Source: Amphiscolops sp. MND2022 (Eukaryota). Taken from it: DNA of 64,000 nucleotides. Location of the stretch: assembly GCA_964187785.1 (NCBI GenBank), contig OZ076409.1, forward strand, positions 4,218,001 through 4,282,000. Reading direction: 5' to 3'. The notes beneath the pieces are model-generated. The model was given only the letters and a program-made list of their open reading frames with translations, searched no databases and was not told the origin of the DNA. Positions 1-64,000 of the stretch are shown one piece after another (positions within the stretch are counted from its first letter, which is position 1; each line of letters opens with the position of its first letter). The translations under genes and the position numbers were made by a program.

Positions 1-2889
1 CGCTCACGCTAGAAACGTAGGACTGGCCTCAAAATTTGACAAACAATCCCACGTATGATGAGAACCACGAGAATAATCGCTTCTTTGGGCTGTGGTGACT
101 AGGTGAAATTTTAACACAGTACGGACGTTCCGTATTACTGTGTTCCAAGATGGACTGTATCTCACGTGTCAACCAAGATCCCGGTCCACAATGAGTAATT
201 CTCAAGCTCGTTTTTCCGGCAAACATACAATAAAAAAGCATGGTTACAATGGTCAGTAGCAATTTGGCCCCACCCTTTTACTAAGGTGTTCATTGCGACT
301 TCAAAAAACATCACCATTTTGTGCACCTTTTTGTGCAGTCTGTTTTCGTCAATTTCTCATTGAGTATTGGTATTCATTGCCGGCAAGTACCCACAATGCT
401 TGTGGAACGGTCAAAAAGAAGCACAGATGCTTTGTTGAGGTTCCGACCAGGTACAGATACTGTGTTTTTTGACACTGTGTTTTTTGACACTTTTGTTCAC
501 AAATCGGCGAGGAGGGTCACTCCAAGGAACGTTACGGCATGCAAAATAGAGCTAATGCGTTGCTCCATTGACCGTAACAGTAACAGTATCCCACAATTAT
601 GTTAGGTATAAGGCGCTGTCGGTCCTGTAGTTCTGGAAATTTCGGCAGTTTTCACTATTTTTAATTTCAAAACCTCAGAGAGCTTTTCTCAATTTTGGTT
701 AGCGCTAGGCTCACCAAAAGTTCATCACTAGCATTTATTTTGGTGGTGGCAACGCGAATGCATCAAATTTTTTGCTAGGATTCGGGAATCAATGACCCGA
801 TCCTAACAATTAGGAGTCCGGTTCTGTGGAGATTTGATCAAATTCAATGCATTTTTCCACTTTTCTCAGCACTGAAAAAAAATTTTCACATCACTCTGAA
901 ACTGGCCAAAACTCAGGGGTCTTCCCAGTCCTGTTTTTGGTACTATGGATTGCGCCCCAAACTAATAGCAGCATGGAAGAGGCTATTACATCAGCATTTC
1001 AAGGTAGTTTTTTGCCAAATTTTCCAACAACCGGGTTTTTTGTTTTTTCATACAAAATGCCTCCAAAAAAGGACTCCAACGGCTGTGACTGATACATCGA
1101 GCACTTGCGCTCGTACAAAGAAAAACCCAAAAAACTGCCCAAAATGACGTTCATCCTACTTTTGCACTCAAAAGTGCACTTTTTTCCCTGGAAACAGGTG
1201 CAAAAGCACACAATGATTTGCGACTTGTAAAAACTAGCATGAACAAACAATTTCCCATCAAAACGTACGAAATCGAAAAGTTTTTTTATCATACTCGAAA
1301 AAATCGATACTTCTGGAATGAGGGGTGGTACCATCTCCGTCTTTTTCCTCAAGACCCTGACCAGCAAGAGAGAAACGGCTTTCGATCGTCTGCAAAGTCA
1401 GTGTTTGCTCTAGCTGTCCACGAAAAACGATGCTTCTAGCACGTCTCTACGGGAAATGGGACAGGGGAGTCGGGAACACTCGTTTCTGCTCTTCTCTTGG
1501 TCGGATGGAATATGGCGCATCCATCAACTGAATACCTCGTACGACAGGCGTAACGGCTCCTTAGCGATTCGCTAAGCCATTACACAGGTACCCGCTGATG
1601 GGAACAGGCAATTTTAGACGATACCTGTCAATAAATACCATTTACGAGAACATACCACAGGTACTCCCGAAAAACCATCGAAATACAGGCGAAACACCAG
1701 CAAATAATATCAGACTGAATAAAAAACATGGAAAACTCTGGATAAACGTCTCCTTCCAAAACCAAATCGTTCTTGGCGTCCAATACCAGGGGATCGAAAA
1801 CAGTAATCGGAAGCTATCCCTCTGTGGACCGCCAAAAATTGATGTCTCATGTAACAGCAAGCTGTTGTCGGTCGCTGAACACCCTAACAGAGGTGGGAGA
1901 ACCTGAAGAAATGGGTTAATCGCTCGGGACGGGCACCCATCGCCACAGATCTATTTTGAATCCCGGGGTGAATTACATCTCGAGGCCGTGGGCTGGGTGT
2001 TTCGACGAATACTGTCCAAGCCTTCCTAGTCTTTGATTGCTAAAAGCAACTTCCTGACTGTCTAAAGACAACCGCTTAACTAGCACATAAAAACAACGCC
2101 AAGAATAAGGTAAAGTTCCAATTCCAGGGTGACATTAGAATAAGTTTTAAAATGTGAATGAGGTCTAAAACTGCCAAAACTAGCACTCAAGCTAGCTAAA
2201 ACCAGTGAAAAAAAATCAGAACAGGCAAGCATATGGCAAACCACACAGCTAAAAGCTAGGGCGCAGGAACTCCGAGCACCAAACAAGGATAATTAAGCAA
2301 CAAGATTCATTTGCTGGTTTCCGCTACTTAAGGTAGCATAATGCTAAATTCAAAAACAACCAGCCTTAGCACCAGAAAAAAGAGTCTTTTCAAGAGTTTT
2401 TCTAAGCCCTCAAGCTGTCTGGTTCGCTCGGTCTTGCTCGTTCTTCGTTTTTCATTGGAAATGGCGAAAACAGTGAAAAGAGCAATCACGTGCTCAGTGC
2501 CACGTCACAGCGAATTATAATTTTGACAAAATTTCTGAACATGTCAAAGGGTCCAGTTACAATGCAATTCTTAGCTTGAGACAGATTAAAGAAGCAGAGT
2601 TGCGTTCAAATTATATTTTGAAATGGAGTGAGGTTTCAAGATGTATAAGGATGTGAACAATGTTAACTTTATTTATACATTGTATTCTCGGAATTTCGGG
2701 TTTGGAACATTCGAAATGCTAGATATCTTTAACAGGTATGTTCCGTACAGGTTTTGAAAAAGCGTTGACGGATTTGAAAGTAATTGAAAAGTGGAGAAGC
2801 AACGTAAGAGAAATGAGCATGACATGAAAGGATCAGAGAAAAAGTATTGGCCGCCTAATTGACAAACACGAAGCTTTGTGTAACGAAGG

Positions 2890-3592
2890 TTTTTAGTTCT
2901 CAGTTCAACATGAGAATTAATCTTTTGCGTCCTCTTGTACACACTAAAAAAAGACGATTTGGAAGAAGAGCTTCAGCGGCAAGAAGGCGGCGTTAGAAAA
3001 TTCAAGCGGTTCAAAAAAATTCAGATACCAGTCAACATTTGTTCAGAAATCGATCACATGTGAGAGGTGAAAAGACTTGAAAAAAAATTTCCTTCGACGA
3101 AAAACTTCATATGAAAGGAAGTCACTGTCAGAGATGAATAAGAATTTCTATGTGAACTAATAGGAATGAAATTGAAGACGAAGAGTCTTTTAGAATCGAA
3201 GTTTTTAAGGAGTAGAATTGGAAAAAAATTGAACGGTAGGGAAAACAAGGAGTGTTTGTTGAAAAAGTAAATTAAAAGTAAGAGTTTTTAAAAATATTGT
3301 GAAAGGCTCCCAAAGGAAGCAAGTTAAAGTTTAGTCAAGTAAAAGTGTAGGAGGTAGATTAAAATAATTAAAAGTGAGTTATAGCTTTTAAAATTGGAGT
3401 TGAGCGAGCACAAAGTTCGGGAAAACTTACAATGCTAGAGCAAATTTTTTATATTTCCTTCAAAATTAACGGTGGGAAACAAAAACATTTCATACAATTA
3501 AGTATGGAATCAAAAGGGGTTGGGGAGAGGAAAAATGAAAGGGTGGGGAAAAATAGAATTGTAGTAAAAAGTTTACAACAATTAAAATAAAA
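2890..3592. repeat. Diverged direct repeat, copy 1 (copy 2 at ~5334-5997); probably a decayed retroelement fragment
   Basis: Colinear shared blocks, e.g. tcttgtacacactaaaa, aaatcgatcacatgtgag, gaatgaaattgaagacgaagagtcttttagaatcg, agtttacaacaattaaaataaaag. No TG..CA termini seen. Boundaries approximate. Confidence 0.75.
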
Positions 3593-4028
3593 GTTTGTTT
3601 CTGTATATATCAGAAAAATTCTCAATCAACATCTTGGAGGGACTTCATCAACGGAGGAAGGTCATCAAGAAAATTGCGGGGGGTTGCGTGTAAGTCCTTC
3701 AATTTTGATGGCTATTAGCGCCGAGGTTGAGGGATGGAGGAAGAGGATGCAGATGAACAAAAAGCATGTGGCAAATGTGAACGTCGCAGGTGTAGGCTAT
3801 CATTGTAGTCAAATACGACAAATATTAGTGGGAATTTGTATGTTAAGAGGCAAAAATTGAATGGTCGCGTATGAGGGGATGTGTAATAAGTGAGTTTTGA
3901 GAGGGGTTTTGAAATATTAACAATAGTGTCAACAACTGCAGTAATTAAATTAGGTTCAGTGGCTTGCTCAAAAAGGACTTGGTCTATATATTGTCCATAA
4001 AGTTTTAGAAAACTGCCTGAAATGAAGA

Positions 4029-5330
4029 TTAAAACTGCCCAAAAATACTCGTACACATGTAAGGGAAGATAAAACGAACAACACTCACAGTTAGTCTCGC
4101 TTGCCCCCACTCGAAATCACTCAGAGTAGCCTGGTAATCTGTGAATGAGCTGAGCCGGGCCCAAAAGTTGTGGAGAAGGGAGACATCGCCTTGATTTTTG
4201 AGGAAGCCTCGTGTGATACACAACTGTGTTCTAGCTCGGGACTCTGCAGTAACGACGGCAGTAGTGTGGCCTTCCATGAAATGCTCGTAGAACGGGAATC
4301 TCTCTCCGATGTCTATGAGTTCTGTGTGTATGAACTTTGGCAGTTCTTCAGCAAGCTTCATCCTTGTATGATTTTTCAATCTCGTACCCTGACCCGGTGT
4401 TGCACTTTGTCAGTGACGGGGTCGACTGATTTGAGGTGCTCATATCTCCATCTCTGGTCCCGCTTCGGATGTTTTTCAGTACGATGGTGCCTCCGAATTT
4501 TCACTGTCGCCTTGGTCTTGATGGAGAAATTACGTTTACAAATGTGGCAAAGGACAATGAGGGGTTTGTGAATTGGATCAGCAGGCGCTGAAATAAAAGA
4601 CTTAGTCCAACCGATCTTCTTGAAAAGTTCTTCCCTCATGGGAACTCCACGCTGTATTGCCCTCTTCGTCCTCACGGTCTTCTTGGACTTGGGTTCACCA
4701 GTTACCCTCTCTACTTGGGTCTGTTTTTTTTCATTTCAAAGAGGGTGGCGTCTTGACTAGTAAAACCAGAAGATTCAATCCCTTCAGAAGCCATTTTGGG
4801 GGCGTTTTGCACACTTGCTGAGACGGTTGCTCCCTTGGCCGATGACCTCCTGAAGTACTCTGAGGTCACTGCCATTTCAGTGGTACCATCGCTCTTTTCG
4901 CAAATGGTCAGATTTCGGGTCTCCTCCTCCACGTTTATGTGCCCAAGTCCTGCATCATTCACGCTTGAATCAAGGCTGGAATCACTGTCTTCCATTCTTC
5001 CTGGAGTTTGAGCTCATGTCCGTTTTCTGAAATGCTTCGTTCTCGATTTAGCAGTGGTAGGAGTCCCTTTCAATGCTTCCAGGATCATGCGCTCTCTTTC
5101 GGAGTACGTCAGGCTCACGGTTTCATTTGTCAGTGTTTTCAGAATGTTGGTTGTATACTTGGACCTCCGTGGAAACTACTGTTGGATGCCCCATGGGAGT
5201 CAGAATGACCGTGTGGCTTCGAAATACCACTTTAGGAGGGCTCGACTGCACCTTGGAAGTTCGTGTAATTTGACCCACTGGGCCTGGGTATTCGTGGTTG
5301 CTTGCTCAACATGTCCCTCTGACAAACATC
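4029..5330 (-). pseudogene. Degenerate relic of the first long exon of the hAT-derived accessory gene (paralogue of 10096-12036)
   Basis: ORF fragments 4376-4675 (QRGVPMREELFKKIGWTKSFISAPADP..LCHICKRNFSIK..RHHRTEKH) and 4029-4379 (LPKFIHTELIDIGERFPFY..TDYQATLSDFEWG) align with the 660-aa ORF. 5060-5260 translates to SRALLKWYF/HPTV/LTNETV..ERMILEALKG, matching SRAILKTYF/HPTV/LTDETL..EQMILDAVRG. Frameshifts and stops present. Confidence 0.88.
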
Positions 5331-5333
5331 ATA

Positions 5334-5997
5334 GTTTTTAGTTCAACTTCAGCAATAATCTTATGCGTCGTCTTGTACACACTAAAAGAAATATGATGAC
5401 GTCAAGAAGGCGGCGATAGAAAAGTCAAAGCAGTTCAAAAAACAATTCAGATATTAGTCAACATTTCTTCAAAAATCGATCACATGTGAGGGATGAAAAG
5501 AGTTGAAAAAAAATCCTTCGACGAAAAACTTCATATGATTTAAAGTCATTGTCAGAGATGAGTATGCTTTTCTATGTGAACTAATGGGAATGAAATTGAA
5601 GACGAAGAGTCTTTTAGAATCGGGTTGAGGAGTAGAATTGAAAAAAGTTTGAACGGTAGGGAAAACAAGGAGTGTTTGTTAAACAAGTAAATCAAAAGTA
5701 GGAGTTTTTAAAAGTATTGTGAAAAGCTCCCAAAGGGGGCAAGTTAAAGTTGTAGGAGGTAGATTAAAATATTTAAAAGTGAGTTTTAGCGTTTAAAATT
5801 GGAATTAGGCGAGCTCCAAGTTCGGGGAAACTTACATTGTTAGAGTATTTTTTTAATTTTACTTCGAAATTAACGGTAGGAAACAAAATCTTTTCATACA
5901 ATTAAGTGTGAAAACAAAAGGGGTTGGGGATAGGAAAAATGAACGGGTGGGGAAAAATTAGACTAGTAGAAAATAGTTTACAACAATTAAAATAAAA
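5334..5997. repeat. Diverged direct repeat, copy 2 (see 2890-3592)
   Basis: Colinear similarity to 2890-3592. Confidence 0.75.
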
Positions 5998-6437
5998 GAA
6001 TAACAACAATTAAAAACAATTCGGAATGCAGAGCTCTTGGAACATTTTGCATTGAACTGTATAATTTCAAAAGTTGGGTTTGAGAAGGTTTGAGAACCAA
6101 AATGTTTGGCTCTGTGTTGAAACATTTGCAACTATTGTGTTTGCTGCAGTTTATAATTTACATGTAAAAAGAGTTTGTAATCTTTTTATTCTCAACTAAC
6201 AGCCCTAATAATACTGATGACTAATAAACCGAGTACTGAAGTTCTTCGAAACCTATCTATAGTGGCTATTTTTGAACTAATCGGAGTGTCATGTAAAAAC
6301 TCATGTGATTTTTTTTAAAATGATAACTCATGAATTATAACTTGCAAATGTAATTTACTTTTTCTTGTGATTTTTCAATTTTATCAGTGATCCAATTCCC
6401 TAATCAAAATCTTCAGACGGTTTTTCCAGATGCGAGA

Positions 6438-7043
6438 TTAAGCTTCATGAACAGAATTGTCATGAACGTTTAGTTCAGGGTAATCATCGTTTAATTGATT
6501 CTCATACTGTCCGTTTCTTAAGCTACTCTTTGCGTTAAGATCTCGCTGAACTTCGGAATTTAGTTCCGGTCTCTCGGACGGAATGTCCCATCCCTTTCTG
6601 GTCCTGTGTCCTGATCTGGCCATGATAACATTTTGGATTTGAGGAAGTACTTGGGTACTTATCGCATCGTTTATGGCTCTCTGTATTTGGACGCTCACCG
6701 AATTCATCATTTCGTCCATTTCCCGTGAAATACGAGAGTTCAATTCGCTAGACAATCTGTTTATTTCAGCGCTAGAATCACCTGTGATAGAATTGCGATC
6801 ACATTCGGCATTCATCCTAGAGTCAATATTTCTCCTGGGTCTACCTCCGTTTCCGTCTTCAATATCAGACTCATTACTTGCAAAGCTCCTAGATCTCCTA
6901 GGTAAATTACTATTCAAGCTACCTTCTCTTTCTTGTGCACCAAAATGGTTTTCGCCTAACATGATATCCAGATTTTCAATATCGGATAACATCTCAAGTC
7001 CTCTAGACTTTCTCGCTTTCTTTTGCTTTCTAGTGGTGGGCAT
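6438..7043 (-). CDS. Truncated Gag N-terminus encoded in the 3' LTR, reading out 6 codons into flanking DNA
   Basis: 201-aa ORF nearly identical to aa 1-195 of the gag at 20165-21553; divergence begins exactly at the LTR end. Confidence 0.85.
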   Translation of the reverse strand: MPTTRKQKKARKSRGLEMLSDIENLDIMLGENHFGAQEREGSLNSNLPRRSRSFASNESDIEDGNGGRPRRNIDSRMNAECDRNSITGDSSAEINRLSSELNSRISREMDEMMNSVSVQIQRAINDAISTQVLPQIQNVIMARSGHRTRKGWDIPSERPELNSEVQRDLNAKSSLRNGQYENQLNDDYPELNVHDNSVHEA

Positions 7044-8353
7044 TGAAACAACTCCGAATCAACAATAAATTAATCAATACGGAAATAACAGCGTAGCCGT
7101 TTGGAAATCAATCTTTTCTAGAGTCGTATAGTATGAATTGTGTCCCGCTCAGGCTAAACACCGGTATTTATACCCCTGAGCGGGTGACACTCACATATTT
7201 TACATGTTTTCATCCAAGATTGACATCGTAAGGTATGTAATGCACTTGATTTTTACATATCTCTGGTATTTAACAGGTATGGTTTTGAAAGGTATTTGCA
7301 CCATAAGAATTTCCGTTTACATATTTCCTATATCATCGGAAAGCATCAATCACATATTTCTGTGAAATCCTGATTGGGAGAATTCCTGACATATTTGTCT
7401 CCCAAAATATAACATCAAACAATCAACATAATGCTAAATATCCTTAACGGTACTTCAAACAACATATCTATTCTACATATTATTATTGCAATGTCAACAA
7501 ATGTTAATCTCGTTGTTGGAATGCGAGGCTCGTGGCACTGGTATGCAGTGTTAACACGTGCCACCACGTGGCTATAGGTAAACGTAGGGGGAAGCAATTT
7601 CAAATAATACATGTCAAATCTATTTAAATATCACTACATTTCCCAAAAGGGCCGAAATTGGCCAAATCCTGATTAATTGCACAATACTAGGGGGAGAAAG
7701 GGTAAAAGACCTTATTCGGCCTTTGATCAGCATTTAGTTCATTTGGTCCCTTGAAGGGTACGTTGGTATTATTTCAATATTAAAACACCTCTAGAATAAT
7801 CCCCAACCAATATGGTTAATTATAGGGTACAGGTAATAAAGCATCATCCATTACGTTAAGACGGCCTAAGCCGGCCATTTGACCAAAGTACAAAACAATC
7901 CGTGGACATTAAGTTAATTGGCCATAATCGGCCGCTACCAAATCAAAGCCATATTTCACTCGTGAATTGAAGCGCTGTGATTGGTTGGAGGAATGAGCTC
8001 AAGTGACGTTTTTGGATTATTGCTGAGCGTCACTTGAACTCGTTTCCTTTACGTTGTACAGCTATATTGCTACGTATTACTTTCATAATCGCAAAGCACC
8101 TTTCAACTTTTGAACCACAATTACACTGTTTGGGTCTTCAAATGTAATTTTAACAGACTATTTTTTTATATGCAAATATATTAAGACTAGCAACATTAAC
8201 AAACGTACTATGTATTGTATAATCAAAATGGCAAAAAGTTTTTAAATTCCGTGTTTTAACCTGATCAATAGATGGGTAGTGTTCCGGGCACAAACTCTTG
8301 CCCGTTTGCCGATGTAGTCACTGTCGTACCGTCACAGGCGGCAGCCTGCGACA
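6458..8353 (-). repeat. 3' LTR of element 1 (1896 bp)
   Basis: About 98% identical by eye (~35 substitutions, one ~16-bp indel) to 20968-22878. TG...CA ends. Contains a copy of the first ~195 gag codons. Confidence 0.95.
7141..7189 (-). promoter_or_regulatory. Putative LTR core promoter: TATAAATA (7172-7165) inside an inverted repeat (5' LTR copy at 21651-21699)
   Basis: CCCGCTCAGG...CCTGAGCGGG perfect 10-bp arms flank the TATA box, ~125 nt upstream of the gag ATG; an Inr-like TTCATAC lies ~30 nt downstream of the TATA box. Confidence 0.55.
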
Positions 8354-9047
8354 CTGCGGGTGTGATGAAAAGAAAACAGCCAGCATTAAGTCCGTTTTCA
8401 TATGCTTCCTTTCTGAGTCTCGTGATGTATTCGGGTTCGTCTCTTGGTGTAGAACGCTGCATACACCATTTTACCTTTTCGTCTTTGATCGAGTCCACCG
8501 ACCGACCGCAAACCATGCATCCGGTATAAAGTACTTCGCTGACATTCTGGTAGGGTACTGAATTTTGTACATGGTATGACGCATGAAAGTTGCTCGGAGC
8601 TGGCCGGAGAAGGGGGGTGTCCACACTTGGACCCCTTTCGTGCTCTGGCGGGGACATAGGTGATTCCAAGACGGGCATTATTGTGTTACAGAGATCTATG
8701 CGCTTCTTCTCGAATTTCCTTGGCGGGGCATAGCACATTTCCCTATCAAAGTATTTAAGGCCCAGTTTCGGTGTCACCCCTTCTTCCATTTGAGATGTAC
8801 TTGGTCCAGCTCTCATTTCGTATTCGGGTTCATCCATAGTCATTACTCTGCTTCCGATTAACATTGGGCTAGACGTAACTTCTTTTTCAATCCGGACTAT
8901 CAGTTGCTCGGTGTCTGTCGAACAATCGGTTTCCCAGTCCGAGGACTCATCTTCACTACTGGATATGTAGATTACTGATTTACCGGAGTTATCAGAATCG
9001 TATTCTTCGAAGTCAAATAACTTCCTTGCGAGGTTATATTTACTCAT
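8265..9047 (-). CDS. Accessory ORF (260 aa) of element 1, sense strand, overlapping the 3' LTR
   Basis: Intact ATG ORF with acidic N-terminus, RKLF, VIYISSSEDE, PPRKFEKKR and CMVC motifs. The last ~29 codons lie inside the LTR. No family recognised. Confidence 0.8.
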   Translation of the reverse strand: MSKYNLARKLFDFEEYDSDNSGKSVIYISSSEDESSDWETDCSTDTEQLIVRIEKEVTSSPMLIGSRVMTMDEPEYEMRAGPSTSQMEEGVTPKLGLKYFDREMCYAPPRKFEKKRIDLCNTIMPVLESPMSPPEHERGPSVDTPLLRPAPSNFHASYHVQNSVPYQNVSEVLYTGCMVCGRSVDSIKDEKVKWCMQRSTPRDEPEYITRLRKEAYENGLNAGCFLFITPAVSQAAACDGTTVTTSANGQEFVPGTLPIY

Positions 9048-9929
9048 GATGGCTTTTTTCGCTATTTTGAAGCTTGTAGATGCAACTGTATCGTGATGAA
9101 GTTTTAGGGTAGAATGAATTTATCAAATCCGAGAGTTTAGCCGAGTAAGGTGTTTTCCCGAAGTTTCCAATTTGGCGGTTAGACCTCCGGTTAATCGTCC
9201 TGATCCGTCATAAACTTTTCAGAAAGGAATTCCATTATTAGTCGGCTCCCTTTGATGGCCTGATGTTTACCCTCCATCAGAGTCAACACTAGAAGAGGTG
9301 TGAATGACGCTCGACTTATGAATATCAACTACACCCGTCTCAAGTGGGTAATTAACGGGTCGCTTGTAAGCAATTAGCGGCACGCGTCACCAAAATTTCT
9401 CGCAATGGCTCCATCCAATCAGCGTTAAGCTTCGATAAATTGTAAAATTAAATAATAAAAATGGCGAAAATAATAAATCTAAATAATTCAAGATGGCGAA
9501 AATTCTAACTAAGGGTAACTGGACGAAACGGCAAAACAAGACAGGGCAAACGGCCATTACTGGCCTCTAACTAAATAAGCTGTAAACAACAAAGTTTTTT
9601 GTACACTTCGCTGGCAGACTCCATGTACAGAATAAATATGTAGATAATCCATAATATTAGTCTGGTAAGAATCTTCAGCCACGAACTCCAATCTTTCAAT
9701 TTTATTTCAATTCCATATTACTCCAATTCCATTTTTTTCCTGATCCCTCCGTATCCAATTCCTTATTTATTGAGTCTTCGTACGCACTTCCGGGCCTTCA
9801 ACTGCGCTGGTAGATCCCTCTTCCAGGCTTCGTCCGAAACTACCCATTTCCTCCGCCAATCTCGATCTTGTGTCTTGGCTATTCCACCCAGATTGGGACT
9901 GACTCCAAAAGGCAATTTCCTACAGCAGG
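9048..9929. promoter_or_regulatory. Putative internal bidirectional promoter region between the divergent accessory genes
   Basis: Non-coding interval between head-to-head ORFs; CCAAT (~9416) and two AA(A/G)ATGGCG YY1-like motifs (~9460, ~9490). Confidence 0.4.
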
Positions 9930-10095
9930 ATGTCTTCTAATCCAGGTTGGTTTCAGATTTATTTTGAACTAAGGTTTCAACTTGATCAGAGTTAAATCCT
10001 GTTCACTGATTGCTTCCTATTTCCAAAGTCAAACACGTGACAACACGTTTCATTCAATTTCACAAGTACTTCCGGAAGATTTCTAATGCGGTAAA

Positions 10096-13000
10096 ATGGA
10101 TTTCTTTCAAGGAAGCTCACCGCCAAATTTCATCTCTTTTTGTTTAGAGAATTATCCACCTGAAGATCAGACATTGCCTGCAGGTCCTTCTCAGACGCAA
10201 CCTCCCATGACCAGAGATGTTATTCCAGAAGTCCTTGCCTCGGCCAGTGCTTTTTATTCCCCACAAAGCGCCACTAGTGAGGTCGACGTTAATTCTTATG
10301 CTGACGCAATGGTACAGCACCTGGAATCCAAACAAGGAGCAGGCCAAGATAACCAAGCCACGGTCGGAGAAGAAGGAGAGTTAACGACCTCGGACGTTCT
10401 TGAAGGGCAGACGGACCAGGCGGTCCTGATACCTAGAGGAGCAAGCACCCCAATCCCCGTTGGAGGAACAGAAGAATCCCACTTGAGCCTGACAGCTTTG
10501 GAATCTGCGCTAGTAATCGCAACTTCTTCTGGTTCACAGTATCCTGAATTGTTGACAGCGGCAGAGGAAGTCCAGGGTGACCAATCTAGGACTGCTCCCC
10601 AATCCGAAGATGATAATACCTCTTCCGTGTATGAAGTGCCTGCCTTACCAGGTAATGAACCCAAAGTCCGTTTTTTAGCCGATCTGAGTGAAGGGGAGAA
10701 AACCTCAGAAGAAACCAGCAGTCTGGGAAAAACGGCATTGTATGGACACATCCCCGGCATTGATGAATCGGGAACTGAGGCGAGTGACGAGTCTGGACCG
10801 GTTACCCCACATCACCAGGACCCTATTGCTTCCACTTCCAGGGGACTAGATGACCAGTTGCCTGACTTGTCTGGGAGGTCACGAGCTATCCTCAAGACTT
10901 ATTTCTTGGAGGAGAAGGCCTTCAACCTTCCCCGAGGACACCCGACAGTAGCCTTCACTGAGCCGCAGATTTATCATTTGCTGCGGGTATTGACCGATGA
11001 GACTCTCAGAATGTCCCATACCAACATGGAGCAGATGATCCTAGATGCCGTTAGAGGTAGACCAACAGCGTTGCCATCACGGACTGATACCTTCCGTTCG
11101 AGAGCCCGAGCCGCGACTCCTTTCAGACAAGCTGAAAGTGATTCTAGCGATGCCGAAGCCGGGACGTTCACGTCTGGAGAATCGGACGACCAAGACACCC
11201 AACGTCATGCCGAGACAGGTGATTCGTCGTTTTCTGGTGGGAGTGACAGCGGAGGAGAAATGGCATTGATGTCAGCATCATATAAACCTGTCACAAGCCA
11301 CACTTGGGCCGAAACCGCTACTATGGTTGTAAGTGACGACCTAAGGGGCCAAGACACAGACCCTAGTAGTCAGGATGCTACCTTATCTGAAGTCAGGGAG
11401 CAGACCCTGAGTGGCAAGTCAAGGCGAAACACTCGAGCCAAGAAATCCCCAAAACCCAAACGACAGTCCCAACGGGGCGTGCCCATGCGCGAGGAGTTCT
11501 TCACCAAAATAGGGTGGACCAGATCCTTCATTTCCGGTCCCGCTGACCCTATTCATAACCCACATACGGTCTGGTGCCATATGTGTAAGAAGAACTTTTC
11601 AATTAAGTCCAAAGGTCCTCTTGAGATCCTCCGACACCACCGTACTGAAAAGCATCTGCGACGGGATCAGAGGTGTAGGTATGAGCACCTCAGGAGTGTC
11701 GACCCTGTGAGCGGGACGATTCAGCACCGAGTCAGAGGCCGTAATGGGAAAATCCTCAGTAAAATTGAGTTGGCGCGGGAACTGCCGAAGTTCATCCACA
11801 AAGAACTGATCGACATCGGGGAGCGTTTCCCGTTTTATGACGATTTCATCCGGGGCCGAACTACCACTTCAGTTACTCCCGAGTCGCGAGCCCGAACACA
11901 GCTGTGTCTGATTGGAGAGTACATCCCCAAACACGGCGACCTGTCAGTCCTCAGGAGAATGTGGGCGATGATCAGCTCATTCACCGATTATCAAGCTGCA
12001 CTCTGCGACTTTGACTGGGGGGAAGAGAGAGTGACTGTAAGTATTAGTGATAGCAGTAATAGAGACTTTAGGGCGTAAACCCAGGGGGTTTCTTCCTCCC
12101 ACGAACCGTGTTTTATTTTTCTGTGGTTTGTAGTTCAAGAGTGTATTTTTCAAGAGTGTTGTAGTATCTACATCTGTATACAAGTCCCCTCGTACGTGTA
12201 CTAATCTCGTTGTATTCCCGTCCAGTCTTAAGTGTCCTCCGATTGGCAATTCGAATCCGATTTCACATAGTGTTTCCCATTTCAGGCGATATTTCAACAT
12301 TTCTTCAATTGCGCCTTACAGAACATTGCTGAGCACGTAGCTTCGGAACAATGCTTTAGCCTGGAGTTCGAAGACAGTGGGACCAGCAGGTTCATGTCCC
12401 TGCGATTCTGGAAGGGTCGGGAACTCTGCAGAGTGACAGTGTGCAGAAGTGGACTACCGTCTTCGGACTTAGTGGGCGAACTGGGGTCCCTAGCCCGACT
12501 GTTCTCAGTGGTCTCTACCAAGGCAGATATAGTTGCCTGTTCGGGTTGTCCCGCTGAACTGCTCCGGACCATAGATGAAATGCCGACCACTACCAGGGCC
12601 GTGCAAAGCTGTTTTCGCTTCAGCCAGTTGGACCTGCCTCACCTGATGCATAAACTCAGCTACAGTGTTTTTGGCCATATTGATTTCTTTTCCGTGCTCA
12701 AAGGCCTCGTGATTTCCCTAGGCAGTTCTCTCCGCGAAGATTGGGTACAAAGGAGTCCTGAACTAGTTCGAGTTAGTGTCTTTCAATCATTTGGTGAAAT
12801 CTAAATAGGGAGGGGATCCGAGAATTGTACATCTGCGTAATATTTACCACCATACTTTCTCTTTTAGGCCATTTCCAGTTGCAGATTAGATCTCCAATCC
12901 CTCCCCACACTTTGCCAGGAACTCATAGATGAGTGGAAGTCGATCACGACTCACTTGACTTCTCGCGTTCCCCAGCCGCAAGGACAGGGGGTTAGGACAA

Positions 13001-14425
13001 GGGTGAGTTATGTGCCAAGTTCCCCCTTCAGCAAAATTGTAATCACCATAACCAGCTTGTCGAGCGTTGTAGGGTTGATAATAGGTGTCACTTCCTCCGT
13101 TTTTTGTTCCAGGTTCAAAGTTTCGAGTGGTCCCTCATTTGTGATGAGTTCTTCCTTGTCAAACTGGAGTTCTTTTACCACCTAATCAGCGATTGTACGT
13201 GTTCTACGGTGAATTTTAAGACTTTTCCTTTGGGGCCGGAACAGACCATTTTCTTGTTTCAGACACTTCCACTTTCGTCATCAACTTGCAGCGGCGGCGC
13301 GATTCCTCCTTTTACCTCTGTGGTGAGGTTTCCCGTTATATCTATAATTTGTGTTTCCGCTGTTACAACTCTGACACAATCCCCCTCGAGAATTCGTGGT
13401 TTCTCCTGCTAGGGTTCCAGATTACAGAGGGAACGTTCATGCCTGTGGAGGAGTTCCTAACCCGACTCCAAATGACAAACAAGGTGGCCCGAGCCTGTAA
13501 ATTGAAAGCAGAAGGCATCCATTCAGGGAAGAAAGTGGACAAGTCACTCGTCCAAAAGACCGCCTCAACAATGAAGGCTGAGTTCGTCCGAGATGGGCAA
13601 GCATACCTGCAGTACCTGATTGGCGAAGTCCTCCGACAAGCTGGGCTAAGCTCAAACATCGTTAAAGGGCTCGCTGCTTTTGACCCTTTCATTATGCTCA
13701 GAAGGCCTACAGAAGTGGCGCTCCGTCATTTTGACGTTCTCTACAGTACCTTCCTTCTCCGCTCATGGGTGACATCTTCCAATGAGTCTGCTTGTCGTGA
13801 CGAGTATGTTGGACTACTCGGCCACCTGCATGGCAATTATGCTCCTGATTTCGATATCACTCAACATTTCCGGGACTTAATCGATTTCCTCATGTCTCTC
13901 GAGTATATGCAGAACCGCGTTCATTTAGTGCATTTGTTCAAACTATGTTGTCTCTGTGCCACCTCCTGCAGTCCTGGTTACCCCATTGTCACTATGGGGA
14001 CACTTAACACAACAGGCTTCCAAAGTCGGTCCACTGACGTTGTTTTGCCTGCACAGAGCTATTTGTCCCGGGTACCAGAGTCCCTTGCTTATTGCGTTAC
14101 TGACCAGAAACTCAGTGATTTTTCGCTACTGGCTGCTTCCTTCGGGCGATCAGCTTTCTCACCAGAGTACGATCCATGGACCCACGTTGATGTCTTTGGG
14201 CGGGGTAAGATCTTCAAGTCTCTGGTTTCAACCTATCGCAGTGCCTCTTCTGATTCTGCTGAGCGGGTAAGAGGACTGGACAATCCAAATGTATCCATCA
14301 TGGGGGACGCGCCTGCTGTTCAGCCTCCCAGTGACACTAAACGAAGGCGTATGGAGAGAAGCTCATCAAGGTCGAGGGCCTCTTCTGTTACTCGGGAACT
14401 CACTCCTGGTTCTTCTAACCTTTAA
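10096..14425 (+). CDS. Spliced antisense accessory gene, hAT-transposase-derived (~1268 aa): exons 10096-12036, 12286-12771, 12868-13002, 13113-13194, 13263-14425; possible extra 5' mini-exon 9930-9945 spliced to 10148
   Basis: Four GT-AG introns (GTAAGT..TTTCAG, GTTAGT..TTTTAG, GTGAGT..TTCCAG, GTACGT..TTTCAG; phases 0,0,0,1) join the separate ORF-track pieces into one stop-free frame of 3807 nt. It has a CxxC-x17-H-x5-H zinc finger and hAT-like blocks (FSLEFEDS..MSLRFW, LIDEWKSI, DEFFLVKLEFF, LAAFDP, LVHLFKLCC). Confidence 0.85.
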
Positions 14426-14680
14426 GTGTACAAATGTATTTATGTACACTATTTCTGTAAACTTTGTTTATTTCTGTTATGATTTTTTCATTTCCATTTG
14501 TTTCTTTTGATTTCTTGATCCCATATTTATTCTCTCGCAAGGAATCCTTGGAATGCCCCATTATTTATTAAAAAACGCTTGAGGGGTTAAAAGATAAAAG
14601 AGATAGAAGAAAAGAACTCCTATTGTCGGGAAAATTCAATTCTTTAGTATCTAAAGTCTTCTGAGTAGTTTGGGGTAGGG

Positions 14681-17050
14681 TTAGGCCTGAGATTTCCCTC
14701 CTCTAGGGCTCAGACTTTCATTTCTAGCATCGCTTTCAGATATTTCGGGCACGATAATATCATCCCCCCTTTTTGGAGAATTCTGTGCGTCGTTTTCATT
14801 CGTCAAATTTCTTTCTGTGGGAATTTCATCATTTTTTGGTTTTTCATCCGTATTCGGCAAAGTTTTTTCTTGATTTTTCGGGTGAACGGCCGGATTCGGC
14901 CAATCAGATTTGTCATTGCTAGCCGCTTCACTGGCTTCTTTCCTTTTTGTGACGTCATGATTTAATCTTTCATTCCGGCTCCGCGCCGCGTGGTCAGCGT
15001 AACTTGTTTCGTCACTCGTGATTATGTAATCCGCTTCGTTCTCGGTTACGTCATTTGTATTCGTTTCTGCCGCATTCGGTTGCTCGCCATTCGGCATGCT
15101 GGTCGGAATAGTCTCGTTGCCTCGTGTAACTAGCTGCTCGCCAAAGTCGGTTTCCCACGTTATGACGTATAAATCATCTTGCGGAATGACAATTTCTTCG
15201 TCTGGCTGCAATTGTTGTTCTTGGAACTTGTCCTCAAGACGCTGATTAGGGACAAACTTTTTAAGGCGAATTCGATGTAATATTTGAGTCTTGTTTGTGT
15301 TGATTCGTCTCACGATATAATTTTCGTTAGGTAAAACTTTTTGGACTATAAATGGTCCAACCCACCGATAATCGCGGAATGGAATTTTTGATCCTTGATT
15401 GTCCGTTTTCGGCTGTAAGACAAAACAGTATTCGTTCTCCTTTAGTGGAGCGGCTTTTGCTTTGCGGTCGTAATATTCTTTGTACTTGATATACGACTGC
15501 ATAATGTTCTGCTTCGTTTTGTCAATCAGGATTTTTGTCCGGTTTTGGATTTCTTCAGCAAATTCGGTTGTGGGGTTAATTTGCTCGTTTGGATTATTTC
15601 CAAGCTTGTGATCCAAAATATTAAATGGAATTCTTCCATGAAATACTCTCGTTGGCTCACAACCGATTCTGGCGTGGTAAGTAGTATTATGATTCAGTAC
15701 TGCTAATGGCAAGTATTTGTGCCATTGTCGGCGATATTCTCCACATGCCATTTTGAGATTTGTTTTCAATGAGGCATGAGTTCGCTCCAATTTCCCAATT
15801 GTCTGCGGGTGTTTCGTCGTTGCACATTTGAGTGTGATGCTCAAAATCTGCGTAACCTCCGCAATAATTGTAGAAGTAAATGCAGTACCTTTATCAGTGA
15901 TAAGAGTCGTTGGTAAATATGAGTGTTTAGTAATGATGTCAATGAGCGCTTTTGCTACATTGATCGCTGATGCGTCCGTAAGGGGATATGCGAACAAATA
16001 TCGGGAAAATACGTCTATTGCTGTTAGGACATTTTCATACCCTCCACTTGGGGGGAGATTCGGTAAAAGGTCGATTTGCATGGCGTCTTCAGGTCCAAGG
16101 TCCCATTCGGGCAAGTTGAGCAGCTCAGGTGTCATCGTTGCGTTAGGGACTCTTTTGTCTCTGGCACATTGTTCGCACCCTTCTACCCACTTTTTGACGT
16201 GTTTAGCCATGCTAGGGTAGTAATACCTCTGTCGAATTTCCTGTAACATTTTTGAAATCCCAGGATGTTTATGTGCTGTCCCGTGGAGAGACTTAAGGAG
16301 TTCCTGAAGTAAATGTTGCGGGAGTAAAATTTGATGGTATTTAACATTCCCTGTTTCATCGAAATATTGCCTTGTCAGGATTTCGTCCTTTAGTACAATT
16401 CGTTCCAGATTGTTTGCGTAATGTCTATATCGGGCATCCTGATGCAGTAGATTTTCTGAATACTCTTCATGAAGCAGTTTTGCTTTCAATTGTTGTAGTA
16501 CCACATCTTTGGATTGTTCGATAATGATCTGGTTCGTTCTCTTCAATCGGACCTGTATGTCGGGGTGTTGCTTGACCAGACTTGTTGACAGAGTTTGTAT
16601 AGTAACAGTGGGCTCATCAGTTGCTGGATTTTTCCTGATTGCTTCTTTTCTTGCCCACAACTGTTCTTCTGTCTCATCTTCGTCATTGGTGTAGAAGATT
16701 TGTTCTTCTTGTGACACCCCTGCGGATTGGACATTGATTTCGATTGGTAGTGTTTGTACATCTTCACGAATTTTGATCACCAATTTGTCCTTCGGATCTG
16801 CTTCCAATCGGGACAAATAGTCGGCAGCTGTATTTTGTGCTCCCGGGATGTGCGCTATGACAAAATTGAACTGGATAACATAGTCACATGCGTTCCACAG
16901 TGCTGGGGGTATTATTTTCGTTTGGAAAAATCGTGTTACAGCTTTGTTGTCCGTAAGGATGATGACCGGTTTCGGCGCACCCCAGAAGATATGTCCAAAT
17001 TCTTTGAATGCAAAATAAATTGCAAGGAATTCCTTGGCATAAATTGACAT
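14681..17050 (-). CDS. pol: Pol, 3' part: RNase H C-terminus, integrase, GPY/F module and acidic tail (frameshifted from the 5' part)
   Basis: KEFLAIY..ILTDNK..ADYLSR (RH); H-x4-H..CEQC zinc-binding motif; QID, ITDKG, KLER (DDE); WVGPF. The native C-terminus probably continued in another frame as ..LRPNPTPNYSEDFRY* to ~14644. Confidence 0.95.
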   Translation of the reverse strand: MSIYAKEFLAIYFAFKEFGHIFWGAPKPVIILTDNKAVTRFFQTKIIPPALWNACDYVIQFNFVIAHIPGAQNTAADYLSRLEADPKDKLVIKIREDVQTLPIEINVQSAGVSQEEQIFYTNDEDETEEQLWARKEAIRKNPATDEPTVTIQTLSTSLVKQHPDIQVRLKRTNQIIIEQSKDVVLQQLKAKLLHEEYSENLLHQDARYRHYANNLERIVLKDEILTRQYFDETGNVKYHQILLPQHLLQELLKSLHGTAHKHPGISKMLQEIRQRYYYPSMAKHVKKWVEGCEQCARDKRVPNATMTPELLNLPEWDLGPEDAMQIDLLPNLPPSGGYENVLTAIDVFSRYLFAYPLTDASAINVAKALIDIITKHSYLPTTLITDKGTAFTSTIIAEVTQILSITLKCATTKHPQTIGKLERTHASLKTNLKMACGEYRRQWHKYLPLAVLNHNTTYHARIGCEPTRVFHGRIPFNILDHKLGNNPNEQINPTTEFAEEIQNRTKILIDKTKQNIMQSYIKYKEYYDRKAKAAPLKENEYCFVLQPKTDNQGSKIPFRDYRWVGPFIVQKVLPNENYIVRRINTNKTQILHRIRLKKFVPNQRLEDKFQEQQLQPDEEIVIPQDDLYVITWETDFGEQLVTRGNETIPTSMPNGEQPNAAETNTNDVTENEADYIITSDETSYADHAARSRNERLNHDVTKRKEASEAASNDKSDWPNPAVHPKNQEKTLPNTDEKPKNDEIPTERNLTNENDAQNSPKRGDDIIVPEISESDARNESLSPRGGKSQA

Positions 17051-19848
17051 CTTGATCTGTGCTGTGCTGGGGTGAAGGTTTTTGATCCATATGCGACCGG
17101 GGCATACGATTTTCTGAGTGATGTAAACTTCTGGCTTGGGTCGTCTTTGATTAGGACCGCGTACCCGGCTGCACCAAAACTTGCATCAGTCATTAGTGCT
17201 ATTTGCTTGTTGGGAATGGGTTGCTGTAGGGCCAAGTCGCAACATTTGTCTAGTGCTCTGTTGATTTCTTCGAATTGTTGGACTAATTTTTTCGATACTA
17301 GGACCTTTTCGTCACTTTTGAGCATTTTGTAGAATGGAGCAAGGCGTTCGGAGAGTCTTGGGACATAATTCCTGTAGTAGTTTAGGAATCCCAAATAGCG
17401 CTGTAAAGCCTTTTTCGACTTCGGGAATTTGGTCTTTTCCGGAAAGTTTTGCACATTCTGTTTCTGGGGTTTGACGCCTTGTGGGGTAATAGTCCGTCCG
17501 AGAAAATCAATTTCTTTTTCACCGAAGTGACATTTGTGCATTGTTAACTTAAGGCCTGCTTCCTGAATGCATTTGAACGTAGCTCTCAGGTTCGTCATGA
17601 GGTGATCAACATCATTGGCTGCGATGCCGATATCGTCCACATATTGGGCACACTGATCCGCTTTAATGACTTTGTCAAGGTATTCTCTCATGAAACTTGA
17701 GGATAGTGACCGACTAAGGCCTTGTGCCAATCGCCTGTAAGCGAATGTGCGACTGGCAAAATTGAAAGCCAACATTTCGATTGAGCGTTGGCCGGCCATT
17801 GGTAGGCAGTGGTATGCCTGCGAACAGTCTAATTTACAGAACAGTTTTTTGCCTGCCAAGTGTTGGGCAGCATCAACTAGAGTACTGACGGGGTGATTAT
17901 TGTTGATATAATCATCCGAGATGAGGTTGTTGATTTTTCTCAAGTCAACCAAGAGTCGGAGTTTCCCATTCGGTTTCTTTTGTGCGAATATTGGACTCGC
18001 ATATTTCGAAAATGGCAGTGTAGTTTTTATGCTATATTTGTGTAACATGGCTAATTCAACTAGGATGTCCTCCTTCAAGTTGATAGGAGCTGGAAGACTT
18101 TGACTATAGGCTGGGGAATCGCCCTTAGGCGTCAGTTTCACTTTGAATTCCTCGTTCATGCCTATATCAAATCGGTGTCGTGCAAAAATGTCATGGAATT
18201 CCACTAACAATTCCTCAATTTTCTCCTTTTCTTCAGGAGTAAGGGTGGAATTTTTCCAATCAAAGTTTTCTAAGAATTTTGCACGCGATTCTGCATCTGT
18301 AGTGGGGTCGAGTGTCTCCAGGTCCTGTAGGGCCTGTAACTCGCGTAGGATTCGTTTTTGTATAGGTGTGTGTTCCTCAGGATTTCCAGGATTTTCTGGA
18401 GTTGGGAACCAGTAATTTTCCGACTTTTGAGGATTTCTGTTTGTCTTGATCAGACTGCTGACAAAGTGGGCTGCCTGTTCTTGGTCGTTTTGCAAGAGGT
18501 GCCAGGTTGATGCCGGATCTACCGGTTTGACATATTTCATCTGCTCTGGCGTCATGACTGAGAAATTGGCAATGTGAAGTCCCTTTTTGAGTTTATAAGA
18601 ATGGTCTGTTAAATTGTTCACTGGTATCATTATGTTGCCATCATTCAGAGTGACCAAAGCTGGGCAAAATGTGATGTCGCCTTCTTTATGTAGAAGGTCG
18701 CTCGGTTGTAAAATTCCAGTGACAGCATTCTCAGAGTAGAGTAGGGAATTGGTCCTAATTAGGACTTTATCGTTTGGTGGAATAGTTATCTCAATAGGGT
18801 TGAGAATTGGTTCCAATACATTTGAATACTTATGGTCAGCTGTTTTGAGCTGCATCGAAAAGAACGGGAAGGTCAGTATCCCTTGTCTCATGTCCAGCAC
18901 TGTATGGTTTCTTTGAAGGAACATTAGTCCAATAATCGGACCTGTCAGATGTTCCATCACTATGAAGATTTCATGGAACTCAATGTCACCAACTTCGAAT
19001 TTGAGCTCTATGGTACTCTTAGGAGTTTCCAGTTGCCCATTAGCGACCATGATTTGGAAATTCGGAAGCGGACCTTCCCGGATAACGGATTGTGGAGATA
19101 AAAGTCGGATTTTCCGGAGGTCCATTTCAGGAATTGCACTGGACAGCGCTCCAGTGTCAATGAGTCCGTCAATGGTCAATTCCCCAAAGTCCATTAGGAA
19201 ATACAACATGCGTTTTTTGCATTTGAGGTTGATGTTGGTTGACAGGGGTACACAGTCTCGTTCACCGTCTCTGGTGATTAAGACTTTTTGGAACTGTTTC
19301 TCGTCTAGCAATGATTGTGGTATGGGTTCAACATTGCTGTCATGGGTCTCAGTCCCCAATGGGTTTGGGAACACTGGATGGTTTGTGCCATCATTCATTT
19401 GCCATTTTTCAATTAGCGCTCTTGTTTTCTTGTTATGGGTAATTGGAGGGTTCTGGTGGACTGTTCTATTATAGTGTTCAATATCGTCCAGGACATATTG
19501 AAATTGTAGTGAATCTTGGTTGTAAAGCTCGGTGTCCCAGTAGGGATCTCTGCCGTAGTCTGGATCGATGTATGTTGGATTGTAATCATCGATTAGGGGA
19601 ATGGGCCTGAAGCGGGTGGTGAAGGTAGTGGTGTAATCAGGGTCCCAAACAGGAATTGGTTTCTGGAATAAATGGGTGTTATTGTAGGTGATGATGGTAG
19701 CTTTTTCCATCTGTTGCTGCCAGACAACAGAGGGATAGCCCATCAATTGCTGATTGTATTGGTGGAAAGTTTGTGTTGGAGGGTCCGATCTGATGTACTG
19801 TCGGACAGAAATTATTTCGTTATATTGGAGTCGTGGCGAAGTTAGTTT
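16936..19848 (-). CDS. pol: Pol, 5' part: aspartic protease, reverse transcriptase and RNase H N-terminus
   Basis: LIDTGA (protease), LRLLVDLRKIN, LAQGL, YVDD (RT), TDAS (RH). The frame is open from the gag-terminal slippery site; frameshift lesion near 17055. Confidence 0.95.
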   Translation of the reverse strand, partial: KLTSPRLQYNEIISVRQYIRSDPPTQTFHQYNQQLMGYPSVVWQQQMEKATIITYNNTHLFQKPIPVWDPDYTTTFTTRFRPIPLIDDYNPTYIDPDYGRDPYWDTELYNQDSLQFQYVLDDIEHYNRTVHQNPPITHNKKTRALIEKWQMNDGTNHPVFPNPLGTETHDSNVEPIPQSLLDEKQFQKVLITRDGERDCVPLSTNINLKCKKRMLYFLMDFGELTIDGLIDTGALSSAIPEMDLRKIRLLSPQSVIREGPLPNFQIMVANGQLETPKSTIELKFEVGDIEFHEIFIVMEHLTGPIIGLMFLQRNHTVLDMRQGILTFPFFSMQLKTADHKYSNVLEPILNPIEITIPPNDKVLIRTNSLLYSENAVTGILQPSDLLHKEGDITFCPALVTLNDGNIMIPVNNLTDHSYKLKKGLHIANFSVMTPEQMKYVKPVDPASTWHLLQNDQEQAAHFVSSLIKTNRNPQKSENYWFPTPENPGNPEEHTPIQKRILRELQALQDLETLDPTTDAESRAKFLENFDWKNSTLTPEEKEKIEELLVEFHDIFARHRFDIGMNEEFKVKLTPKGDSPAYSQSLPAPINLKEDILVELAMLHKYSIKTTLPFSKYASPIFAQKKPNGKLRLLVDLRKINNLISDDYINNNHPVSTLVDAAQHLAGKKLFCKLDCSQAYHCLPMAGQRSIEMLAFNFASRTFAYRRLAQGLSRSLSSSFMREYLDKVIKADQCAQYVDDIGIAANDVDHLMTNLRATFKCIQEAGLKLTMHKCHFGEKEIDFLGRTITPQGVKPQKQNVQNFPEKTKFPKSKKALQRYLGFLNYYRNYVPRLSERLAPFYKMLKSDEKVLVSKKLVQQFEEINRALDKCCDLALQQPIPNKQIALMTDASFGAAGYAVLIKDDPSQKFTSLRKSYAPVAYGSKTFTPAQHRSRCQFMPRNSLQFILHSKNLDISSGVRRNRSSSLRTTKL

Positions 19849-21553
19849 TTTGACTCATCATTAGAATATGAGGATTGGGAGCCCGATGATGTCGGTTTGG
19901 TCTGAGGTTTCTGAGCCTTGGGATTGGGCTTATTGTCAGTTGCGTCCTCAGGTCTAGTGCGCTTGGGTTTAAGATGTGCACCAGCACCTTGCCAACATCT
20001 CTCCTCCGGGTGGTTCTTTTTCCCACAAGTGCCACACTCCGGATATGTTTTCTTCTGCGTCGACTTGCCTTGTTGGGCATCTTTTTCTTTTTCTTTTTCA
20101 GTTTTTTGCAGTCCTTGACCATGTGGCCCTTTTCCTTGCAGTAATTGCAAGTAATGTCTGACATTTATCCAGTGGACAGAGGAGTTTTAGATTTTGTAGT
20201 CGAGGAGGTCATTGTGGCCATTGGTAGGTCATCTGACTCCTCGAGGGCGTTAAGCTCTAATTCTCTCTCCAAATGAGCAACTATCTCATCGTAGGAGCCA
20301 TTTTCTAATCTGGCCATGTTGACGGACCGCTTCAGTTTTGGTGGCAGTTTTGCATAAAGCAAGCTGTCAATCATTTTCTGCGCATGATCACCAAACGCCT
20401 TCTCGGCTCCCTGGTTTAATTCTTCGAGAAAATCAGGCAGTTTCATTGTATTGGGATCGAAGACCAGACGGTGCCATTTATGTTTGGCAGTCGCCTGTGA
20501 CTCGGGTTTGAGGTATTTTTGTCTAAAAATGACTAATACGTCCTCTATAGTTTGTCGGTTGCTTGAGCTGATATTTCTGAATGTCTGAAGAGCATTCTTT
20601 CTCAATAAAGAGTGGAAGTGGTTGATCTTCATTTGCTCAGTCATTTCTGGCTGCATCTTGATCATAGTGTGAAATAGGTCTTCGAACAGCTCGAATTTTT
20701 CGCTTTTGCCATCGAATGTCATGGTATTTGAGTTGACTGGGCGTATGGTACGTTGTTGGGCTGTCGGTCTATTCTGCATTGTAGTCAAGACGTCTGCCAG
20801 TCGAGTGATGGAGTCAGAGTCAGCAGCCGTGGTGATTCTCTCTTGTGCTGGGATCGCCGTGTCGAGGTTGATGTCCTCAAAGGACCTGTCGAGATGATTT
20901 CTGGATGAGATTCGTCCTGTGAGAAACTCAGGAACTTGATTTGGAGATTCGTTGTCTCCTGTCACCATGTCATGAACGTTTAGTTCAGGGTAATCATCGT
21001 TTAATTGATTCTCATACTGTCCGTTTCTTAAGCTACTCTTTGCGTTAAGATCTCGCTGAACTTCGGAATTTAGTACCGGTCTCTCGGACGGAACGTCCCA
21101 TCCCTTTCTGGCCCTGTGTCCTGATCTGGCCATGATAACATTTTGGATTTGAGGAAGTACTTGGGTACTTATCGCATCGTTTATGGCTCTCTGTATTTGA
21201 ACGCTCACCGAATTCATCATTTCGTCCTTTTCCCGTGAAATACGAGAGTTCAAATCGCTAGACAATCTGTTTATTTCAGCGCTAGAGTCACCTGTGATAG
21301 AATTGCGATCACATTCGGCATTCATCCTAGAGTCAATATTTCTCCTGGGTCTACCTCCGTTTCCGTCTTCAATATCAGACTCATTACATGCAAAGCTCCT
21401 AGATCTCCTAGGTAAATTACTATTCAAGCTACCTTCTCTTTCTTGTGCACCAAAATGGTTTTCGCCTAACATGATATCCAGATTTTCAATATCGGATAAC
21501 ATCTCAAGTCCTCTAGACTTTCTCGCTTTCTTTTGCTTTCTAGTGGTGGGCAT
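19842..21553 (-). CDS. gag: Gag with two zinc knuckles (premature stop at 20165-20167, frameshift near 20095)
   Basis: Capsid-like FDGKSEKFELFEDLF region; CNYCKEKGHMVKDC and CGTCGKKNHPEERC knuckles. ATG is at 21553, inside the 5' LTR. Confidence 0.92.
19845..19851 (-). promoter_or_regulatory. Programmed -1 ribosomal frameshift site A AAA AAC (gag to pol)
   Basis: TCA AAA AAC TAA ends gag; the -1 frame reads LTSPRLQYNE..QQLMGY without stops into pol. Confidence 0.8.
20956..20967 (-). promoter_or_regulatory. Primer-binding site TGGTGACAGGAG (tRNA-Leu-like), located within gag
   Basis: TGG immediately follows the CA end of the 5' LTR. 11/12 match to the common animal tRNA-Leu PBS TGGTGTCAGGAG (tRNA identity tentative). 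Confidence 0.75.
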
Positions 21554-22878
21554 TGAAACAACTCCGAATCAACAATAAATGAATCAATACGGAAATAACA
21601 GCGTAGCCGTTCGGAAATCAATCTTTTCTAGAGTCGTATAGTATGAATTGTGTCCCGCTCAGGCTAAACACCGGTATTTATACCCCTGAGCGGGTGACAC
21701 TCACATATTTTACATATTTTCATCCAAGATTGACATCGTAAGGTATGTAATGCACTTGATTTTTACATATCTCTGGTATTTAACAGGTATGGTTTTGAAA
21801 GGTATTTGCACCATAAGAAATTCCGTTTACATATTTCCTATATCATCGGAAAGCATCAATCACATATTTCTGTGAAATCCTGATTGGGAGAATTCCTGAC
21901 ATATTTGTCTCCCAAAATATAACATCAAACAATCAACATAATGGTAAATATCCTTAACGGTACTTCAAACAACATATCTATTCTACATATTATTATTGCA
22001 ATGTCAACAAATGTTAATCTCGTTGTTGGAATGCGAGGCTCGTGGCGCTGGTATGCAGTGTTAACACGTGCCACCACGTGGCTATAGGTCAACGTAGGGG
22101 GAAGCAAATTCAAATAATACATGTCTAATCTATTTAAATATCACTACATCACCAGATAAGGGTATTTCCCAAAAGGGCCGAAATTGGCCAAAAATTGATT
22201 AATTGCACAATACTAGGGGAGAAAGGGTAAAAGACCTTATTCGGCCTTTGATCAGCATTTAGTTCATTTGGTCCGTTGAAGGGTACGTTGGTATTATTTC
22301 AATATTAAAACACCTCTAGAATAATCCCCAACCAATATGGTTAATTATAGGGTACAGGTAATACAGCATCATTCATTACGTTAAGACGGCCTAAACCGGC
22401 CATTGGACCAAAGTACAAAACAATCCGTGGACATTAGGTTAATTGGCCATAATCGGCCGCTACCAAATCAAAGCCATATTGCACTCGTGAATTGAAGCGC
22501 TGTGATTGGTTGGAGGAATGAGCTCAAGTGACGTTTTTGGAATATTGCTGAGCGTCACTTGAACTCGTTTCCTTTACGTTGTACAGCTATATTGCTACGT
22601 ATTACTTTCATAATCGCAAAGCACCTTTCAACTTTTGAACCACAATTACATTGTTTGGGTCTTCAAATGTAGTTTTAACAGACTAATTTTACATATGCAA
22701 ATATATTAAGACTAGCAACATTAACAAACGTACTATGTATTGTATAGTCAAAATGGCAAAAAGTTTTTAAATTCCGTGTTTTAACCTGATCAATAGATGG
22801 GTAGTGTTCCGGGCACAAACTCTTGCCCGTTTGCCGATGTAGTCACTGTCGTACCGTCACAGGCGGCAGCCTGCGACA
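20968..22878 (-). repeat. 5' LTR of element 1 (1911 bp)
   Basis: Matches 6458-8353; TG...CA; flanked by TSD AGAAT. Confidence 0.95.
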
Positions 22879-23087
22879 AGAATCTAATTCAATCCCAATT
22901 TCAAACAATCTTTTGCCAGGATCTGGTGAGACGAACGAATTGAAGTTAGCGTAAAAGTAAAGAAGCATCAATTGGCTTCTTCACGAAAGTTCATTATTCT
23001 AGCGCAACCGAAGAATCAGTGATTTCAGGTAAAATAGAAATTCCAGAGAATGTTTGAATTGGATTACGTAGGGTCCAAACTTTTTCA

Positions 23088-23156
23088 ATGCTAGATGAAA
23101 TGTCACGTCATCTTTTTTTCAGTCAAAATAAGATGACGTGACATTTCATCTAGCAT
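23088..23156. repeat. Perfect 27-bp inverted repeat (hairpin)
   Basis: ATGCTAGATGAAATGTCACGTCATCTT (23088-23114) / AAGATGACGTGACATTTCATCTAGCAT (23130-23156). Confidence 0.9.
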
Positions 23157-24499
23157 CGAAAGATACAGAAAGTTCAATTAGAAAAGACAATATCAACAGA
23201 GCTCTTAAGGCAGGCGTGAAGCTGACGGACGAGCCCTCAATATAAAAAAGAAGCAGTGGCAATACAATAACTTCCGTACCCTTTTGCAAGACGCCTTTGT
23301 GAAAAAATTGGACCTTTATTATTATCAAACATGGAAGAAAAAAGTTCTCAATGGTGATTTGAAGATTGGTAGGTGGAGAAGTAGGTGTATGACGAGTTTC
23401 AAGGAGATATGTTAAATATATACAGTGGAAGTTTGAGTAGAATAGCAAGATTGATTTTCAGGTAGAGAAGGTTCAGGAAGGGAACTTCAGGATTAGTTGG
23501 GTCAGAAAGAAACATTGGTAACTTCGAGGGTACCAAATTTAAGCAAAAGACGTGGCGACAAAGATGTGAGGTCATAGAGACGTTCTTCTCTATAATGAGA
23601 TGAGGTCATTTTGATTGTTGACAAAAGTGCTGTATTATCAGAAGTTAGATCAAACAATTATATTTTAGACAACTTTTTAAAAGATGAGGTTAGGTGAAAC
23701 AGTTTATAGTGATGTGAGGCTGTATTGGGAGGAGATTATACGGTTTACTGAGTAGAAACGATTATAAGGAAGAATACAGGCGATCAAAAGATTATATATG
23801 GTTGATAGAAAGACAATTTGAAAATGAGAATTAGTTGAGAGATTGTTAATTTTTTTAACAACAAACTTGAGAAAAAGAGATACACTAGCGATTAAGAGAC
23901 CGCAACTGAACTGTGTCAAAGAGAAAGAGACTAATGAAATCTAAGGAGAGAAAAAGAAAAAAAAATATTCATGTTGGGAGTGACTGGAGGAATGACTTTT
24001 AACAGGGCTCTCGGGTTGATTGAATATGCTATTGACCGATGATATTGGGATGTCATTAAATTTCAAAGTTGGTGGAATAGGAGGATAAATTCTAGTTGAT
24101 TGCCATACATTGTGTACGGAAGAATTATTAGAGAGTTGTCAAAAATGGTATCTTCAGGTGAAATAGAATCATGTACAAATTTATAGGAGAAGACAATGGA
24201 AGTAATTGGGAGTGACGAGGAGAGATGTTATCAGAATGGTTAGTATGTAAATTGTAATTAGGAGGAGGTCGAATTATTTTCAGTTAATTGCGTAGTTTCA
24301 ATAATAAGGGAAGGCAAAGAAAATAATAGTGAGAGAAAGAGATGTTCTGGGTGAAACTCTTTGTATGGACTTTTTTATTTTTAAAACCGAATTGATTAGC
24401 TTTTATAGTAGGTTTATATTTAGTCTTTGTTCAAAAAATTTCGGAGTTTGTATGTAGGTAGATTTAAAAAGAGGAGGTGAAGGTGTATCAGAATCATCA

Positions 24500-26010
24500 G
24501 AGTCAGATTTAGAAGCGGGAGGTTTCATCAAAGCGGTCATCATTGTTTTAATTCATAATCCAAAAACAAACACAGTCAAAGGCAGAAAAGAAGGAGATTA
24601 ACTTTTTAGGAATTTTCTTGACTGTAAGCAATGTTAAGAGAAAGCGCAGTGGAAAAACAAAGATTCTACATTGGGTTAAAATGTAACATTGGTAACGAAA
24701 AACTTCAGGAAATCTTCGGGTGAACCATTTAGGTGTGAACAAGGGAGTTAAGTTAAACATGTAGTCTTAAAGACCTTTTCGAAAAGATTTATATGGAAAA
24801 AATGGGAGAAGTTCAGACGATTTTTTACTCATGAATCAATAGCTAATAGCTTTACCAAGGAGTTGTACAGTATAATCAGAATGTTTGGTTAGAAAACACG
24901 ATTCCAAAAATGAGAATACATACCTGCATCATGGGCAGTAAACTTGTTTGGGCTTCTAACGGTTTGGACTTGAGTAGGTTCAAAAATTAAAGGAGGGTAT
25001 TTTTCAATTGGTTGGGGAATCAATACTGATCAGTAACAGGACCAAAAGCAAAAACATTTTGCGGAACAGTTTGACAAGGTATTTGATTATTAGGTTGCAT
25101 ATTCAAACGTTTAGCGAATTTTCAAAAAACATTGCAAGTATGGGTGAAAAATGGGTCCGTTCAAGTGTGACCCATTCAAAGTGTCCTTCAAAGTTTAGTC
25201 CTTCAAAGTGTGAAGAGCGTCAAGTTCAGCAAATGACATCGTTTTGAAAACATGATTCTTGGAAAATTCTACTTTTGTATTATTATGAGCTTCGTAGTCA
25301 AAAGTAGCAGAACTGTTTGAGGTGTTTAAAACAGGAAAAAGGAGTTTATTTTGATTGGCAAAAGTTTACCAGAAATAAGTTGAGTAGAGGGTCCATCGTA
25401 TTGTTCGTCTTCAGGTAATTGAAGAGGAATATAAGTTTACCAGCGTGCATGTTGAAACCTTTATTATATGTAATAACGAGATCAGGATATTGGGTGGTAT
25501 TTAAAGCTGTGGACTCAGTGCAAAACTTTTTACTTCGGGGAACATTTCAGAACAAGAGAGACGTGTTTGAGATTTGGAGTCATGGTAAGGAGTTTCAGGA
25601 GGAACATTGGAGTTATTGTTACTGAAGATGTGTTCGGTTTCCAGCCAACAACGGTTCTTAAGTTTGGGTATACGTCAAATGAAGGGGTGAGTTGAAAAAA
25701 AAACGACACAACCTTTGAGGAACCAAACAATGGTGAATTAACTTGGGGTTAAAACATCATGGAGGCAAGGCAAAACGTGTCCATGGTAGAATAATTAGCA
25801 CGGACAAAAACATTAGCAACAGCACGAGTGCTTTTCAAGGATGAAGGAGCTTGAGCACATGGTTGTACTCGAGTTAAACTAAAATGAAATTATGATGTTT
25901 GGAACAACCACAATGATAAACCAAAAGGTCAGGAATGTTAGGATCATTGGGTTCGACAAAATCAGTAGAAGAGTCAAGAGGAAAGATAAGAAGAGCCAAG
26001 TACTTGAAGA
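24500..26010 (-). pseudogene. env: Decayed env of the old element
   Basis: DPNIPDLLVYH..FSLTRVQPCAQAPS..ANVFVRA and NLTPLFTPKWF..YQCYILTQC match the element 2 env N- and C-terminal regions. Confidence 0.8.
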
Positions 26011-26488
26011 GAAAATTATGGGGAAAATAGTGTCGGAATTGAGATTTGATGAAACGAATTAAAATTGGGTAGTGTGTAAAAAGGTGATCGTGATAAGAAA
26101 GGTGATAATACCGTGATGAAGACGAGAAGGAGGATGATCACTAACAAAGAGGTTGCGATTGGTTGCAATGAAGGGATGTGGTAAAGATTTATCGTTCACA
26201 GTACTATGAGATGGAATCGAGTAAAGACTTGAGTTATTAAATTTAACAGTGATTTCAATTTCAACTTCAAGGTTAGTAGTTTCGAGTCTTTGAAATTCTT
26301 CAAGACGACATTCGCCTGCTATACGAGTATTAGAATTTATTTTATGTGTAATAAGATCAATGTTTAGGAGATGACTGTCAGAATACAGAACACTAGGAAT
26401 TTGAGAAGTTGCTCGAGAAACGAGATGTCTGGTATGATTGAAAGAAGAATTGGAGAAGTGTCGTGAAAAGGCAGTGTCTACACCAGAG

Positions 26489-26688
26489 NNNNNNNNNNNN
26501 NNNNNNNNNNNNNNNNNNNNNNNNNNNNNNNNNNNNNNNNNNNNNNNNNNNNNNNNNNNNNNNNNNNNNNNNNNNNNNNNNNNNNNNNNNNNNNNNNNNN
26601 NNNNNNNNNNNNNNNNNNNNNNNNNNNNNNNNNNNNNNNNNNNNNNNNNNNNNNNNNNNNNNNNNNNNNNNNNNNNNNNNNNNNNNNN
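26489..26688. other. Assembly gap (200 N)
   Basis: Run of N. Confidence 1.
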
Positions 26689-29600
26689 TTAGAAGGAGGA
26701 AGAGGAGGATAGATTACAGAAAAAGTTGTAGAGTCAACGTCGCCTAAGGCGTAATTTTCACTAAAAGTGTAGAAGGATTCACGACCAGGGTTTGTTAAAA
26801 GTTTAGGAGAGGGAAGCGAAGATTCAGGTTGAGTGTGGGTACAAGGCTTTAGACGTGGAAGCGAATAGTCAAAATGAGAATGTTGACGACAACCTTTACT
26901 AGAAGTAGGAACTAAGATCGATTTACGAGGTATAGGATTATTTGTATTTCTTGTGCTGGAGTGATGGGCCAATACCACTAGGATCTGGATTCGGAGGATG
27001 AGGAGAAGGAGAAGAGTTGGTGTAGTATCAAAAGGAGTTGAAGTTAATCCAATATCAGAAAGAGGGAGAGTTGAAGAACTCTGGGGTTGTGGTTTAATAG
27101 GAGTTGTCTTTGGTGTGGTTGTAGGAGGATTAGTAGGAGTAGTGTGTAAAGAAAGATTGATAGCAACAGCTTTTGGAGGAGGACGGTGTAAGGTTAAACA
27201 CGATGTTTGAGAAGAATTAATAGTATCAGGGAAACTGAGGAAAAAACTGAGACGTCTGATTGAGTTAGAGATAGCAGAGTTAGAGGCTGATGAGCTAGAG
27301 GTTAAAGGAGCAGGAGGATCCAGGACGGAAACAGCTGCACTCTTCAGATAATATGGTCAGTGATGTTAAAAAATTATGGTCTATAGCTATTTCTTCAATT
27401 GATAAAAGATCCACCGACGAATTTTGAAAATTTCTACAGCCATTTTGACTAGCCGACCACTGTTCAGTCAACTGTTTTGAAGAAAATGAGCAGAAGGTAT
27501 TCAAGTGAATGGCTCATAAATAGATTGTGAAGGTCATGTGTCAGACATAATTATGTGTCTAGGCAGGAAGAAATCAAGAAGAGTCTAGCAAGGTAGTGAA
27601 GATAGGGAGTGATTTTAAAAAGAATGGGGGAAGATAATATTGGGTTTCGAAATTCTATAAACTTTTGATGGAAGAGGACGGAAGGTATATGGTGAATCAG
27701 GAGCGCCAATATGACTGGGTGAGGTTTGAGGATCAGGTGAAGACTCAAAGGAGAGGTTGGGAGAATCAGCAACGAGTTGAAGGAATGAAGGTACTGAAGG
27801 AGAAGAAGTGAGAAGTCAAAATATGAAGGATTTGACAAATAGGAGGGGTTGTAAAATAGTTTAGTGTGATGCAGTAGTTTCAAGAGAAGAGTAGTTTGGG
27901 TGCAAAAGTTCAAAAGAAATTTCTGAATCGTTTTGAGATGATTGAGAGAGGTTACTTTGCTAGGAGTCAGTATCACAATTATAAAGAAGTGAGGGAGTAA
28001 AATGATATTGACGTAAGTATGGTAAATTAAAGAAGTCTTAGGATAGTATGGTAAAATGTGATTTCAATGAGTATGAAATTTAGAGCCATCTTGTGCCATG
28101 AGTTCCTATTTAACATCTGAGACATGTTGAAAATTCTGTATGAGCCAAAAAATCTGTAAAGTTATGAGAGGTTTAAAATTAGCATCAACAACAAAAGTAT
28201 TAGGAGCAAGTTGTTTTAAATGAGTTGTTTCAAGTGTGGAGTTTTGTGAATTCAATTTATGTTTTAAGTGACGATGAACAGTAGAGTATATTTCAAACAT
28301 TGCATGGTCAACCAGTAAACGCATTGAAGAAATCGGTTTTTTGAGTGGTGAGTGGAAAAAGGATTGAGATGTATATCACTATAATGAAAAGGGGTGAAGG
28401 TGAGTTCAACTATGTGGCGACACAATCTTTGGAAGAATCACGTAATGAATTAGGAAAAAAGGTCAATACAGTAACGGGGTGGGTATGGAAAACAAATTGA
28501 TATGGAGAACGTTTAGGTTGAAAAAGAGGATTAGTATTAAGAGCATACGCATACTTTTGGGTTTGGAATGACCAAGTTGAAGGATAATTTTGTAAAAATA
28601 GACGTAGGCTAGTTTCAAGGGTAGGATTTTAAACTTCACTTCAACTAAACCATTGGTCAAAAGAGAATATGGAGTACGTGTTGAATGGTTAATATTGAAA
28701 AGAAACAGAGATGTGCCATAATTTATTCACTTCCTCGATCAGTTACGAGGTATTGAGAGGGTTAAAATTTAGTGATCCAATGATTGAGTAGTGTTTGAAT
28801 AGCATGTTTGGAAGAAGAATGAGGTGCAGGGTTGTAACAACTAAATGGCTGAAAGCGTCAATGATAACAAAAATAAAGAACTTTATTTGGGAAGAGGTGG
28901 CAAAAGTCTTTTCGTGTCCATTGAGATTCGATAAATAAGATGATTGGCGTTTTCATTGAAGGGCAGAGGAGGTGAAATATTATTAGTTTTAACAAGGAAG
29001 TGTTTGTTTGGCATTCAAAACAGTGATGATTGAAAAAAGAAAACCATAAGCGTAAGTGATAAATATAATAATAAAATTGGTTAAAATTGATGGGACAGTT
29101 TTTCACAGGAGTGTCCATGTGAATGGGTTTTGTCAAAGCAGCATAGAAGAGTTTAAATGATTCAAACACATGCGGGTTTGGTTGATAGAGGGTTCTGATA
29201 GAAACTTCTGCAAATATTCGAGAGTTGTGTGTATAAATTGGATAAGATGTGAATTGGGGTCTATATATAATTGTTAAAATGGTTTATTGTCTGTATATAA
29301 AAAATAATTATTCAAGTAATTCGAGTTGAGGTATAAAGTCTTTGCTTTTGTTATTACCAAGTATGAACAGTGGATAGAACAGGATCATCGTTTTGCGCTC
29401 GGCGAAGTATGGTATCCTTAAATAAAATTTAGTGGCAGAAAAAAGTTTTCAGAAGCTTAACAATGAGCAAAAGAAGTTAGCTCAAAAAGTGGCAATGCTT
29501 GAGTGGAGCTAGGTCCGATAGTATATTGCGTTATTCCATTAGTATGAGGAGGTTCATCAGGTTTTAGGGCTAAAGAGTTTGTCATGTTTGTTAGGATTGA

Positions 29601-30632
29601 GAAAGATGAGAGTCGTTAAAATATTGGTATATGGTTTCAGAAAAAACTGTATTAATAATATTGGACGATAGAGTTGGTTGTGAAATTTGTTGAAAAGTCT
29701 TTTTAGTAACAGGATCATCATCTTCATATAAATCAGTTTCAATTAAAAGAGGTTTGTGTGGGAGCAAGGTTTTAATTTTCTTCTTCATGGGTTTTTTATT
29801 TGTTTTAAAAGGAGGATACGGATTGAAGAAACATCAAGGGGAGTATATGTGACAGCATTACTTTTATCTCGAATACGAAGTGTAAGAGATTTCCTTCACG
29901 AGTAAAAAGAAAAAGAATAGAATCATGATCTGTAAAAATAGCTACTGGGAGTTTAGAGCCAATGATAATAAATTCATAATAGATTATCATTGGCTAGGAT
30001 CGTGAATAGGATTATGGTTACACTAAACAAACTATGAGGATTTGCTGCTTTATAAAGAGCTTCTTATACTTTGCTATTGGCAATGAAGTCGTGTAACCCT
30101 GCAAAAGAAGCATTTCAAAAATTTTTTCTACCTTTAATGACTTTTCGATGATCACGTAGTTCCTAATACGCGTATTAGTAGGGAGGGGAAGCATGTTTTT
30201 CAGTTGAACAACGCAGTTCCGGAAGATATAACTCGAATTTAAAGTAAATGTCGTCTTCGTCTGGGGATCAACCACAATAAAGTCATACGCAAAGGGATTC
30301 TTAAGTGAGGGTTCGAGAAGGAAAGAGTTAAGTTACGATACGTTCTGTTTTTGAATTTCATCTTTTTTGAAAAGTTTCAGGGGTAGAAAAGTAACATACA
30401 CCAAACACAAAAGCAAAGCACATCAGTTGCCAGCATTGGTTTACAGTCGTGTTTCAGCCTTTTCTAGAAAGCAGGTTGGGTTTCAAGATTAATAAGTTCG
30501 AAGGGAGTGCTTAGTAGAAAAAACCCACAATACAACGGAACAGCGGCATAGGTTGTTTGAGAAACATGGACTTTGACCTTGGAAGAAGATAGGCATAGAA
30601 TGATCCGTTGACTCTTTCTCCTTTTAATCCTT

Positions 30633-30832
30633 TTAATCGAGCCCTTCCCCATAAATTTCACACTCACAAACATCCAACACCCCGCTGTGACTTTCTTCCT
30701 CAGCTGTGACGAATGAACCGATGAGTCCTCCTTTAGGACAGAAAACCGTCATCCAGTTACCTTTGCTTTCCACTGTTCCACAGAGTGAGCAATCTTGTTC
30801 CTTAGCACGGCAAACTCGAAATACGTAGATAT
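30633..30832 (-). CDS. Probable host exon: C-terminal half of an F-type lectin (fucolectin)/discoidin-like domain
   Basis: CSLCG..TVFCPKGGLIGSFV..LDVCECEIYG resembles the F-type lectin C..GRYV..L.LCEVEVYG end; TTTTGTAG acceptor, phase 1. Confidence 0.55.
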
Positions 30833-31963
30833 CTACAAAAGATTGAACAGAAATGGTTTTAGAAAATGATATATTAGACAAAGCCCAGGTAAAAAACATG
30901 TGTTATATCTCAAAGTTAAGCTCCGAACATACCTTTGAATTTATTTCCACAAAGTATGATCATTTTTCATCATTCTAAATTTTCTCGAACTTAACGCCGA
31001 TTAGTTCAAATACGTCGGCAACCCGACAAGATTCCATGAGAGGCATTTTTCTAGAAAACCAAATTAAGACCATTGTTGAAGTATCGGAGTAGCAACTAAG
31101 TGGTGCCGACTTTAGTTAATTTTGTTGTTTTTTTGTTTTGGTGCCGACTTTAGTTTTTGTTGATTTTCCGAAGTATTTCCAAGGCTTTTCTAATGTGTTG
31201 TTGGAATACAAGTTATTCTGAAGTTTGCTATGGAGACAACATCTAGATGGTAATCAGTGGATGATGAGCGTCATATAAGTACATTAGTGGGAGATCGAGG
31301 CCGCACTCCTAATAGTGAACAATGGTTTCAGATAGAAGTATTACGAGTAAACGTTCGAAAACAACCGATAATTCGTGGAAAGGTTAAAAACAAACCTTTC
31401 CTGAAACTTTATACAGTGTACAGTTGTGTGCCACTGTCAAAATTGAGCAAAATTTAGATCAGCATAGTTAGTGTATTAGTGTGACATTCATCTCTAGTTT
31501 TGAAAATATTCACTCTCATCCGTGTAACGATGGAGTATGAAATTATTCATTTTTGTTCTAAATGCAATCGAAAAGGCTGTTAATTTTTATTTCAGTTCAG
31601 TCCAAATTTGGTTCCCAAACTCTTAAGGGAGTTCTAGTGTGAGAGAAGGTTTGAGGTTTGGAACACGGAGTCTCTCATTCGACTAAATTTCCATTTTATG
31701 TGCAAAAATGAAACTTAAATGCACTGTAATTGAACAGCCAAAGAACACAAACCAAGCTTAAATATTATTACATGTAAATCAAGCGTTGAGAATTGGCGAT
31801 AAAAACATGAAACAAAGAATGTTATAAATTAAATGAAATTTGAAGAACTTTCAAGTTGGTGGGAGAATACTGAAGCTCACTATAATAGTTGGCTATTGAC
31901 AGCTAGAGACAGACGGTGTTAAATTTATTCTTTCAACCTTTTTTACTCAATCAGATTTCTTAC

Positions 31964-32126
31964 TTCCATTGTATAAGCCGGTAGAACGAAACTTGATGTA
32001 ACGAATGACTGCAAGTTCAACTTCAAAAAGTAGTCGTTGGTTTAGATGATGACAATCAGGAAATGGGTTGATGTCCATTTCAATCCGTGAAGGCAACTGC
32101 GGCTGGTAGAGGGTAGGCTCTGTCTC
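31964..32126 (-). CDS. Possible degenerate host exon, N-terminal half of an F-type lectin-like domain
   Basis: LYQPQLPSR..DCHH..FEVELAVIRYIKF pattern, ending at a GTAAGA donor; weak. Boundaries approximate. Confidence 0.3.
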
Positions 32127-34249
32127 TTCAATGGGTACAGAGTAAGAATCATAGATAAGCACTGGATTTATAACTCCTCTCGACTTTTCAGCTGAAATAA
32201 GAAGATTATATTAATCAATAATTGACATTTTCTTGCGACAAATTTAGTTGAGCATGTTACTTTGATTTGATTTATTATGTAACTAAGATTATGTAACATA
32301 AATGCGCAATGGCTCCCCGTTTTGTTCAGCTGCGTTTGTTGAGAGTATGAAAAAGCTCCGAAAATCATGGCACCAGCTGATAAAAAAGCCTTTATTGGAT
32401 ATTCTCAATAACGGAAACTTGTTCTTGAGCTTTCTTGGAAGATTTCTCCTCTGATTTCTAATTCAGAACAATTTTTCCCACTCGAACTGTGAGAATTGTC
32501 TCGATTCTGCTTCCACAAGGAGGCGATTCGAAATGAGCTTGTGATTTCAATATAGTTTAAGTCATCTCTTAATCCCTGCTAATATCATTTTGTAGGGAAT
32601 TAGGCTGCAGTGGTTATAACTTCAATTCTAGTAATTGTTCGTTTCAAAACTCAAAAAGACGTGAGGTACGTGATTGACTAGAGAGGTTGAGCTATTCCCT
32701 CGAACGAAATCTCAAAAGGACAAAAAGGTTTTTGAAAACTTCTTATTTTCTGAAAAACTCTTATTAATTGAAATTATTGGAAAGTTTTTCTCAACTTCAC
32801 AAGGAGTTCAAAGCACTAAAAAGTTTTCAATCCAAGAAAGCTACAATAGATAACTTTCAAGTTTCCAAATCGAGAACAATCAAAGAAGTGTTGGTTCGGT
32901 ATCCGTTACAATTTAGGTGAAAATCTGCAAAAGGGGGACCACACAGATACATCGTTCGGGCATGTTTCTCACAAAATGTGGCCAGTGAGAAACAGAAAGA
33001 TAAAACTTTTGGCACTGTGATTTCTTAAGAGTTGAATTTAAAACGGTTTCGTGATTCGGGGCAACTTTTGTTTGTCCGAATACAACAATAATTTGAACAG
33101 AAAGCTAGATGCTTCTCTTAAAAAGCAGCTGTTTTTAGTTTTTAACAGCGGATGGAATATGCTCCCCAGAACCTTCATTTATGAACCTTCGGCAATCAAC
33201 ATGTTATATTCACATGTTAGAAACGAATCACAGTCAACTGTTTGGTACCCAAGTTGATTTTTCTGCGGAAAACTTGAAGCGACCAAAGGATATTCTTCAA
33301 GAAGTTGGGGAATTGTGCAATTTTTCTTATCAAACAAATGGTTCCAATCCCCTTTTTTCAGGTACAATGAGTCTAAATTTTCCGATCGTGATCAAACTTC
33401 ATTCGGTACCAGTTGCTTCACCAAGAGCGTGGTTATAAAACACAGTAAAGCGTAGATTCTGTTCTGCAGGATTTTTGAAATCAATTCGATTTCGTTGTAA
33501 CAAAAACACGCGTGGTATACACGGTAGTGGTGAACGAAGTACGAAACCATGAAACCATGCGTGCCAAAAGTCAAAAATGTTTGTAGAATAGATTCACTCG
33601 AAAATTGCGGGTGCAAGCATTCGACCCCAATCACTAACCAACTGTGTAGCCGATTATCTCCAGTTCACAAAAGCCCAGTGTTTGGTACTTGTGTCTGATT
33701 TGAACTTCATTGCCAGCTATGGATCCACCCAGACAGTAGACTCCTGCCCAGTCACCGGGTTTTGTTGACGTCATCACTCCGCAAGGTGAGCAGTGAATGC
33801 CGTGAGAACACACATCAACCCAGAGTCCCTCGGATTCAAAATCTATATCATAGATACCTCAAGATATACATTGGGGGAAAAAACTCACTATGTGGTACTG
33901 ATATGAAATGAATCCCGGGCGAATGAACAACATTCATTTTGATCACTACGCGTAACGCCAAATCACACAGTGTAACGAGCAAAACTCGTAACGCGTATCA
34001 GAAATAATAACGCGTTTCTATTGGCAAGATCTTTCTAGTTCGTTGCGGCATATGTATCGTAATGTTTAGTGGAAGAAGGACCAACATGCTCAAAACTTTT
34101 CAGTCTTTCATGCAACAAAACTTTTCAGTCTTTCATGCAACAACAATTGATTCAAACCAAACAAAACTTCAAAGAGTTTTCTTTGAATTTCTACTAGAAT
34201 TGGAAATAAAAACGGATTTTAAAAACAGATTTCGATCTAACTTGTGAAC

Positions 34250-34532
34250 TGTGCTGCTTTTTAGAGTTGTATATTTTATTTAGTGGTCTTGTATCTAGAT
34301 GGTACTGGTCTAAGTTTAAGACAAGACTACTTAGACCGATGCTAGCTAGCTAACTCTAATAAGGCTTGGAGGTCTGAAAAAAAAGAAGAAAGGAAGTTGA
34401 CTAAATACTGAATATTAGTTTTCTCTCTCTGAAGGAGTAGAGTTTTACAGTCATTCAAAATTAAATAAATGTACATTCTAGAACATTCTACAAACATATA
34501 AATACTATTGGTTATTAATGTAGGTCAGTACA
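34250..34532 (-). repeat. 3' LTR of element 2 (283 bp)
   Basis: TGTGCTG...AGTACA; about 96% identical by eye to 57431-57712; preceded on the - strand by a short purine run (GGGATGG). Confidence 0.95.
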
Positions 34533-35399
34533 ACCATCCCGGTTTTTAAATAAAATAAAAATTTTATATCACATGAATAAAATAAGTTTGAAAAAAATTC
34601 TGTTTAAATGTTTTAGCGTTAGCTGAAACGCTAGTTTAAATTTTTATTTTGATGGATGATTGGCATAAGTCTCTTTTTAGATTGGTGTATGTTCGACTCA
34701 ATGGTAGACCTCGAGGTGTCTATCAAAAGGTGACAACTTAGACCTCATATGTGCGATTATAGTTCAAAGGCATCAAAGTCGTCTGTTTCAGTATGCTTTC
34801 AGGCCTTGTTTTTGAACTGGTAGCGGCTCTATTTTTTGCCTCTGTTAAAGTTTTGAATTAACTTCGCATTTACCAAACGTGAGCAAAATATCATATGAGC
34901 TAAATGTCAAAGAGTCATTGAGAATTTGTTGTTGATATTTTTATCGTTTAAAGTTTGAAAACTGTCTGAAAAGATTTCAGGTTGTTTTCAACTTTGGCGG
35001 GTTTGTTATGCAAGAAATGTTAAAAACTTTGAGAAAGTTGCTTCCTATCCTTTGAATTGAAATCGAACAATGTGCTTGATCAATTTTTGAGCTACATTTT
35101 GTTGAAATTTTGAGAAGAGTTTGTTAACATATGATTGAATTACTTTTGGGATCGAAAAGCACCGAAAAATAATACAGAATTATTCTTTAAAAACGGGCAA
35201 ATAAACATCGGGTTGGGTGAATAAATTTAAGAAATGGGCGAATAAATATGGGTGTTTCATATTTCATGAATTAAATAATACAAAATTATTTGAAGGAAAG
35301 TCTAAAGTTTTAATCAAGTACAATGTTTTTTGTCATGCTTCTTGTTTCAAATTGTATTATTGTTCGTATTATCATCTCATGGGTCTTCTTGACTTCTGA

Positions 35400-36160
35400 T
35401 TTTACTGGGTCGATGATGGGACCAGTTGGAGAGAACCGGCAATTTTGGGTCTACAAGCGGCAATTTGGGATCTTCAGTGCTGAATGATGTTGGATTTCTG
35501 CTGCAACTGCAATCTCTTTGATGTTGATGGGCGGCGATGAATGGGTCCAGACAGTTGATGGTGGGCTATATGCGGGTGCTGTGTCCCTTGTGATCTTCGG
35601 TGAACTTCAGAATGCGATGTACATATATGTTTTATGTGGAGAATTTTCGTCGAGTATCGCTTCAGGAGAGTCTTTTTGAAGTTCGTCATGGGTAGAAACA
35701 TTGTCATCCGATGGCCAGTTAGAGACTATTTTTTCTTTTTCCAATGGAGTACGTGTTCTATTGGATAGGTTTTTGGAAAAGGCTTTTGGTCGGATAGTAG
35801 ATAAATTCGTTTGAGTAGTGGCATGACATTTGTGAATGAAGGTATCGGGATGATTATGCAATATAAGGTATTGCTGAAAATTTATTTTATTTATTTGGAA
35901 TGTTTGAAATATATTGAAGAGAATCATCTTCGTTAGTTGTGGATCTGCCTTGTTTTCTTGGGTCATCTGTGTATATAACGTGGATGAATGTTTTTTCAGA
36001 ATGAGAGATCGAAGGCAGTTTGAAGCAATTGGGAGCTGTATGAAAGTGTTTGAAGTCATTTGATTGAAGAGGTGAGATGGAAATTTCAAATTGCTTGATG
36101 AGGAAAGGCGTTGAGGCTGCGATTGGGAAGAAGAGGAAGAGGTGAAGAAAGAAGTTTATT
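35400..36160 (-). pseudogene. Degenerate post-env accessory ORF C of element 2
   Basis: Overlapping ORF fragments 35607-36089 and 35474-35707 with the element's A/C-rich coding-strand bias; function unknown. Confidence 0.4.
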
Positions 36161-36209
36161 CACCTGAAATAGATTAGTTTGTTTACATTTGAATTCCTTT
36201 TTAATTTAG

Positions 36210-36770
36210 ATTTTATTGTTGACTTTTTCTTGATATATTTTATTGTGTTATATCTTTTTAATTTTCGTTTTCAAGTTGGTGTATTTTGGATATCTTTTGA
36301 AGAGTCTTTAAATATCTTTCATTTGATGTCTTATTTGTTAAAATCGGTTCATTAAAAAGAGGAGCATTTGAAGCCTTTTGTTAAAAATTTTTATGTCCCA
36401 TTTCAAAATCTTCGTATAAGTTCAATTTAATGCTGTCTTTTTTTGGTTAATATAGGCTGTAAATATGTTCAACGAGTATTTTTAAGTAAGTACTAGCTAG
36501 TTTCGACAGGTTGTTAAGGAACTAAGAGTCAAGTATTAAAATTATTAAAGCTATTATCCCTAATTACCAGTTAAGATTGTTGGAGTTTTCAAATATGTAG
36601 TTGATTTCATCCAAGGATGTGCGTACACACGAAGCTGATTGGCTAACTCTTGTCGTATCAAATGTCATATTTTGCAACAGGTCTCGAGCTTGTTCTAGTG
36701 TATTTACTATATCGGCAATAGTAAGAAGTCCATCCTTTTTTGGTTTATGATATGGTTTTGAAATGTCCAT
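36210..36770 (-). pseudogene. Degenerate post-env accessory ORF B (starts MDISKPYHKPKKDG)
   Basis: ATG overlaps the stop of ORF A (TAATG at 36772-36768). 68 aa intact, then apparently disrupted. Confidence 0.45.
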
Positions 36771-37852
36771 TAATTGTTTGTTTTTTTTTGTATTTCTTCG
36801 GTAGGAGGAAAGTTTTCTGGTTGAGGAATGTCATTTGTTGGTTTCTTTGAAGGTTCTTGATTTGTTCTTTTGTGTTCTTTTATATTTCTTTTTGTAAGGA
36901 TTGAAATGAGATGAGAAATAATGAATAACAGTTCATTATTTGAATATCCCTTTTTTGCTTTAGCGTAATAATAAGATTTTTCACAATCTCCAAGACGTTG
37001 GGAGGCAATGGGTTGAATTGGAGGAAGAGGGTCTGATATATTTTTGGGTATATCTTCTTGTAATACCGAATCATCGTTTAGAATGAGATTTTCTTGTGGT
37101 ACTATAATTGGTCTTTTTGGATTTTCATTTGGAAGGAAGAGAAAACTTTGTTTCAATGGATCGTAATTGCTTAATTTTCCTTCTATTTTTGTGTGATCTA
37201 TTAGGTATTCTGCGTTTAAAGTGAACGGCGATGTATATTTTGAAATGAAGAAAAGATAGTTTTCAGGTTCTTTGTATTGAAGAAATTTTTGGTAGGTAAC
37301 ATGGTGAGATTTCTTTATTTGGTATGGCAACAAATTAGCATGCATCTCTTCAGTTTTGAGATCATACAGAGATGGTCTGAGGAATTTATATTGAAGAGAG
37401 AGAATTTTCACCTTGTTATTTAACCACCAATCATATGGGGTAAAAAATTTGGAGGCAATTGAAGTATGATAGACTTTTTAAATTCTCTGATGATGAATTT
37501 GTATTTTGTTGGAATCATTTATGAAGAAGTTAAATGAGATTGAAATGTGAATTGTCTTTAGGATAAAATGGGAATTAAATCACAATCTCGATCTTCATCT
37601 TGTTTGGATGGCTTTATGAAAGGAGGACAAGCGCCAGATTCCATAAAAGGTTTATCGGCGGTTATGTCAGGGTATTTTCGTTTTTGAGATTTCGCGTTTA
37701 TATGATCAATTTGTTCAACTGGAATGGTTTCCATGGGTTCTTGAAATTGTGAAGATGAATTATTATCTTCGTTGAATGGTTATATTCAAAGGAGATGCAA
37801 GCAATTCAGAGGGACTAGAGTTAACTACATCAATTTCAGGCAAGGATTCCAT
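36770..37852 (-). pseudogene. Degenerate post-env accessory ORF A
   Basis: 213-aa open segment 36770-37411 with disrupted upstream part back to an ATG at ~37852; weak similarity to the old element near 23150-23500. Confidence 0.55.
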
Positions 37853-38268
37853 TTTAACTTGCGTGATTTTGTAGCGCTAAAATAATTATTTTCAACACAT
37901 GATAAGGTTGAATTTAAATTATTGAGGAGTTTTTGTTCTTTTACTTTGAGTTTTCATAAAATAGAAGTTCAAATTGTACTTACAATATTGGAATAATTGT
38001 TGGTCAGTTGTGAGTTCAAAACATCAACAATCACAGTGGCATCTATTCCCGGAATAGAGACTTCTGTAAATTCGCAGTTTAGAGGGGGCAAAAAATCGTT
38101 CCAAGTTAAGTTGTTGGGTTGAGTTGAGGTGGGCAACTGTCCAAACAAGAAGTTTTGGGTAGAATGAAGGTAAATTTGTGAAGTTATTCGTTGTCAATTT
38201 TGTGAACTTTTTAAAGCTTCATTTGCTTTATTTGGTTATTGTCTTTTCCTTTTGGTTATTATCTTTTC

Positions 38269-40825
38269 TTATTGGGAGGAATTAAATTTTATGAAAATTT
38301 TTGCGGGGCTTTCCGGTGAAGCTATTACATTTTGTACTAAGGCGTCATAATCTCGGGAATTTTGAGGTGTTGTAATATCATTAATGTTGTTTGGGTGTGT
38401 CTTTTTTGGTGATTGAAAGGTTGAATTTTTACTTGTATATTTAGGAGGTAAATAAGGGGAGTCATTATCAGAGTATCTTTTTATTTGATTTTGTGTTTCT
38501 TTTTCGGATAACAGGATATGATCATTTTCACTTGTGGTAATTTTGTGTTTAGTATATATCCGTTTGCGTTTTCCTGTATTATTTAAATCGGTAACCATTT
38601 CCGATGTGACAGTATTTTAAAAAACCATGGGCTATTGAACTCAAAATGGGGATATTGCTTTGGAGATTATCTTTTACACTAATTGTCTTGTAAAATCTGA
38701 GTAGGAAAGTTAAAACTTCTCTTACAAAAAGAAATGTAGAGAAATAAAGTCCACATTGTGTTAAAATATAACATGGATATCCAAATAAACTAATGAATGC
38801 TTGACTTTAAAAAATTAGGGTTGAAACGTGGTAATAAATTTAACAAATGATCATGTAATCCAATCCTTAAATGATTATAAGGATTTGATCCTGTGTGGGA
38901 ATGTTGTTAATTGTGCATTGTAATGAAATCGTAACCTAATGATTTTCCAAATAATTGGAGAGTTGTATCTGAATGTTTAGCGAATAATACTCTATTCCAG
39001 AATTGATCTAACTCTGCATTCGAGTAAATACCGGCGTCTTGAGCTGTGAATGTATTGGGTGTTTTTATTGTCTTTGTTTGAGTGGGTTTAAACATTTGTG
39101 GTGGTTCCCATTTCAGCGGGTCTGGTGTTAACACATAGAAATCTCCGTCATCTGCATCTGGATCTAATTCAATTAAATTTTGTGGGTTATTTCCACATTC
39201 TATTGGTGTGGCATAATTAAAAGTTTGTCTTGTTATGGGGTCTACATACATGATAGTTTCTCTATAGTGTATGGGAATTCTATCAAAGCATTTGTCTGCT
39301 TTGTATAGTGGCGATATAAAAAGAGGGCAATCATACAGCCACGCTGTAGATCCTTCTACATAATGAAAGTTACTGCGATTTCCAATTAGAAGGAAACCGG
39401 TTAATTGAGGGTTCTCAACTGACATAGCTAAGATTGTTAACAATTGTGTTCTCTATAGTTCACATACTGTGTGGAGAGTGTTAGTTCTTGTACTGTCAGT
39501 GATTTAAATACGTGATTTATTGTGAAATCAACTTTGGTATCAATTTGAGCATCGTAATCTATTGTAGCAAAATAATTTGATATATTTAATGCAGGGAATA
39601 TATATTTTTTATTAGAATTATCAAACTGTATTTTTCCACTTAAATTTTGGTGTTTTATTGAATGTGGTTTTGGTTGTCCAGTGTTCATATCAAAACCGTC
39701 TAAACAAGTAACAAAAATGTCTTCATATTGTGTTGAAAATAGTGGTTCTGGTTTTCCACAAAAATTTTGTGCATTGGGATATATTTCCAATCGAGAAAGA
39801 CTTGGATTGTCTACAGTTGATTGTGGTGTTTTGACATTGGGGTATTTTGTTCCTTTTATTACTTCAGTCTGAAGGTGTTTTGTGATATTTGAGGAATCGA
39901 TAAAATTATCTGTTTCTATCCAATAACGATCTTTGATTCTTGTCATTTTTCCAATGAATTCCTGTAATCGAAATATGAGACAAAGTTTTTCATCAAACCA
40001 TGTTAATATATATGGAGTTCTTGTAGTGGGTTTACAAAATCCGTCGGAATGATAACATGGTAATATATTTCCATCATGAATCATTTGGTAATTTTTATCA
40101 TCATAGGTTATTTCAGCATTGGTTATTCTGAGTTTCCAACTTTGTCGGGTTATTAGATGTTCTCTGTCGCTTCTACATCTTGAATAAGAATTTTGTGTAA
40201 AATTACTTATCCAGTCATGGTAATGTTCATCATATACGAATGTTCCAATATGCCAAGCATTTAATTTGTTTACTCTAAATGGTTGTTGGACTCGTTCAAT
40301 TTTATTTTGATAATCACTGTCATCAAAAAATGAGAAAAAACTTTGTATGTTGTAATTGTTTAATTCATTACTGTCAGTTGCGTTTAAATCTCTTATGATG
40401 TTTTTACATTCGATAGGGTCAAGTATTTTCGGAAGTTCTAATGTGTTCTGTCCCCATTGTAAACGATCATATCGTCTACTGGATGAAAATAATTGAGAAC
40501 ACCATATTTTTTCTGTTTTTATATATGCTTTGCATGTGAAAGCTTTGATTCTTTTTGCTTTTGCTTTAACATATACTGTTGCTTGGGTTTTTGTATGCTG
40601 TATGTGTGAGGGTGCTGGTTTACATGGTTCAACATTTAGAAAGCTCAAGTGTCTTAAGTTGTTTTGTTTTGCACAGTCATTATGAGATACCATAAGGTTT
40701 AATATGTTTGGGTCTTGTGGTGAAATATGGTTTTCTGGATTTGTTGTATCAGCTTTTGGAACTGACGTCGTATTAGTTAGGTGTATTAGATATACAATAC
40801 ATGTAATGAAAAGTATGTCTATCAT
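38269..40825 (-). pseudogene. env: env copy A: class III (herpes gB/chuvirus-like) fusion glycoprotein, frameshifted
   Basis: Signal peptide MIDILFITCIVYLIHLT; Cys-rich ectodomain; NPQL.GFLL..VEGSTAWLYDCP; hydrophobic/TM region; basic cytoplasmic tail. Fragments 39437-40825, 38907-39443, 38269-38598. Confidence 0.85.
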
Positions 40826-41994
40826 AGTTAAAATATAGTTCTATATTTAAGTCCTCAATATGGGTGAAGGAAGTTTATATGTCCAGTTCTAATTTCTGGT
40901 AGTACGGCGTCACACAGATAAGAGATTGAAGTGACTATGAATGGTGAAGAACTTGTTTTATGTGCTACTCTTGTTGAAAGAGATATGGATGAGGGTTTAA
41001 AGAATTGAATGTAACTTCGATTTCAAATTTTATTATTAATTGAGTTTCTTGTAATCTTCTTAGTTCTCTTTGTTTTCTTGCGTTTGAGAGAAAGCTATTA
41101 TTTATAAATCTCGTAGGGAGTACTGTGTATCGAGGATCTTCGTGAAGAGTACGAATAATCGTTGAGTTAACACGGATGGGATATTTGTGTGGGTTTGGTG
41201 TAGGAGGTCTTGAATATTCTTCTAAAAAGTATTCAGGTAGTTGTATTGATGAATCAGATAATATTGAGCTAGGTGAATAAACTCGTGAAAAGTTTGCAGC
41301 GCTATCTGAAATAGTATGAGGGTCTTCTGAAATGAGAGATGCTAATTCGAATCCTGATGTGACTTGAAATGGTATTGATAAGGAAGATGGAATTGTGGGG
41401 TGAGATGAGGAAAGAGAAGGAGTGTTTGATCTGGGTTGTGCTTGTTGTCTAACTAGTCTTGAATTGTACTGGAACTAGTTAAAGATGATAATTCTTGAGA
41501 AAGTCTTCGTGGTTGAGATCTAAGATTATAACAATGTCTTGGTACTCGGGTACTAGCTGTCGAATCCGAGTCTTTATCTTTATGGTATAAATCTGTTAAA
41601 GATGAAGTAGTGCTTGATTTTAGACGTTCTAGTTTTGGATATAATTGAGAGAATGTAATTGATCTTATATCAGATAGTGAATTAGTTGTATGTTCTGGTA
41701 TAGTTTTAATTGGAGTTTGACTTGTTGATGGTATAGGAGTATTCTTTGCTAATGTTGGTATAGGAGTTTTTCTAATTGTTTTTGTGGCAGTTGGTATTCT
41801 GTGTGATGAGGAGCTAAGGTATTGAAGAACTGAATCAGGATCAGGAATATGTGAAGTACGTGTAGTAAAAATAGGTGGAAGAGGGGGTCTATTTATGATA
41901 CTTGACGTATCTTGTACATTAGAGGTAGGCGATTCATCACACGAGTCACTTGCAGGTGAATTTGTTTCTAGGAATGGCAGATTTTGTGATTGAG

Positions 41995-42030
<36 letters not shown>

Positions 42031-42454
42031 GAGTTTGGAGAATTGGAGTATTGTAAGGTGTTTTTGTTATTCTAACGGGAGAATATGGAGTGGATGGACT
42101 AGGGTTTGAGGGTGAGGAATCCAGTATGTCTGTATCTGAATTTAAATATGCTGTATATTCGGATAGTGTTTGGAATGAATGAGTTGAACTAGATGATGAA
42201 TTGTTTTTGTTCTTTTACTTTGAGTTTTCATAAAATAGAAGTTCAAATTGTACTTACAATATTGGAATAATTGTTGGTCAGTTGTGAGTTTCGCAGTTTA
42301 GAGGGAGCAAAAAATCGTTCCAAGTTAAGTTGTTGGGTTGAGTTGAGGTGGGCAACTGTCCAAACAAGAAGTTTTGGGTAGAATGAAGGTAAATTTGTGA
42401 GGTTATTCGTTGTCAATTTTGTGAACTTTTTAAAGCTTCATTTGCTTTATTTGG

Positions 42455-45400
42455 TTATTGTCTTTTCCTTTTGGTTATTATCCTTTCTGATTGGGAGGAA
42501 TTAAACTTCATGAAAACTTTTGCGGGGCTTTCCGGTGAAGCTATTACCTTTTGTACTAAGGCGTCATAATCTCGGGAATTTTGAGGTGTTCTTATATCAT
42601 TAATGTTGTTTGGGTGTGTCTTTTTTGGTGATTGAAAGGTTGAATTTTTACTTGTATTTTTAGGAGGTAAATAAGGGGAGTCATTATCAGAGTATCTTCT
42701 TATTTGATTTTGTGTTTCTTTTTCGGATAACAGGATATGATCATTTTCACTTGTGTTAATTTTGTGTTTAGTATATATCCGTTTGCGTTTTCCTGTATTA
42801 TTTAAATCGGTAACCATTTCCGATGTGACTATATTAAAAAAACCGTGGGCTATTGAACTCAAAATGGAGATATTGCATTGGAGATTATATTTTACACTAA
42901 TTGTCTTGTAAAATCTGAGTAGAAAAGTTAAAACTTCTCTTATAAAATGAAAGGTAGAGAAATAAATTCCACATTGTGTTAAAATGTAACATGGATATCC
43001 AAATAAACTAATGAATGCTTGACTAAACCAATTAGGGTTGAAACGTGGTAATAAATTTAACAAATGATCATGTAATCCAATCCTTAAATGATTATAAGGA
43101 TTTGATCCTGTGTGGGAATGTTGTTCCTTGTGCATTGTAATGAAATCGTAACTTAATGATTCTCCAAATAATCGGAGAGTTGTATCTGATTGTTTAGCGA
43201 ATAATACTCTATTCCAGAATTGATCTAACTCTGCATTCGAGTAAATACCGGCGTCTTGAGCTGTGAATGTATTGGGTGTTTTTATTGTCTTTGTTTGAGT
43301 GGGTTTAAACATTTGTGGTGGTTCCCATTTCAGCGGGTCTGGTGTTAACACATAGAAATCTCCGTCATCTGCATCTGGATCTAATTCAATAATATTTTGT
43401 GGATTATTTCCACATTCTATTGGTGTGGCATAATTAAAAGTTTGTCTTGTTATGGGGTCTACATACATGATAGTTTCTCTATAGTGTATGGGAATTCTAT
43501 CAAAGCATTTGTCTGCTTTGTATAGTGGCGATATAAAATGAGGGCAATCATACAGCCACGCTGTAGATCCTTCTACATAATGAAAGTTACTGCGATTTCC
43601 AGTTAGAAGGAAACCGGACAATTGAGGGTTCTTAACTGACATAGCTAAGATTGTCAACAATTGTGTTCTCTCTAGTTCACATACTGTTGGCACCAGTCAT
43701 CAGGAGGCAAAGAAACTCGATTCAGAACATGCTGGTTGAGAAACAAAACTTAAACTCCTAAAAACTTAGAAGAAAATTTGAAGAAAATCCAATCATCACA
43801 AAATTGGCGAACCCCCCCAGTCGGAGTTTTCTCGCCAACTATTAGCCATAGAGACTTGAAACTTGGCACACATATGCAGGTACCTAACACAAACACACCG
43901 ACTAAATTTCAAGGTCATCCACCCATTATAACCACCTTTACCCCTCACATGTGTGATATTCAAGGTCATTGAACCAAAAATGTAAACTTTGTTATTTACG
44001 TATATGACCACATTAGAATGTAACTCTGTTGAAATTCACAATGTGTTGAAATTCACTCTGTTGATATTTACAATGTGTAAACATGCTTTAGAGCCCACTC
44101 AACCAACATGCTAAACCCACACTATGGTTTGTTTACTTAGCCAATAACTTCATATTATGCTTTAAATGTCATTTATTTATACTTCATATTTCAACTCATA
44201 TTTGTCGAATAATTGTAAACGATATGTATACCATAATCAGATAGGCACAAATTGATTGGAAAGCTGTATTCAAGTTGGGTCTTAGGATCATTTCAATTCT
44301 CAATTCATTTCTTCACCTCTTTTCGACTTTTCGCCAAAGACTTAGGGCGACTAAGTCAGTTACTCTCAACTTGTGGAGAGTTGGACGTGTTAAGAGACAA
44401 GGAAGAAGTGCAATTCGGGATCATTGGATCCTACTAAGTCAAGATACAGTCCTTTTAATCTAAGAAGCAAGCAGTGTTCGATAACGATCCGCAGTGCCGA
44501 GCACCGAATTGAGGGCGGCGTAAAGTTTGGTCAATTGGAGGGATCAAGCAGCCGTTACACATACTGTGTGGAGAGTGTTAGTTCTTGTACTGTCATTGAA
44601 TTAAATACGTGATTTATTGTGAAATCAATTTTGGTATCAATATGAGCATCGTAATCTATTGTAGCAAAACAATTTGATATATTTAATGCAGGGAATATAT
44701 ATTTTTTTATTAGACTTATCAAACTGTATTTTTCCACTTATATTTTGGTGTTTTATTGAATGTGGTTTTGGTTGTACAGTGTTCATATCAAAACCGCCTA
44801 AACAAATAACAAAAATGTCTTCATTTTGTGTTGCAAATAGTGGTTCTGGTTTTCCACAAAATTTTGTGCATTGGGATATATTTCAAAACGAGAAAGACGT
44901 GGATTGTCGACAGTTGATTTTGGTGTTTTGACATTGGGGTATTTTGTTCCTTTTATTCCTTCAGTCTGAAGGTGTTTTGTGATATTTGAGGAATCGATAA
45001 AATTATCTGTTTCTATCCAATAACGGTCTCTGATTCTTGTCATTCTTCCAATGAATTCCTGTAATCGAAATATGAGACAAAATTTTTCATCAAACCATGT
45101 TATTATATATGGAGTTCTTGTATTGGGTTTACAAAATCCGTCGGAATGATAACATGGTAATATATATCCATCATGAAATATTTGGTTATTTTTATCATCA
45201 TAGGTTATTTCAGCATTGGTTATTCTGAGTTTCCAACTTTGTCGGGTTATTAGATGTTCTCTGTCGCTTCTACTTCTTGAATAATAATTTTGTGTAAAAT
45301 TACTTATCCAGTCTTGGTAATGTTCATCATATACGAATGTTCCAATATCCCAAGCATTTATTTTGTTTACTCTAAATGGTTGTTGGACTCGTTCAATTTT

Positions 45401-45922
45401 ATTTTGATATTCACTGTCATCAAAAAATGAGAAAGAACTTTGTATGTTGTAATTATTTAATTCATAACTGTCAGTTGCGTTTAAATATCTTATGATGTTT
45501 TTACATTCGATAGGGTCAAGTATTTTCGGAAGTTCTAATGTATTCTGTCCCCATTGTAAACGATCATATCGTCTACTGGATGAAAATAATTGGGAACACC
45601 AATGTTTTTCTGTTTTTATATATGCTTCGCATTTGAAAGCTTTGATTCTTTTTGCTTTTGCCTTAACATATACTGTTGCTTGGGATTTTGTATGCTGTAT
45701 GTCTGAGGGTGCTGGTTTACATGGTTCAACATTTAGTAGGCTAAAGTGTCTTAAGTTGTTTTGTTTTGCACAGTCATTATGGGATACCATGAGGTTTAAT
45801 ATGTTTGGGTCTTGTGGTGAAATATGGTTTTCTGGATTTGTTGTATCAGCTTTTGGAACTGACGTCGTTTTAGTTAGGTGTATTAGATATACAATACATG
45901 TAATGAAAAGTATGTCTATCAT
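42455..45922 (-). pseudogene. env: env copy B, interrupted by the solo LTR at 43685-44559
   Basis: Fragments 44798-45922, 44555-44737 and 42455-43693 (VCELERTQLLTILAMSVKNPQLSGFLLTG..FGYPCYILTQCGIYFS). Candidate splice acceptor TTCAG at 45955-45951 just upstream of the ATG. Confidence 0.87.
43685..44559 (+). mobile_element. Solo LTR (875 bp) of another family, nested in env copy B
   Basis: TGTTGG...TTACA ends; 5-bp TSD CATAC (43680-43684, 44560-44564); the empty site is visible in copy A (~39462); 3' half resembles the LTR ending at 61534. Confidence 0.93.
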
Positions 45923-45959
45923 AGTTAAAATACAGTTCTATATTTAAGTCCTGAATATG

Positions 45960-47325
45960 GGTTAAAGAAGTTTATATGTCCAGTTCTAATTTCTGGTAGT
46001 TCGGCGTCACAAAGATAAGAGATTGAAGTGACTATGAATGGTGAAGAAGTTGTTTTATGTGCTACTCTTGTTGAAAGAGAAAATGGATAAGGGTTTAAAG
46101 AATTGAATGTAACTTCGACTTCAAATTTTAATATTAATTGAGTTTCTTGTAATCTTCTTAGGTCTCTTTGTTTTCTTGCGTTTGAGAGAGAGCTATTATT
46201 TATAAATCTCGTTGGGAGTACTGTGTATCGAGGATCTTCGTTAAGAGTACGAATAATCGTTGAGTTAACACGGATGGGATATTCGTGTGGGTTTGGTGTA
46301 GGAGGTCTTGAATATTCTTCTAAAAAGTATTCAGGTAGTTGTATTGATGAATCAGATAATATTGAGCAAGGGGTGAATAAACTCGTGAAAATTTTGCGGC
46401 GCTATCTGATCTAGTATGAGGATCTTCTGAAATGAGAGATGCTGATTCTAATCCTGATGTGACTTGAAATGGTAATGATAAGGAAGACGGGATTGTGGGG
46501 TGAGATGAGGAAAGAGAAGGAGTGTTTGATCTGGGTTGTGCTTGTTGTCTAACTAGTCTTGAATTGTACTGGAACTAGTTAAAGATGATAATTCTTGAGA
46601 AAGTCTTCGTGGTTGAGATCTAAGATTATAACAATGTCTTGGTACTCGGGTACTAGCTGTCGAATCCGAGTCTTTATCTTTATGGTATAAATCTGTTAAA
46701 GATGAGGTAGTGCTTGATTTTAGACGTTCTAGTTTTGGATATAATTGAGAGAATGTAAATGAACTTATATCAGATAGTGAATTAGTTGTATGTTCTGGTA
46801 TAGTTTTAATTGGAGTTTGACTTGTTGATGGTATAGGAGTATTCTTTGCTAATGTTGGTATAGGACTTTTTCTAATTGTTTTTGTGGCAGTTGGTATTCT
46901 GTGTGAAGAGGAGCTAAAGTATTGAAGAATTGAATCAGGATCAGGAATATGTAAAGTACGTGTAGTAGGAATTGGTGGAAGAGGGGGTCTATTTATGATA
47001 CTTGACGTATCTTGTACATTAGAGGTAAGCGATTCATCACACGAGTCACTTGCAGGTGAATTTGCTTCTAGGAATGACAGATTTTGTGATTGAGTTGTTG
47101 TTGTTGTTGTTGTTGTTGTTTGAGTTTGGAGTATTGTTAGGTGTTGTTGTTATTCTACCGGGAGAATATGGAGCGGATGGACTAGGGTATGAGGGTGAGG
47201 AATCAAGTATGTCTGTATCTGAATTTAAATATGCTGTATATTCGGGTAGTGTTTGGAATGAATGAGTTGAACTAGATGATGAATTGTTTCTAACTGATGA
47301 CGGTGAAGTTTTATGGCTATCAATT
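45960..47325 (-). pseudogene. S/T/P-rich low-complexity ORF between pol and env (partial duplicate at ~40860-42206)
   Basis: Manual translation gives long open stretches (SHKTSPSSVRNNSSSS..; TTQSQNLSFLEANSP..RHCYNLRSQPRR..) broken by a few frameshifts; contains an AAC/ACA microsatellite. Confidence 0.6.
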
Positions 47326-47446
47326 TTGAAGTATTATTATTCACTTTCTAATCATACGCTTCACTAATGCAATCTTCTTTTTAGTGTTCTTTCTTCAGGT
47401 TACTATTTACCTTTACTTGTCTCTAGGTTTTTCATTCAACTTTCAT

Positions 47447-50400
47447 TCAGAAAAATTTTTTCAGAAAAGACTTTTGAGAAAATGAAATCATGTCCTTTTC
47501 ACCAAGGAAAAGTCGATAGTCTTTTCGTGGTTGTGGGCGGAAATCGTATCTGTCATGGGTGTGTCTTTGGGGGTTAATATAATTGTCATAGTCGTGAATA
47601 TTAGATTGGTTTTCTGAGTCTGTGTAACTGCTTTGTTGTTTATTTTGTTTATACGGTAATGAGGAGTATTGGCTAAAGGATTCTGGTTGGAAGTCAATTG
47701 TGGATGGTATTTCCGTTTCTTTATTGGAGTTTGTAACTTCTTCTTCAACTACTTGTTCTTCATCTGAAAAAGATATAAAAGGATTTATCGGGTCATTTGT
47801 ACTTGAATTATTATTATCAGTATTATTGTCAAAAGAATGTGGGTTATAATTTTGTATGAAAGGGAAAATGGGTGGTTCTTTTGAATAATAAGGAACTAAA
47901 TGGTTTCTATGTATATGAAAAGTATAGCCATCTTGATTAACAATTTCATATGTAATGTCAGAAATTTTATTATTGATTTTAAATGGTCCAATTCTGAGTG
48001 GTTTTAGTTTGTCTGAAAAATGAACATGGAGGAAATTTCTTTTTAATACAAAAGTGCCGATGTCTAAGGGTCTTGGATTATTATATGTTTTGTTGAAATA
48101 AGCAAATGAATTAATTTTTCGTTTTGTATTTTCATATACTGTGTGGTAAAATTGTATCATAGCTATTTCCGGAGCTAAAATCCATTGTGGAATTGGTTTT
48201 GATAAGATTTTATGGAAGAAGGGATTTAAGTTTTATTTATCATAATGTGTGTGTAGTGGTAGATTTTGACAAAATTGAGATGTACAGTTTCTCTAAGTGT
48301 CTCGTTGGAAGTTGAGTTCACAATTGATGGGGATTCTTGGTATAGTGTGAAATACTGTTTCGTATGGCGAAAGATTTAATTCATAGAGCGGTTGTGAATT
48401 ATGTGGATAAGCGTACATATGGACTTGAGTAGACCAGTTTTCTGGCGTATTATGTAAGAAAAGTCGAAGATGGGTTCCAAGATTTTTATTTTGGTTTTCT
48501 ACTAGACCATTTGTCCATGGTGCGTAAGGTGTTGTTGGTGAATGTCTAATTCGCATTTTAGTACAAAGGTTTGCAAGTTCAGAATTATTATATCTGAACC
48601 ACGATCTGTAACTAAATACACTGGAGGTCCAAATTTAGTAATCCAATGATGTAGTAAAGAATTAACAGCGTTTTGAGCATTGTTTTGTTTAACAGGTACT
48701 GTTACTACAAAGTGACTAAAAGCATCTACTATCACATGATTATATGAGTTTTGATTAGATGGTGGATTTATAGGGCCTTTTGTATCCATTGATATTCGAT
48801 AGTTGAAAGATGAAGCATTTTCTGAAAATGTCTGTATTGTTGCAGTTTGAATTTTATGGTTAATATGTTTGTTTTGTTGACATTCAATGCAATCATGAAT
48901 GAATATCGACATCCATTTATTTAAAAATGGTATGAAATAAAATTGATTAAAAGCTTTTCTGGAGATTTTAATTCCTGAGTGTCCATGTGCATGGAAATTA
49001 TTGAAAGCTGCATGAAAGAGTTTAAATGGTAAACATAGTTTGTCGTTTTGATTTGGGTTTGAGTCATGTATATTAGAATAATGTATGTGGATGATTTTTG
49101 TTTCATGATTTATGTACAATTGTTGGAAAAGTTTGTAGTAAATTGATAGGAAAGAGTTACATGCTATTGTTGGATCTATTTGGAAAGGTCTTTCGTTATT
49201 TTGTAGCCAATGATAAATTTTTTGTAGAACGGGATCGTGTTTTTGTTGTGATTTTATTGTTTCGATTGTTATTGGGGTATTTTCTGGGAGGAAGAAACAA
49301 TGAAAGTATTTTTTGTACTTAAAGAAGGATGGGTCAAAAATGGAACTTGTTGATTGCAATAATCAGATTTGGTGGGATATTGTAATGCAAGATTTTGTTT
49401 TTTAAATGTAGTTGTGTTTTGATCTTTTAAATCTTGTGGCTGGTTGGTTTCATCTTCATCACTAAGAATATCATTGTCGTTAAGGAAAGTTGATTGTTGC
49501 AGAAGTGATTTTATTTTATTTTTTGTGGGTCTTTTGTATTTAAATTCAAATGGAACAATTGATTGAAAAGAAAATGAATCTAAAGGTTTTATATGAACAT
49601 CTTCTCCTTTGTTGTTTATTCGAATGGAAAATTGGTCTTCTCCATAGTCAGCGAGCAATGGATGGCAATCTTTTTTTGATTGTATTTGATTTCTTTATGT
49701 TTCACTAAATAATGTACAGGTTTGAGTTGATCGTCTTTCATAATAGAGAAATTGATTTGAGGTGGCAATTGTTTATGTCGTAATTGGTGTATTCGTTCTT
49801 TGGTGAAGGTTCTTGATCATATCTGCTACAGTTAAGTTTTTTCCAGGGGAGTGAATAATTTTGAGTTTTCAAAATTTTGTAAGTTGCATTTGTGCTCTAT
49901 AAAAACTTGGACTAAGGTTTCCATTTTTGGCAAAACAGTGTAATAAAGGTTTGTGATCTGTAGAGATAAATATTGGATGAGGAGATCCAATAATGAGAAA
50001 TTCGTATATTTGTAGTGCATAGACTATTGCAAGTAGTTCTCGGTCTAATGTTGAAAGTTTTTGATCTTGGGTGTTGAGGATTCGAGAGTTATAAGAAATA
50101 ACTTTCATTTTATTTTCTTCATTCATTTGGAATAGGACTGCTCCTAAGCCAACTAAGGAAGCATCAACTGTTATGAAAAATGGATGTTTGATTTTGGGTA
50201 TAGTTAATTCGGTGTCTGCTGTCATTGATTTTTTAACATCTTGGAACATTTTTTCTAGTTGAGGTGTCCATTGGGATTTTACATCGTCGTGTAATAAGGT
50301 ATACAGCGGTTTGAGATTTATATGAAGTTTTTCAATGAATTTGGAATAGAAGTTTACTTTTCCTAAAAACTGCAGGACATCCTTTTTATCTTCCGGTGAT

Positions 50401-52300
50401 GGAATTTTTTTAATGGCTTCAATTTTTGATGGGATTGGTTTAATTGTGTTATTTCCTATTTCATCTCCAAGGAATTTTTCTTTAAGTAACATGTAGAATG
50501 ATTTCTCAGGTGCAAGTTTAAGATTTTTTGTTGCTATTTTATGGAGTTCTTTGATGAGTTCGAACATTTCTTGTTTTCCATCTGCTAGTAACAATATATC
50601 ATCAATATATACAAGTGCAGAACATTTATCTGCGAGTTATCGAAAGAAAGTTGACATCGGTTTCGTGAAAAAGTTTGGGAGTCCTTTTAATCCATAGAAT
50701 CCACGGATAAAGGTATGTAACTTGTCTCCGGATGAAAATCCTGTGAGTTTGATTCTTTCTTCATTTAATGGAGTATGCGCATATGCGTACATTAAATCAA
50801 TAGTTGACTTGTATTTCTTATTAGCTCTGGCTAATTGAGGTGCTAAAGGTTCAATGGGCCAAGATTCAAGTTCTTGATTAGTGTTTGAATTCAAATGTCT
50901 TGCATCTAGAACGACTTTTATTGAGTCTCCTTTAGGGATAATAACTAAAGGGTTTAGAAAGATTGCTCCAATGGTGTGCTTCTCATCTGATGAAGAGCCA
51001 ATTTGCTTTATTATATTATATTTTTCAAGTTCTGTTAAAAGTTTGTTTATTCTATTTTGGTAGTGAATTGGTACCTTAGAGGGTCTTTGCGTTTGCAGTT
51101 CACAGTTTTCTTTAATTCTAATTCTGAAAGGAGTAGAAGTTTTTCCTACGTCTTTTTTGTGTTTAGCGTAACAATGTTGACTAATTATAAGAATGTTGCA
51201 AAGGTTTACATATTCAGTATCGGTCAAATCAGAGTACTCGAAGTAAAACTCTTTCATCAATTGTTGATTTTCTGCAGTATATGGTAGGGGAGGTAAATCT
51301 TTTCTGATTTTATCTGAAGGTTGAAGGTTTCCTGTGACAGAAGGTATAGGTAGTTGGAGTGTTTTGTCATTTGTTTCTATTTTATTAATTTCTAATAAAG
51401 ATTGTGGAATTACTCGAGTACATAAATTCATATCTGTATAATTGTTTTGTTTAATGGGAATAGTAGTATCAGGATGATAGGTATGTATTACTGAATGAAT
51501 GTGTGAGTATACATCTTGAACTCTATAATAAGGAGGTGTTGTTTGAATGATAGGAATCTCTATGTATCCAATATTTCCTCGTGGTAGTGTGGCTCGATGA
51601 GATGTGAAAATTTGAATTACTGTTGAGCATGAGTCTTTGTTTTTGTCATTTATGATCATATCTAAGAAATGGAAAATGTGTTTGAATTTTTGGAAGATGT
51701 ATGTATATGGAATTGATCTGTAGAATTTAGTATTATCTTCTTGTTCAAAGTGTAAGTTGAGATAATTTTTGATCGGCAAATGTATGATCTTTCCTGACCT
51801 TGGTTTAAAGTAAATTGGTTCTTTACATTTAATGGTATAAATGTACGAAATATATGGGTAGTCTTTTTCTGTGAAAGTCGAAAAATGTGTTTTTGTTGGA
51901 ATTTTTGGATGTTGTTCTTTGTTTGTCATGATATTTTGTTGAAAGTCTATATTTTGAATATTCTTCTTGAAGAAAAATGCTCCAAGAATATTGTATTTTA
52001 TGTTTGCTACTGCAAATTCAATATTGAAAGATCGATTTGATGATTTACTTCGGTAAAGCATGTCATCGAATCATAATATACTATTGGTACTTCAGTTTGG
52101 TTGGCAACTGTAAGAGTTTTTCTCGTGTATTTTCAATGTCTTTTGGAACATTAGGGTTTAATTGTTTTGCAATTACGTGAAATGTTGGTAGGTTTCAAAC
52201 TGAAATAGAAGCTCCAGTATCTAAAAGAAAGAGGATTTCTAGTTTTGAAGGTAATATGTTGTCTTTTCTTTCAAAAGCATGTATAAATATTGGGTAAAAC
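47447..52300 (-). pseudogene. pol: Degenerate pol of element 2 (protease, RT, RNase H, integrase)
   Basis: LFLLDTGASIS (~52235-52200); VVLDARHLN, FYGLKG, LVYIDDILL (~50600); ITVDAS..RELLAI; HAHGH..CIEC, ISMD, VTDRG, NGLVE; IGPF. Confidence 0.93.
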
Positions 52301-52399
52301 CAACTATAAGGAATAATTGTGTTTGCAATTTCAGTGATTTGACATGTATGGACTTCAAATTTTGTACTATCTTTGTCATTTGTAGATTTAACATTTACT

Positions 52400-55300
52400 T
52401 GATTGATTCTGTTTTGTTGTCTGTTCTGTGAAGGTGTTCTAGATCGTGATCTGTAAACTCTTGGTTTGGATGGAGATCTACATGGATAATTATATCGTCT
52501 AAAAGAATTTCTTGTGATTGAGAACGAGATCTATATCTTGATCGAGAATTATATCCGTAATTAGAGTTGTTTCTGTATGGTGATCTATATAGAGATCTGG
52601 ATGGAGTTTTTCTTTGATAATGGTTGCCGTATCTAGACCTGGATGAGTATGGACTTTGAGATCTAGTGTAGTATCTTTGTCAGGAATTAGATAGATAATT
52701 GTTTTGTGAATAATCTCTACTGTTACTTCGGTATCTATCATTATTTCTATATCTATCATTATGGTAGTAGTTTTGGCTATATCTACTACGGTCATTATCT
52801 CTAGAAGAATAATCAGTTTTATTTTCAGTTCGGTTATCTCGAGAATTGCTGGGTTTACTACGGAAGTATTGTACGAACGATCGTTAGGGAGTTCTTGGTC
52901 TTGGATTTCTATATTTTTGGTATTCTTCATCACGTTGTTTTTGATAACAATTTGAAACACCGTGATTGTTTTTATGACAATAAGTGCAATATTTGTTGTA
53001 AGCTGGTTTACTCTTGTTAATTGGGTCTCCAGGCTGAGTAACCATTATATGGTCATGTTCTAATTCCTTGTCATTATTGTCGTTGTCAATGGATATTTTG
53101 TTTATTTCTAAGGCTAAATCATTGGTTCTTGTTTTTTCGTTAGCAAAATCTTCAGAGTCAACATGTCGAACAAGTGTGTGAAATGGTATTGATGGTTCAA
53201 GTAACGTTGATACGTGTTTAACTTGTCTTTTGTGTGCAAACTCCTTCAACTTTTTAGGTAATCCTTTTGTAAAATTTTCATTATTTTTTAAGTTAAAAGT
53301 GGCTGCATTTTCATTACATCATCCCTTTTTAACTAACTGTTGTACTCTAAGAGCGAAATGACGTACTGTTTCACTGTCCTTTTTCATGAGTGACATAGCT
53401 TTTATTTGTGCGTAATAAGCTGTTTTTTGAGAAGAAAATTGTTTTTGAAATACTTGTAAAAAGGAATTCCATTGTTGTTCATATGATATATGAAGACTAC
53501 TGTACCAATCAAGGGCTGTTCCTATTAAAGAACATTGTATATATGCCATGCGTCTATTATGCCATGATCTGTACATTACAGGGTTTTTTTGAGGTTCTTC
53601 ATCTATGGCAAAGGTTAATCTTGCTTCCACTTGGTGGAAATATTCTTCTGGGGTGTACGAATGATCTAAACCGTCGAAAGGTTTCATAGGTTGTGGTATT
53701 GAAGCTGAAGTTTTTATGAATGTATCGTGTTGTATTGGTATATACTGAAGTGGAGGAGCTACAGATTGTGCCATGTTTACATTTGGTGAGATTCGAGTAG
53801 GATTGTAAGTTTTATGTTGATACATTTGATATAAGGGGTCGGTGGATATATGTGAAAGTGGAGGATTTTGGAATAGTCTTTGAGAAGATTGTACAATGTT
53901 AGAATATGGTATTCTTTGGTTTCGTGAGAAAGAATTTGATTGTGTGGAATTTGTTGGTAATGGCTGTGGGAATAAGTGATGTGTTAACAAATTAGGATTA
54001 TTGTTAGATTGAAAAGGATTTTGATTATTATTCGTTTGAATATTTGTATTAGATTGTGGGTTAAAGGAATAATTGAATGGGTCATAATATCAGCTGGAAG
54101 CTTGTTGGTTATTATTGTTTTTAGATCGAATTGTTTTGTTTGAATATTTAAATGTAGGAGGAAGTGATGGAGGATCGTACATAGATCGAATTGTATTTTG
54201 TGTAGTATTTATATTTTGTGTATTATCGAGAATAGTTCTTGTAGGTGACGACACATCAACAGAAGTATTACGGAATGAGGTTTTATTTTGAGTTTCATCT
54301 TGTATTTCATCATCTGAAGTAGAGGGAAAGTTGAAAGTAATGTTGCCTCGTGGAGAAGTATCTGAGTATGATTGTGGATCATATGTATTTGGTCTTGGAA
54401 TAACAACTCTAGTTGGAACTCTAACAAGGTGATTGTTTGTTGAGGTCCCAGCTTGTGATGCATCTTGTGCCGAAGTTGTAGATTCTGGGGTAGTATATTC
54501 ACTAGTATTTTCATTTATGTGATGTACAATAGCTTCATTACGGTTTTCATTTTGATTTTCAAGAGCGTAGTCTCCATTATTGTTACCGCCTTCATTGTAG
54601 TTTTCATTGGTAGTAAATACATTTTGTTGTTCTTGACTATTTTGTTCATAACGAAAAGGTCTATTGTCATCAATAAGATTGTTTTCGGTAAATAAACGAG
54701 GATCAAAAAATATAAAGTCAATGGTATGTTTTGTTATTTTATCTGGTTTGAAAAAATAAGGGTGTTCATTCTTTCTATTCATGATGAATGATAGTCATTC
54801 ATCAGCTGTAAAATGAATTGTGAATGCTGTGAAAGCAGCTTGATCCTGTTTTGACCAAATTAAATGATGATTGAATCTGAAAAATTTTGAGAGGAATAAA
54901 TATATTAATTTGATTTGAGATATTGATTGTTCGTTCAATGTTATGTCTTTGAAATAATGATATAAGAAACTTTGTATCCGTATTATATCTGTTTGTAACC
55001 AGTGATGAGGATTTTTTCGAGTTATGACTATTCTTCTATATCCTCTACTTCGAAATTGTGTATGTATTGTTCAAGTTCTTGAAGTGCAATTGGGCTATAT
55101 TTTGGATTTTCGAGTGATAAGTTGAATTCTTTTACTTGGTTTAAAAAAGCATGAAAAACGTCTTTAATATGAACTTGGAGATTAATTGGGTTAAGTGTTT
55201 TTCTATATGTTTGAGTTCAAGAAGTTTCTTGTTGAGGGAAAGTGATTTGAAAAGCTGGATATTCGGTAGAAATAATTGTAGATCTATGTCTAAATAGAAA

Positions 55301-55491
55301 AGATATGTATCCACATGTTCTCTAATAAGAGGAATTGTTTCAAGGCTGTAGGATTCATTTTCAAATGAAAGTGGTTTTGTATAGTTATAAACAATGTTGT
55401 TTAGACATGGTTTCATTTCTGTTTTTACTACTTTTGCATTTTTAATGTTAGGTATTTCAAAAGGGGAAGGGGAAGATTTTGAAGATTTCAT
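52400..55491 (-). pseudogene. gag: Degenerate gag of element 2 with a long N-terminal extension or upstream ORF
   Basis: KPFDGLDHSYTPEEY..ALDWY..ETVRHFALRV (capsid-like); CTYCHKNNHGVSNC knuckle; Arg/Ser-rich tail ~52430-52900; upstream fragments 54090-54782 and 55141-55491. Confidence 0.85.
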
Positions 55492-56969
55492 ATTAAAGAT
55501 TATTTATTGATGTAAGTAACTTTTCCAACAGTATGCAAAAGAGGAAAAGAACGCAGAATGTATATGTGGTGATAAGAATTTTTGTGGTAACCTTTTCCCA
55601 CATGGTATGATGTCTAAGTTTAATATTGAGGGTTGTTGTTACTTTTATTGTGGATTTTGGTTACAATATTTTAAAATAAAAATGAAGAGGTATTTAAAAA
55701 GTTAAAAGTAGAGATGTAGTAGTATGGAATGTTTTTATGTGAAGATATTATGTTCGTGATCTTGAGTGAGTTTGTTGTTGGTTCAGAAGATACAAAAAAT
55801 ATTGTTCGTAGTGTGGAATTAATCTCTCAAAATCTGCAATTGTAGGGTTATAAATAGGATTTGTTATATGAGGAATTTTATGTGTAAAAATAGTTAGTGG
55901 GGAAGAAAAAAAGTTGAATTATGTAAGGATCGATTACGTGTGTTTGAATTCATAAATTTTATCGTGTATGGTTTTTTTATTAAGGATAGAGAAGAAAAAG
56001 TGGATGCAAATGAATCTGTATTCAACCTCAAGGATTGTTAAAAGAATCACTTTATGATTTTAGTCTGGATTAAAGTGTCTGACAAAAGGCCACTGACGCG
56101 TCCAGTGAGAGTTGTATTTTAGAGCTGGACTTCAATTAAGGTGTCTAACATAAGGTTATTGACACGTCCAGAAAAATTATTTTTAAGTAGGTTGTGGGTT
56201 CTAAGACTAAGGGAGTGGAACTCTGAACAATCAACGTCCACTATCCAAAGTCTGATCAATACTGATCAAGATCAAAAGTTGATCTTCTGTGTCTTTTACT
56301 TTTATTTTTACTTCCTGAGAATTTCGAAGATTCGAACGTAGTTCGGTGTCCTCTAGATTCTCCCTAATGACGTTTAAACTGAGCTAAGGTGTTTAGTCAG
56401 TCTTAACAAAAGATGTCGAAGCTAAAAGCTAGAATTTGATTGTTTAGGTCTTACGGGAGGGAATAGGAATTGCGGGTGCCTGAAAGTAGAAAACTACCTT
56501 TACAGCGTCTGTTTTAATTGCATGTCTTATTTTAGATTTTAGGGCAAAAGAGTTGTGTTAAAATTATATGCTTGTTTTGTTAAATAAAAGTTTTTGTGGA
56601 TTGTTAAAAATATTGGATGGTGTAGATATATTTAACAGCTGAAGGTTACGGAAGAAGTAACGAAAGACTTGGTTTCTGTTTATGAGTTTCAGAGTCTAAT
56701 TTTGAAAGTAAAGTTTGAAGGTTTTATTAGAAAATGGATCCGAAACGTAAGAGTAGAAAATCCAGTTTTCCTGCCAACACGAAGTTGATCTTGAAACGTA
56801 TGTGCTTATAGGTGAGGTGAGTCTGGCATATACTCAGTCAACTATTACACCAGGAGTCCACCTGACGTTCAAGAAAGTAGGGTTGAATAATTTATTGCCG
56901 TATCAAAGGTGTTAGAAAACCTTTATAAACCGGACAGAAGAGAAACTAATTCAACAAGCTTCCGGATAG

Positions 56970-57105
56970 CTGTGATAAATCAGTATGGAGAATAGAACTG
57001 TGTCACTATGGATAAATCAGTCTGAAAGAGGAGCAGAACTGTAACACTGTGGATAAATCAGTCTGAAAGAAGAGCAGAACTGTGTCACTATGGATAAATG
57101 AGTTT
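56970..57105. repeat. About 3 tandem copies of a ~40-bp unit in the 5' leader of element 2
   Basis: Repeated ggataaatcagtctgaaag..gagcagaactgtgtcacta. Confidence 0.75.
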
Positions 57106-57415
57106 GATAATGTACCGTGTCAACGTGTTAGAAAACGTGGTAAACCGGCAAAGAAGAGAACAGAAGGAGGACCGTGTCGACGTTTATAGAAAAACGTGTT
57201 AAACCGGCATTGAAGAACTTTTGTTATACTTCAGATGGAGAAATTTTTGTCTAACAATGATGTATTTTTTGAAGAAATTCAGAAAGATACAGATTATATT
57301 TTCCAGGAAATCTAGTAAAATATCACTGCAATCGAAAAGAATTTCCAAGAGAAGAAGTGGTAGTTTGTGTATTGATGAGAGAAGAGAAATCATTCAGCGA
57401 AAAAGAGAATTTTTA

Positions 57416-57427
57416 CAAGTCGCACCA
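57416..57427 (-). promoter_or_regulatory. Primer-binding site of element 2 (TGGTGCGACTTG)
   Basis: TGG 3 nt after the 5' LTR end; tRNA not identified. Confidence 0.65.
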
Positions 57428-57430
57428 AAT

Positions 57431-57712
57431 TGTGCTGCTTTTTAGAGTTGTATAATTTATTTAGTGGTCTTGTATCTAGATGGTACTGGTCTAAGTTTAA
57501 GACAAGACTACTTAGATCGATGCTAGCTAGCTAACTCTAATAAAGCTTGGAGGTCTGGAAGAAGGAAGAAAGGAAGTCGACTAAATACTGAATATTAGTT
57601 TTCTTTCTCTGAAGGAGTAGAGTTTTACAGTCATTCAATATTAAATAAATGTACATTCTAGAACATTCTATAAACATCTAAATACTATTGGTTATTAATG
57701 TAGGTCAGTATA
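57431..57712 (-). repeat. 5' LTR of element 2 (282 bp)
   Basis: Matches 34250-34532; terminal CA mutated to TA; followed by TSD GAAC. Confidence 0.95.
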
Positions 57713-58844
57713 GAACGTTTTTTTCGTCAATCAGACGTAAACCACGATTGCTAGAGAATCATCGTGCGTAGAACAGCTTTGTGAAAGGTTTCACTTGACA
57801 GAAAGTTATTTCAGCTTGCGATGCCTTCAGAGTTAGTTCTCGGCAAAACTTGTTCCAACAGACTGTTGAAAGTCGGAAGTACGCGCCAACTTTTAGATTT
57901 TTGTTTTCTCAGGATCTTATTTTTGATCCTAATCAAGTTTGGATTTGAACCTAAAGCATTAAAGTATGTAAACGACTTCCCAAAAGTTCATGTCAATCCG
58001 TGAAGCTTCGTCGACTCTGGAGATGCAAAAGCTTGATTCGCCGTCAGCTGAATGTTCAGTTACTTTATCAAATCATCCATACCTTGCAAGGGTTGTATGT
58101 TGCTGCTATTGGCAAACATTTTGCAGATCTTTTGGAACTGACCAATAATCCGACTTTTCCGACTTCTTGAGAAAACATTTTCCCGATTGAATATTTTTAA
58201 GCGTTATTAGTTTGGCTTCCGGTCGCGTCCATTGACATGTGGTCACTCGTTTCCCTGACTCGTTTGTATTTTTGAGTTCAATGTCAGTAACCTGGTTCAC
58301 CTTTCAAATTATCTTTGATATGAATCTTTTTTCAAAATGCCTGCGGAATTTTCCAACAGTTTCATTCTCTGGAAACTGCTTGCTGAAATTCAATTTTATA
58401 ATCAACCATTTTTAGCTGTCTGAGATTTTCCAAATACACAAAAATAAGACAAAGTGAATCGACCGAAAGTTCAAAGGTATAAATCCAAAGTCAATTGGCT
58501 TAGTAGTTATCGACGGACAGTTCGTTGCTAGTGAAAGAACTTTCCACGAGACGGCTTGATGTTTGATCTCGGTGTTCAAATGCACGGGGCAGAGGGTACG
58601 TTTTTCTACCAAACTCTCACTTTTTCACGAGAATAAACTACCCTGCTTTATAATTTTATCAAGCTTTTCTTTTTGGTTCTCTTTGGCTACTTCGTTTTTT
58701 AAAATGTTTTGAACGCTAAACGCGGAAATCGTTACTATTTCATCCGATTCACCAACATATGTTTTTACAAGAAAATTGAGAGAGCATAAAGTATGTTCTA
58801 ATCATTTTACCTAATACGCAAAGACAGTATCCCCCTTATCTTAC

Positions 58845-59069
58845 CAATCTGCAGCGTCATGATGTTGATATGGCTGACTATCGACCATGGAATTTCCAAA
58901 CTGACCCACGATTCGCCCACTTCAGCGGTTGATAGGAAACACTCCGACTCAGTTTTCCCATACACACCATCAATGGCCTTATCTATCGATTTGGGAATCC
59001 CTGCCCACTGAGACGACAACTCGCCCCCTCTACGTATCTCCACTCTCCGCATTTCCTCTCTGACTAATT
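58845..59069 (-). CDS. Probable host exon: N-terminal half of an F-type lectin/discoidin-like domain
   Basis: LSSQW..KAIDG..ECFLST..SWVSLEI..VSHINI; AG acceptor and GTAAGA donor; 225 nt, phase 1-1. Confidence 0.65.
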
Positions 59070-59874
59070 CTAGACACATTTTACAGTATCTAAAGATCGT
59101 TGATAACTAAGAAACTTGATTACGTGCTCCTCTGAATGTACAAAGTAAAGTAGTTAAGTTAGTTTGAGACAGCTTGACGAAGTAAACGGTAACCCGATTC
59201 AACGTTTTTTGTATCTTGAGAGACGTTTACCACTAAAAAACCTTCGAAAAGTTAAACACCTTTAAAAATTCACTCTTAAACTTTGAACTGTTCGATGTTT
59301 AATGTTCGTTGCGGCGATTGCAGACCGAAGCGCACATTTAAGAACGTCCTGGAATAGCCCGTAACAAGAATATTTGAGTTTGAAGAGACTTTCTCAATAT
59401 TGTAAATGTCAAATACAAAAGAGTTTCTCGTAGGAGGAAAATGGCAACAGTGAAAAGTGTCAAAGTACGGAATAGAAACCAAAAAATGTGAATACTTGTG
59501 CTTTAAAAAGCATTTTCTCTACTGAGAATGTCAAGGAAAACTAGACGAGGATGATTCGATGCCCCTGCACGTTTTGATTTTGTAGGTGATGTGAAATAGA
59601 GAGAAAACCGAAAATGGGAACCTTTAGCCGAGGTTAGTGCTCTCTTAGGCTAGAAGATTGTAGAACATGGACTTTGCGCGTCTTAGTTTTCATCTGACAA
59701 ATAAGAAAAAACTTATCCTTGTAATATCGGGCACGATTTTCACAAATTACGCCGGCGAAAAAAATCTACTCTTCGGTCAATATGTCTAAGGAGTTTACTG
59801 CAAACTAGTCCTGAAAATTACTGGCTCCTCTAGAAATCTATTTCAATAGGAAGTTCAATCAAGCTGCTTCTCAC

Positions 59875-60090
59875 CAGTGCCGAAAACAACAATTTCGCAA
59901 GGAATTATATTTTGGTTTGGAATTGTGACGAGAACCTCGTTCACGGGAATGTGTGTACCACGGTTGCACTGAAAATTGATCACTGAATATTGTTCAGAGG
60001 AGGCACTTCCAAGATCCCGTGAGCCGCAAGAGAAACACTTTGACGTGTGACTGTCACATATGTCAGCATTCACGAATCCCGAAAGTGAGC
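59875..60090 (-). CDS. Probable host exon: C-terminal half of an F-type lectin-like domain
   Basis: KCFSCG..FQC..NEVLVTIP..IIPCEIVVFG; TTTTTTCAAG acceptor and GTGAGA donor; 216 nt, phase 1-1. Confidence 0.6.
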
Positions 60091-60964
60091 CTTGAAAAAA
60101 TGAAAAACATATTTCACAGTTTTATATTTATGTGTTGTTAGTTCTAGAAGTGAATCTTACCGAAACATCTCACATTCCAAGTTTTCTTTGATTTTATCCT
60201 TTACACGATACTATCTGTAGATTATTCACCATGTATCATACTGCATGGTGCTTGAAATTTTGCAGCTGAAAAACTTAGTTGTCAAGCATGTAGTTGACAT
60301 GACACAGTAGAGCAGAAACGTTGCTTTTGTGTTTTTTCCGTAACATGTAATAAATTATTATCCATCAAAGGCAAACCGTTAGTGGTTGAAAACACGCAAC
60401 TGGTTCACAAAACTTACGACCTTGGCAAATGAACGCGTTCAAGTAGCCAAGAAAAAACGCGCCCGAGTGCCAATGGAACAACCAACGATGACAGATGACA
60501 CTGGTAGGCGGCAATTTGTGCTCCATTTGCCGCTTGACAGGTAATATAAAGGGATATTATTTTTACTTCCTCTATTTCATCTCCACTCGTTCACTTATAG
60601 TCTAGATGATGGACCAGTCAATGCCAAGACAAGAAACTTAATTTTGAACGTGACCTTTGAAACTTATAACTCAGAAAACTTTGAAACGATTTCAAGATTT
60701 CAGTTGAAAATTACCAATTTTAGCAAAAATGGCCCTATGTAAAAAAAGGTGAAACTGGCCCTCCGGGTGAAACACTCTTTTAATCACCTCGAAATCGACA
60801 CACATATTCTGGTGGCGCTCACCTAATTTTTAACTCAGAGCACCCCAACGCCGTATGTCCCCTGAGTTCCGAGCAATTAACTCCATAGGTGAGCTAGGTC
60901 GGACCCCATGGAAACCCAATTTTGCTATACAAGTTATTATGCGCTTTTTCAGATGACGTTGACG

Positions 60965-61550
60965 GAAATGTAACTCTGATAAAATTAATGATGATTACAT
61001 TGTGTAAACATACTCTCCAACCCATCTAATAGTCATGCCAAAACCACCACATAGTTTGTTTACTTAGCCAATAACTTAATATTATGCTTCAAATGTCACT
61101 TATACAAACTTCCCTATATTTGCTATCTATTTACTTAAGAGTATTAAATCAGATTTATATCATTACTAGATAGAGATTTTCAAGACTGAAGACGTATAGT
61201 TAAGTTGGATCTCAGGATCTGAGGAGACAAATTAACTTTCCAAATCTTTCAAACTCTCTCTAAAGTCAGAGCCAACAAGTAGCTACTCTCATGGTTTCAG
61301 AGTTCGAGCGCGTTAATATACAGAGCGGGAAGTATATGACGGTTTTCAGCAGATCCACCTTAGTGTGAAGCGGGATCGCAAGAGATCCCACGGGTCAAAT
61401 CCGGCCATAAGATTCAATCCTTTAAAACAACAAACCTTGATTGTTTAGTAACGGTTCTCAGTACAAAACAACGAACCAGGGCGGCGTAAAGCGTGTCAAG
61501 TTTCAACGCAAGATGAGGGCAAGCAGCCGCTACATTTGGTCCACCGACCC
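60965..61550 (+). mobile_element. LTR 3' part plus PBS of a probable BEL/Pao-type element related to the solo LTR (5' boundary undetermined)
   Basis: Shares gtttgtttacttagccaataactt, gggcggcgtaaag and caagcagccg(c/t)taca with 43685-44559. Ends CA at 61534, followed by TT-TGGTCCACCGA. Confidence 0.7.
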
Positions 61551-61626
61551 AGACAGGAAGAAAATGGTGACAAAGACAGCTCGTTGGTGGACACAATTAA
61601 AGAAGATTGCCCAAGGAGACAAACCG

Positions 61627-61833
61627 TATAGTGAATCTGGGAGATTGAGATATTGTGACTCTGGGAGACGGAGCTACTGTTTATCGGAGAGTTTGGGTTA
61701 TTGCATCTCTGGGAGCTTCAAATATTGTGTCTTTGAGAGATTGGGCTATTGTGACTCTTGGAGTTCGGGTTATTGTGACTCTGGGAGTTTGGGCTATGGT
61801 GACTGTGGGAGTTTGGGCAATTGTGACTTTGGA
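61627..61833 (+). repeat. 24-bp minisatellite (~8.5 copies, consensus TATTGTGACTCTGGGAGTTTGGGC)
   Basis: Visible periodicity; translates as YCDSGSLG repeats in ORF 61441-61992. Confidence 0.85.
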
Positions 61834-64000
61834 AACAAAACTCAATCGAGAAGACAAGTGCTAACTGAACATAAACGGTTTGATATGTACAAAATTGAAC
61901 ACTTTCTGAAACTCTCAGCGGACAAAGCCCAAGTTATGAACTTCTGGGATGCAGCTGTCGGGCACTGCAGGACTGTCAAGGAACTTGATTAAAACCTAGC
62001 TAGATGATAAAAAAACAGATAGCAGAGTTATTGTTACGACAAACAGATAGCATAATTAGGCAAAAACAGCTCATTAAGGCACTGGAAATGCAAAAATTCT
62101 AGTGTCAACCTCAGATACCCGAACTGTTTCTGGCTATTTCTTGGTAACCACTGGTCAGAATCACTCGCGGTTTTCTGCGTTTGCAACTTTATACTCTATA
62201 CTAACAGAAAAAAGGGCAAGCGAAACCTGGTAGGATCCAAATAAAGCTCTCAAATAATTTCTAAGCTATGCTTTTCACACTCTCGGAACAATACTGAAAA
62301 TACGTACTTTCACCAAGAAGTTTTTATCTCTCAGTTCTCAGACGTTCCAAATGGTTTTAACAGTAGTGTAAGAAGGTGTAATAACCTTGTTCAGGGGTTG
62401 GGGTTCTTTTAATTTTTAGTTTCGTTTTAATACAGCTCAGGTCTAGGGAGGTCCTTCACTCAGGTCTACTTAGAACAAAAGGCTTGAGAATTAACACCCA
62501 GGGCTTCCCCTTGCCAAATTTGGTCACAAAGGCCAAATTTGACGATTTTTAACCAAAATTTGGTAAACCTTTCGCAATTTCCAAAATTCAACCCAGCAAA
62601 AGGTTTTGTTCCTGACCTAGTAGGTCTGTTGGAACGTTTTTTTTCATTCTTCAATTGTTCCCACTGGCCGTTTTCTATTCTACAAAAAAATGGCTTACAA
62701 AATCGGTAAAATTGAAATTTGAGCTTTATATGGTGTTATTTTCAAGGTTTTCGCGCTCAAACCTTTTGACAATCGGTCCGAACACCCACAGAGTATTTTT
62801 CCCAGTTAGTTTTTGTGTGAATAGGCCTGGGAATACGATTTTTGAGCTAATAAATAAGGAAAGTTGGGAATGTAACCCGATTGACGTGGGGGTGCTGCAA
62901 TCACAGGCGTGTGGGAGATGTGGTCGTGTAGGACGTCACGTCTTCGTGTCAGCTAGCGTGAACCTTTACTGCTCGTCCTCTCGGTGGCCATATATTGCCG
63001 ATTTGCTTAAATGCAGCTACAGAACCCTTTGAAACCACTTGCGGATAACCCGGATTAACTTTTTCAACCGATAGAATAAAAGCAAAAGGGAAATACTGTC
63101 TGAAACCGTCTATTTCTTGTTCCAGACCTCGGAAATGTGCGGGAAACGCAAGTAAAACACTGCTACAAAGCCTAAAAGGCTAGGAAAAGCCATTAAAAAA
63201 ATTTGGGACCCTCTTAGAAAAATTTCCCAGGTCCGGAGCTAGCAGGGCCGGAAAGCAGGAAAAACTCCTAGTTTGACGCTAAAGTGAAAAATATCCCTCT
63301 GTGGTCGTCATAATAACTATTCCACATGTAACGTCCGGCTAGCGGCGCACATCTAGGAAGTGGGATAATGCCTGATGTGCTTAAACAGGAGACCGTTGTC
63401 TTACTACAACCTTGAACATCAGTTTTTCTTCCAAAATGGTCTCCTAGGGGAACTTTTCATGCGTCTAAGGAGACTCCTCAGATTAGTGCTCCGAGGCGAC
63501 GCGCCGGCACTCTCAAATCCGATCACGTTCCACAAGCCTGTAAAAACATTCCTAAAACTTCCTGCGAGTTCCTACGTATTTCCGAGGTCCAAAAACAGAG
63601 GTTTAGCTAGAAAACATCATTTCGGGGAAAAGTATTTAAAATGTTCCAAACATCGACCTACTAGGTCTAACATTAATAAAACCCTGAAAATGTGCAAGAA
63701 CACTACAGAACAGCGCTGAAAAGGCATTCAAAACAGTTCTCAGCGAGTTTTGAGTCTTGGGTACAATTCATACAAAAATTGCAATTTCTTCTTCATTCTT
63801 CTGTTCTGCTGTTTTTGGGTCAGATGGCACAACACTGGGATATTGTCTCCTCTCAGCTTCTGGAGGTCTTCGGGTGTCTGATTATACAGGTTTCTCGGTG
63901 ATCGGGGTGGGGGTTGGGGTGGTTTTTGCACTCTTTTTTTCCTCCTTTTCAATTTCCAGTACCTGCCGGGTCGGCCGTCTTGATTTTGTGCCTTTTTCGA

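Follow-up and report, generated by a model that had tools for sequence, protein, structure and literature searches.

An antisense, multi-intron gene carried by an abundant Ty3/gypsy retrotransposon family in Amphiscolops

We describe a five-exon gene on the strand opposite to gag-pol of a Ty3/gypsy LTR retrotransposon from Amphiscolops sp. MND2022, located between pol and the 3′ LTR, in a 64,000-nucleotide stretch of contig OZ076409.1 (hereafter, the window). The overall explanation that we favor, with a probability of roughly 80%, is that an abundant Ty3/gypsy family carries a separately transcribed antisense gene at this position as standard equipment. That this is a real multi-intron gene with predicted splicing, far beyond chance, is confirmed, and the comparison of copies supports its being an accessory gene that a very abundant retrotransposon family carries as its own component.

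The element and its antisense gene

The element is 16.4 kb long, with LTRs of about 1.9 kb and a target duplication of 5 bp. These LTRs, the duplication and the order of the domains identify it as a Ty3/gypsy LTR retrotransposon: gag-pol runs on the minus strand from 20.9 kb down to position 14681, and Pfam matches to zf-CCHC, gag-asp_proteas, RVT_1, RT_RNaseH, Integrase_H2C2 and rve follow one another in that order on one strand. Its features are as follows.

6453..6457: target-site duplication AGAAT, left copy
6458..8353, minus strand: 3′ LTR (element orientation), 1896 bp, TG..CA ends
8265..9119, minus strand: sense-strand ORF whose end falls within the 3′ LTR, 284 codons measured stop to stop
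9120..10095: spacer separating the head-to-head ORFs, where the antisense gene presumably has its promoter
10096..12036, plus strand: exon 1, 647 codons, ATG conserved; in order, acidic low-complexity N-terminal part, basic patch, CxxC..H..H finger and start of the conserved core
12037..12285, plus strand: intron 1, GT..AG; 222-249 nt in the sublineage of the window copy, 71-75 nt in other sublineages
12286..12771, plus strand: exon 2, 162 codons
12772..12867, plus strand: intron 2, GT..AG
12868..13002, plus strand: exon 3, 45 codons
13003..13112, plus strand: intron 3, GT..AG
13113..13194, plus strand: exon 4, 82 nt
13195..13262, plus strand: intron 4, GT..AG
13263..14425, plus strand: exon 5, 386 codons and stop; predicted helical domain, then basic serine-rich tail
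14426..14680: spacer between the converging stop codons of the antisense gene and pol, 255 bp
14681..19854, minus strand: pol (protease, RT, RNase H, integrase)
19820..20967, minus strand: gag region, with a DUF1759-like part and a CCHC knuckle
20950..20967, minus strand: primer-binding-site-like sequence starting with TGG and adjoining the 5′ LTR; read from the sequence and not matched to a tRNA
20968..22878, minus strand: 5′ LTR, 1911 bp
22879..22883: target-site duplication AGAAT, right copy

The two LTRs are 97.3% identical, both have TG..CA ends, and AGAAT stands on both sides, which bears out the original prediction that the gene lies inside LTRs bounded by a target-site duplication. At the 3′ LTR, inspection of the sequence showed no clear run of purines that could serve as a polypurine tract. 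The window copy has an in-frame stop in its gag region (20165-20167), and its pol frame is broken by a frameshift near 17060 that is absent from six other copies. As these six read straight through, a conserved programmed frameshift in pol was rejected. Rfam and tRNA scans of the window gave no matches, and no host gene was recognized in it.

Our recomputation reproduced exactly the four GT-AG introns and the stop-free frame of about 1268 amino acids that had been proposed. Joined together, the five exons give 3807 nt, comprising 1268 codons and the terminal stop; no other stop interrupts the frame. All four introns (249, 96, 110 and 68 nt) have pyrimidine-rich 3′ ends; one distant homologue from the databases lacks intron 4 or reads through it. 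The gene model lies beyond chance because the ATG, the stop codon and all splice-site pairs (28/28, GT..AG) are retained in seven copies that are 64-99% identical, and because introns are much more diverged than exons: between the window and one copy of the 81% tier, introns are 54-65% identical and exons 77-85%. The spacer downstream of the gene contains poly(A)-like signals on both strands, ATTAAA at 14567 (plus) and AATAAA at 14533-14528 (minus), and the spacer upstream of it is collinear in three other lineages.

The original prediction had also assigned the gene to the env position. It does lie between pol and the 3′ LTR, but it shares this interval with the conserved sense ORF, which runs from 9119 to 8265. 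The product of this ORF is 62-73% identical in three other lineages, in one of which the frame is open, and pN is 0.19-0.26 against a pS of about 0.8. It gave no Pfam match and belongs to no known family.

Conservation, selection and exchange across the family

The same antisense gene converges on a gypsy pol in 9 of the 12 loci with flanks, even where RT identity is only 46%. The five-exon gene was found in this arrangement at 6/6 loci spanning 63-98% exon-5 identity, and the gene also converges on a gypsy pol in three deep lineages, with exon-5 identities of 37%, 32% and 21%. RT identity is 69% and 46% in the latter two, and the locus of the first holds only an integrase, which is 62% identical. 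When a probe covering the junction of gene, spacer and pol was used, the gene sequence was contiguous with pol in 38 of 40 other matches, while 2 of the 40 begin exactly at the spacer; exons 2-5 are kept in all 35 other fetched loci. Comparing positions across family copies had been suggested as a check, and this shared placement agrees with the proposal that the element keeps an antisense, multi-intron accessory gene.

We considered whether the gene instead belongs to an ordinary DNA transposon nested in this copy, or is an independent repeat lying there. The antisense orientation fits such an insertion, and nothing further does; the reading is contradicted by the shared position and junctions, and by an LTR and upstream spacer that are collinear in other lineages. 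A search around the gene for the terminal inverted repeats (TIRs) and the 8-bp duplication of a hAT element returned only inverted matches of 11-12 nt and unrelated 8-bp flanks. On these grounds the nested transposon was rejected as extremely improbable.

Of 107 scored copies, 86 have an open exon 5, as do 104 of the 108 rows in a deeper-lineage search; both counts refer to the matches listed, which are the best ~110 of thousands. From the pol side, 19 of 111 listed integrase matches pair with a listed exon-5 match, each list again holding the best ~110 of thousands. The link between gene and pol is not universal: one gene lineage, the ‘415-aa type’, sits in repeat units of more than 17 kb, roughly 34 kb in size, and pol is absent from all 24 kb sampled around it. 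Also counting against the favored explanation, exon 1 carries frameshifts in four of the seven copies examined in full. In public data, an exon-5 profile matches 534 representative clusters at 50% identity, and ORFs from other assemblies read into the same intron borders.

Selection acts on the protein. Between lineages, the dN/dS of the gene is 0.09, 0.06, 0.04 and 0.04; between two copies that are 98.7% identical it is 0.61. The amino-acid sequence is thus under strong purifying selection, maintained across old element lineages, with synonymous sites and introns free to change. This result, together with the retained splice sites, answers in the affirmative the earlier suggestion to look for intron conservation and a dN/dS below 1. 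It also bears on whether what matters is the antisense transcript itself, controlling the element via double-stranded RNA or small RNAs, with the protein being secondary. Such a transcript would be complementary to the 3′ portion of the element's genomic RNA, and the accessible text of one source discusses RNA-level control for plant antisense ORFs (PMC7264820). However, purifying selection on amino acids, with free synonymous sites and introns, contradicts what a role of the RNA alone predicts, and we regard that explanation as very unlikely.

Gene and pol do not share one history. Between the window and another copy (L036), nucleotide identity is 67% in the gene and 92% in pol, and dS in pol is 0.28 while synonymous sites of the gene are saturated. 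In a further copy (L032), the order of gene and pol divergence is the opposite of that in L036. Synonymous sites of the gene are far more diverged than those of pol in the same copy pairs, a discordance that indicates recombination of the two modules between lineages.

The protein and its possible ancestry

The 1268-residue protein has an acidic, disordered and fast-evolving N-terminal half, followed by a basic patch and a BED-like C2H2 zinc finger; a conserved core of ~700 residues and a basic serine-rich tail come next. The last 330 residues of the core form a helical domain in the predicted structure. An AlphaFold model of the exon-5 region, built from an alignment of 43 sequences, reached a pLDDT of 76.5, while a model from a shallow alignment was unusable (pLDDT 40.5). 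With the former, Foldseek retrieved nothing from the PDB at E<=0.001 and no match in BFVD, and further inspection of its list gave no match. Its most likely putative role is that of a nuclear factor that binds nucleic acids and would help the element, for instance in controlling transcription, in targeting or in escaping silencing.

Where the gene came from is a separate question. The original prediction derived it from a hAT DNA transposase, and one version of this idea is that an ancestral gypsy element captured such a transposase and kept it as an inactive DNA-binding or oligomerizing accessory protein. This concerns origin only and is compatible with the family-wide accessory gene that we favor. 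Several weak leads point in this direction. The nearest ESM-Atlas clusters of exon 5 include some with Dimer_Tnp_hAT (60% of members) and FAM200-GTF2IRD2-like ones, with scores of 0.90 and 128-133 shared features, and those of the finger region are zf-BED_2 or zf-BED, with a score of 0.77; the tool grades scores in this range as leads only. The order and spacing of several short motifs in the protein look hAT-like. As for the proposed BED-like finger, its CxxC-x14/15-H-x4/5-H pattern is conserved and its feature neighbors are of the zf-BED type, but the Pfam zf-BED model gave no match in three lineages.

In contrast, every statistical comparison was negative, leaving the proposed descent from a hAT transposase without such support. 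No exon of the antisense gene has a Pfam match, Transposase_28 included, and no hAT family was found at E<=0.1 in 43 diverse exon-5 homologues. The dimerization-like C terminus that had been proposed was not recovered, with the PF05699 domain (Dimer_Tnp_hAT) present in 0/43 of these homologues, while the same model, as a positive control, scores 150 matches above the cut-off in other parts of the genome, with 2215 first-look candidates. When alignments of the finger, exon 2, exon 5 and the whole core were compared by hhalign with five full-length hAT transposases of this genome, probabilities were 0.07-4.8%. Profile searches of PDB sequences did not retrieve Hermes, and the comparison with Hermes and hAT transposases by profile and Foldseek, suggested at the outset, produced no match. 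A DUF4371 search found nothing in this genome, nor in any control genome, and is therefore uninformative. Within the proposed hAT core blocks, residues at the suggested catalytic positions are non-acidic or unconserved in deeper lineages. For this reason the protein, if hAT-derived, would not be an active transposase. Taken together, capture of a hAT transposase is a possible but somewhat unlikely origin, and a catalytically dead derivative is a possible ancestor, judging from sequence.

Compared with hAT transposases and their domesticated derivatives (Hermes, PDB 8edg; FAM200/GTF2IRD2-like), the present protein is alike in that a candidate BED-like finger precedes a large core. Its modeled helical domain may bear a weak structural likeness to the Hermes insertion domain, and ESM feature neighbors are also shared. 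It differs from the transposases in having no profile similarity, no detectable dimerization domain and no conserved catalytic acids. Unlike a hAT element, the gene has neither TIRs nor an 8-bp duplication, contains introns and moves inside a retrotransposon.

Alternatively, an old transduction could have taken the gene from the host, where it would have encoded a nuclear zinc-finger protein with no transposon ancestry, and the element would then have kept it. The lack of a detectable transposase signature is consistent with this, as is the ordinary cellular make-up of the gene, which has a start codon of its own, introns and a poly(A)-like signal. However, searches aimed at longer proteins turned up neither a longer nor an annotated cellular homologue (weak evidence), the database relatives encountered are all unnamed, ORF-sized pieces, and every homologue in this genome with a readable context lies in repeated DNA. 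We consider a host-gene origin unlikely.

Expression, related antisense genes and significance

Introns of an antisense gene are not splice sites in the genomic RNA of the element, and they survive reverse transcription and are passed to every new copy. Thus, since the gene is antisense to the genomic RNA, each new copy inherits its four introns. In the explanation that we favor, the mRNA would start either in the 3′ LTR or in the spacer of about 1 kb that precedes the ATG, undergo four splicing events and terminate at the ATTAAA that lies in the 255-bp spacer ahead of the pol stop. Its product would be the 1268-residue zinc-finger protein, acting for the element in the nucleus, and gene and pol would be swapped between lineages by recombination.

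The fungal gene brtn, reportedly described by Zhao et al. 2011, resembles the present gene, as far as its accessible descriptions go: it is gypsy-borne, antisense to gag-pol, located between pol and the 3′ LTR and found across family copies. According to the available portions of two sources, it is an additional antisense gene of Boty-like Ty3/gypsy elements in Botrytis cinerea and Sclerotinia (PMC7264820, PMC8365987). From what these portions contain, the likeness is one of description only; the host is a fungus rather than, as appears here, an invertebrate animal, the present gene, with 1268 codons and four introns, is very large, and the present element, unlike those with brtn, has an extra conserved sense ORF beside the antisense gene. 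In plants, the accessible parts of the literature place aORF-3R genes between pol and the 3′ LTR (gene23 of maize Grande, rice RIRE2 and ORF4 of Silene Retand, which has Transposase_28); they are conserved in most copies, their function is unknown, and gene23 of Grande is transcribed from its own promoter and is nuclear (PMC7264820, PMC11963269). As described there, they share position, orientation and conservation in most copies with the present gene. They belong to another kingdom, these parts mention no introns, and the present gene has neither Transposase_28 nor any other Pfam domain.

The antisense gene of deltaretroviruses is likewise protein-coding, on the minus strand of a retroelement and near the 3′ LTR; the comparison is one of working, not of family. 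In HTLV this gene is HBZ, which is small and has a spliced form with one intron in one isoform; the deltaretroviral product is a nuclear regulator, as the present product may be. An antisense promoter lies in the 3′ LTR of HTLV, according to the accessible text of one source (PMC7264820). HBZ differs in showing no sequence relation, in its small size and in being part of an infectious retrovirus. In the literature covered, which left most subscription journals and Repbase reports outside the search, we found neither an animal LTR element whose antisense gene has multiple introns nor a retrotransposon bearing a hAT-derived gene.

Antisense extra genes of LTR retrotransposons are thus already known from plants and one fungal family. 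A bolder reading, which we hold to be doubtful, is that an animal retrotransposon clade anciently recruited a hAT-type transposase, removed its catalysis and kept it as an intron-bearing antisense gene, alongside a small sense accessory ORF; recombination would have shuffled its variants, perhaps as a module for DNA-binding specificity or anti-silencing. If true, a class I element would have turned a class II enzyme to its own purposes by domestication, and proof of the hAT link would make this a rare instance in which the enzyme of one transposon class has been domesticated by a different class.

For annotation, the gene calls for caution: gene predictors will label it as a host gene, and ORF-based callers break it into unnamed fragments, as in public protein collections. 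With thousands of copies and many diverged lineages in one genome, clear purifying selection and evidence for modular exchange of the gene between elements, the family is an unusually strong study system. The four conserved introns imply a separate logic of antisense expression, with predicted splicing, and the case suggests that retroelements beyond retroviruses are able to retain complex, spliced accessory genes over long periods.

The antisense gene and its host element

The original prediction held that an LTR retrotransposon carries an antisense, multi-intron gene derived from a hAT DNA transposase. The exon and intron coordinates proposed for this gene proved exact: once spliced, it comprises 3807 nt (1268 codons plus the stop), with 0 internal stops, and its introns of 249, 96, 110 and 68 nt are all GT..AG with a pyrimidine-rich 3' end. 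Its placement was also borne out, as a pair of LTRs (TG..CA ends, 97.3% identical) surrounds the gene, and the element is flanked by the 5-bp target duplication AGAAT.

Features of the element, in window positions
6458-8353, LTR
9119 to 8265, minus strand, sense-strand ORF, 284 codons stop to stop
10096-12036, plus strand, antisense gene exon 1, spliced frame
12037-12285, plus strand, intron 1, GT..AG
12286-12771, plus strand, exon 2, spliced frame
12868-13002, plus strand, exon 3, spliced frame
13113-13194, plus strand, exon 4, spliced frame
13263-14425, plus strand, exon 5, spliced frame
14423-14425, plus strand, stop codon of the antisense gene
~20.9 kb down to 14681, minus strand, gag, then pol
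20968-22878, LTR

On the minus strand, a TGG-starting sequence adjoins the LTR at 20967, which fixes the orientation of the element. Since gag-pol lies on that strand, the gene is antisense and sits between pol and the 3' LTR. Gag consists of a DUF1759-like part and a CCHC knuckle, while pol contains aspartyl protease, RVT_1, RT_RNaseH, Integrase_H2C2 and rve domains, all on the minus strand. The antisense gene and pol converge, their stops (that of pol at 14681) being separated by 255 bp, and this spacer holds poly(A)-like signals for both strands (ATTAAA at 14567, plus; AATAAA at 14533-14528, minus). In the window copy, an in-frame stop at 20165-20167 (minus strand) breaks gag between the DUF1759-like part and the knuckle, and the pol frame is interrupted near 17060 (minus strand, frameshift), where six other copies read through. 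This copy, with its damaged gag and pol frames, keeps the antisense gene uninterrupted.

The sense-strand ORF is arranged head-to-head with the antisense gene, between it and the 3' LTR, and ends 89 nt inside the latter. It matches no Pfam family. Protein identity in three other lineages is 62-73%, the frame being open in one of the three, and nonsynonymous divergence is 0.19-0.26 per site against ~0.8 (saturated) per synonymous site. Because it is conserved and its nonsynonymous sites are constrained, it is very probably a second accessory coding region.

The window also holds a second, degraded gypsy-like element (~35500-55500, minus strand). Its Monjiviricetes-type ORFs represent an envelope-like gene of viral type. 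The region 24000-56000 is low in G+C (0.30-0.36) and its GC skew is strongly positive (0.2-0.48 per 2-kb window), and an assembly gap of 200 N lies at 26489-26688.

Features of the second gypsy-like element
53322-54089, minus strand, gag
49872-50636, minus strand, RT/RNase H
48505-49362, minus strand, integrase
42458-43696 and 38910-39452, minus strand, Monjiviricetes fusion glycoprotein ORFs (family match)

Conservation, selection and exchange of the gene

In the 1.07-Gb assembly to which the window belongs, exon 5 has 7683 first-look candidates. The best 107 of these, a scored list weighted towards the best matches, were 63-100% identical, and 86 of them lacked a stop. In each of six 10-kb loci (6/6), which represent the 98, 86, 81, 68, 63 and 65% identity tiers, the five exon blocks keep their order and the gene converges on gypsy pol, and exons 2-5 are present in 35 of 35 other fetched loci. 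A query from another genome revealed deeper lineages in the same assembly, with 104 of the 108 listed rows free of stops. In three of these deep lineages the gene again converges on pol: L052 (exon 5 at 37% identity, integrase 62%), L055 (32%, RT 69%) and L054 (21%, RT 46%). Overall, family copies share this position in 9 of the 12 loci having downstream flank; the other three all represent a single lineage. A 901-bp junction probe, running from the end of the gene across the spacer into the end of pol, had 40 other matches, of which 27 cover the whole probe, 10 begin inside the final 90-120 nt of gene sequence, 2 begin exactly at the spacer and 1 is truncated within pol. Upstream of the gene, the LTR and a 1.7-kb region are collinear in three other lineages.

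A nested DNA transposon, the alternative for which terminal inverted repeats or an 8-bp duplication around the gene would speak, is contradicted by its borders: no TIR-like ends were found there, the inverted matches being only 11-12 nt long and the 8-bp flanks unrelated.

The exceptional lineage, here called the 415-aa type after its exon-5 ORF of 415 codons, is a deep lineage of the antisense-type gene (identity 48% for exon 2 and 36% for exon 5), represented by L053+L056 and L057+L058 (C10 and C2 of the same genome) and also by L051. Its units are 99.3-99.7% identical over >17 kb. Downstream of the gene come tandem repeats of 88 bp and 185 bp, and no pol was found within the 24 kb sampled. 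In 7/7 paired copies, a probe from the downstream flank recurs, unchanged in orientation, at a distance of ~34 kb (34-50 kb). Possibly, this is a giant or a non-autonomous derivative.

All seven copies that were aligned retain the ATG and the stop, as well as 28/28 GT..AG pairs. Introns diverge much faster than exons, being 67-72% identical in the 86%-tier copy (exons 84-91%) and 54-65% in the 81%-tier copy (exons 77-85%). Among the loci compared (the window and L031-L036), intron 1 measures 222-249 nt in the sublineage of the window, against 71-75 nt in four lineages outside it, so that ~150-175 nt were gained or lost within this intron. ORF-level proteins from other public assemblies read into matching intron borders, with a translated pyrimidine tract and AG before exon 2 and a translated GT donor after it; two of them cross intron 1 and so link exons 1 and 2, and one crosses intron 2 and links exons 2 and 3. 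In the distant homologue P0143, from another assembly, exon-4-like and exon-5-like sequences are contiguous, so that its lineage apparently lacks intron 4. An exon-5 profile found 534 representative clusters (50% identity level) in public protein data at E<=0.001 and 131 at E<=1e-30; all 150 listed of the 534 are <=418 residues, the size of a single exon.

Selection was tested from the conserved part of exon 1 (exon 1C) to exon 5, over 2397 nt. Between lineages, dN/dS was 0.09 (dS 0.66), 0.06, 0.04 and 0.04, while between the window copy and a 98.7% identical copy it was 0.61 (20 nonsynonymous and 10 synonymous differences). Low ratios between lineages and a higher one between close copies are what selection on active lineages, followed by neutral decay after insertion, would be expected to produce. 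The spliced frame is uninterrupted in three of the seven copies, and the other four have frameshifts in exon 1. These sequence comparisons show an intron-bearing gene, selected at the protein level, which the retrotransposon carries along on its antisense strand.

Divergence of four sampled loci from the window copy (gene, exons 1C-5; nucleotide identity)
L032: gene 85.5%, pol 87.4%; pol dS 0.56, gene dS 0.66
L033: gene 79.5%, pol 89.4%; pol dS 0.50, gene dS 1.43
L034: gene 68.2%, pol 89.7%; pol dS 0.47, gene dS saturated
L036: gene 67.2%, pol 91.7%; pol dS 0.28, gene dS saturated

As the gene's excess divergence is also synonymous, it points to module exchange between elements and not only to faster protein evolution. 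On this substitution pattern, we conclude that the antisense gene has been exchanged between element lineages and has a history distinct from that of pol. The window LTR is discordant too, being 81% identical to the L034 lineage and only patchily ~70% identical to the L033 lineage.

The protein and a possible hAT origin

Residues 1-455, the least conserved part of the protein, are acidic and poor in hydrophobics (59% S, T, P, G, Q, E, D or N; 71 acidic versus 35 basic residues). Next comes a basic patch and then a finger with the conserved pattern CxxC-x14/15-H-x4/5-H. Exons 2-5 encode a conserved core, and a basic serine-rich tail ends the protein. With a 43-sequence alignment, AlphaFold predicted an all-helical domain for exon 5 (mean pLDDT 76.5; residues 10-233 mostly >85).

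In favour of descent from a hAT transposase, several short motifs seem to resemble hAT blocks in their order and spacing. ESM-Atlas offers leads in the same direction, its neighbours including Dimer_Tnp_hAT and FAM200-GTF2IRD2-like clusters for exon 5 (score 0.90) and zf-BED clusters for the finger region (0.77). Against this descent, Pfam returned no match for any exon even at E<=10, none in three deep lineages and no hAT family among 43 exon-5 homologues, and PDB profile searches found nothing, although PF05699, as a positive control, readily detects true hAT elements in the same genome (150 scored matches; 2215 first-look candidates). Comparison by hhalign of the finger, exon-2, exon-5 and whole-core alignments with five full-length hAT transposases from the same genome, carrying Dimer_Tnp_hAT, zf-BED and DUF659, gave probabilities of 0.07-4.8%, and Foldseek with the exon-5 model found nothing; no known family was detected by any sequence method used. 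The would-be catalytic positions lack conserved acids, and if hAT-derived, the protein would not be an active transposase. A putative RNase H-like core would lie in exons 1C-4. We give a hAT origin about one chance in three. The finger predicted as BED/TTF-like is conserved as a motif and may be of BED type. The genome is rich in ordinary hATs (2215 first-look candidates for the dimerisation domain and several open frames of 597-697 codons; loci L043-L047), which could in principle have supplied a gene for capture.

Overall, the predicted observation is confirmed and its interpretation partly supported: the class I element does carry a selected, intron-bearing antisense gene, while no sequence-profile search, and no structure search with exon 5, supported a class II origin of that gene.

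Proposed expression and comparison with known systems

Antisense introns survive retrotransposition because they are not spliced from the genomic RNA. In our model, transcription would start in the spacer upstream of the ATG or in the 3' LTR, the antisense transcript would be spliced four times, and polyadenylation would occur in the 255-bp gap between the converging stops. The product would be a nuclear, nucleic-acid-binding protein acting for the element.

Antisense genes of the same architecture occur in plants, in Grande (gene23), in RIRE2 and in Retand, the last with Transposase_28 (PMC7264820, PMC11963269), and in fungi, as brtn of Boty (as cited in PMC7264820 and in PMC8365987). In deltaretroviruses, the 3' LTR contains an antisense promoter (PMC7264820). 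No such animal case was found in the literature searched, which covered part of the transposon literature. What sets the present case apart is a host that is likely an animal, as judged from the adjacent gypsy element with its Monjiviricetes-type fusion glycoprotein ORF. It also differs in how large the gene is, in the four introns that are conserved, in how deep this conservation reaches, in the modular exchange between elements, and in the second, sense-strand ORF.

What the first reader, a model, noticed from the sequence alone, without database searches (positions are those of the whole stretch)
12286..14000. Captured transposase appears catalytically dead: regulator or anti-silencing factor?
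By-eye alignment suggests the DDE triad is eroded. The D1 motif reads FSLEFEDS, the D2 'xDG' position reads VACSGCP, and the C-terminal 'SxERxFS' glutamate position reads CATSCSPGYP. The zinc finger is kept, a ~450-aa acidic/Ser-rich N-terminal extension is present, and the C-terminus has a KRRR/RS-rich NLS-like tail. Inference: the protein was repurposed as a DNA-binding transactivator, integration-targeting factor or silencing suppressor, by analogy to foamy virus Tas or VANDAL VANC proteins.
Basis: inference. Interest (0 to 1): 0.75.

Follow-up and report, generated by a model that had tools for sequence, protein, structure and literature searches.

The report
Retrotransposon keeps a dead DNA transposase
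A complete Gypsy retrotransposon carries, backwards, an intact reading frame with four inferred introns for a 1,268-residue protein that likely descends from a cut-and-paste hAT transposase; its likely cutting residues are missing throughout hundreds of relatives while its zinc finger is kept, so it likely serves as the element's own DNA-binding regulator.

Summary
Observation largely confirmed. The gene (10096-14425, + strand; five exons, 1,268 aa, no internal stop) lies antisense between pol and the 3' LTR of a complete Gypsy element (TG..CA LTRs, 1.8% diverged, 5-bp target duplication). Three of four splice junctions are read straight through in natural relatives. Models of two exons point to Hermes (hAT), with modest scores. 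Across relatives the second aspartate region has no conserved acid, the CxxH histidine is Phe (119/120), and no column near the third carboxylate is acidic; the first carboxylate is not eroded but is a conserved Glu. So the protein is very probably dead as a transposase, and the loss is family-wide, not decay of this copy. Purifying selection is clear (exon 1 codon pattern; 666 relatives down to about 26% identity). Close relatives share contigs with the element's other genes. Function is untested: a nuclear, sequence-specific activator or anti-silencer of its own family is most likely (about 0.45), integration tether next. Antisense accessory genes and transposase-derived regulators are each known; a whole hAT pseudo-transposase domesticated by an LTR retrotransposon was not found in my searches.

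The parts
10096..12036 (+). exon 1: acidic Ser-rich N-terminal region (aa 1-450), BED-like C2H2 finger, likely dimerisation region
   Evidence: 39-member cluster; donor position shared with divergent copy
11575..11655 (+). zinc finger C494-x2-C497..H514/H515..H520
   Evidence: 6 of 6 full copies keep it; BED/zf-C2H2_12/FAM200 look-alikes, scores under 0.9
12037..12285 (+). intron 1, GT-AG, 249 nt (inferred)
   Evidence: P0150 and P0177 have a 24-25 aa unrelated spacer at this point
12286..12771 (+). exon 2: first half of RNase H-like core
   Evidence: model; Hermes first
12364..12372 (+). first carboxylate region, E674-F-E676 (Glu, not Asp)
12541..12546 (+). second carboxylate region, S733-G734 (no conserved acid)
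12610..12621 (+). CxxH motif replaced by C756-x-x-F759 (placement by recalled motif and spacing)
12772..12867 (+). intron 2, GT-AG, 96 nt (inferred)
   Evidence: absent in P0206
12868..13002 (+). exon 3; likely RW-motif position reads D817-L818
   Evidence: placement by recalled motif only
13003..13112 (+). intron 3, GT-AG, 110 nt (inferred)
   Evidence: absent in P0286 and P0072
13113..13194 (+). exon 4 (82 nt)
13195..13262 (+). intron 4, GT-AG, 68 nt (inferred)
   Evidence: absent in P0246
13263..14425 (+). exon 5: helical insertion domain, third-carboxylate region, added conserved C-terminal module, basic tail
13976..13981 (+). third carboxylate region G1120/Y1121 (not acidic; D+E 38 of 216 and 1 of 217)
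14339..14350 (+). KRRR basic cluster, NLS-like
   Evidence: 99 of 111 full-length tails have 4 or more K/R in 7 residues
20968..22878 (-). 5' LTR, 1911 bp, TG..CA, contains first 195 codons of gag
6458..8353 (-). 3' LTR, 1896 bp, K2P 0.018 to 5' LTR
22879..22883 (-). target-site duplication ATTCT, 5' copy
6453..6457 (-). target-site duplication ATTCT, 3' copy
20950..20967 (-). primer-binding-site-like TGG.. right after the 5' LTR, inside the gag frame
20165..21553 (-). gag (frame breaks near 20170)
14640..19854 (-). pol: protease, RT, RNase H, integrase; frame breaks near 17050 and 14680
8265..9047 (-). second extra ORF (260 aa, no Pfam family), sense to gag-pol, ends inside the 3' LTR
   Evidence: 80-member cluster
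9048..10095 (.). 1-kb region between the two divergent extra genes; likely internal two-way promoter (inferred)
   Evidence: sequence layout; CpG o/e 0.98
7648..7935 (.). cluster of 7 GGCC sites upstream of the LTR TATA box; candidate binding sites, lead only
4080..5271 (-). broken, truncated exon-1 fragment of a divergent subfamily

Best explanation
This is an antisense accessory gene of a Gypsy retrotransposon family, likely descended from a hAT transposase and likely unable to cut DNA, whose protein likely enters the nucleus, binds short motifs in its own element through the kept zinc finger and would switch on or un-silence the family's promoters. Shown: position inside a complete element, open spliced frame, family-wide absence of acids at the second and third positions, purifying selection. 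Inferred: a hAT element once landed backwards in the 3' internal region and lost its ends; the antisense orientation lets introns survive reverse transcription because the genomic RNA is the other strand; the dead core serves as a dimerising scaffold and the acidic N-terminus as activation region; the targets would be the LTR upstream region or the internal promoter.
For: Inside TSD-flanked element. Open 1,268-aa frame with four GT-AG introns in a copy whose gag and pol are already frameshifted. Hermes is rank 1 for exon 2 by Foldseek (E 3.8e-3) and VIA (Z 5.7, rmsd 4.5, 125 aligned) and the only row spanning both parts of exon 5 (Z 6.4, rmsd 5.6, 137 aligned, model 11-238 to Hermes 378-572). 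Catalytic columns. Selection: 22/22/73 differences by codon position over the zinc-finger region, pN 0.19, pS saturated. Basic tail in 99 of 111. Close relatives share contigs with the second ORF (5 of 14) and the LTR-borne gag piece (4 of 12), against 0 of 73 for other subfamilies. Precedent: transposases activate cognate copies and lose DDE when co-opted (10.64898/2026.08.24.746577); BED domains bind short repeats (PMC10368747).
Against: No expression, binding or reporter data. Fold scores are all in the range the tool calls common (Z under 8; no Foldseek E under 0.001), models are mediocre (pLDDT 54 and 58; under 50 around the second and third positions), and no Pfam or PDB sequence match to hAT exists. 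No VANC-type tandem array in LTR or internal promoter; the GGCC cluster is a post-hoc pick (7 versus 2.1, p 0.006 uncorrected). The whole 700-aa dead core is conserved, more than a simple activator needs. Linkage to LTR elements is tested only for the nearest subfamily.
Confidence: 0.45

Rival explanations
1. Integration or nuclear-entry helper: the dead transposase binds element cDNA or target chromatin and tethers the integrase complex to preferred sites.
For: The target-handling core and insertion domain stay under constraint; NLS-like tail; DNA-transposon accessory proteins are modelled in such roles (PMC13547354 passages).
Against: The long acidic N-terminus fits activation better; no insertion-site data; no sign of contact with integrase was sought.
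Confidence: 0.2
2. Negative regulator or decoy: it represses its own LTR (copy-number control), poisons active hAT transposases as a dead subunit, or soaks up a host silencing factor without sequence-specific binding.
For: Antisense retroviral and retrotransposon products can be regulatory in either direction (PMC7264820); hAT proteins oligomerise (PMC10368747).
Against: No active hAT close enough to pair with was seen: 0 of 269 relatives have E[RS]xFS; the family has amplified to dozens of copies per subfamily.
Confidence: 0.15
3. Remodelled enzyme or ligand site: the conserved E674/E676, S733, C756 and the invariant cysteines form a new metal or nucleic-acid site with residual nuclease or RNA-binding activity.
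For: The replaced residues are themselves nearly invariant (E 102/104, S 117/120, F 119/120, C700 120/120, C1111 212/220, C1113 205/219).
Against: Two of three carboxylates are absent; single DDE and CxxH mutants of the hAT protein Kat1 lose cleavage or hairpinning (PMC4763223).
Confidence: 0.12
4. Passenger or host gene: a recently nested hAT transposon or a host gene fragment with no role for the retrotransposon.
For: Deep subfamilies were not placed in context; a fragment at 4080-5271 lies outside any recognisable LTR element.
Against: No terminal inverted repeat pair among the 25 longest of 213; it cannot move itself yet has 39-42 near-identical copies that co-occur with element genes; 3' flank is shared with a 53%-identical relative.
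Confidence: 0.08

Closest known systems
hAT transposases (Hermes) and hAT-derived host genes (ZBED, FAM200, GTF2IRD2)
   Same: Finger, RNase H-like core, helical insertion in the same order; fold and feature look-alikes. Domesticated forms keep DNA binding and lose catalysis (PMC10368747).
   Different: No DDE, no CxxH His, no TIRs; 450-aa acidic N-terminus and added C-terminal module; multicopy and carried by a retrotransposon, not a fixed host gene.
Antisense pol-3'LTR genes of plant Gypsy elements (Retand TRP28/Transposase_28, Grande gene23, RIRE2) and fungal brtn
   Same: Same position and orientation, conserved across copies, proposed nuclear regulators with own promoter (PMC7264820, PMC11963269).
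   Different: Their origin is unknown and their authors found no similarity to other TEs; here a whole class II transposase body is recognisable, 1,268 aa, four introns; no PF04195 hit.
Spm TnpA and VANDAL VANC anti-silencing proteins
   Same: Element-encoded trans factors acting on cognate copies; TnpA is reported to derive from a transposase (10.64898/2026.08.24.746577).
   Different: Both belong to DNA transposons; no homology found; VANC targets form tandem repeats (PMC5735166), not seen here.
Foamy virus Tas with internal promoter (recalled)
   Same: Accessory genes near the 3' end with an apparent internal promoter.
   Different: Tas is sense-strand, small and unrelated; analogy only, from memory.

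Membership tests
active hAT transposase | [quoted passage not shown] | tested here: met
   CxxC..H-x4/5-H at aa 494-520; Pfam zf-BED not hit, atlas look-alikes only
active hAT transposase | RNase H-like core with helical insertion before the third carboxylate | tested here: inconclusive
   Hermes best or only full-span match but Z 5.7-6.4 and Foldseek E 3.8e-3
active hAT transposase | first Asp (Hermes D180) | tested here: not met
   Glu at both candidate columns, Asp in 0 of 104; an acid is kept
active hAT transposase | second Asp (Hermes D248) | tested here: not met
   S733 acid in 0 of 120, G734 in 4 of 120, C735 in 5 of 120
active hAT transposase | third Glu (Hermes E572, ERxFS) | tested here: not met
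   no column aa 1109-1137 above 40% D+E; E[RS]xFS in 0 of 269
active hAT transposase | CxxH motif | tested here: not met
   C 115 of 119, His 0 of 120, Phe 119; placement by motif and spacing
active hAT transposase | R318-W319 pair | tested here: inconclusive
   no RW in exon 3 or 4 relatives; position placed from a recalled motif
hAT DNA transposon | terminal inverted repeats and 8-bp duplication around the gene | tested here: inconclusive
   none among the 25 longest of 213 inverted pairs shown; short TIRs not excluded
Ty3/Gypsy LTR retrotransposon (carrier) | TG..CA LTRs, TSD, PBS, gag then PR-RT-RH-INT | tested here: met
   no purine tract seen before the 3' LTR
antisense accessory gene (aORF-3R) | antisense between pol and 3' LTR, kept across copies | tested here: met
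   (nearest subfamily)
antisense accessory gene (aORF-3R) | transcribed from own promoter | not testable with these tools
   no RNA holder listed
VANC/TnpA-type anti-silencer | binds cognate non-coding motifs and removes silencing marks | not testable with these tools
   needs ChIP and methylation data
VANC/TnpA-type anti-silencer | tandem arrays of target motifs in non-coding regions | tested here: not met
   only 2-copy, low-score repeats

The most novel reading that the evidence does not exclude
A class I element has domesticated a whole class II transposase: an ancient, hundreds-strong Gypsy clade in a probably animal genome encodes a catalytically dead hAT protein as its own sequence-specific transactivator or anti-silencer, protein and LTR motifs co-evolving by subfamily, which would give a VANC-like counter-defence system in animal retrotransposons and a traceable origin for an antisense accessory gene.
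Probability: 0.35. Interest if true: 0.85.

Novelty: new variant of a known kind. Interest (0 to 1): 0.66.

Why it matters
The origin and function of antisense accessory genes in LTR retrotransposons are stated as open questions (PMC7264820, PMC11963269). Here the origin is readable (a DNA transposase), the loss of catalysis is family-wide, and at least 21 subfamilies offer natural protein-target pairs. It extends transposase-to-regulator co-option from hosts and DNA transposons to a retrotransposon, and gives a direct test of how animal-type LTR elements might counter silencing.

Tried and rejected
No genome held. No RNA holder listed, so no reads were laid. A four-exon model gave 11 stops and was dropped. 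No longer (677-2000 aa) relatives scored (weak evidence). Pfam: no hAT family for any exon or for 47, 72 and 63 aligned relatives. PDB sequence searches with three profiles: nothing meaningful. Foldseek with the exon-5 model: nothing. Locus searches: metagenomes gave one false hit, a succinate dehydrogenase operon; viral and prokaryote genomes none; phages none. Exon 2 versus the element's own integrase: no similarity, so not an integrase duplicate. D728, E738 and D1140 are conserved acids but lie at the strand start, in the following helix and about 20 residues past the projected Glu; rejected as substitutes by position only. pol frames were not found by exact look-up, so linkage to RT and integrase was not tested. 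k-mer enrichment in the internal promoter did not exceed shuffles. No tRNA genes. Literature: nine searches; aimed at transposase capture by LTR elements and listed no such case; the library lacks most subscription papers and Repbase-type annotation. A recalled hunch that the host is an acoel was not tested. No complex prediction was sent.

Full report
Setting. The finding lies inside a complete Gypsy element on the minus strand, 22878 to 6458: LTRs of 1911 and 1896 bp beginning TGTC and ending GACA, K2P distance 0.018, a 5-bp target duplication ATTCT and a TGG primer site. gag, protease, RT, RNase H and integrase follow in Gypsy order; this copy's gag and pol frames are broken. Between pol and the 3' LTR lie the gene in question (plus strand) and a 260-aa ORF (minus strand), head to head across 1 kb. 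The host is not identified; spliceosomal introns and a neighbouring Gypsy with a mononegaviral-type fusion gene suggest an animal (inference).

Gene structure. Five exons (10096-12036, 12286-12771, 12868-13002, 13113-13194, 13263-14425) with four GT-AG introns give 1,268 aa with only the final stop; leaving out the 82-nt exon gives 11 stops. No RNA was available, but relatives confirm the junctions: P0206 reads exon 2 into 3, P0286 and P0072 exon 3 into 4, P0246 exon 4 into 5 without spacer, and P0150 and P0177 carry a 24-25 aa unrelated spacer between exons 1 and 2. Conservation falls from a mean of 0.73 inside exon 2 to 0.13-0.31 from the third column past its end.

Family and selection. A profile finds 666 representatives at E up to 0.001. 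Of 130 long exon-5 relatives, single linkage gives 21 groups at 50% identity; the most distant rows are 26-30% identical with motifs intact. The divergent exon-1 fragment in this window gives 22, 22 and 73 differences at codon positions 1-3 over 107 codons of the finger region (pN 0.19, pS saturated), and dN/dS 0.21 over an overlapping 114-codon stretch that includes a misaligned part. For the core only protein-level evidence was available.

Origin. Sequence libraries do not recognise it. The exon-2 model (pLDDT 54) shows helix, three strands, helix, strand; Hermes takes 9 of the first 10 Foldseek rows, best E 3.8e-3, and is first of 48,161 chains in VIA (Z 5.7, rmsd 4.5, 125 aligned), tied with integrases. 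The exon-5 model (pLDDT 58) has Hermes at rank 4 (Z 6.4, rmsd 5.6, 137 aligned, model 11-238 to 378-572), the only row spanning that range. Atlas features point to Dimer_Tnp_hAT and FAM200/GTF2IRD2 clusters at 0.90 with low shared counts, and BED/FAM200 under 0.9. Each signal is weak; their agreement, in the right order along the protein, makes hAT origin likely (about 0.85).

Catalysis. Hermes needs D180, D248, R318, W319 and E572 (PMC6027215, passages); DDE mutants of Kat1 are dead and CxxH is needed for hairpinning (PMC4763223, passages). The tools give only alignment end points, so positions are projected without gaps (HIV integrase D64 and D116 numbering recalled): the first carboxylate falls at aa 674-676, the second at 733-734, the third at 1120-1121 (R1137, 181 of 219, as the R588 equivalent agrees). 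Among the 120 listed exon-2 relatives: E674 98 of 104, E676 102 of 104, no Asp; S733 117 of 120, G734 113 of 120 (4 acidic); C756 115 of 119, F759 119 of 120, no His. Among 269 exon-5 relatives no column from aa 1109 to 1137 exceeds 40% D+E, and none has E[RS]xFS. The conclusion holds in either register. Dead as a transposase: about 0.9.

Part of the element. No terminal inverted repeat stands out (25 of 213 pairs shown). Using contig length as a fingerprint, 5 of 14 listed members of the second-ORF cluster and 4 of 12 contigs of the LTR-borne gag piece share a contig with the 31 listed contigs of the nearest subfamily, against 0 of 73 for five other subfamilies (Fisher p 5e-5 and 2e-4; 3e-4 and 2e-3 without one near-identical contig). 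Lists are partial (13-15 members each). A 53%-identical relative shares the 3' flank. Context of deeper subfamilies is untested.

Mechanism. Shown steps: location, frame, loss of acids, selection, kept finger (6 of 6 full copies) and basic tail (99 of 111). Inferred steps: nested antisense insertion of a hAT element; introns persist because the packaged RNA is the other strand; nuclear import; finger binding to short motifs as Hermes BED binds AAG(T/C) repeats (PMC10368747, passages); activation through the acidic N-terminus. A cluster of 7 GGCC sites lies 470-770 bp upstream of the LTR TATA box, the densest in the window (7 versus 2.1 simulated, uncorrected p 0.006), and LTR and spacer are not CpG-depleted (0.97-0.98 versus 0.69-0.87 for the exons, pol and flanks, though the second ORF is also 0.98): leads only. 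I give activator or anti-silencer 0.45, tether 0.2, repressor or decoy 0.15, remodelled site 0.12, passenger 0.08.

Comparison. Antisense genes at this position are known in Retand, Grande, RIRE2 and Boty (PMC7264820, parts 1-2 of 3 read; PMC11963269, abstract and Discussion; 10.1101/2021.04.13.439636, passages); their origin is called unknown and nested TE insertion unsupported there. Transposase-derived regulators are known in Spm and MuDR (10.64898/2026.08.24.746577, abstract and passages; its main text has no occurrence of 'LTR' or 'retrotransposon'; supplements not seen), and VANC acts through tandem motifs (PMC5735166, abstract; PMC13547354, passages). Earlier scan notes on fungal antisense zinc-cluster genes show the same layout with another protein; unchecked. 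It works like these accessory regulators by inference, but fails membership as an active hAT transposase and is no VANC homolog. Searches listed no LTR element with a hAT-derived gene.

Verdict. Real, intact, selected, very probably catalytically dead, and carried by the retrotransposon; function untested. New variant of a known kind; interest 0.66.

Noticed in passing
window 34247-57710 (-): A second, broken Gypsy element with LTR-like 284-bp repeats (95%) and an env-like gene matching the Monjiviricetes fusion glycoprotein family (PF24664, E 2e-18 at 42458-43696), partly duplicated in tandem.
   Followed up: no
window 20968-22878 and 6458-8353: Unusual LTR: 1.9 kb, holds the first 195 codons of gag and the last 29 codons of the second extra ORF; the PBS lies inside the gag frame.
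   Followed up: partly
window 8354-8383 (-): No polypurine tract before the 3' LTR; the stretch is pyrimidine-rich and ends in CAG at the LTR edge, like a splice acceptor. Unexplained.
   Followed up: no
window 8265-9047 (-): 260-aa acidic ORF with a CxxC motif, no Pfam family, 80-member cluster; divergent from the hAT-like gene across a 1-kb spacer.
   Followed up: partly
P0206, P0286, P0072, P0246, P0150, P0177: Intron presence and length vary among subfamilies: introns 2, 3 and 4 are each absent in some relative, intron 1 is about 75 nt in others.
   Followed up: partly
window 14054-14230 (+): Conserved module after the hAT-like part (QSY..DPW..D.FGR) kept down to about 27% identity; low model confidence, no match.
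   Followed up: no
window 2894-3593 and 5332-5998: Two 700-bp direct repeats (84%) flank the truncated divergent fragment at 4080-5271.
   Followed up: no
window 18550-18800 (-): Weak dUTPase-like match between protease and RT (Pfam E 0.058).
   Followed up: no
window 61441-61992: 24-bp tandem array in an open frame of 183 aa, no Pfam family.
   Followed up: no
window 9445-9503: Two ATGGCG(AAA) motifs in a 32-bp duplication within the putative internal promoter; resemblance to a YY1 site is recalled.
   Followed up: no

What the first reader, a model, noticed from the sequence alone, without database searches (positions are those of the whole stretch)
20956..21553. About 195 codons of gag lie inside the LTR, so the PBS is embedded in the reading frame
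The TSD and TG..CA ends fix the LTR at 20968-22878, yet the gag ATG is at 21553. The LTR end and PBS are translated (..NVHD-MVTG..). Short gag/LTR overlaps are known (e.g. Ty1), but ~590 nt is extreme. Every 3' or solo LTR would encode a truncated Gag N-terminus able to read into flanking DNA (here 6438-7043), which could create fusion ORFs or a dominant-negative Gag fragment.
Basis: seen in the sequence. Interest (0 to 1): 0.7.

Follow-up and report, generated by a model that had tools for sequence, protein, structure and literature searches.

The report
Retrotransposon repeats that encode Gag's start
In a large family of gypsy-type jumping genes, the first third of the coat-protein gene lies inside the long terminal repeat, a second gene ends inside its other end, and the usual purine-rich priming signal is missing, so both sites that start DNA copying sit in protein-coding sequence.

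Summary
Observation confirmed and family-wide. A 16.4-kb gypsy-order LTR retrotransposon (minus strand, 6458-22878) has 1.9-kb LTRs, 97% alike, with TG..CA ends and TSD AGAAT. Gag starts 586 nt before the LTR end and reads through the PBS. Of 120 listed short homologs, 101 stop matching at this junction and continue with unrelated tails. In 100 of the 101 the first tail residue fits a codon starting with the LTR's last A (chance 0.43 each). Distant Gag families (capsid core 47-83% identical) also carry a PBS-like peptide after 114-223 residues. The LTR-borne part is a basic tip plus one long predicted helix; the capsid fold (275-445) lies outside. New here: a conserved 260-aa ORF ends 89 nt inside the LTR start, and its codons exclude a polypurine tract there in 97 homologs. 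Transcript ends and the plus-strand primer are inferred, not shown. Ty1 also has its PBS in gag; the searches run found no overlap of this size. New variant of a known kind.

The parts
6453..6457 (.). Target-site duplication AGAAT, left copy
22879..22883 (.). Target-site duplication AGAAT, right copy
20968..22878 (-). 5' LTR, 1911 nt, TG..CA; 675 nt (35%) of it is copy of coding sequence (586 nt gag start, 89 nt ORF3 end)
6458..8353 (-). 3' LTR, 1896 nt; 34 substitutions in 1895 aligned columns and one 16-nt deletion against the 5' LTR
20968..21553 (-). LTR-borne gag codons 1-195: basic tip (1-35), variable linker, long predicted helix (84-145), variable linker
20950..20967 (-). Primer binding site starting TGG with no spacer after the LTR's CA, translated as M-V-T-G; the junction itself forms an in-frame ATG (codon 196). 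18-nt extent is nominal; priming tRNA not identified
20165..21553 (-). gag frame of this copy, 462 codons, ended by a premature stop; the two zinc knuckles follow in broken frames to about 19845; uninterrupted relatives are mostly 564-570 aa
14681..19854 (-). pol: protease, RT, RNase H, integrase in that order, in two frames (broken near RNase H)
8265..9047 (-). ORF3, 260 aa, no Pfam family above cut-off, 213 homologs; its last 28 codons and stop (89 nt) lie inside the 3' LTR
8354..8369 (-). Expected polypurine-tract position: 6 purines in the last 15 nt, coding F-I-T-P-A-V; no canonical PPT
6438..7043 (-). Truncated gag frame of the 3' LTR: 195 Gag residues plus 6 from flanking DNA
21677..21682 (-). 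Candidate TATA box (LTR position 1197) in the loop of a 15-nt inverted repeat (21649-21663 / 21685-21699); gag ATG is the first ATG downstream
   Evidence: function inferred
21270..21275 (-). Only AATAAA of the LTR (position 1604), inside gag codons E93-I94-N95; the 3' LTR copy would be near 6760-6765
   Evidence: function inferred
22856..22878 (-). Short hairpin at the LTR start (also 8331-8353), overlapping the most conserved ORF3 codons; not significant against shuffles
   Evidence: z -1.61, 14 of 200 shuffles
10087..14425 (+). Antisense frames inside the element (663, 177, 105, 401 codons stop to stop), no Pfam family above cut-off

Best explanation
It is a decayed copy of a successful gypsy-type LTR retrotransposon family whose LTR has taken in coding sequence at both ends. 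SHOWN: the LTR ends in gag codon 196 in this copy and across the family; the frame is continuous through the PBS; the capsid and zinc knuckles lie outside the LTR; ORF3 ends inside the LTR start; no purine tract precedes the 3' LTR. INFERRED: RNA starts about 30 nt after the TATA-like box (LTR position about 1230). After a roughly 95-nt AUG-free leader, Gag is made from the first AUG, so R-U5 is mostly coding and ribosomes cross the PBS, as in Ty1 but over about 590 nt. The LTR-borne part is a matrix-like N-terminal domain: a basic tip for nucleic acid, membrane or nuclear targeting, and one long helix likely to oligomerise. It evolves fast because it travels with the LTR. The RNA probably ends about 20 nt after the AATAAA in codons 93-95 of the 3' LTR (R about 400 nt, U5 about 280 nt), and that signal must be passed over in the 5' LTR. 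A tRNA primes at the PBS and gives a minus strong-stop DNA of about 680 nt that carries the gag start. The plus strand is primed at a fixed non-purine site inside ORF3. Likely origin: CA directly followed by TGG always forms an AUG, so an ancestral Gag could start at the junction and later extend upstream into U5/R, or the LTR end moved downstream over gag. Truncated frames in 3' and solo LTRs are an unavoidable by-product, probably without a function of their own.
For: Boundary. Continuous frame: of the 120 listed Gag homologs (3363 hits) 117 match the junction peptide preceded by D, and the other 3 show it by eye; it starts at residue 195 in 83 of 120. Constraint: 97 of 120 with a full N-terminus form four subfamilies (45, 27, 9, 16 rows) that are 51-64% identical in the LTR-borne part but 97-99% in the capsid core, and their lengths stay 195, 195, 189, 195. 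The 77 invariant columns of 195 cluster in two blocks (0 of 5000 permutations reach this). Wider clade: all 23 internal MVTG among 149 representatives are preceded by D, H, N or Y, the four residues of an N-A-pyrimidine codon that an LTR ending ACA gives (background 17%). The motif occurs in all well-supported branches of the capsid tree. Eight long N-termini all begin basic. Structure: one helix, 84-145, pLDDT 82-94 by blocks, rest of 1-195 under 50; capsid 275-445 like dArc, PNMA2, PEG10, Ty3. Leader: no ATG in the 153 nt before the gag ATG; 45 of 1067 upstream 129-nt windows are ATG-free. ORF3 junction: 97 of 121 rows are in frame there and allow at most 6-9 purines in the 16 nt before the LTR. 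A neighbouring element in the same window has short LTRs, a 3-nt PBS spacer, a purine-rich stretch before its 3' LTR and an internal gag.
Against: No RNA, ribosome or cDNA data: start site, poly(A) site, start codon and both primers are inferred. No DNA of other copies with an LTR was obtained, so dN/dS was not measured. The conservative-change share over the whole LTR-borne part (33%) is no higher than the single-step neutral expectation (36%); it is 61% only in the two blocks, which were chosen after seeing the data, and 25% in the linkers. The two LTRs of this copy differ by 6 replacement and 2 silent changes, which is uninformative drift. The homolog lists are top-scoring open frames, so they are biased towards intact N-termini, and they may come from one or few genomes. 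Of 33 representatives with a capsid core and 60 or more upstream residues, 12 lack a strict MVTG and 6 start at it. For distant families, and for the LTR's 5' end in any other copy, the boundary is inferred from peptides, not seen in DNA. The helix shows no clear heptad pattern. E-I-N is kept in 201 of 240 proteins but lies in a conserved helix, so it does not prove the AATAAA.
Confidence: 0.75

Rival explanations
1. Gag proper starts at the AUG formed by the LTR/PBS junction (codon 196), from a shorter or spliced RNA. The upstream 195 codons are an optional extension or a second isoform, loosely like glyco-Gag of murine leukaemia virus (recalled).
For: Codon 196 has a purine at -3 and G at +4, while the first AUG has T at -3 and C at +4. 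6 of 33 representatives begin at MVTG. The capsid fold starts only about 80 residues later. N-terminal extensions of deep branches are not alignable with each other.
Against: 17 AUGs lie upstream of codon 196 from the first one on, so scanning cannot reach it. No promoter candidate was seen near the junction. Two upstream blocks are conserved across subfamilies. Starts at MVTG are gene-caller choices on possibly decayed copies.
Confidence: 0.12
2. The LTR-borne frame is kept partly because 3' and solo LTRs express the 195-residue fragment, which binds full-length Gag through the long helix and limits copy number, or fuses to host sequence.
For: The fragment frames exist in large numbers with TATA-like box, leader and AUG in the same LTR. 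The fragment holds a complete predicted helix. The N-terminal helix of distant P0455 weakly hits a dimerisation-domain profile (PF18192, E 2e-4, below cut-off).
Against: No capsid domain in the fragment, unlike p22 and DRT2 (PMC10951436). Tail lengths are near random expectation. The candidate poly(A) signal would cut the frame near codon 100, inside the helix and without a stop codon (inference).
Confidence: 0.15
3. The repeats are not true LTRs, or their boundary was mis-set (segmental duplication or tandem insertion that carried part of gag).
For: No polypurine tract before the 3' repeat; the overlap is unusually long.
Against: TG..CA ends, matching TSD and adjacent TGG; 100 of 101 unrelated tails begin with an A-starting codon.
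Confidence: 0.02

Closest known systems
Ty3/gypsy LTR retrotransposons (Metaviridae), e.g. Ty3
   Same: PR-RT-RH-IN order, LTRs with TG..CA, 5-bp TSD, tRNA-type PBS, capsid fold like Ty3, dArc, PNMA2 and PEG10, CCHC knuckles.
   Different: Gag starts 586 nt inside the LTR; PBS translated (Ty3's PBS segments lie next to the 5' UTR and in the 3' UTR: PMC4974528, passages); no polypurine tract; extra ORF ending in the LTR; 16.4 kb.
Ty1 of Saccharomyces cerevisiae (Ty1/copia)
   Same: PBS inside the GAG frame (PMC4974528, passages); Gag starts in the LTR and the PBS abuts the LTR (recalled).
   Different: Ty1's PBS is at RNA nt 94-104, so its overlap is a few dozen bases against 586 here; integrase precedes RT in Ty1; its restriction factor p22 is a capsid C-terminal piece (PMC10951436), the opposite end from the fragment here.
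Retroviral accessory genes overlapping U3 (HIV nef, MMTV sag, foamy-virus bet; recalled, not looked up)
   Same: A 3' ORF that runs into the start of the 3' LTR, as ORF3 does.
   Different: As recalled, those viruses keep a polypurine tract at the junction and a non-coding U5; here the junction codons exclude a purine tract and U5 is gag.
Giant gypsy elements Burro and Ogre (PMC6431247, passages)
   Same: Large size, long LTRs (Ogre 1.9-6.5 kb), extra ORFs of unknown function.
   Different: The passages seen do not describe gag starting inside the LTR; no shared accessory domains were found.

Membership tests
Ty3/gypsy LTR retrotransposon | Direct terminal repeats with TG..CA ends and a 4-6 bp TSD | tested here: met
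Ty3/gypsy LTR retrotransposon | pol order protease, RT, RNase H, integrase | tested here: met
   (RVT_1 E 3e-20, RT_RNaseH, Integrase_H2C2 E 7e-17, rve E 7e-11)
Ty3/gypsy LTR retrotransposon | Gag with two-lobed capsid fold and CCHC knuckle | tested here: met
   PNMA2 capsid E 5e-4; dArc1 Z 10.6, 155 aligned, rmsd 10.1; PEG10 CTD Z 9.8, 85 aligned, rmsd 3.0
Ty3/gypsy LTR retrotransposon | PBS complementary to a host tRNA 3' end | tested here: inconclusive
   TGG directly after the LTR; no self-priming complement of 7 nt or more in the element; no tRNA gene in the window and no genome held
Ty3/gypsy LTR retrotransposon | Polypurine tract just before the 3' LTR | tested here: not met
   6 purines in 15 nt; nearest upstream purine run of 12 or more is 3.7 kb away; at most 6-9 of 16 in 97 homologs. 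Filed therefore as a variant that works like Ty3/gypsy, not as a canonical member
Ty3/gypsy LTR retrotransposon | RT phylogeny inside Metaviridae, named clade | not tested
   No named reference sequences in session; Atlas gave generic RT clusters only
BEL/Pao (Belpaoviridae) | Pao-type profiles (Peptidase_A17, DUF1758, DUF5641; association recalled) | tested here: not met
   None at E 0.01; only DUF1759 hits Gag, below cut-off here and above it for distant P0455
Ty1/copia (Pseudoviridae) | Integrase before RT | tested here: not met
p22/DRT2-type Gag restriction factor | Truncated Gag that contains the capsid C-terminal domain | tested here: not met
   Fragment is residues 1-195; capsid maps to 275-445
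p22/DRT2-type Gag restriction factor | Expressed and inhibits transposition in trans | not testable with these tools
   No expression or activity data in session

The most novel reading that the evidence does not exclude
An undescribed clade of gypsy-type elements primes its plus strand without a polypurine tract, at a conserved signal inside a coding frame, and carries the whole matrix-like domain of Gag in R-U5. Every solo LTR is then a ready-made gene start (promoter, leader, AUG, 195 codons with an oligomerising helix, no stop) that is read into flanking DNA, giving the element a copy-number brake and the host a source of new fusion genes.
Probability: 0.3. Interest if true: 0.82.

Novelty: new variant of a known kind. 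Interest (0 to 1): 0.62.

Why it matters
It changes what an LTR can be: about 35% of this one is coding copy, and both priming sites lie in reading frames. It offers a natural system for three open points: how the plus strand is primed without a purine tract, how a poly(A) signal inside gag is ignored in the 5' LTR, and how translation and tRNA priming share one stretch of RNA. Subfamilies with a nearly identical capsid but very different LTR-borne N-termini show promoter and matrix-like domain evolving as one unit. Practically, annotation tools that require a PPT or non-coding LTRs may misjudge such families, and gene callers report their LTRs as orphan proteins of about 200 aa (1053 hits of 110-352 aa).

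Tried and rejected
No genome is held for the window. No sequencing run, and so no RNA holder, was listed; this is no evidence either way. DNA of related copies: viral contigs gave none; genome contigs gave none; metagenome contigs gave one 1162-nt locus, L001, with the capsid region only (67% identity). So dN/dS and DNA covariation could not be run. The self-association test of the helix was not available (tool queue full), which leaves oligomerisation open. Self-priming of the Tf1 kind (recalled) was rejected: no complement of the PBS of 7 nt or more in the element. RNA folds at the LTR start, PBS and gag start were not better than shuffles (z -0.81, -1.61, 0.13, 0.80). Rfam gave 0 matches at E 1 over 6400-23000. 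The ORF3 model was low confidence (mean pLDDT 51.8) and was not searched. Atlas gave nothing above 0.75 for the N-terminal part. PDB sequence search hit only zinc knuckles. All ten distant clusters looked up are unnamed, so the host is unidentified; 'acoel' was used as a guess in two paper searches with no support gained. Precedent searches (listings only): searches showed no gag/LTR overlap of this size; the PPT search returned unrelated papers and is uninformative. PMC5408684 held none of the six terms. PMC11117352 mentions only a pol/LTR overlap (one passage). PMC10309623 (passages) gave no precedent. One planarian genome paper was not held. Subscription journals, Repbase and GyDB are outside the library and no supplements were read, so a prior description cannot be excluded.

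Full report
The element. On the minus strand, 6458-22878 is a 16,421-nt LTR retrotransposon. Its repeats are 20968-22878 (1911 nt) and 6458-8353 (1896 nt), 97.3% identical. Both begin TG and end CA, and AGAAT flanks both ends. Pfam places protease, RT, RNase H and integrase in that order. This copy is broken: gag stops after codon 462, the zinc knuckles follow in shifted frames, and pol is split near RNase H. No genome is held, and all ten distant clusters looked up are unnamed, so the host is unknown; an invertebrate animal is a guess from the neighbouring element's viral fusion glycoprotein.

The observation. The gag ATG at 21553 is LTR position 1326, so 586 nt (195 codons and one base) lie in the LTR. 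The frame runs through the LTR end and the directly adjoining PBS as H-D-M-V-T-G. The 3' LTR holds the same 195 codons followed by six from the flank. The two copies differ by 6 replacement and 2 silent changes, which says nothing about selection because both drift after insertion.

Family test of the boundary. A search with the 3' LTR frame gave 1053 hits among 1145 candidates and listed 120. Of these, 101 match Gag to the junction D and then carry an unrelated tail, 12 continue into the PBS peptide, 6 end earlier and 1 has G at that position. If the LTR ends one base after that codon, with A, the next residue can only be I, M, T, N, K, S or R. It is so in 100 of 101, against 40 of 95 for the second residue and a chance rate of 0.43. 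The query's own N at that position may favour the 29 N rows, but 71 other rows also obey the rule. Only 1 of 1596 tail pairs shares 5 of 10 residues. Tail lengths (median 12, mean 19) are near the random expectation (11, 15). The boundary is therefore family-wide, and the truncated frames exist but show no clear sign of selected fusions.

Is the LTR-borne part real protein? Of 3363 Gag hits, 120 were listed. The junction peptide is present in 117 by pattern, always after D, and in the other 3 by eye; it begins at residue 195 in 83. The 97 rows with a full N-terminus fall into four subfamilies that are 51-64% identical in residues 1-195 but 97-99% in the capsid core, with lengths 195, 195, 189 and 195. 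The 77 invariant columns cluster in residues 1-35 and 90-140 (0 of 5000 permutations). Against this: the share of conservative changes over the whole part is 33% against 36% expected from single neutral steps. It is 61% in the two blocks, picked after the fact, and 25% in the linkers. The lists favour intact frames and may come from few genomes. AlphaFold2 on a natural 570-aa relative (129 rows) gives one confident helix at 84-145 and disorder elsewhere in 1-195. The capsid fold maps to 275-445 and resembles dArc, PNMA2, PEG10 and Ty3. The LTR thus carries a matrix-like N-terminal domain, not capsid.

The wider clade. A profile search gave 2318 representatives at E 0.001 and listed 150. Among the 149 new ones, 33 had a capsid core with 60 or more residues upstream: 15 hold an internal MVTG, 6 start at it, 4 show a variant and 8 show none. 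All 23 internal MVTG among the 149 are preceded by D (13), H (6), N (3) or Y (1). These are the residues of an N-A-pyrimidine codon, which is what an LTR ending ACA followed by TGG gives; background is 17%. Related rows are not independent, but the motif occurs in all starred branches of a capsid tree of 27 rows. Eight long N-termini run 114-223 residues before the motif, all begin with 4-8 K/R in 16 residues, and those from deep branches are mostly not alignable. For these families the LTR end is inferred from the peptide.

The other end of the LTR. A 260-aa ORF (9047-8265) runs 89 nt into the 3' LTR. It has 213 homologs among 386 candidates, 120 listed. Its most conserved ten-residue block spans the LTR start (modal 0.92), although the model is unstructured there, which suggests a nucleic-acid constraint. 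The 15 nt before the 3' LTR hold 6 purines, and the nearest upstream purine run of 12 or more is 3.7 kb away. In 97 of 121 rows that are in frame there, the encoded residues allow at most 6-9 purines in 16 nt. If the LTR starts at the same codon in those copies (shown only for this one), the family has no canonical polypurine tract. A short hairpin at the LTR start is not significant (14 of 200 shuffles). A neighbouring element at 34250-57712 has ordinary anatomy, so this is a family trait and not a trait of the genome.

How it most likely works (inferred). TATAAA at LTR 1197 sits in the loop of a 15-nt inverted repeat, and the gag ATG is the first one downstream; 45 of 1067 upstream windows of that length are ATG-free. 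I place the start near LTR 1230. The only AATAAA is at 1604, inside codons E93-I94-N95, kept as E-I-N in 201 of 240 proteins. That gives R of about 400 nt and U5 of about 280 nt, with the 5' copy of the signal suppressed. If suppression depends on nearness to the promoter, solo LTRs would read into their flanks and make the 195-residue fragment. If it needs sequence beyond the PBS, their RNAs would end near codon 100 without a stop and be degraded. The junction CA-TGG itself forms an in-frame AUG in good context, a plausible ancestral start, but 17 AUGs precede it. Repeated MVT-like motifs in some distant Gags hint that the LTR end and PBS were duplicated and shifted.

Comparison with what is known. 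Ty1 has its PBS inside GAG, at RNA nt 94-104 (PMC4974528, passages). Its restriction factors p22 and DRT2 act through the capsid C-terminal domain (PMC10951436, passages), which the fragment here lacks. Retroviral ORFs overlapping U3 are recalled, not looked up. Burro and Ogre match in size and extra ORFs only (PMC6431247, passages). Listings of searches showed no gag/LTR overlap of this size; search 67 on missing PPTs was uninformative; the library lacks most subscription journals and Repbase, and no supplements were read. Two unchecked notes of this scan touch the theme and are leads only.

Verdict. New variant of a known kind; interest 0.62.

Noticed in passing
window 34250-57712 (-): Second gypsy-order element, 23.5 kb, with 283/282-nt LTRs, TSD GAAC, PBS after a 3-nt spacer, decayed gag-pol, and frames matching a chuvirus-like fusion glycoprotein (PF24664, E 2e-18) within internal tandem duplications at 37929-47289.
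   Followed up: partly
window 10087-14425 (+): Antisense frames inside the main element (663, 177, 105, 401 codons) without a Pfam family above cut-off; a weak zinc-ribbon hit near residues 494-508 of the first.
   Followed up: partly
window 2977-5998: Decayed homolog of the 663-codon antisense frame (about 4030-5600, 41-67% identity by tblastn) between roughly 600-nt direct repeats 2977-3593 and 5400-5998 (85.7% alike); possibly a remnant of a related element.
   Followed up: partly
P0367, P0475, P0380, P0399, P0391: Two or three MVT-like motifs in a row upstream of the capsid, suggesting duplicated LTR-end/PBS segments.
   Followed up: no
tails of P0121-P0240: First flank base after the LTR looks skewed: I/M (T) 9, N/K (A) 41, S/R (G) 28, T (C) 22 of 100, hinting at a target-site preference; the query's N may inflate A.
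   Followed up: no
window 21649-21699: 15-nt inverted repeat enclosing the TATA-like box; a second 17-nt inverted repeat at 22517-22569 in the same LTR.
   Followed up: partly
window 26489-26688 and 61627-61832: A 200-base run of N, and a 24-nt tandem array inside an open frame 61441-61992.
   Followed up: no
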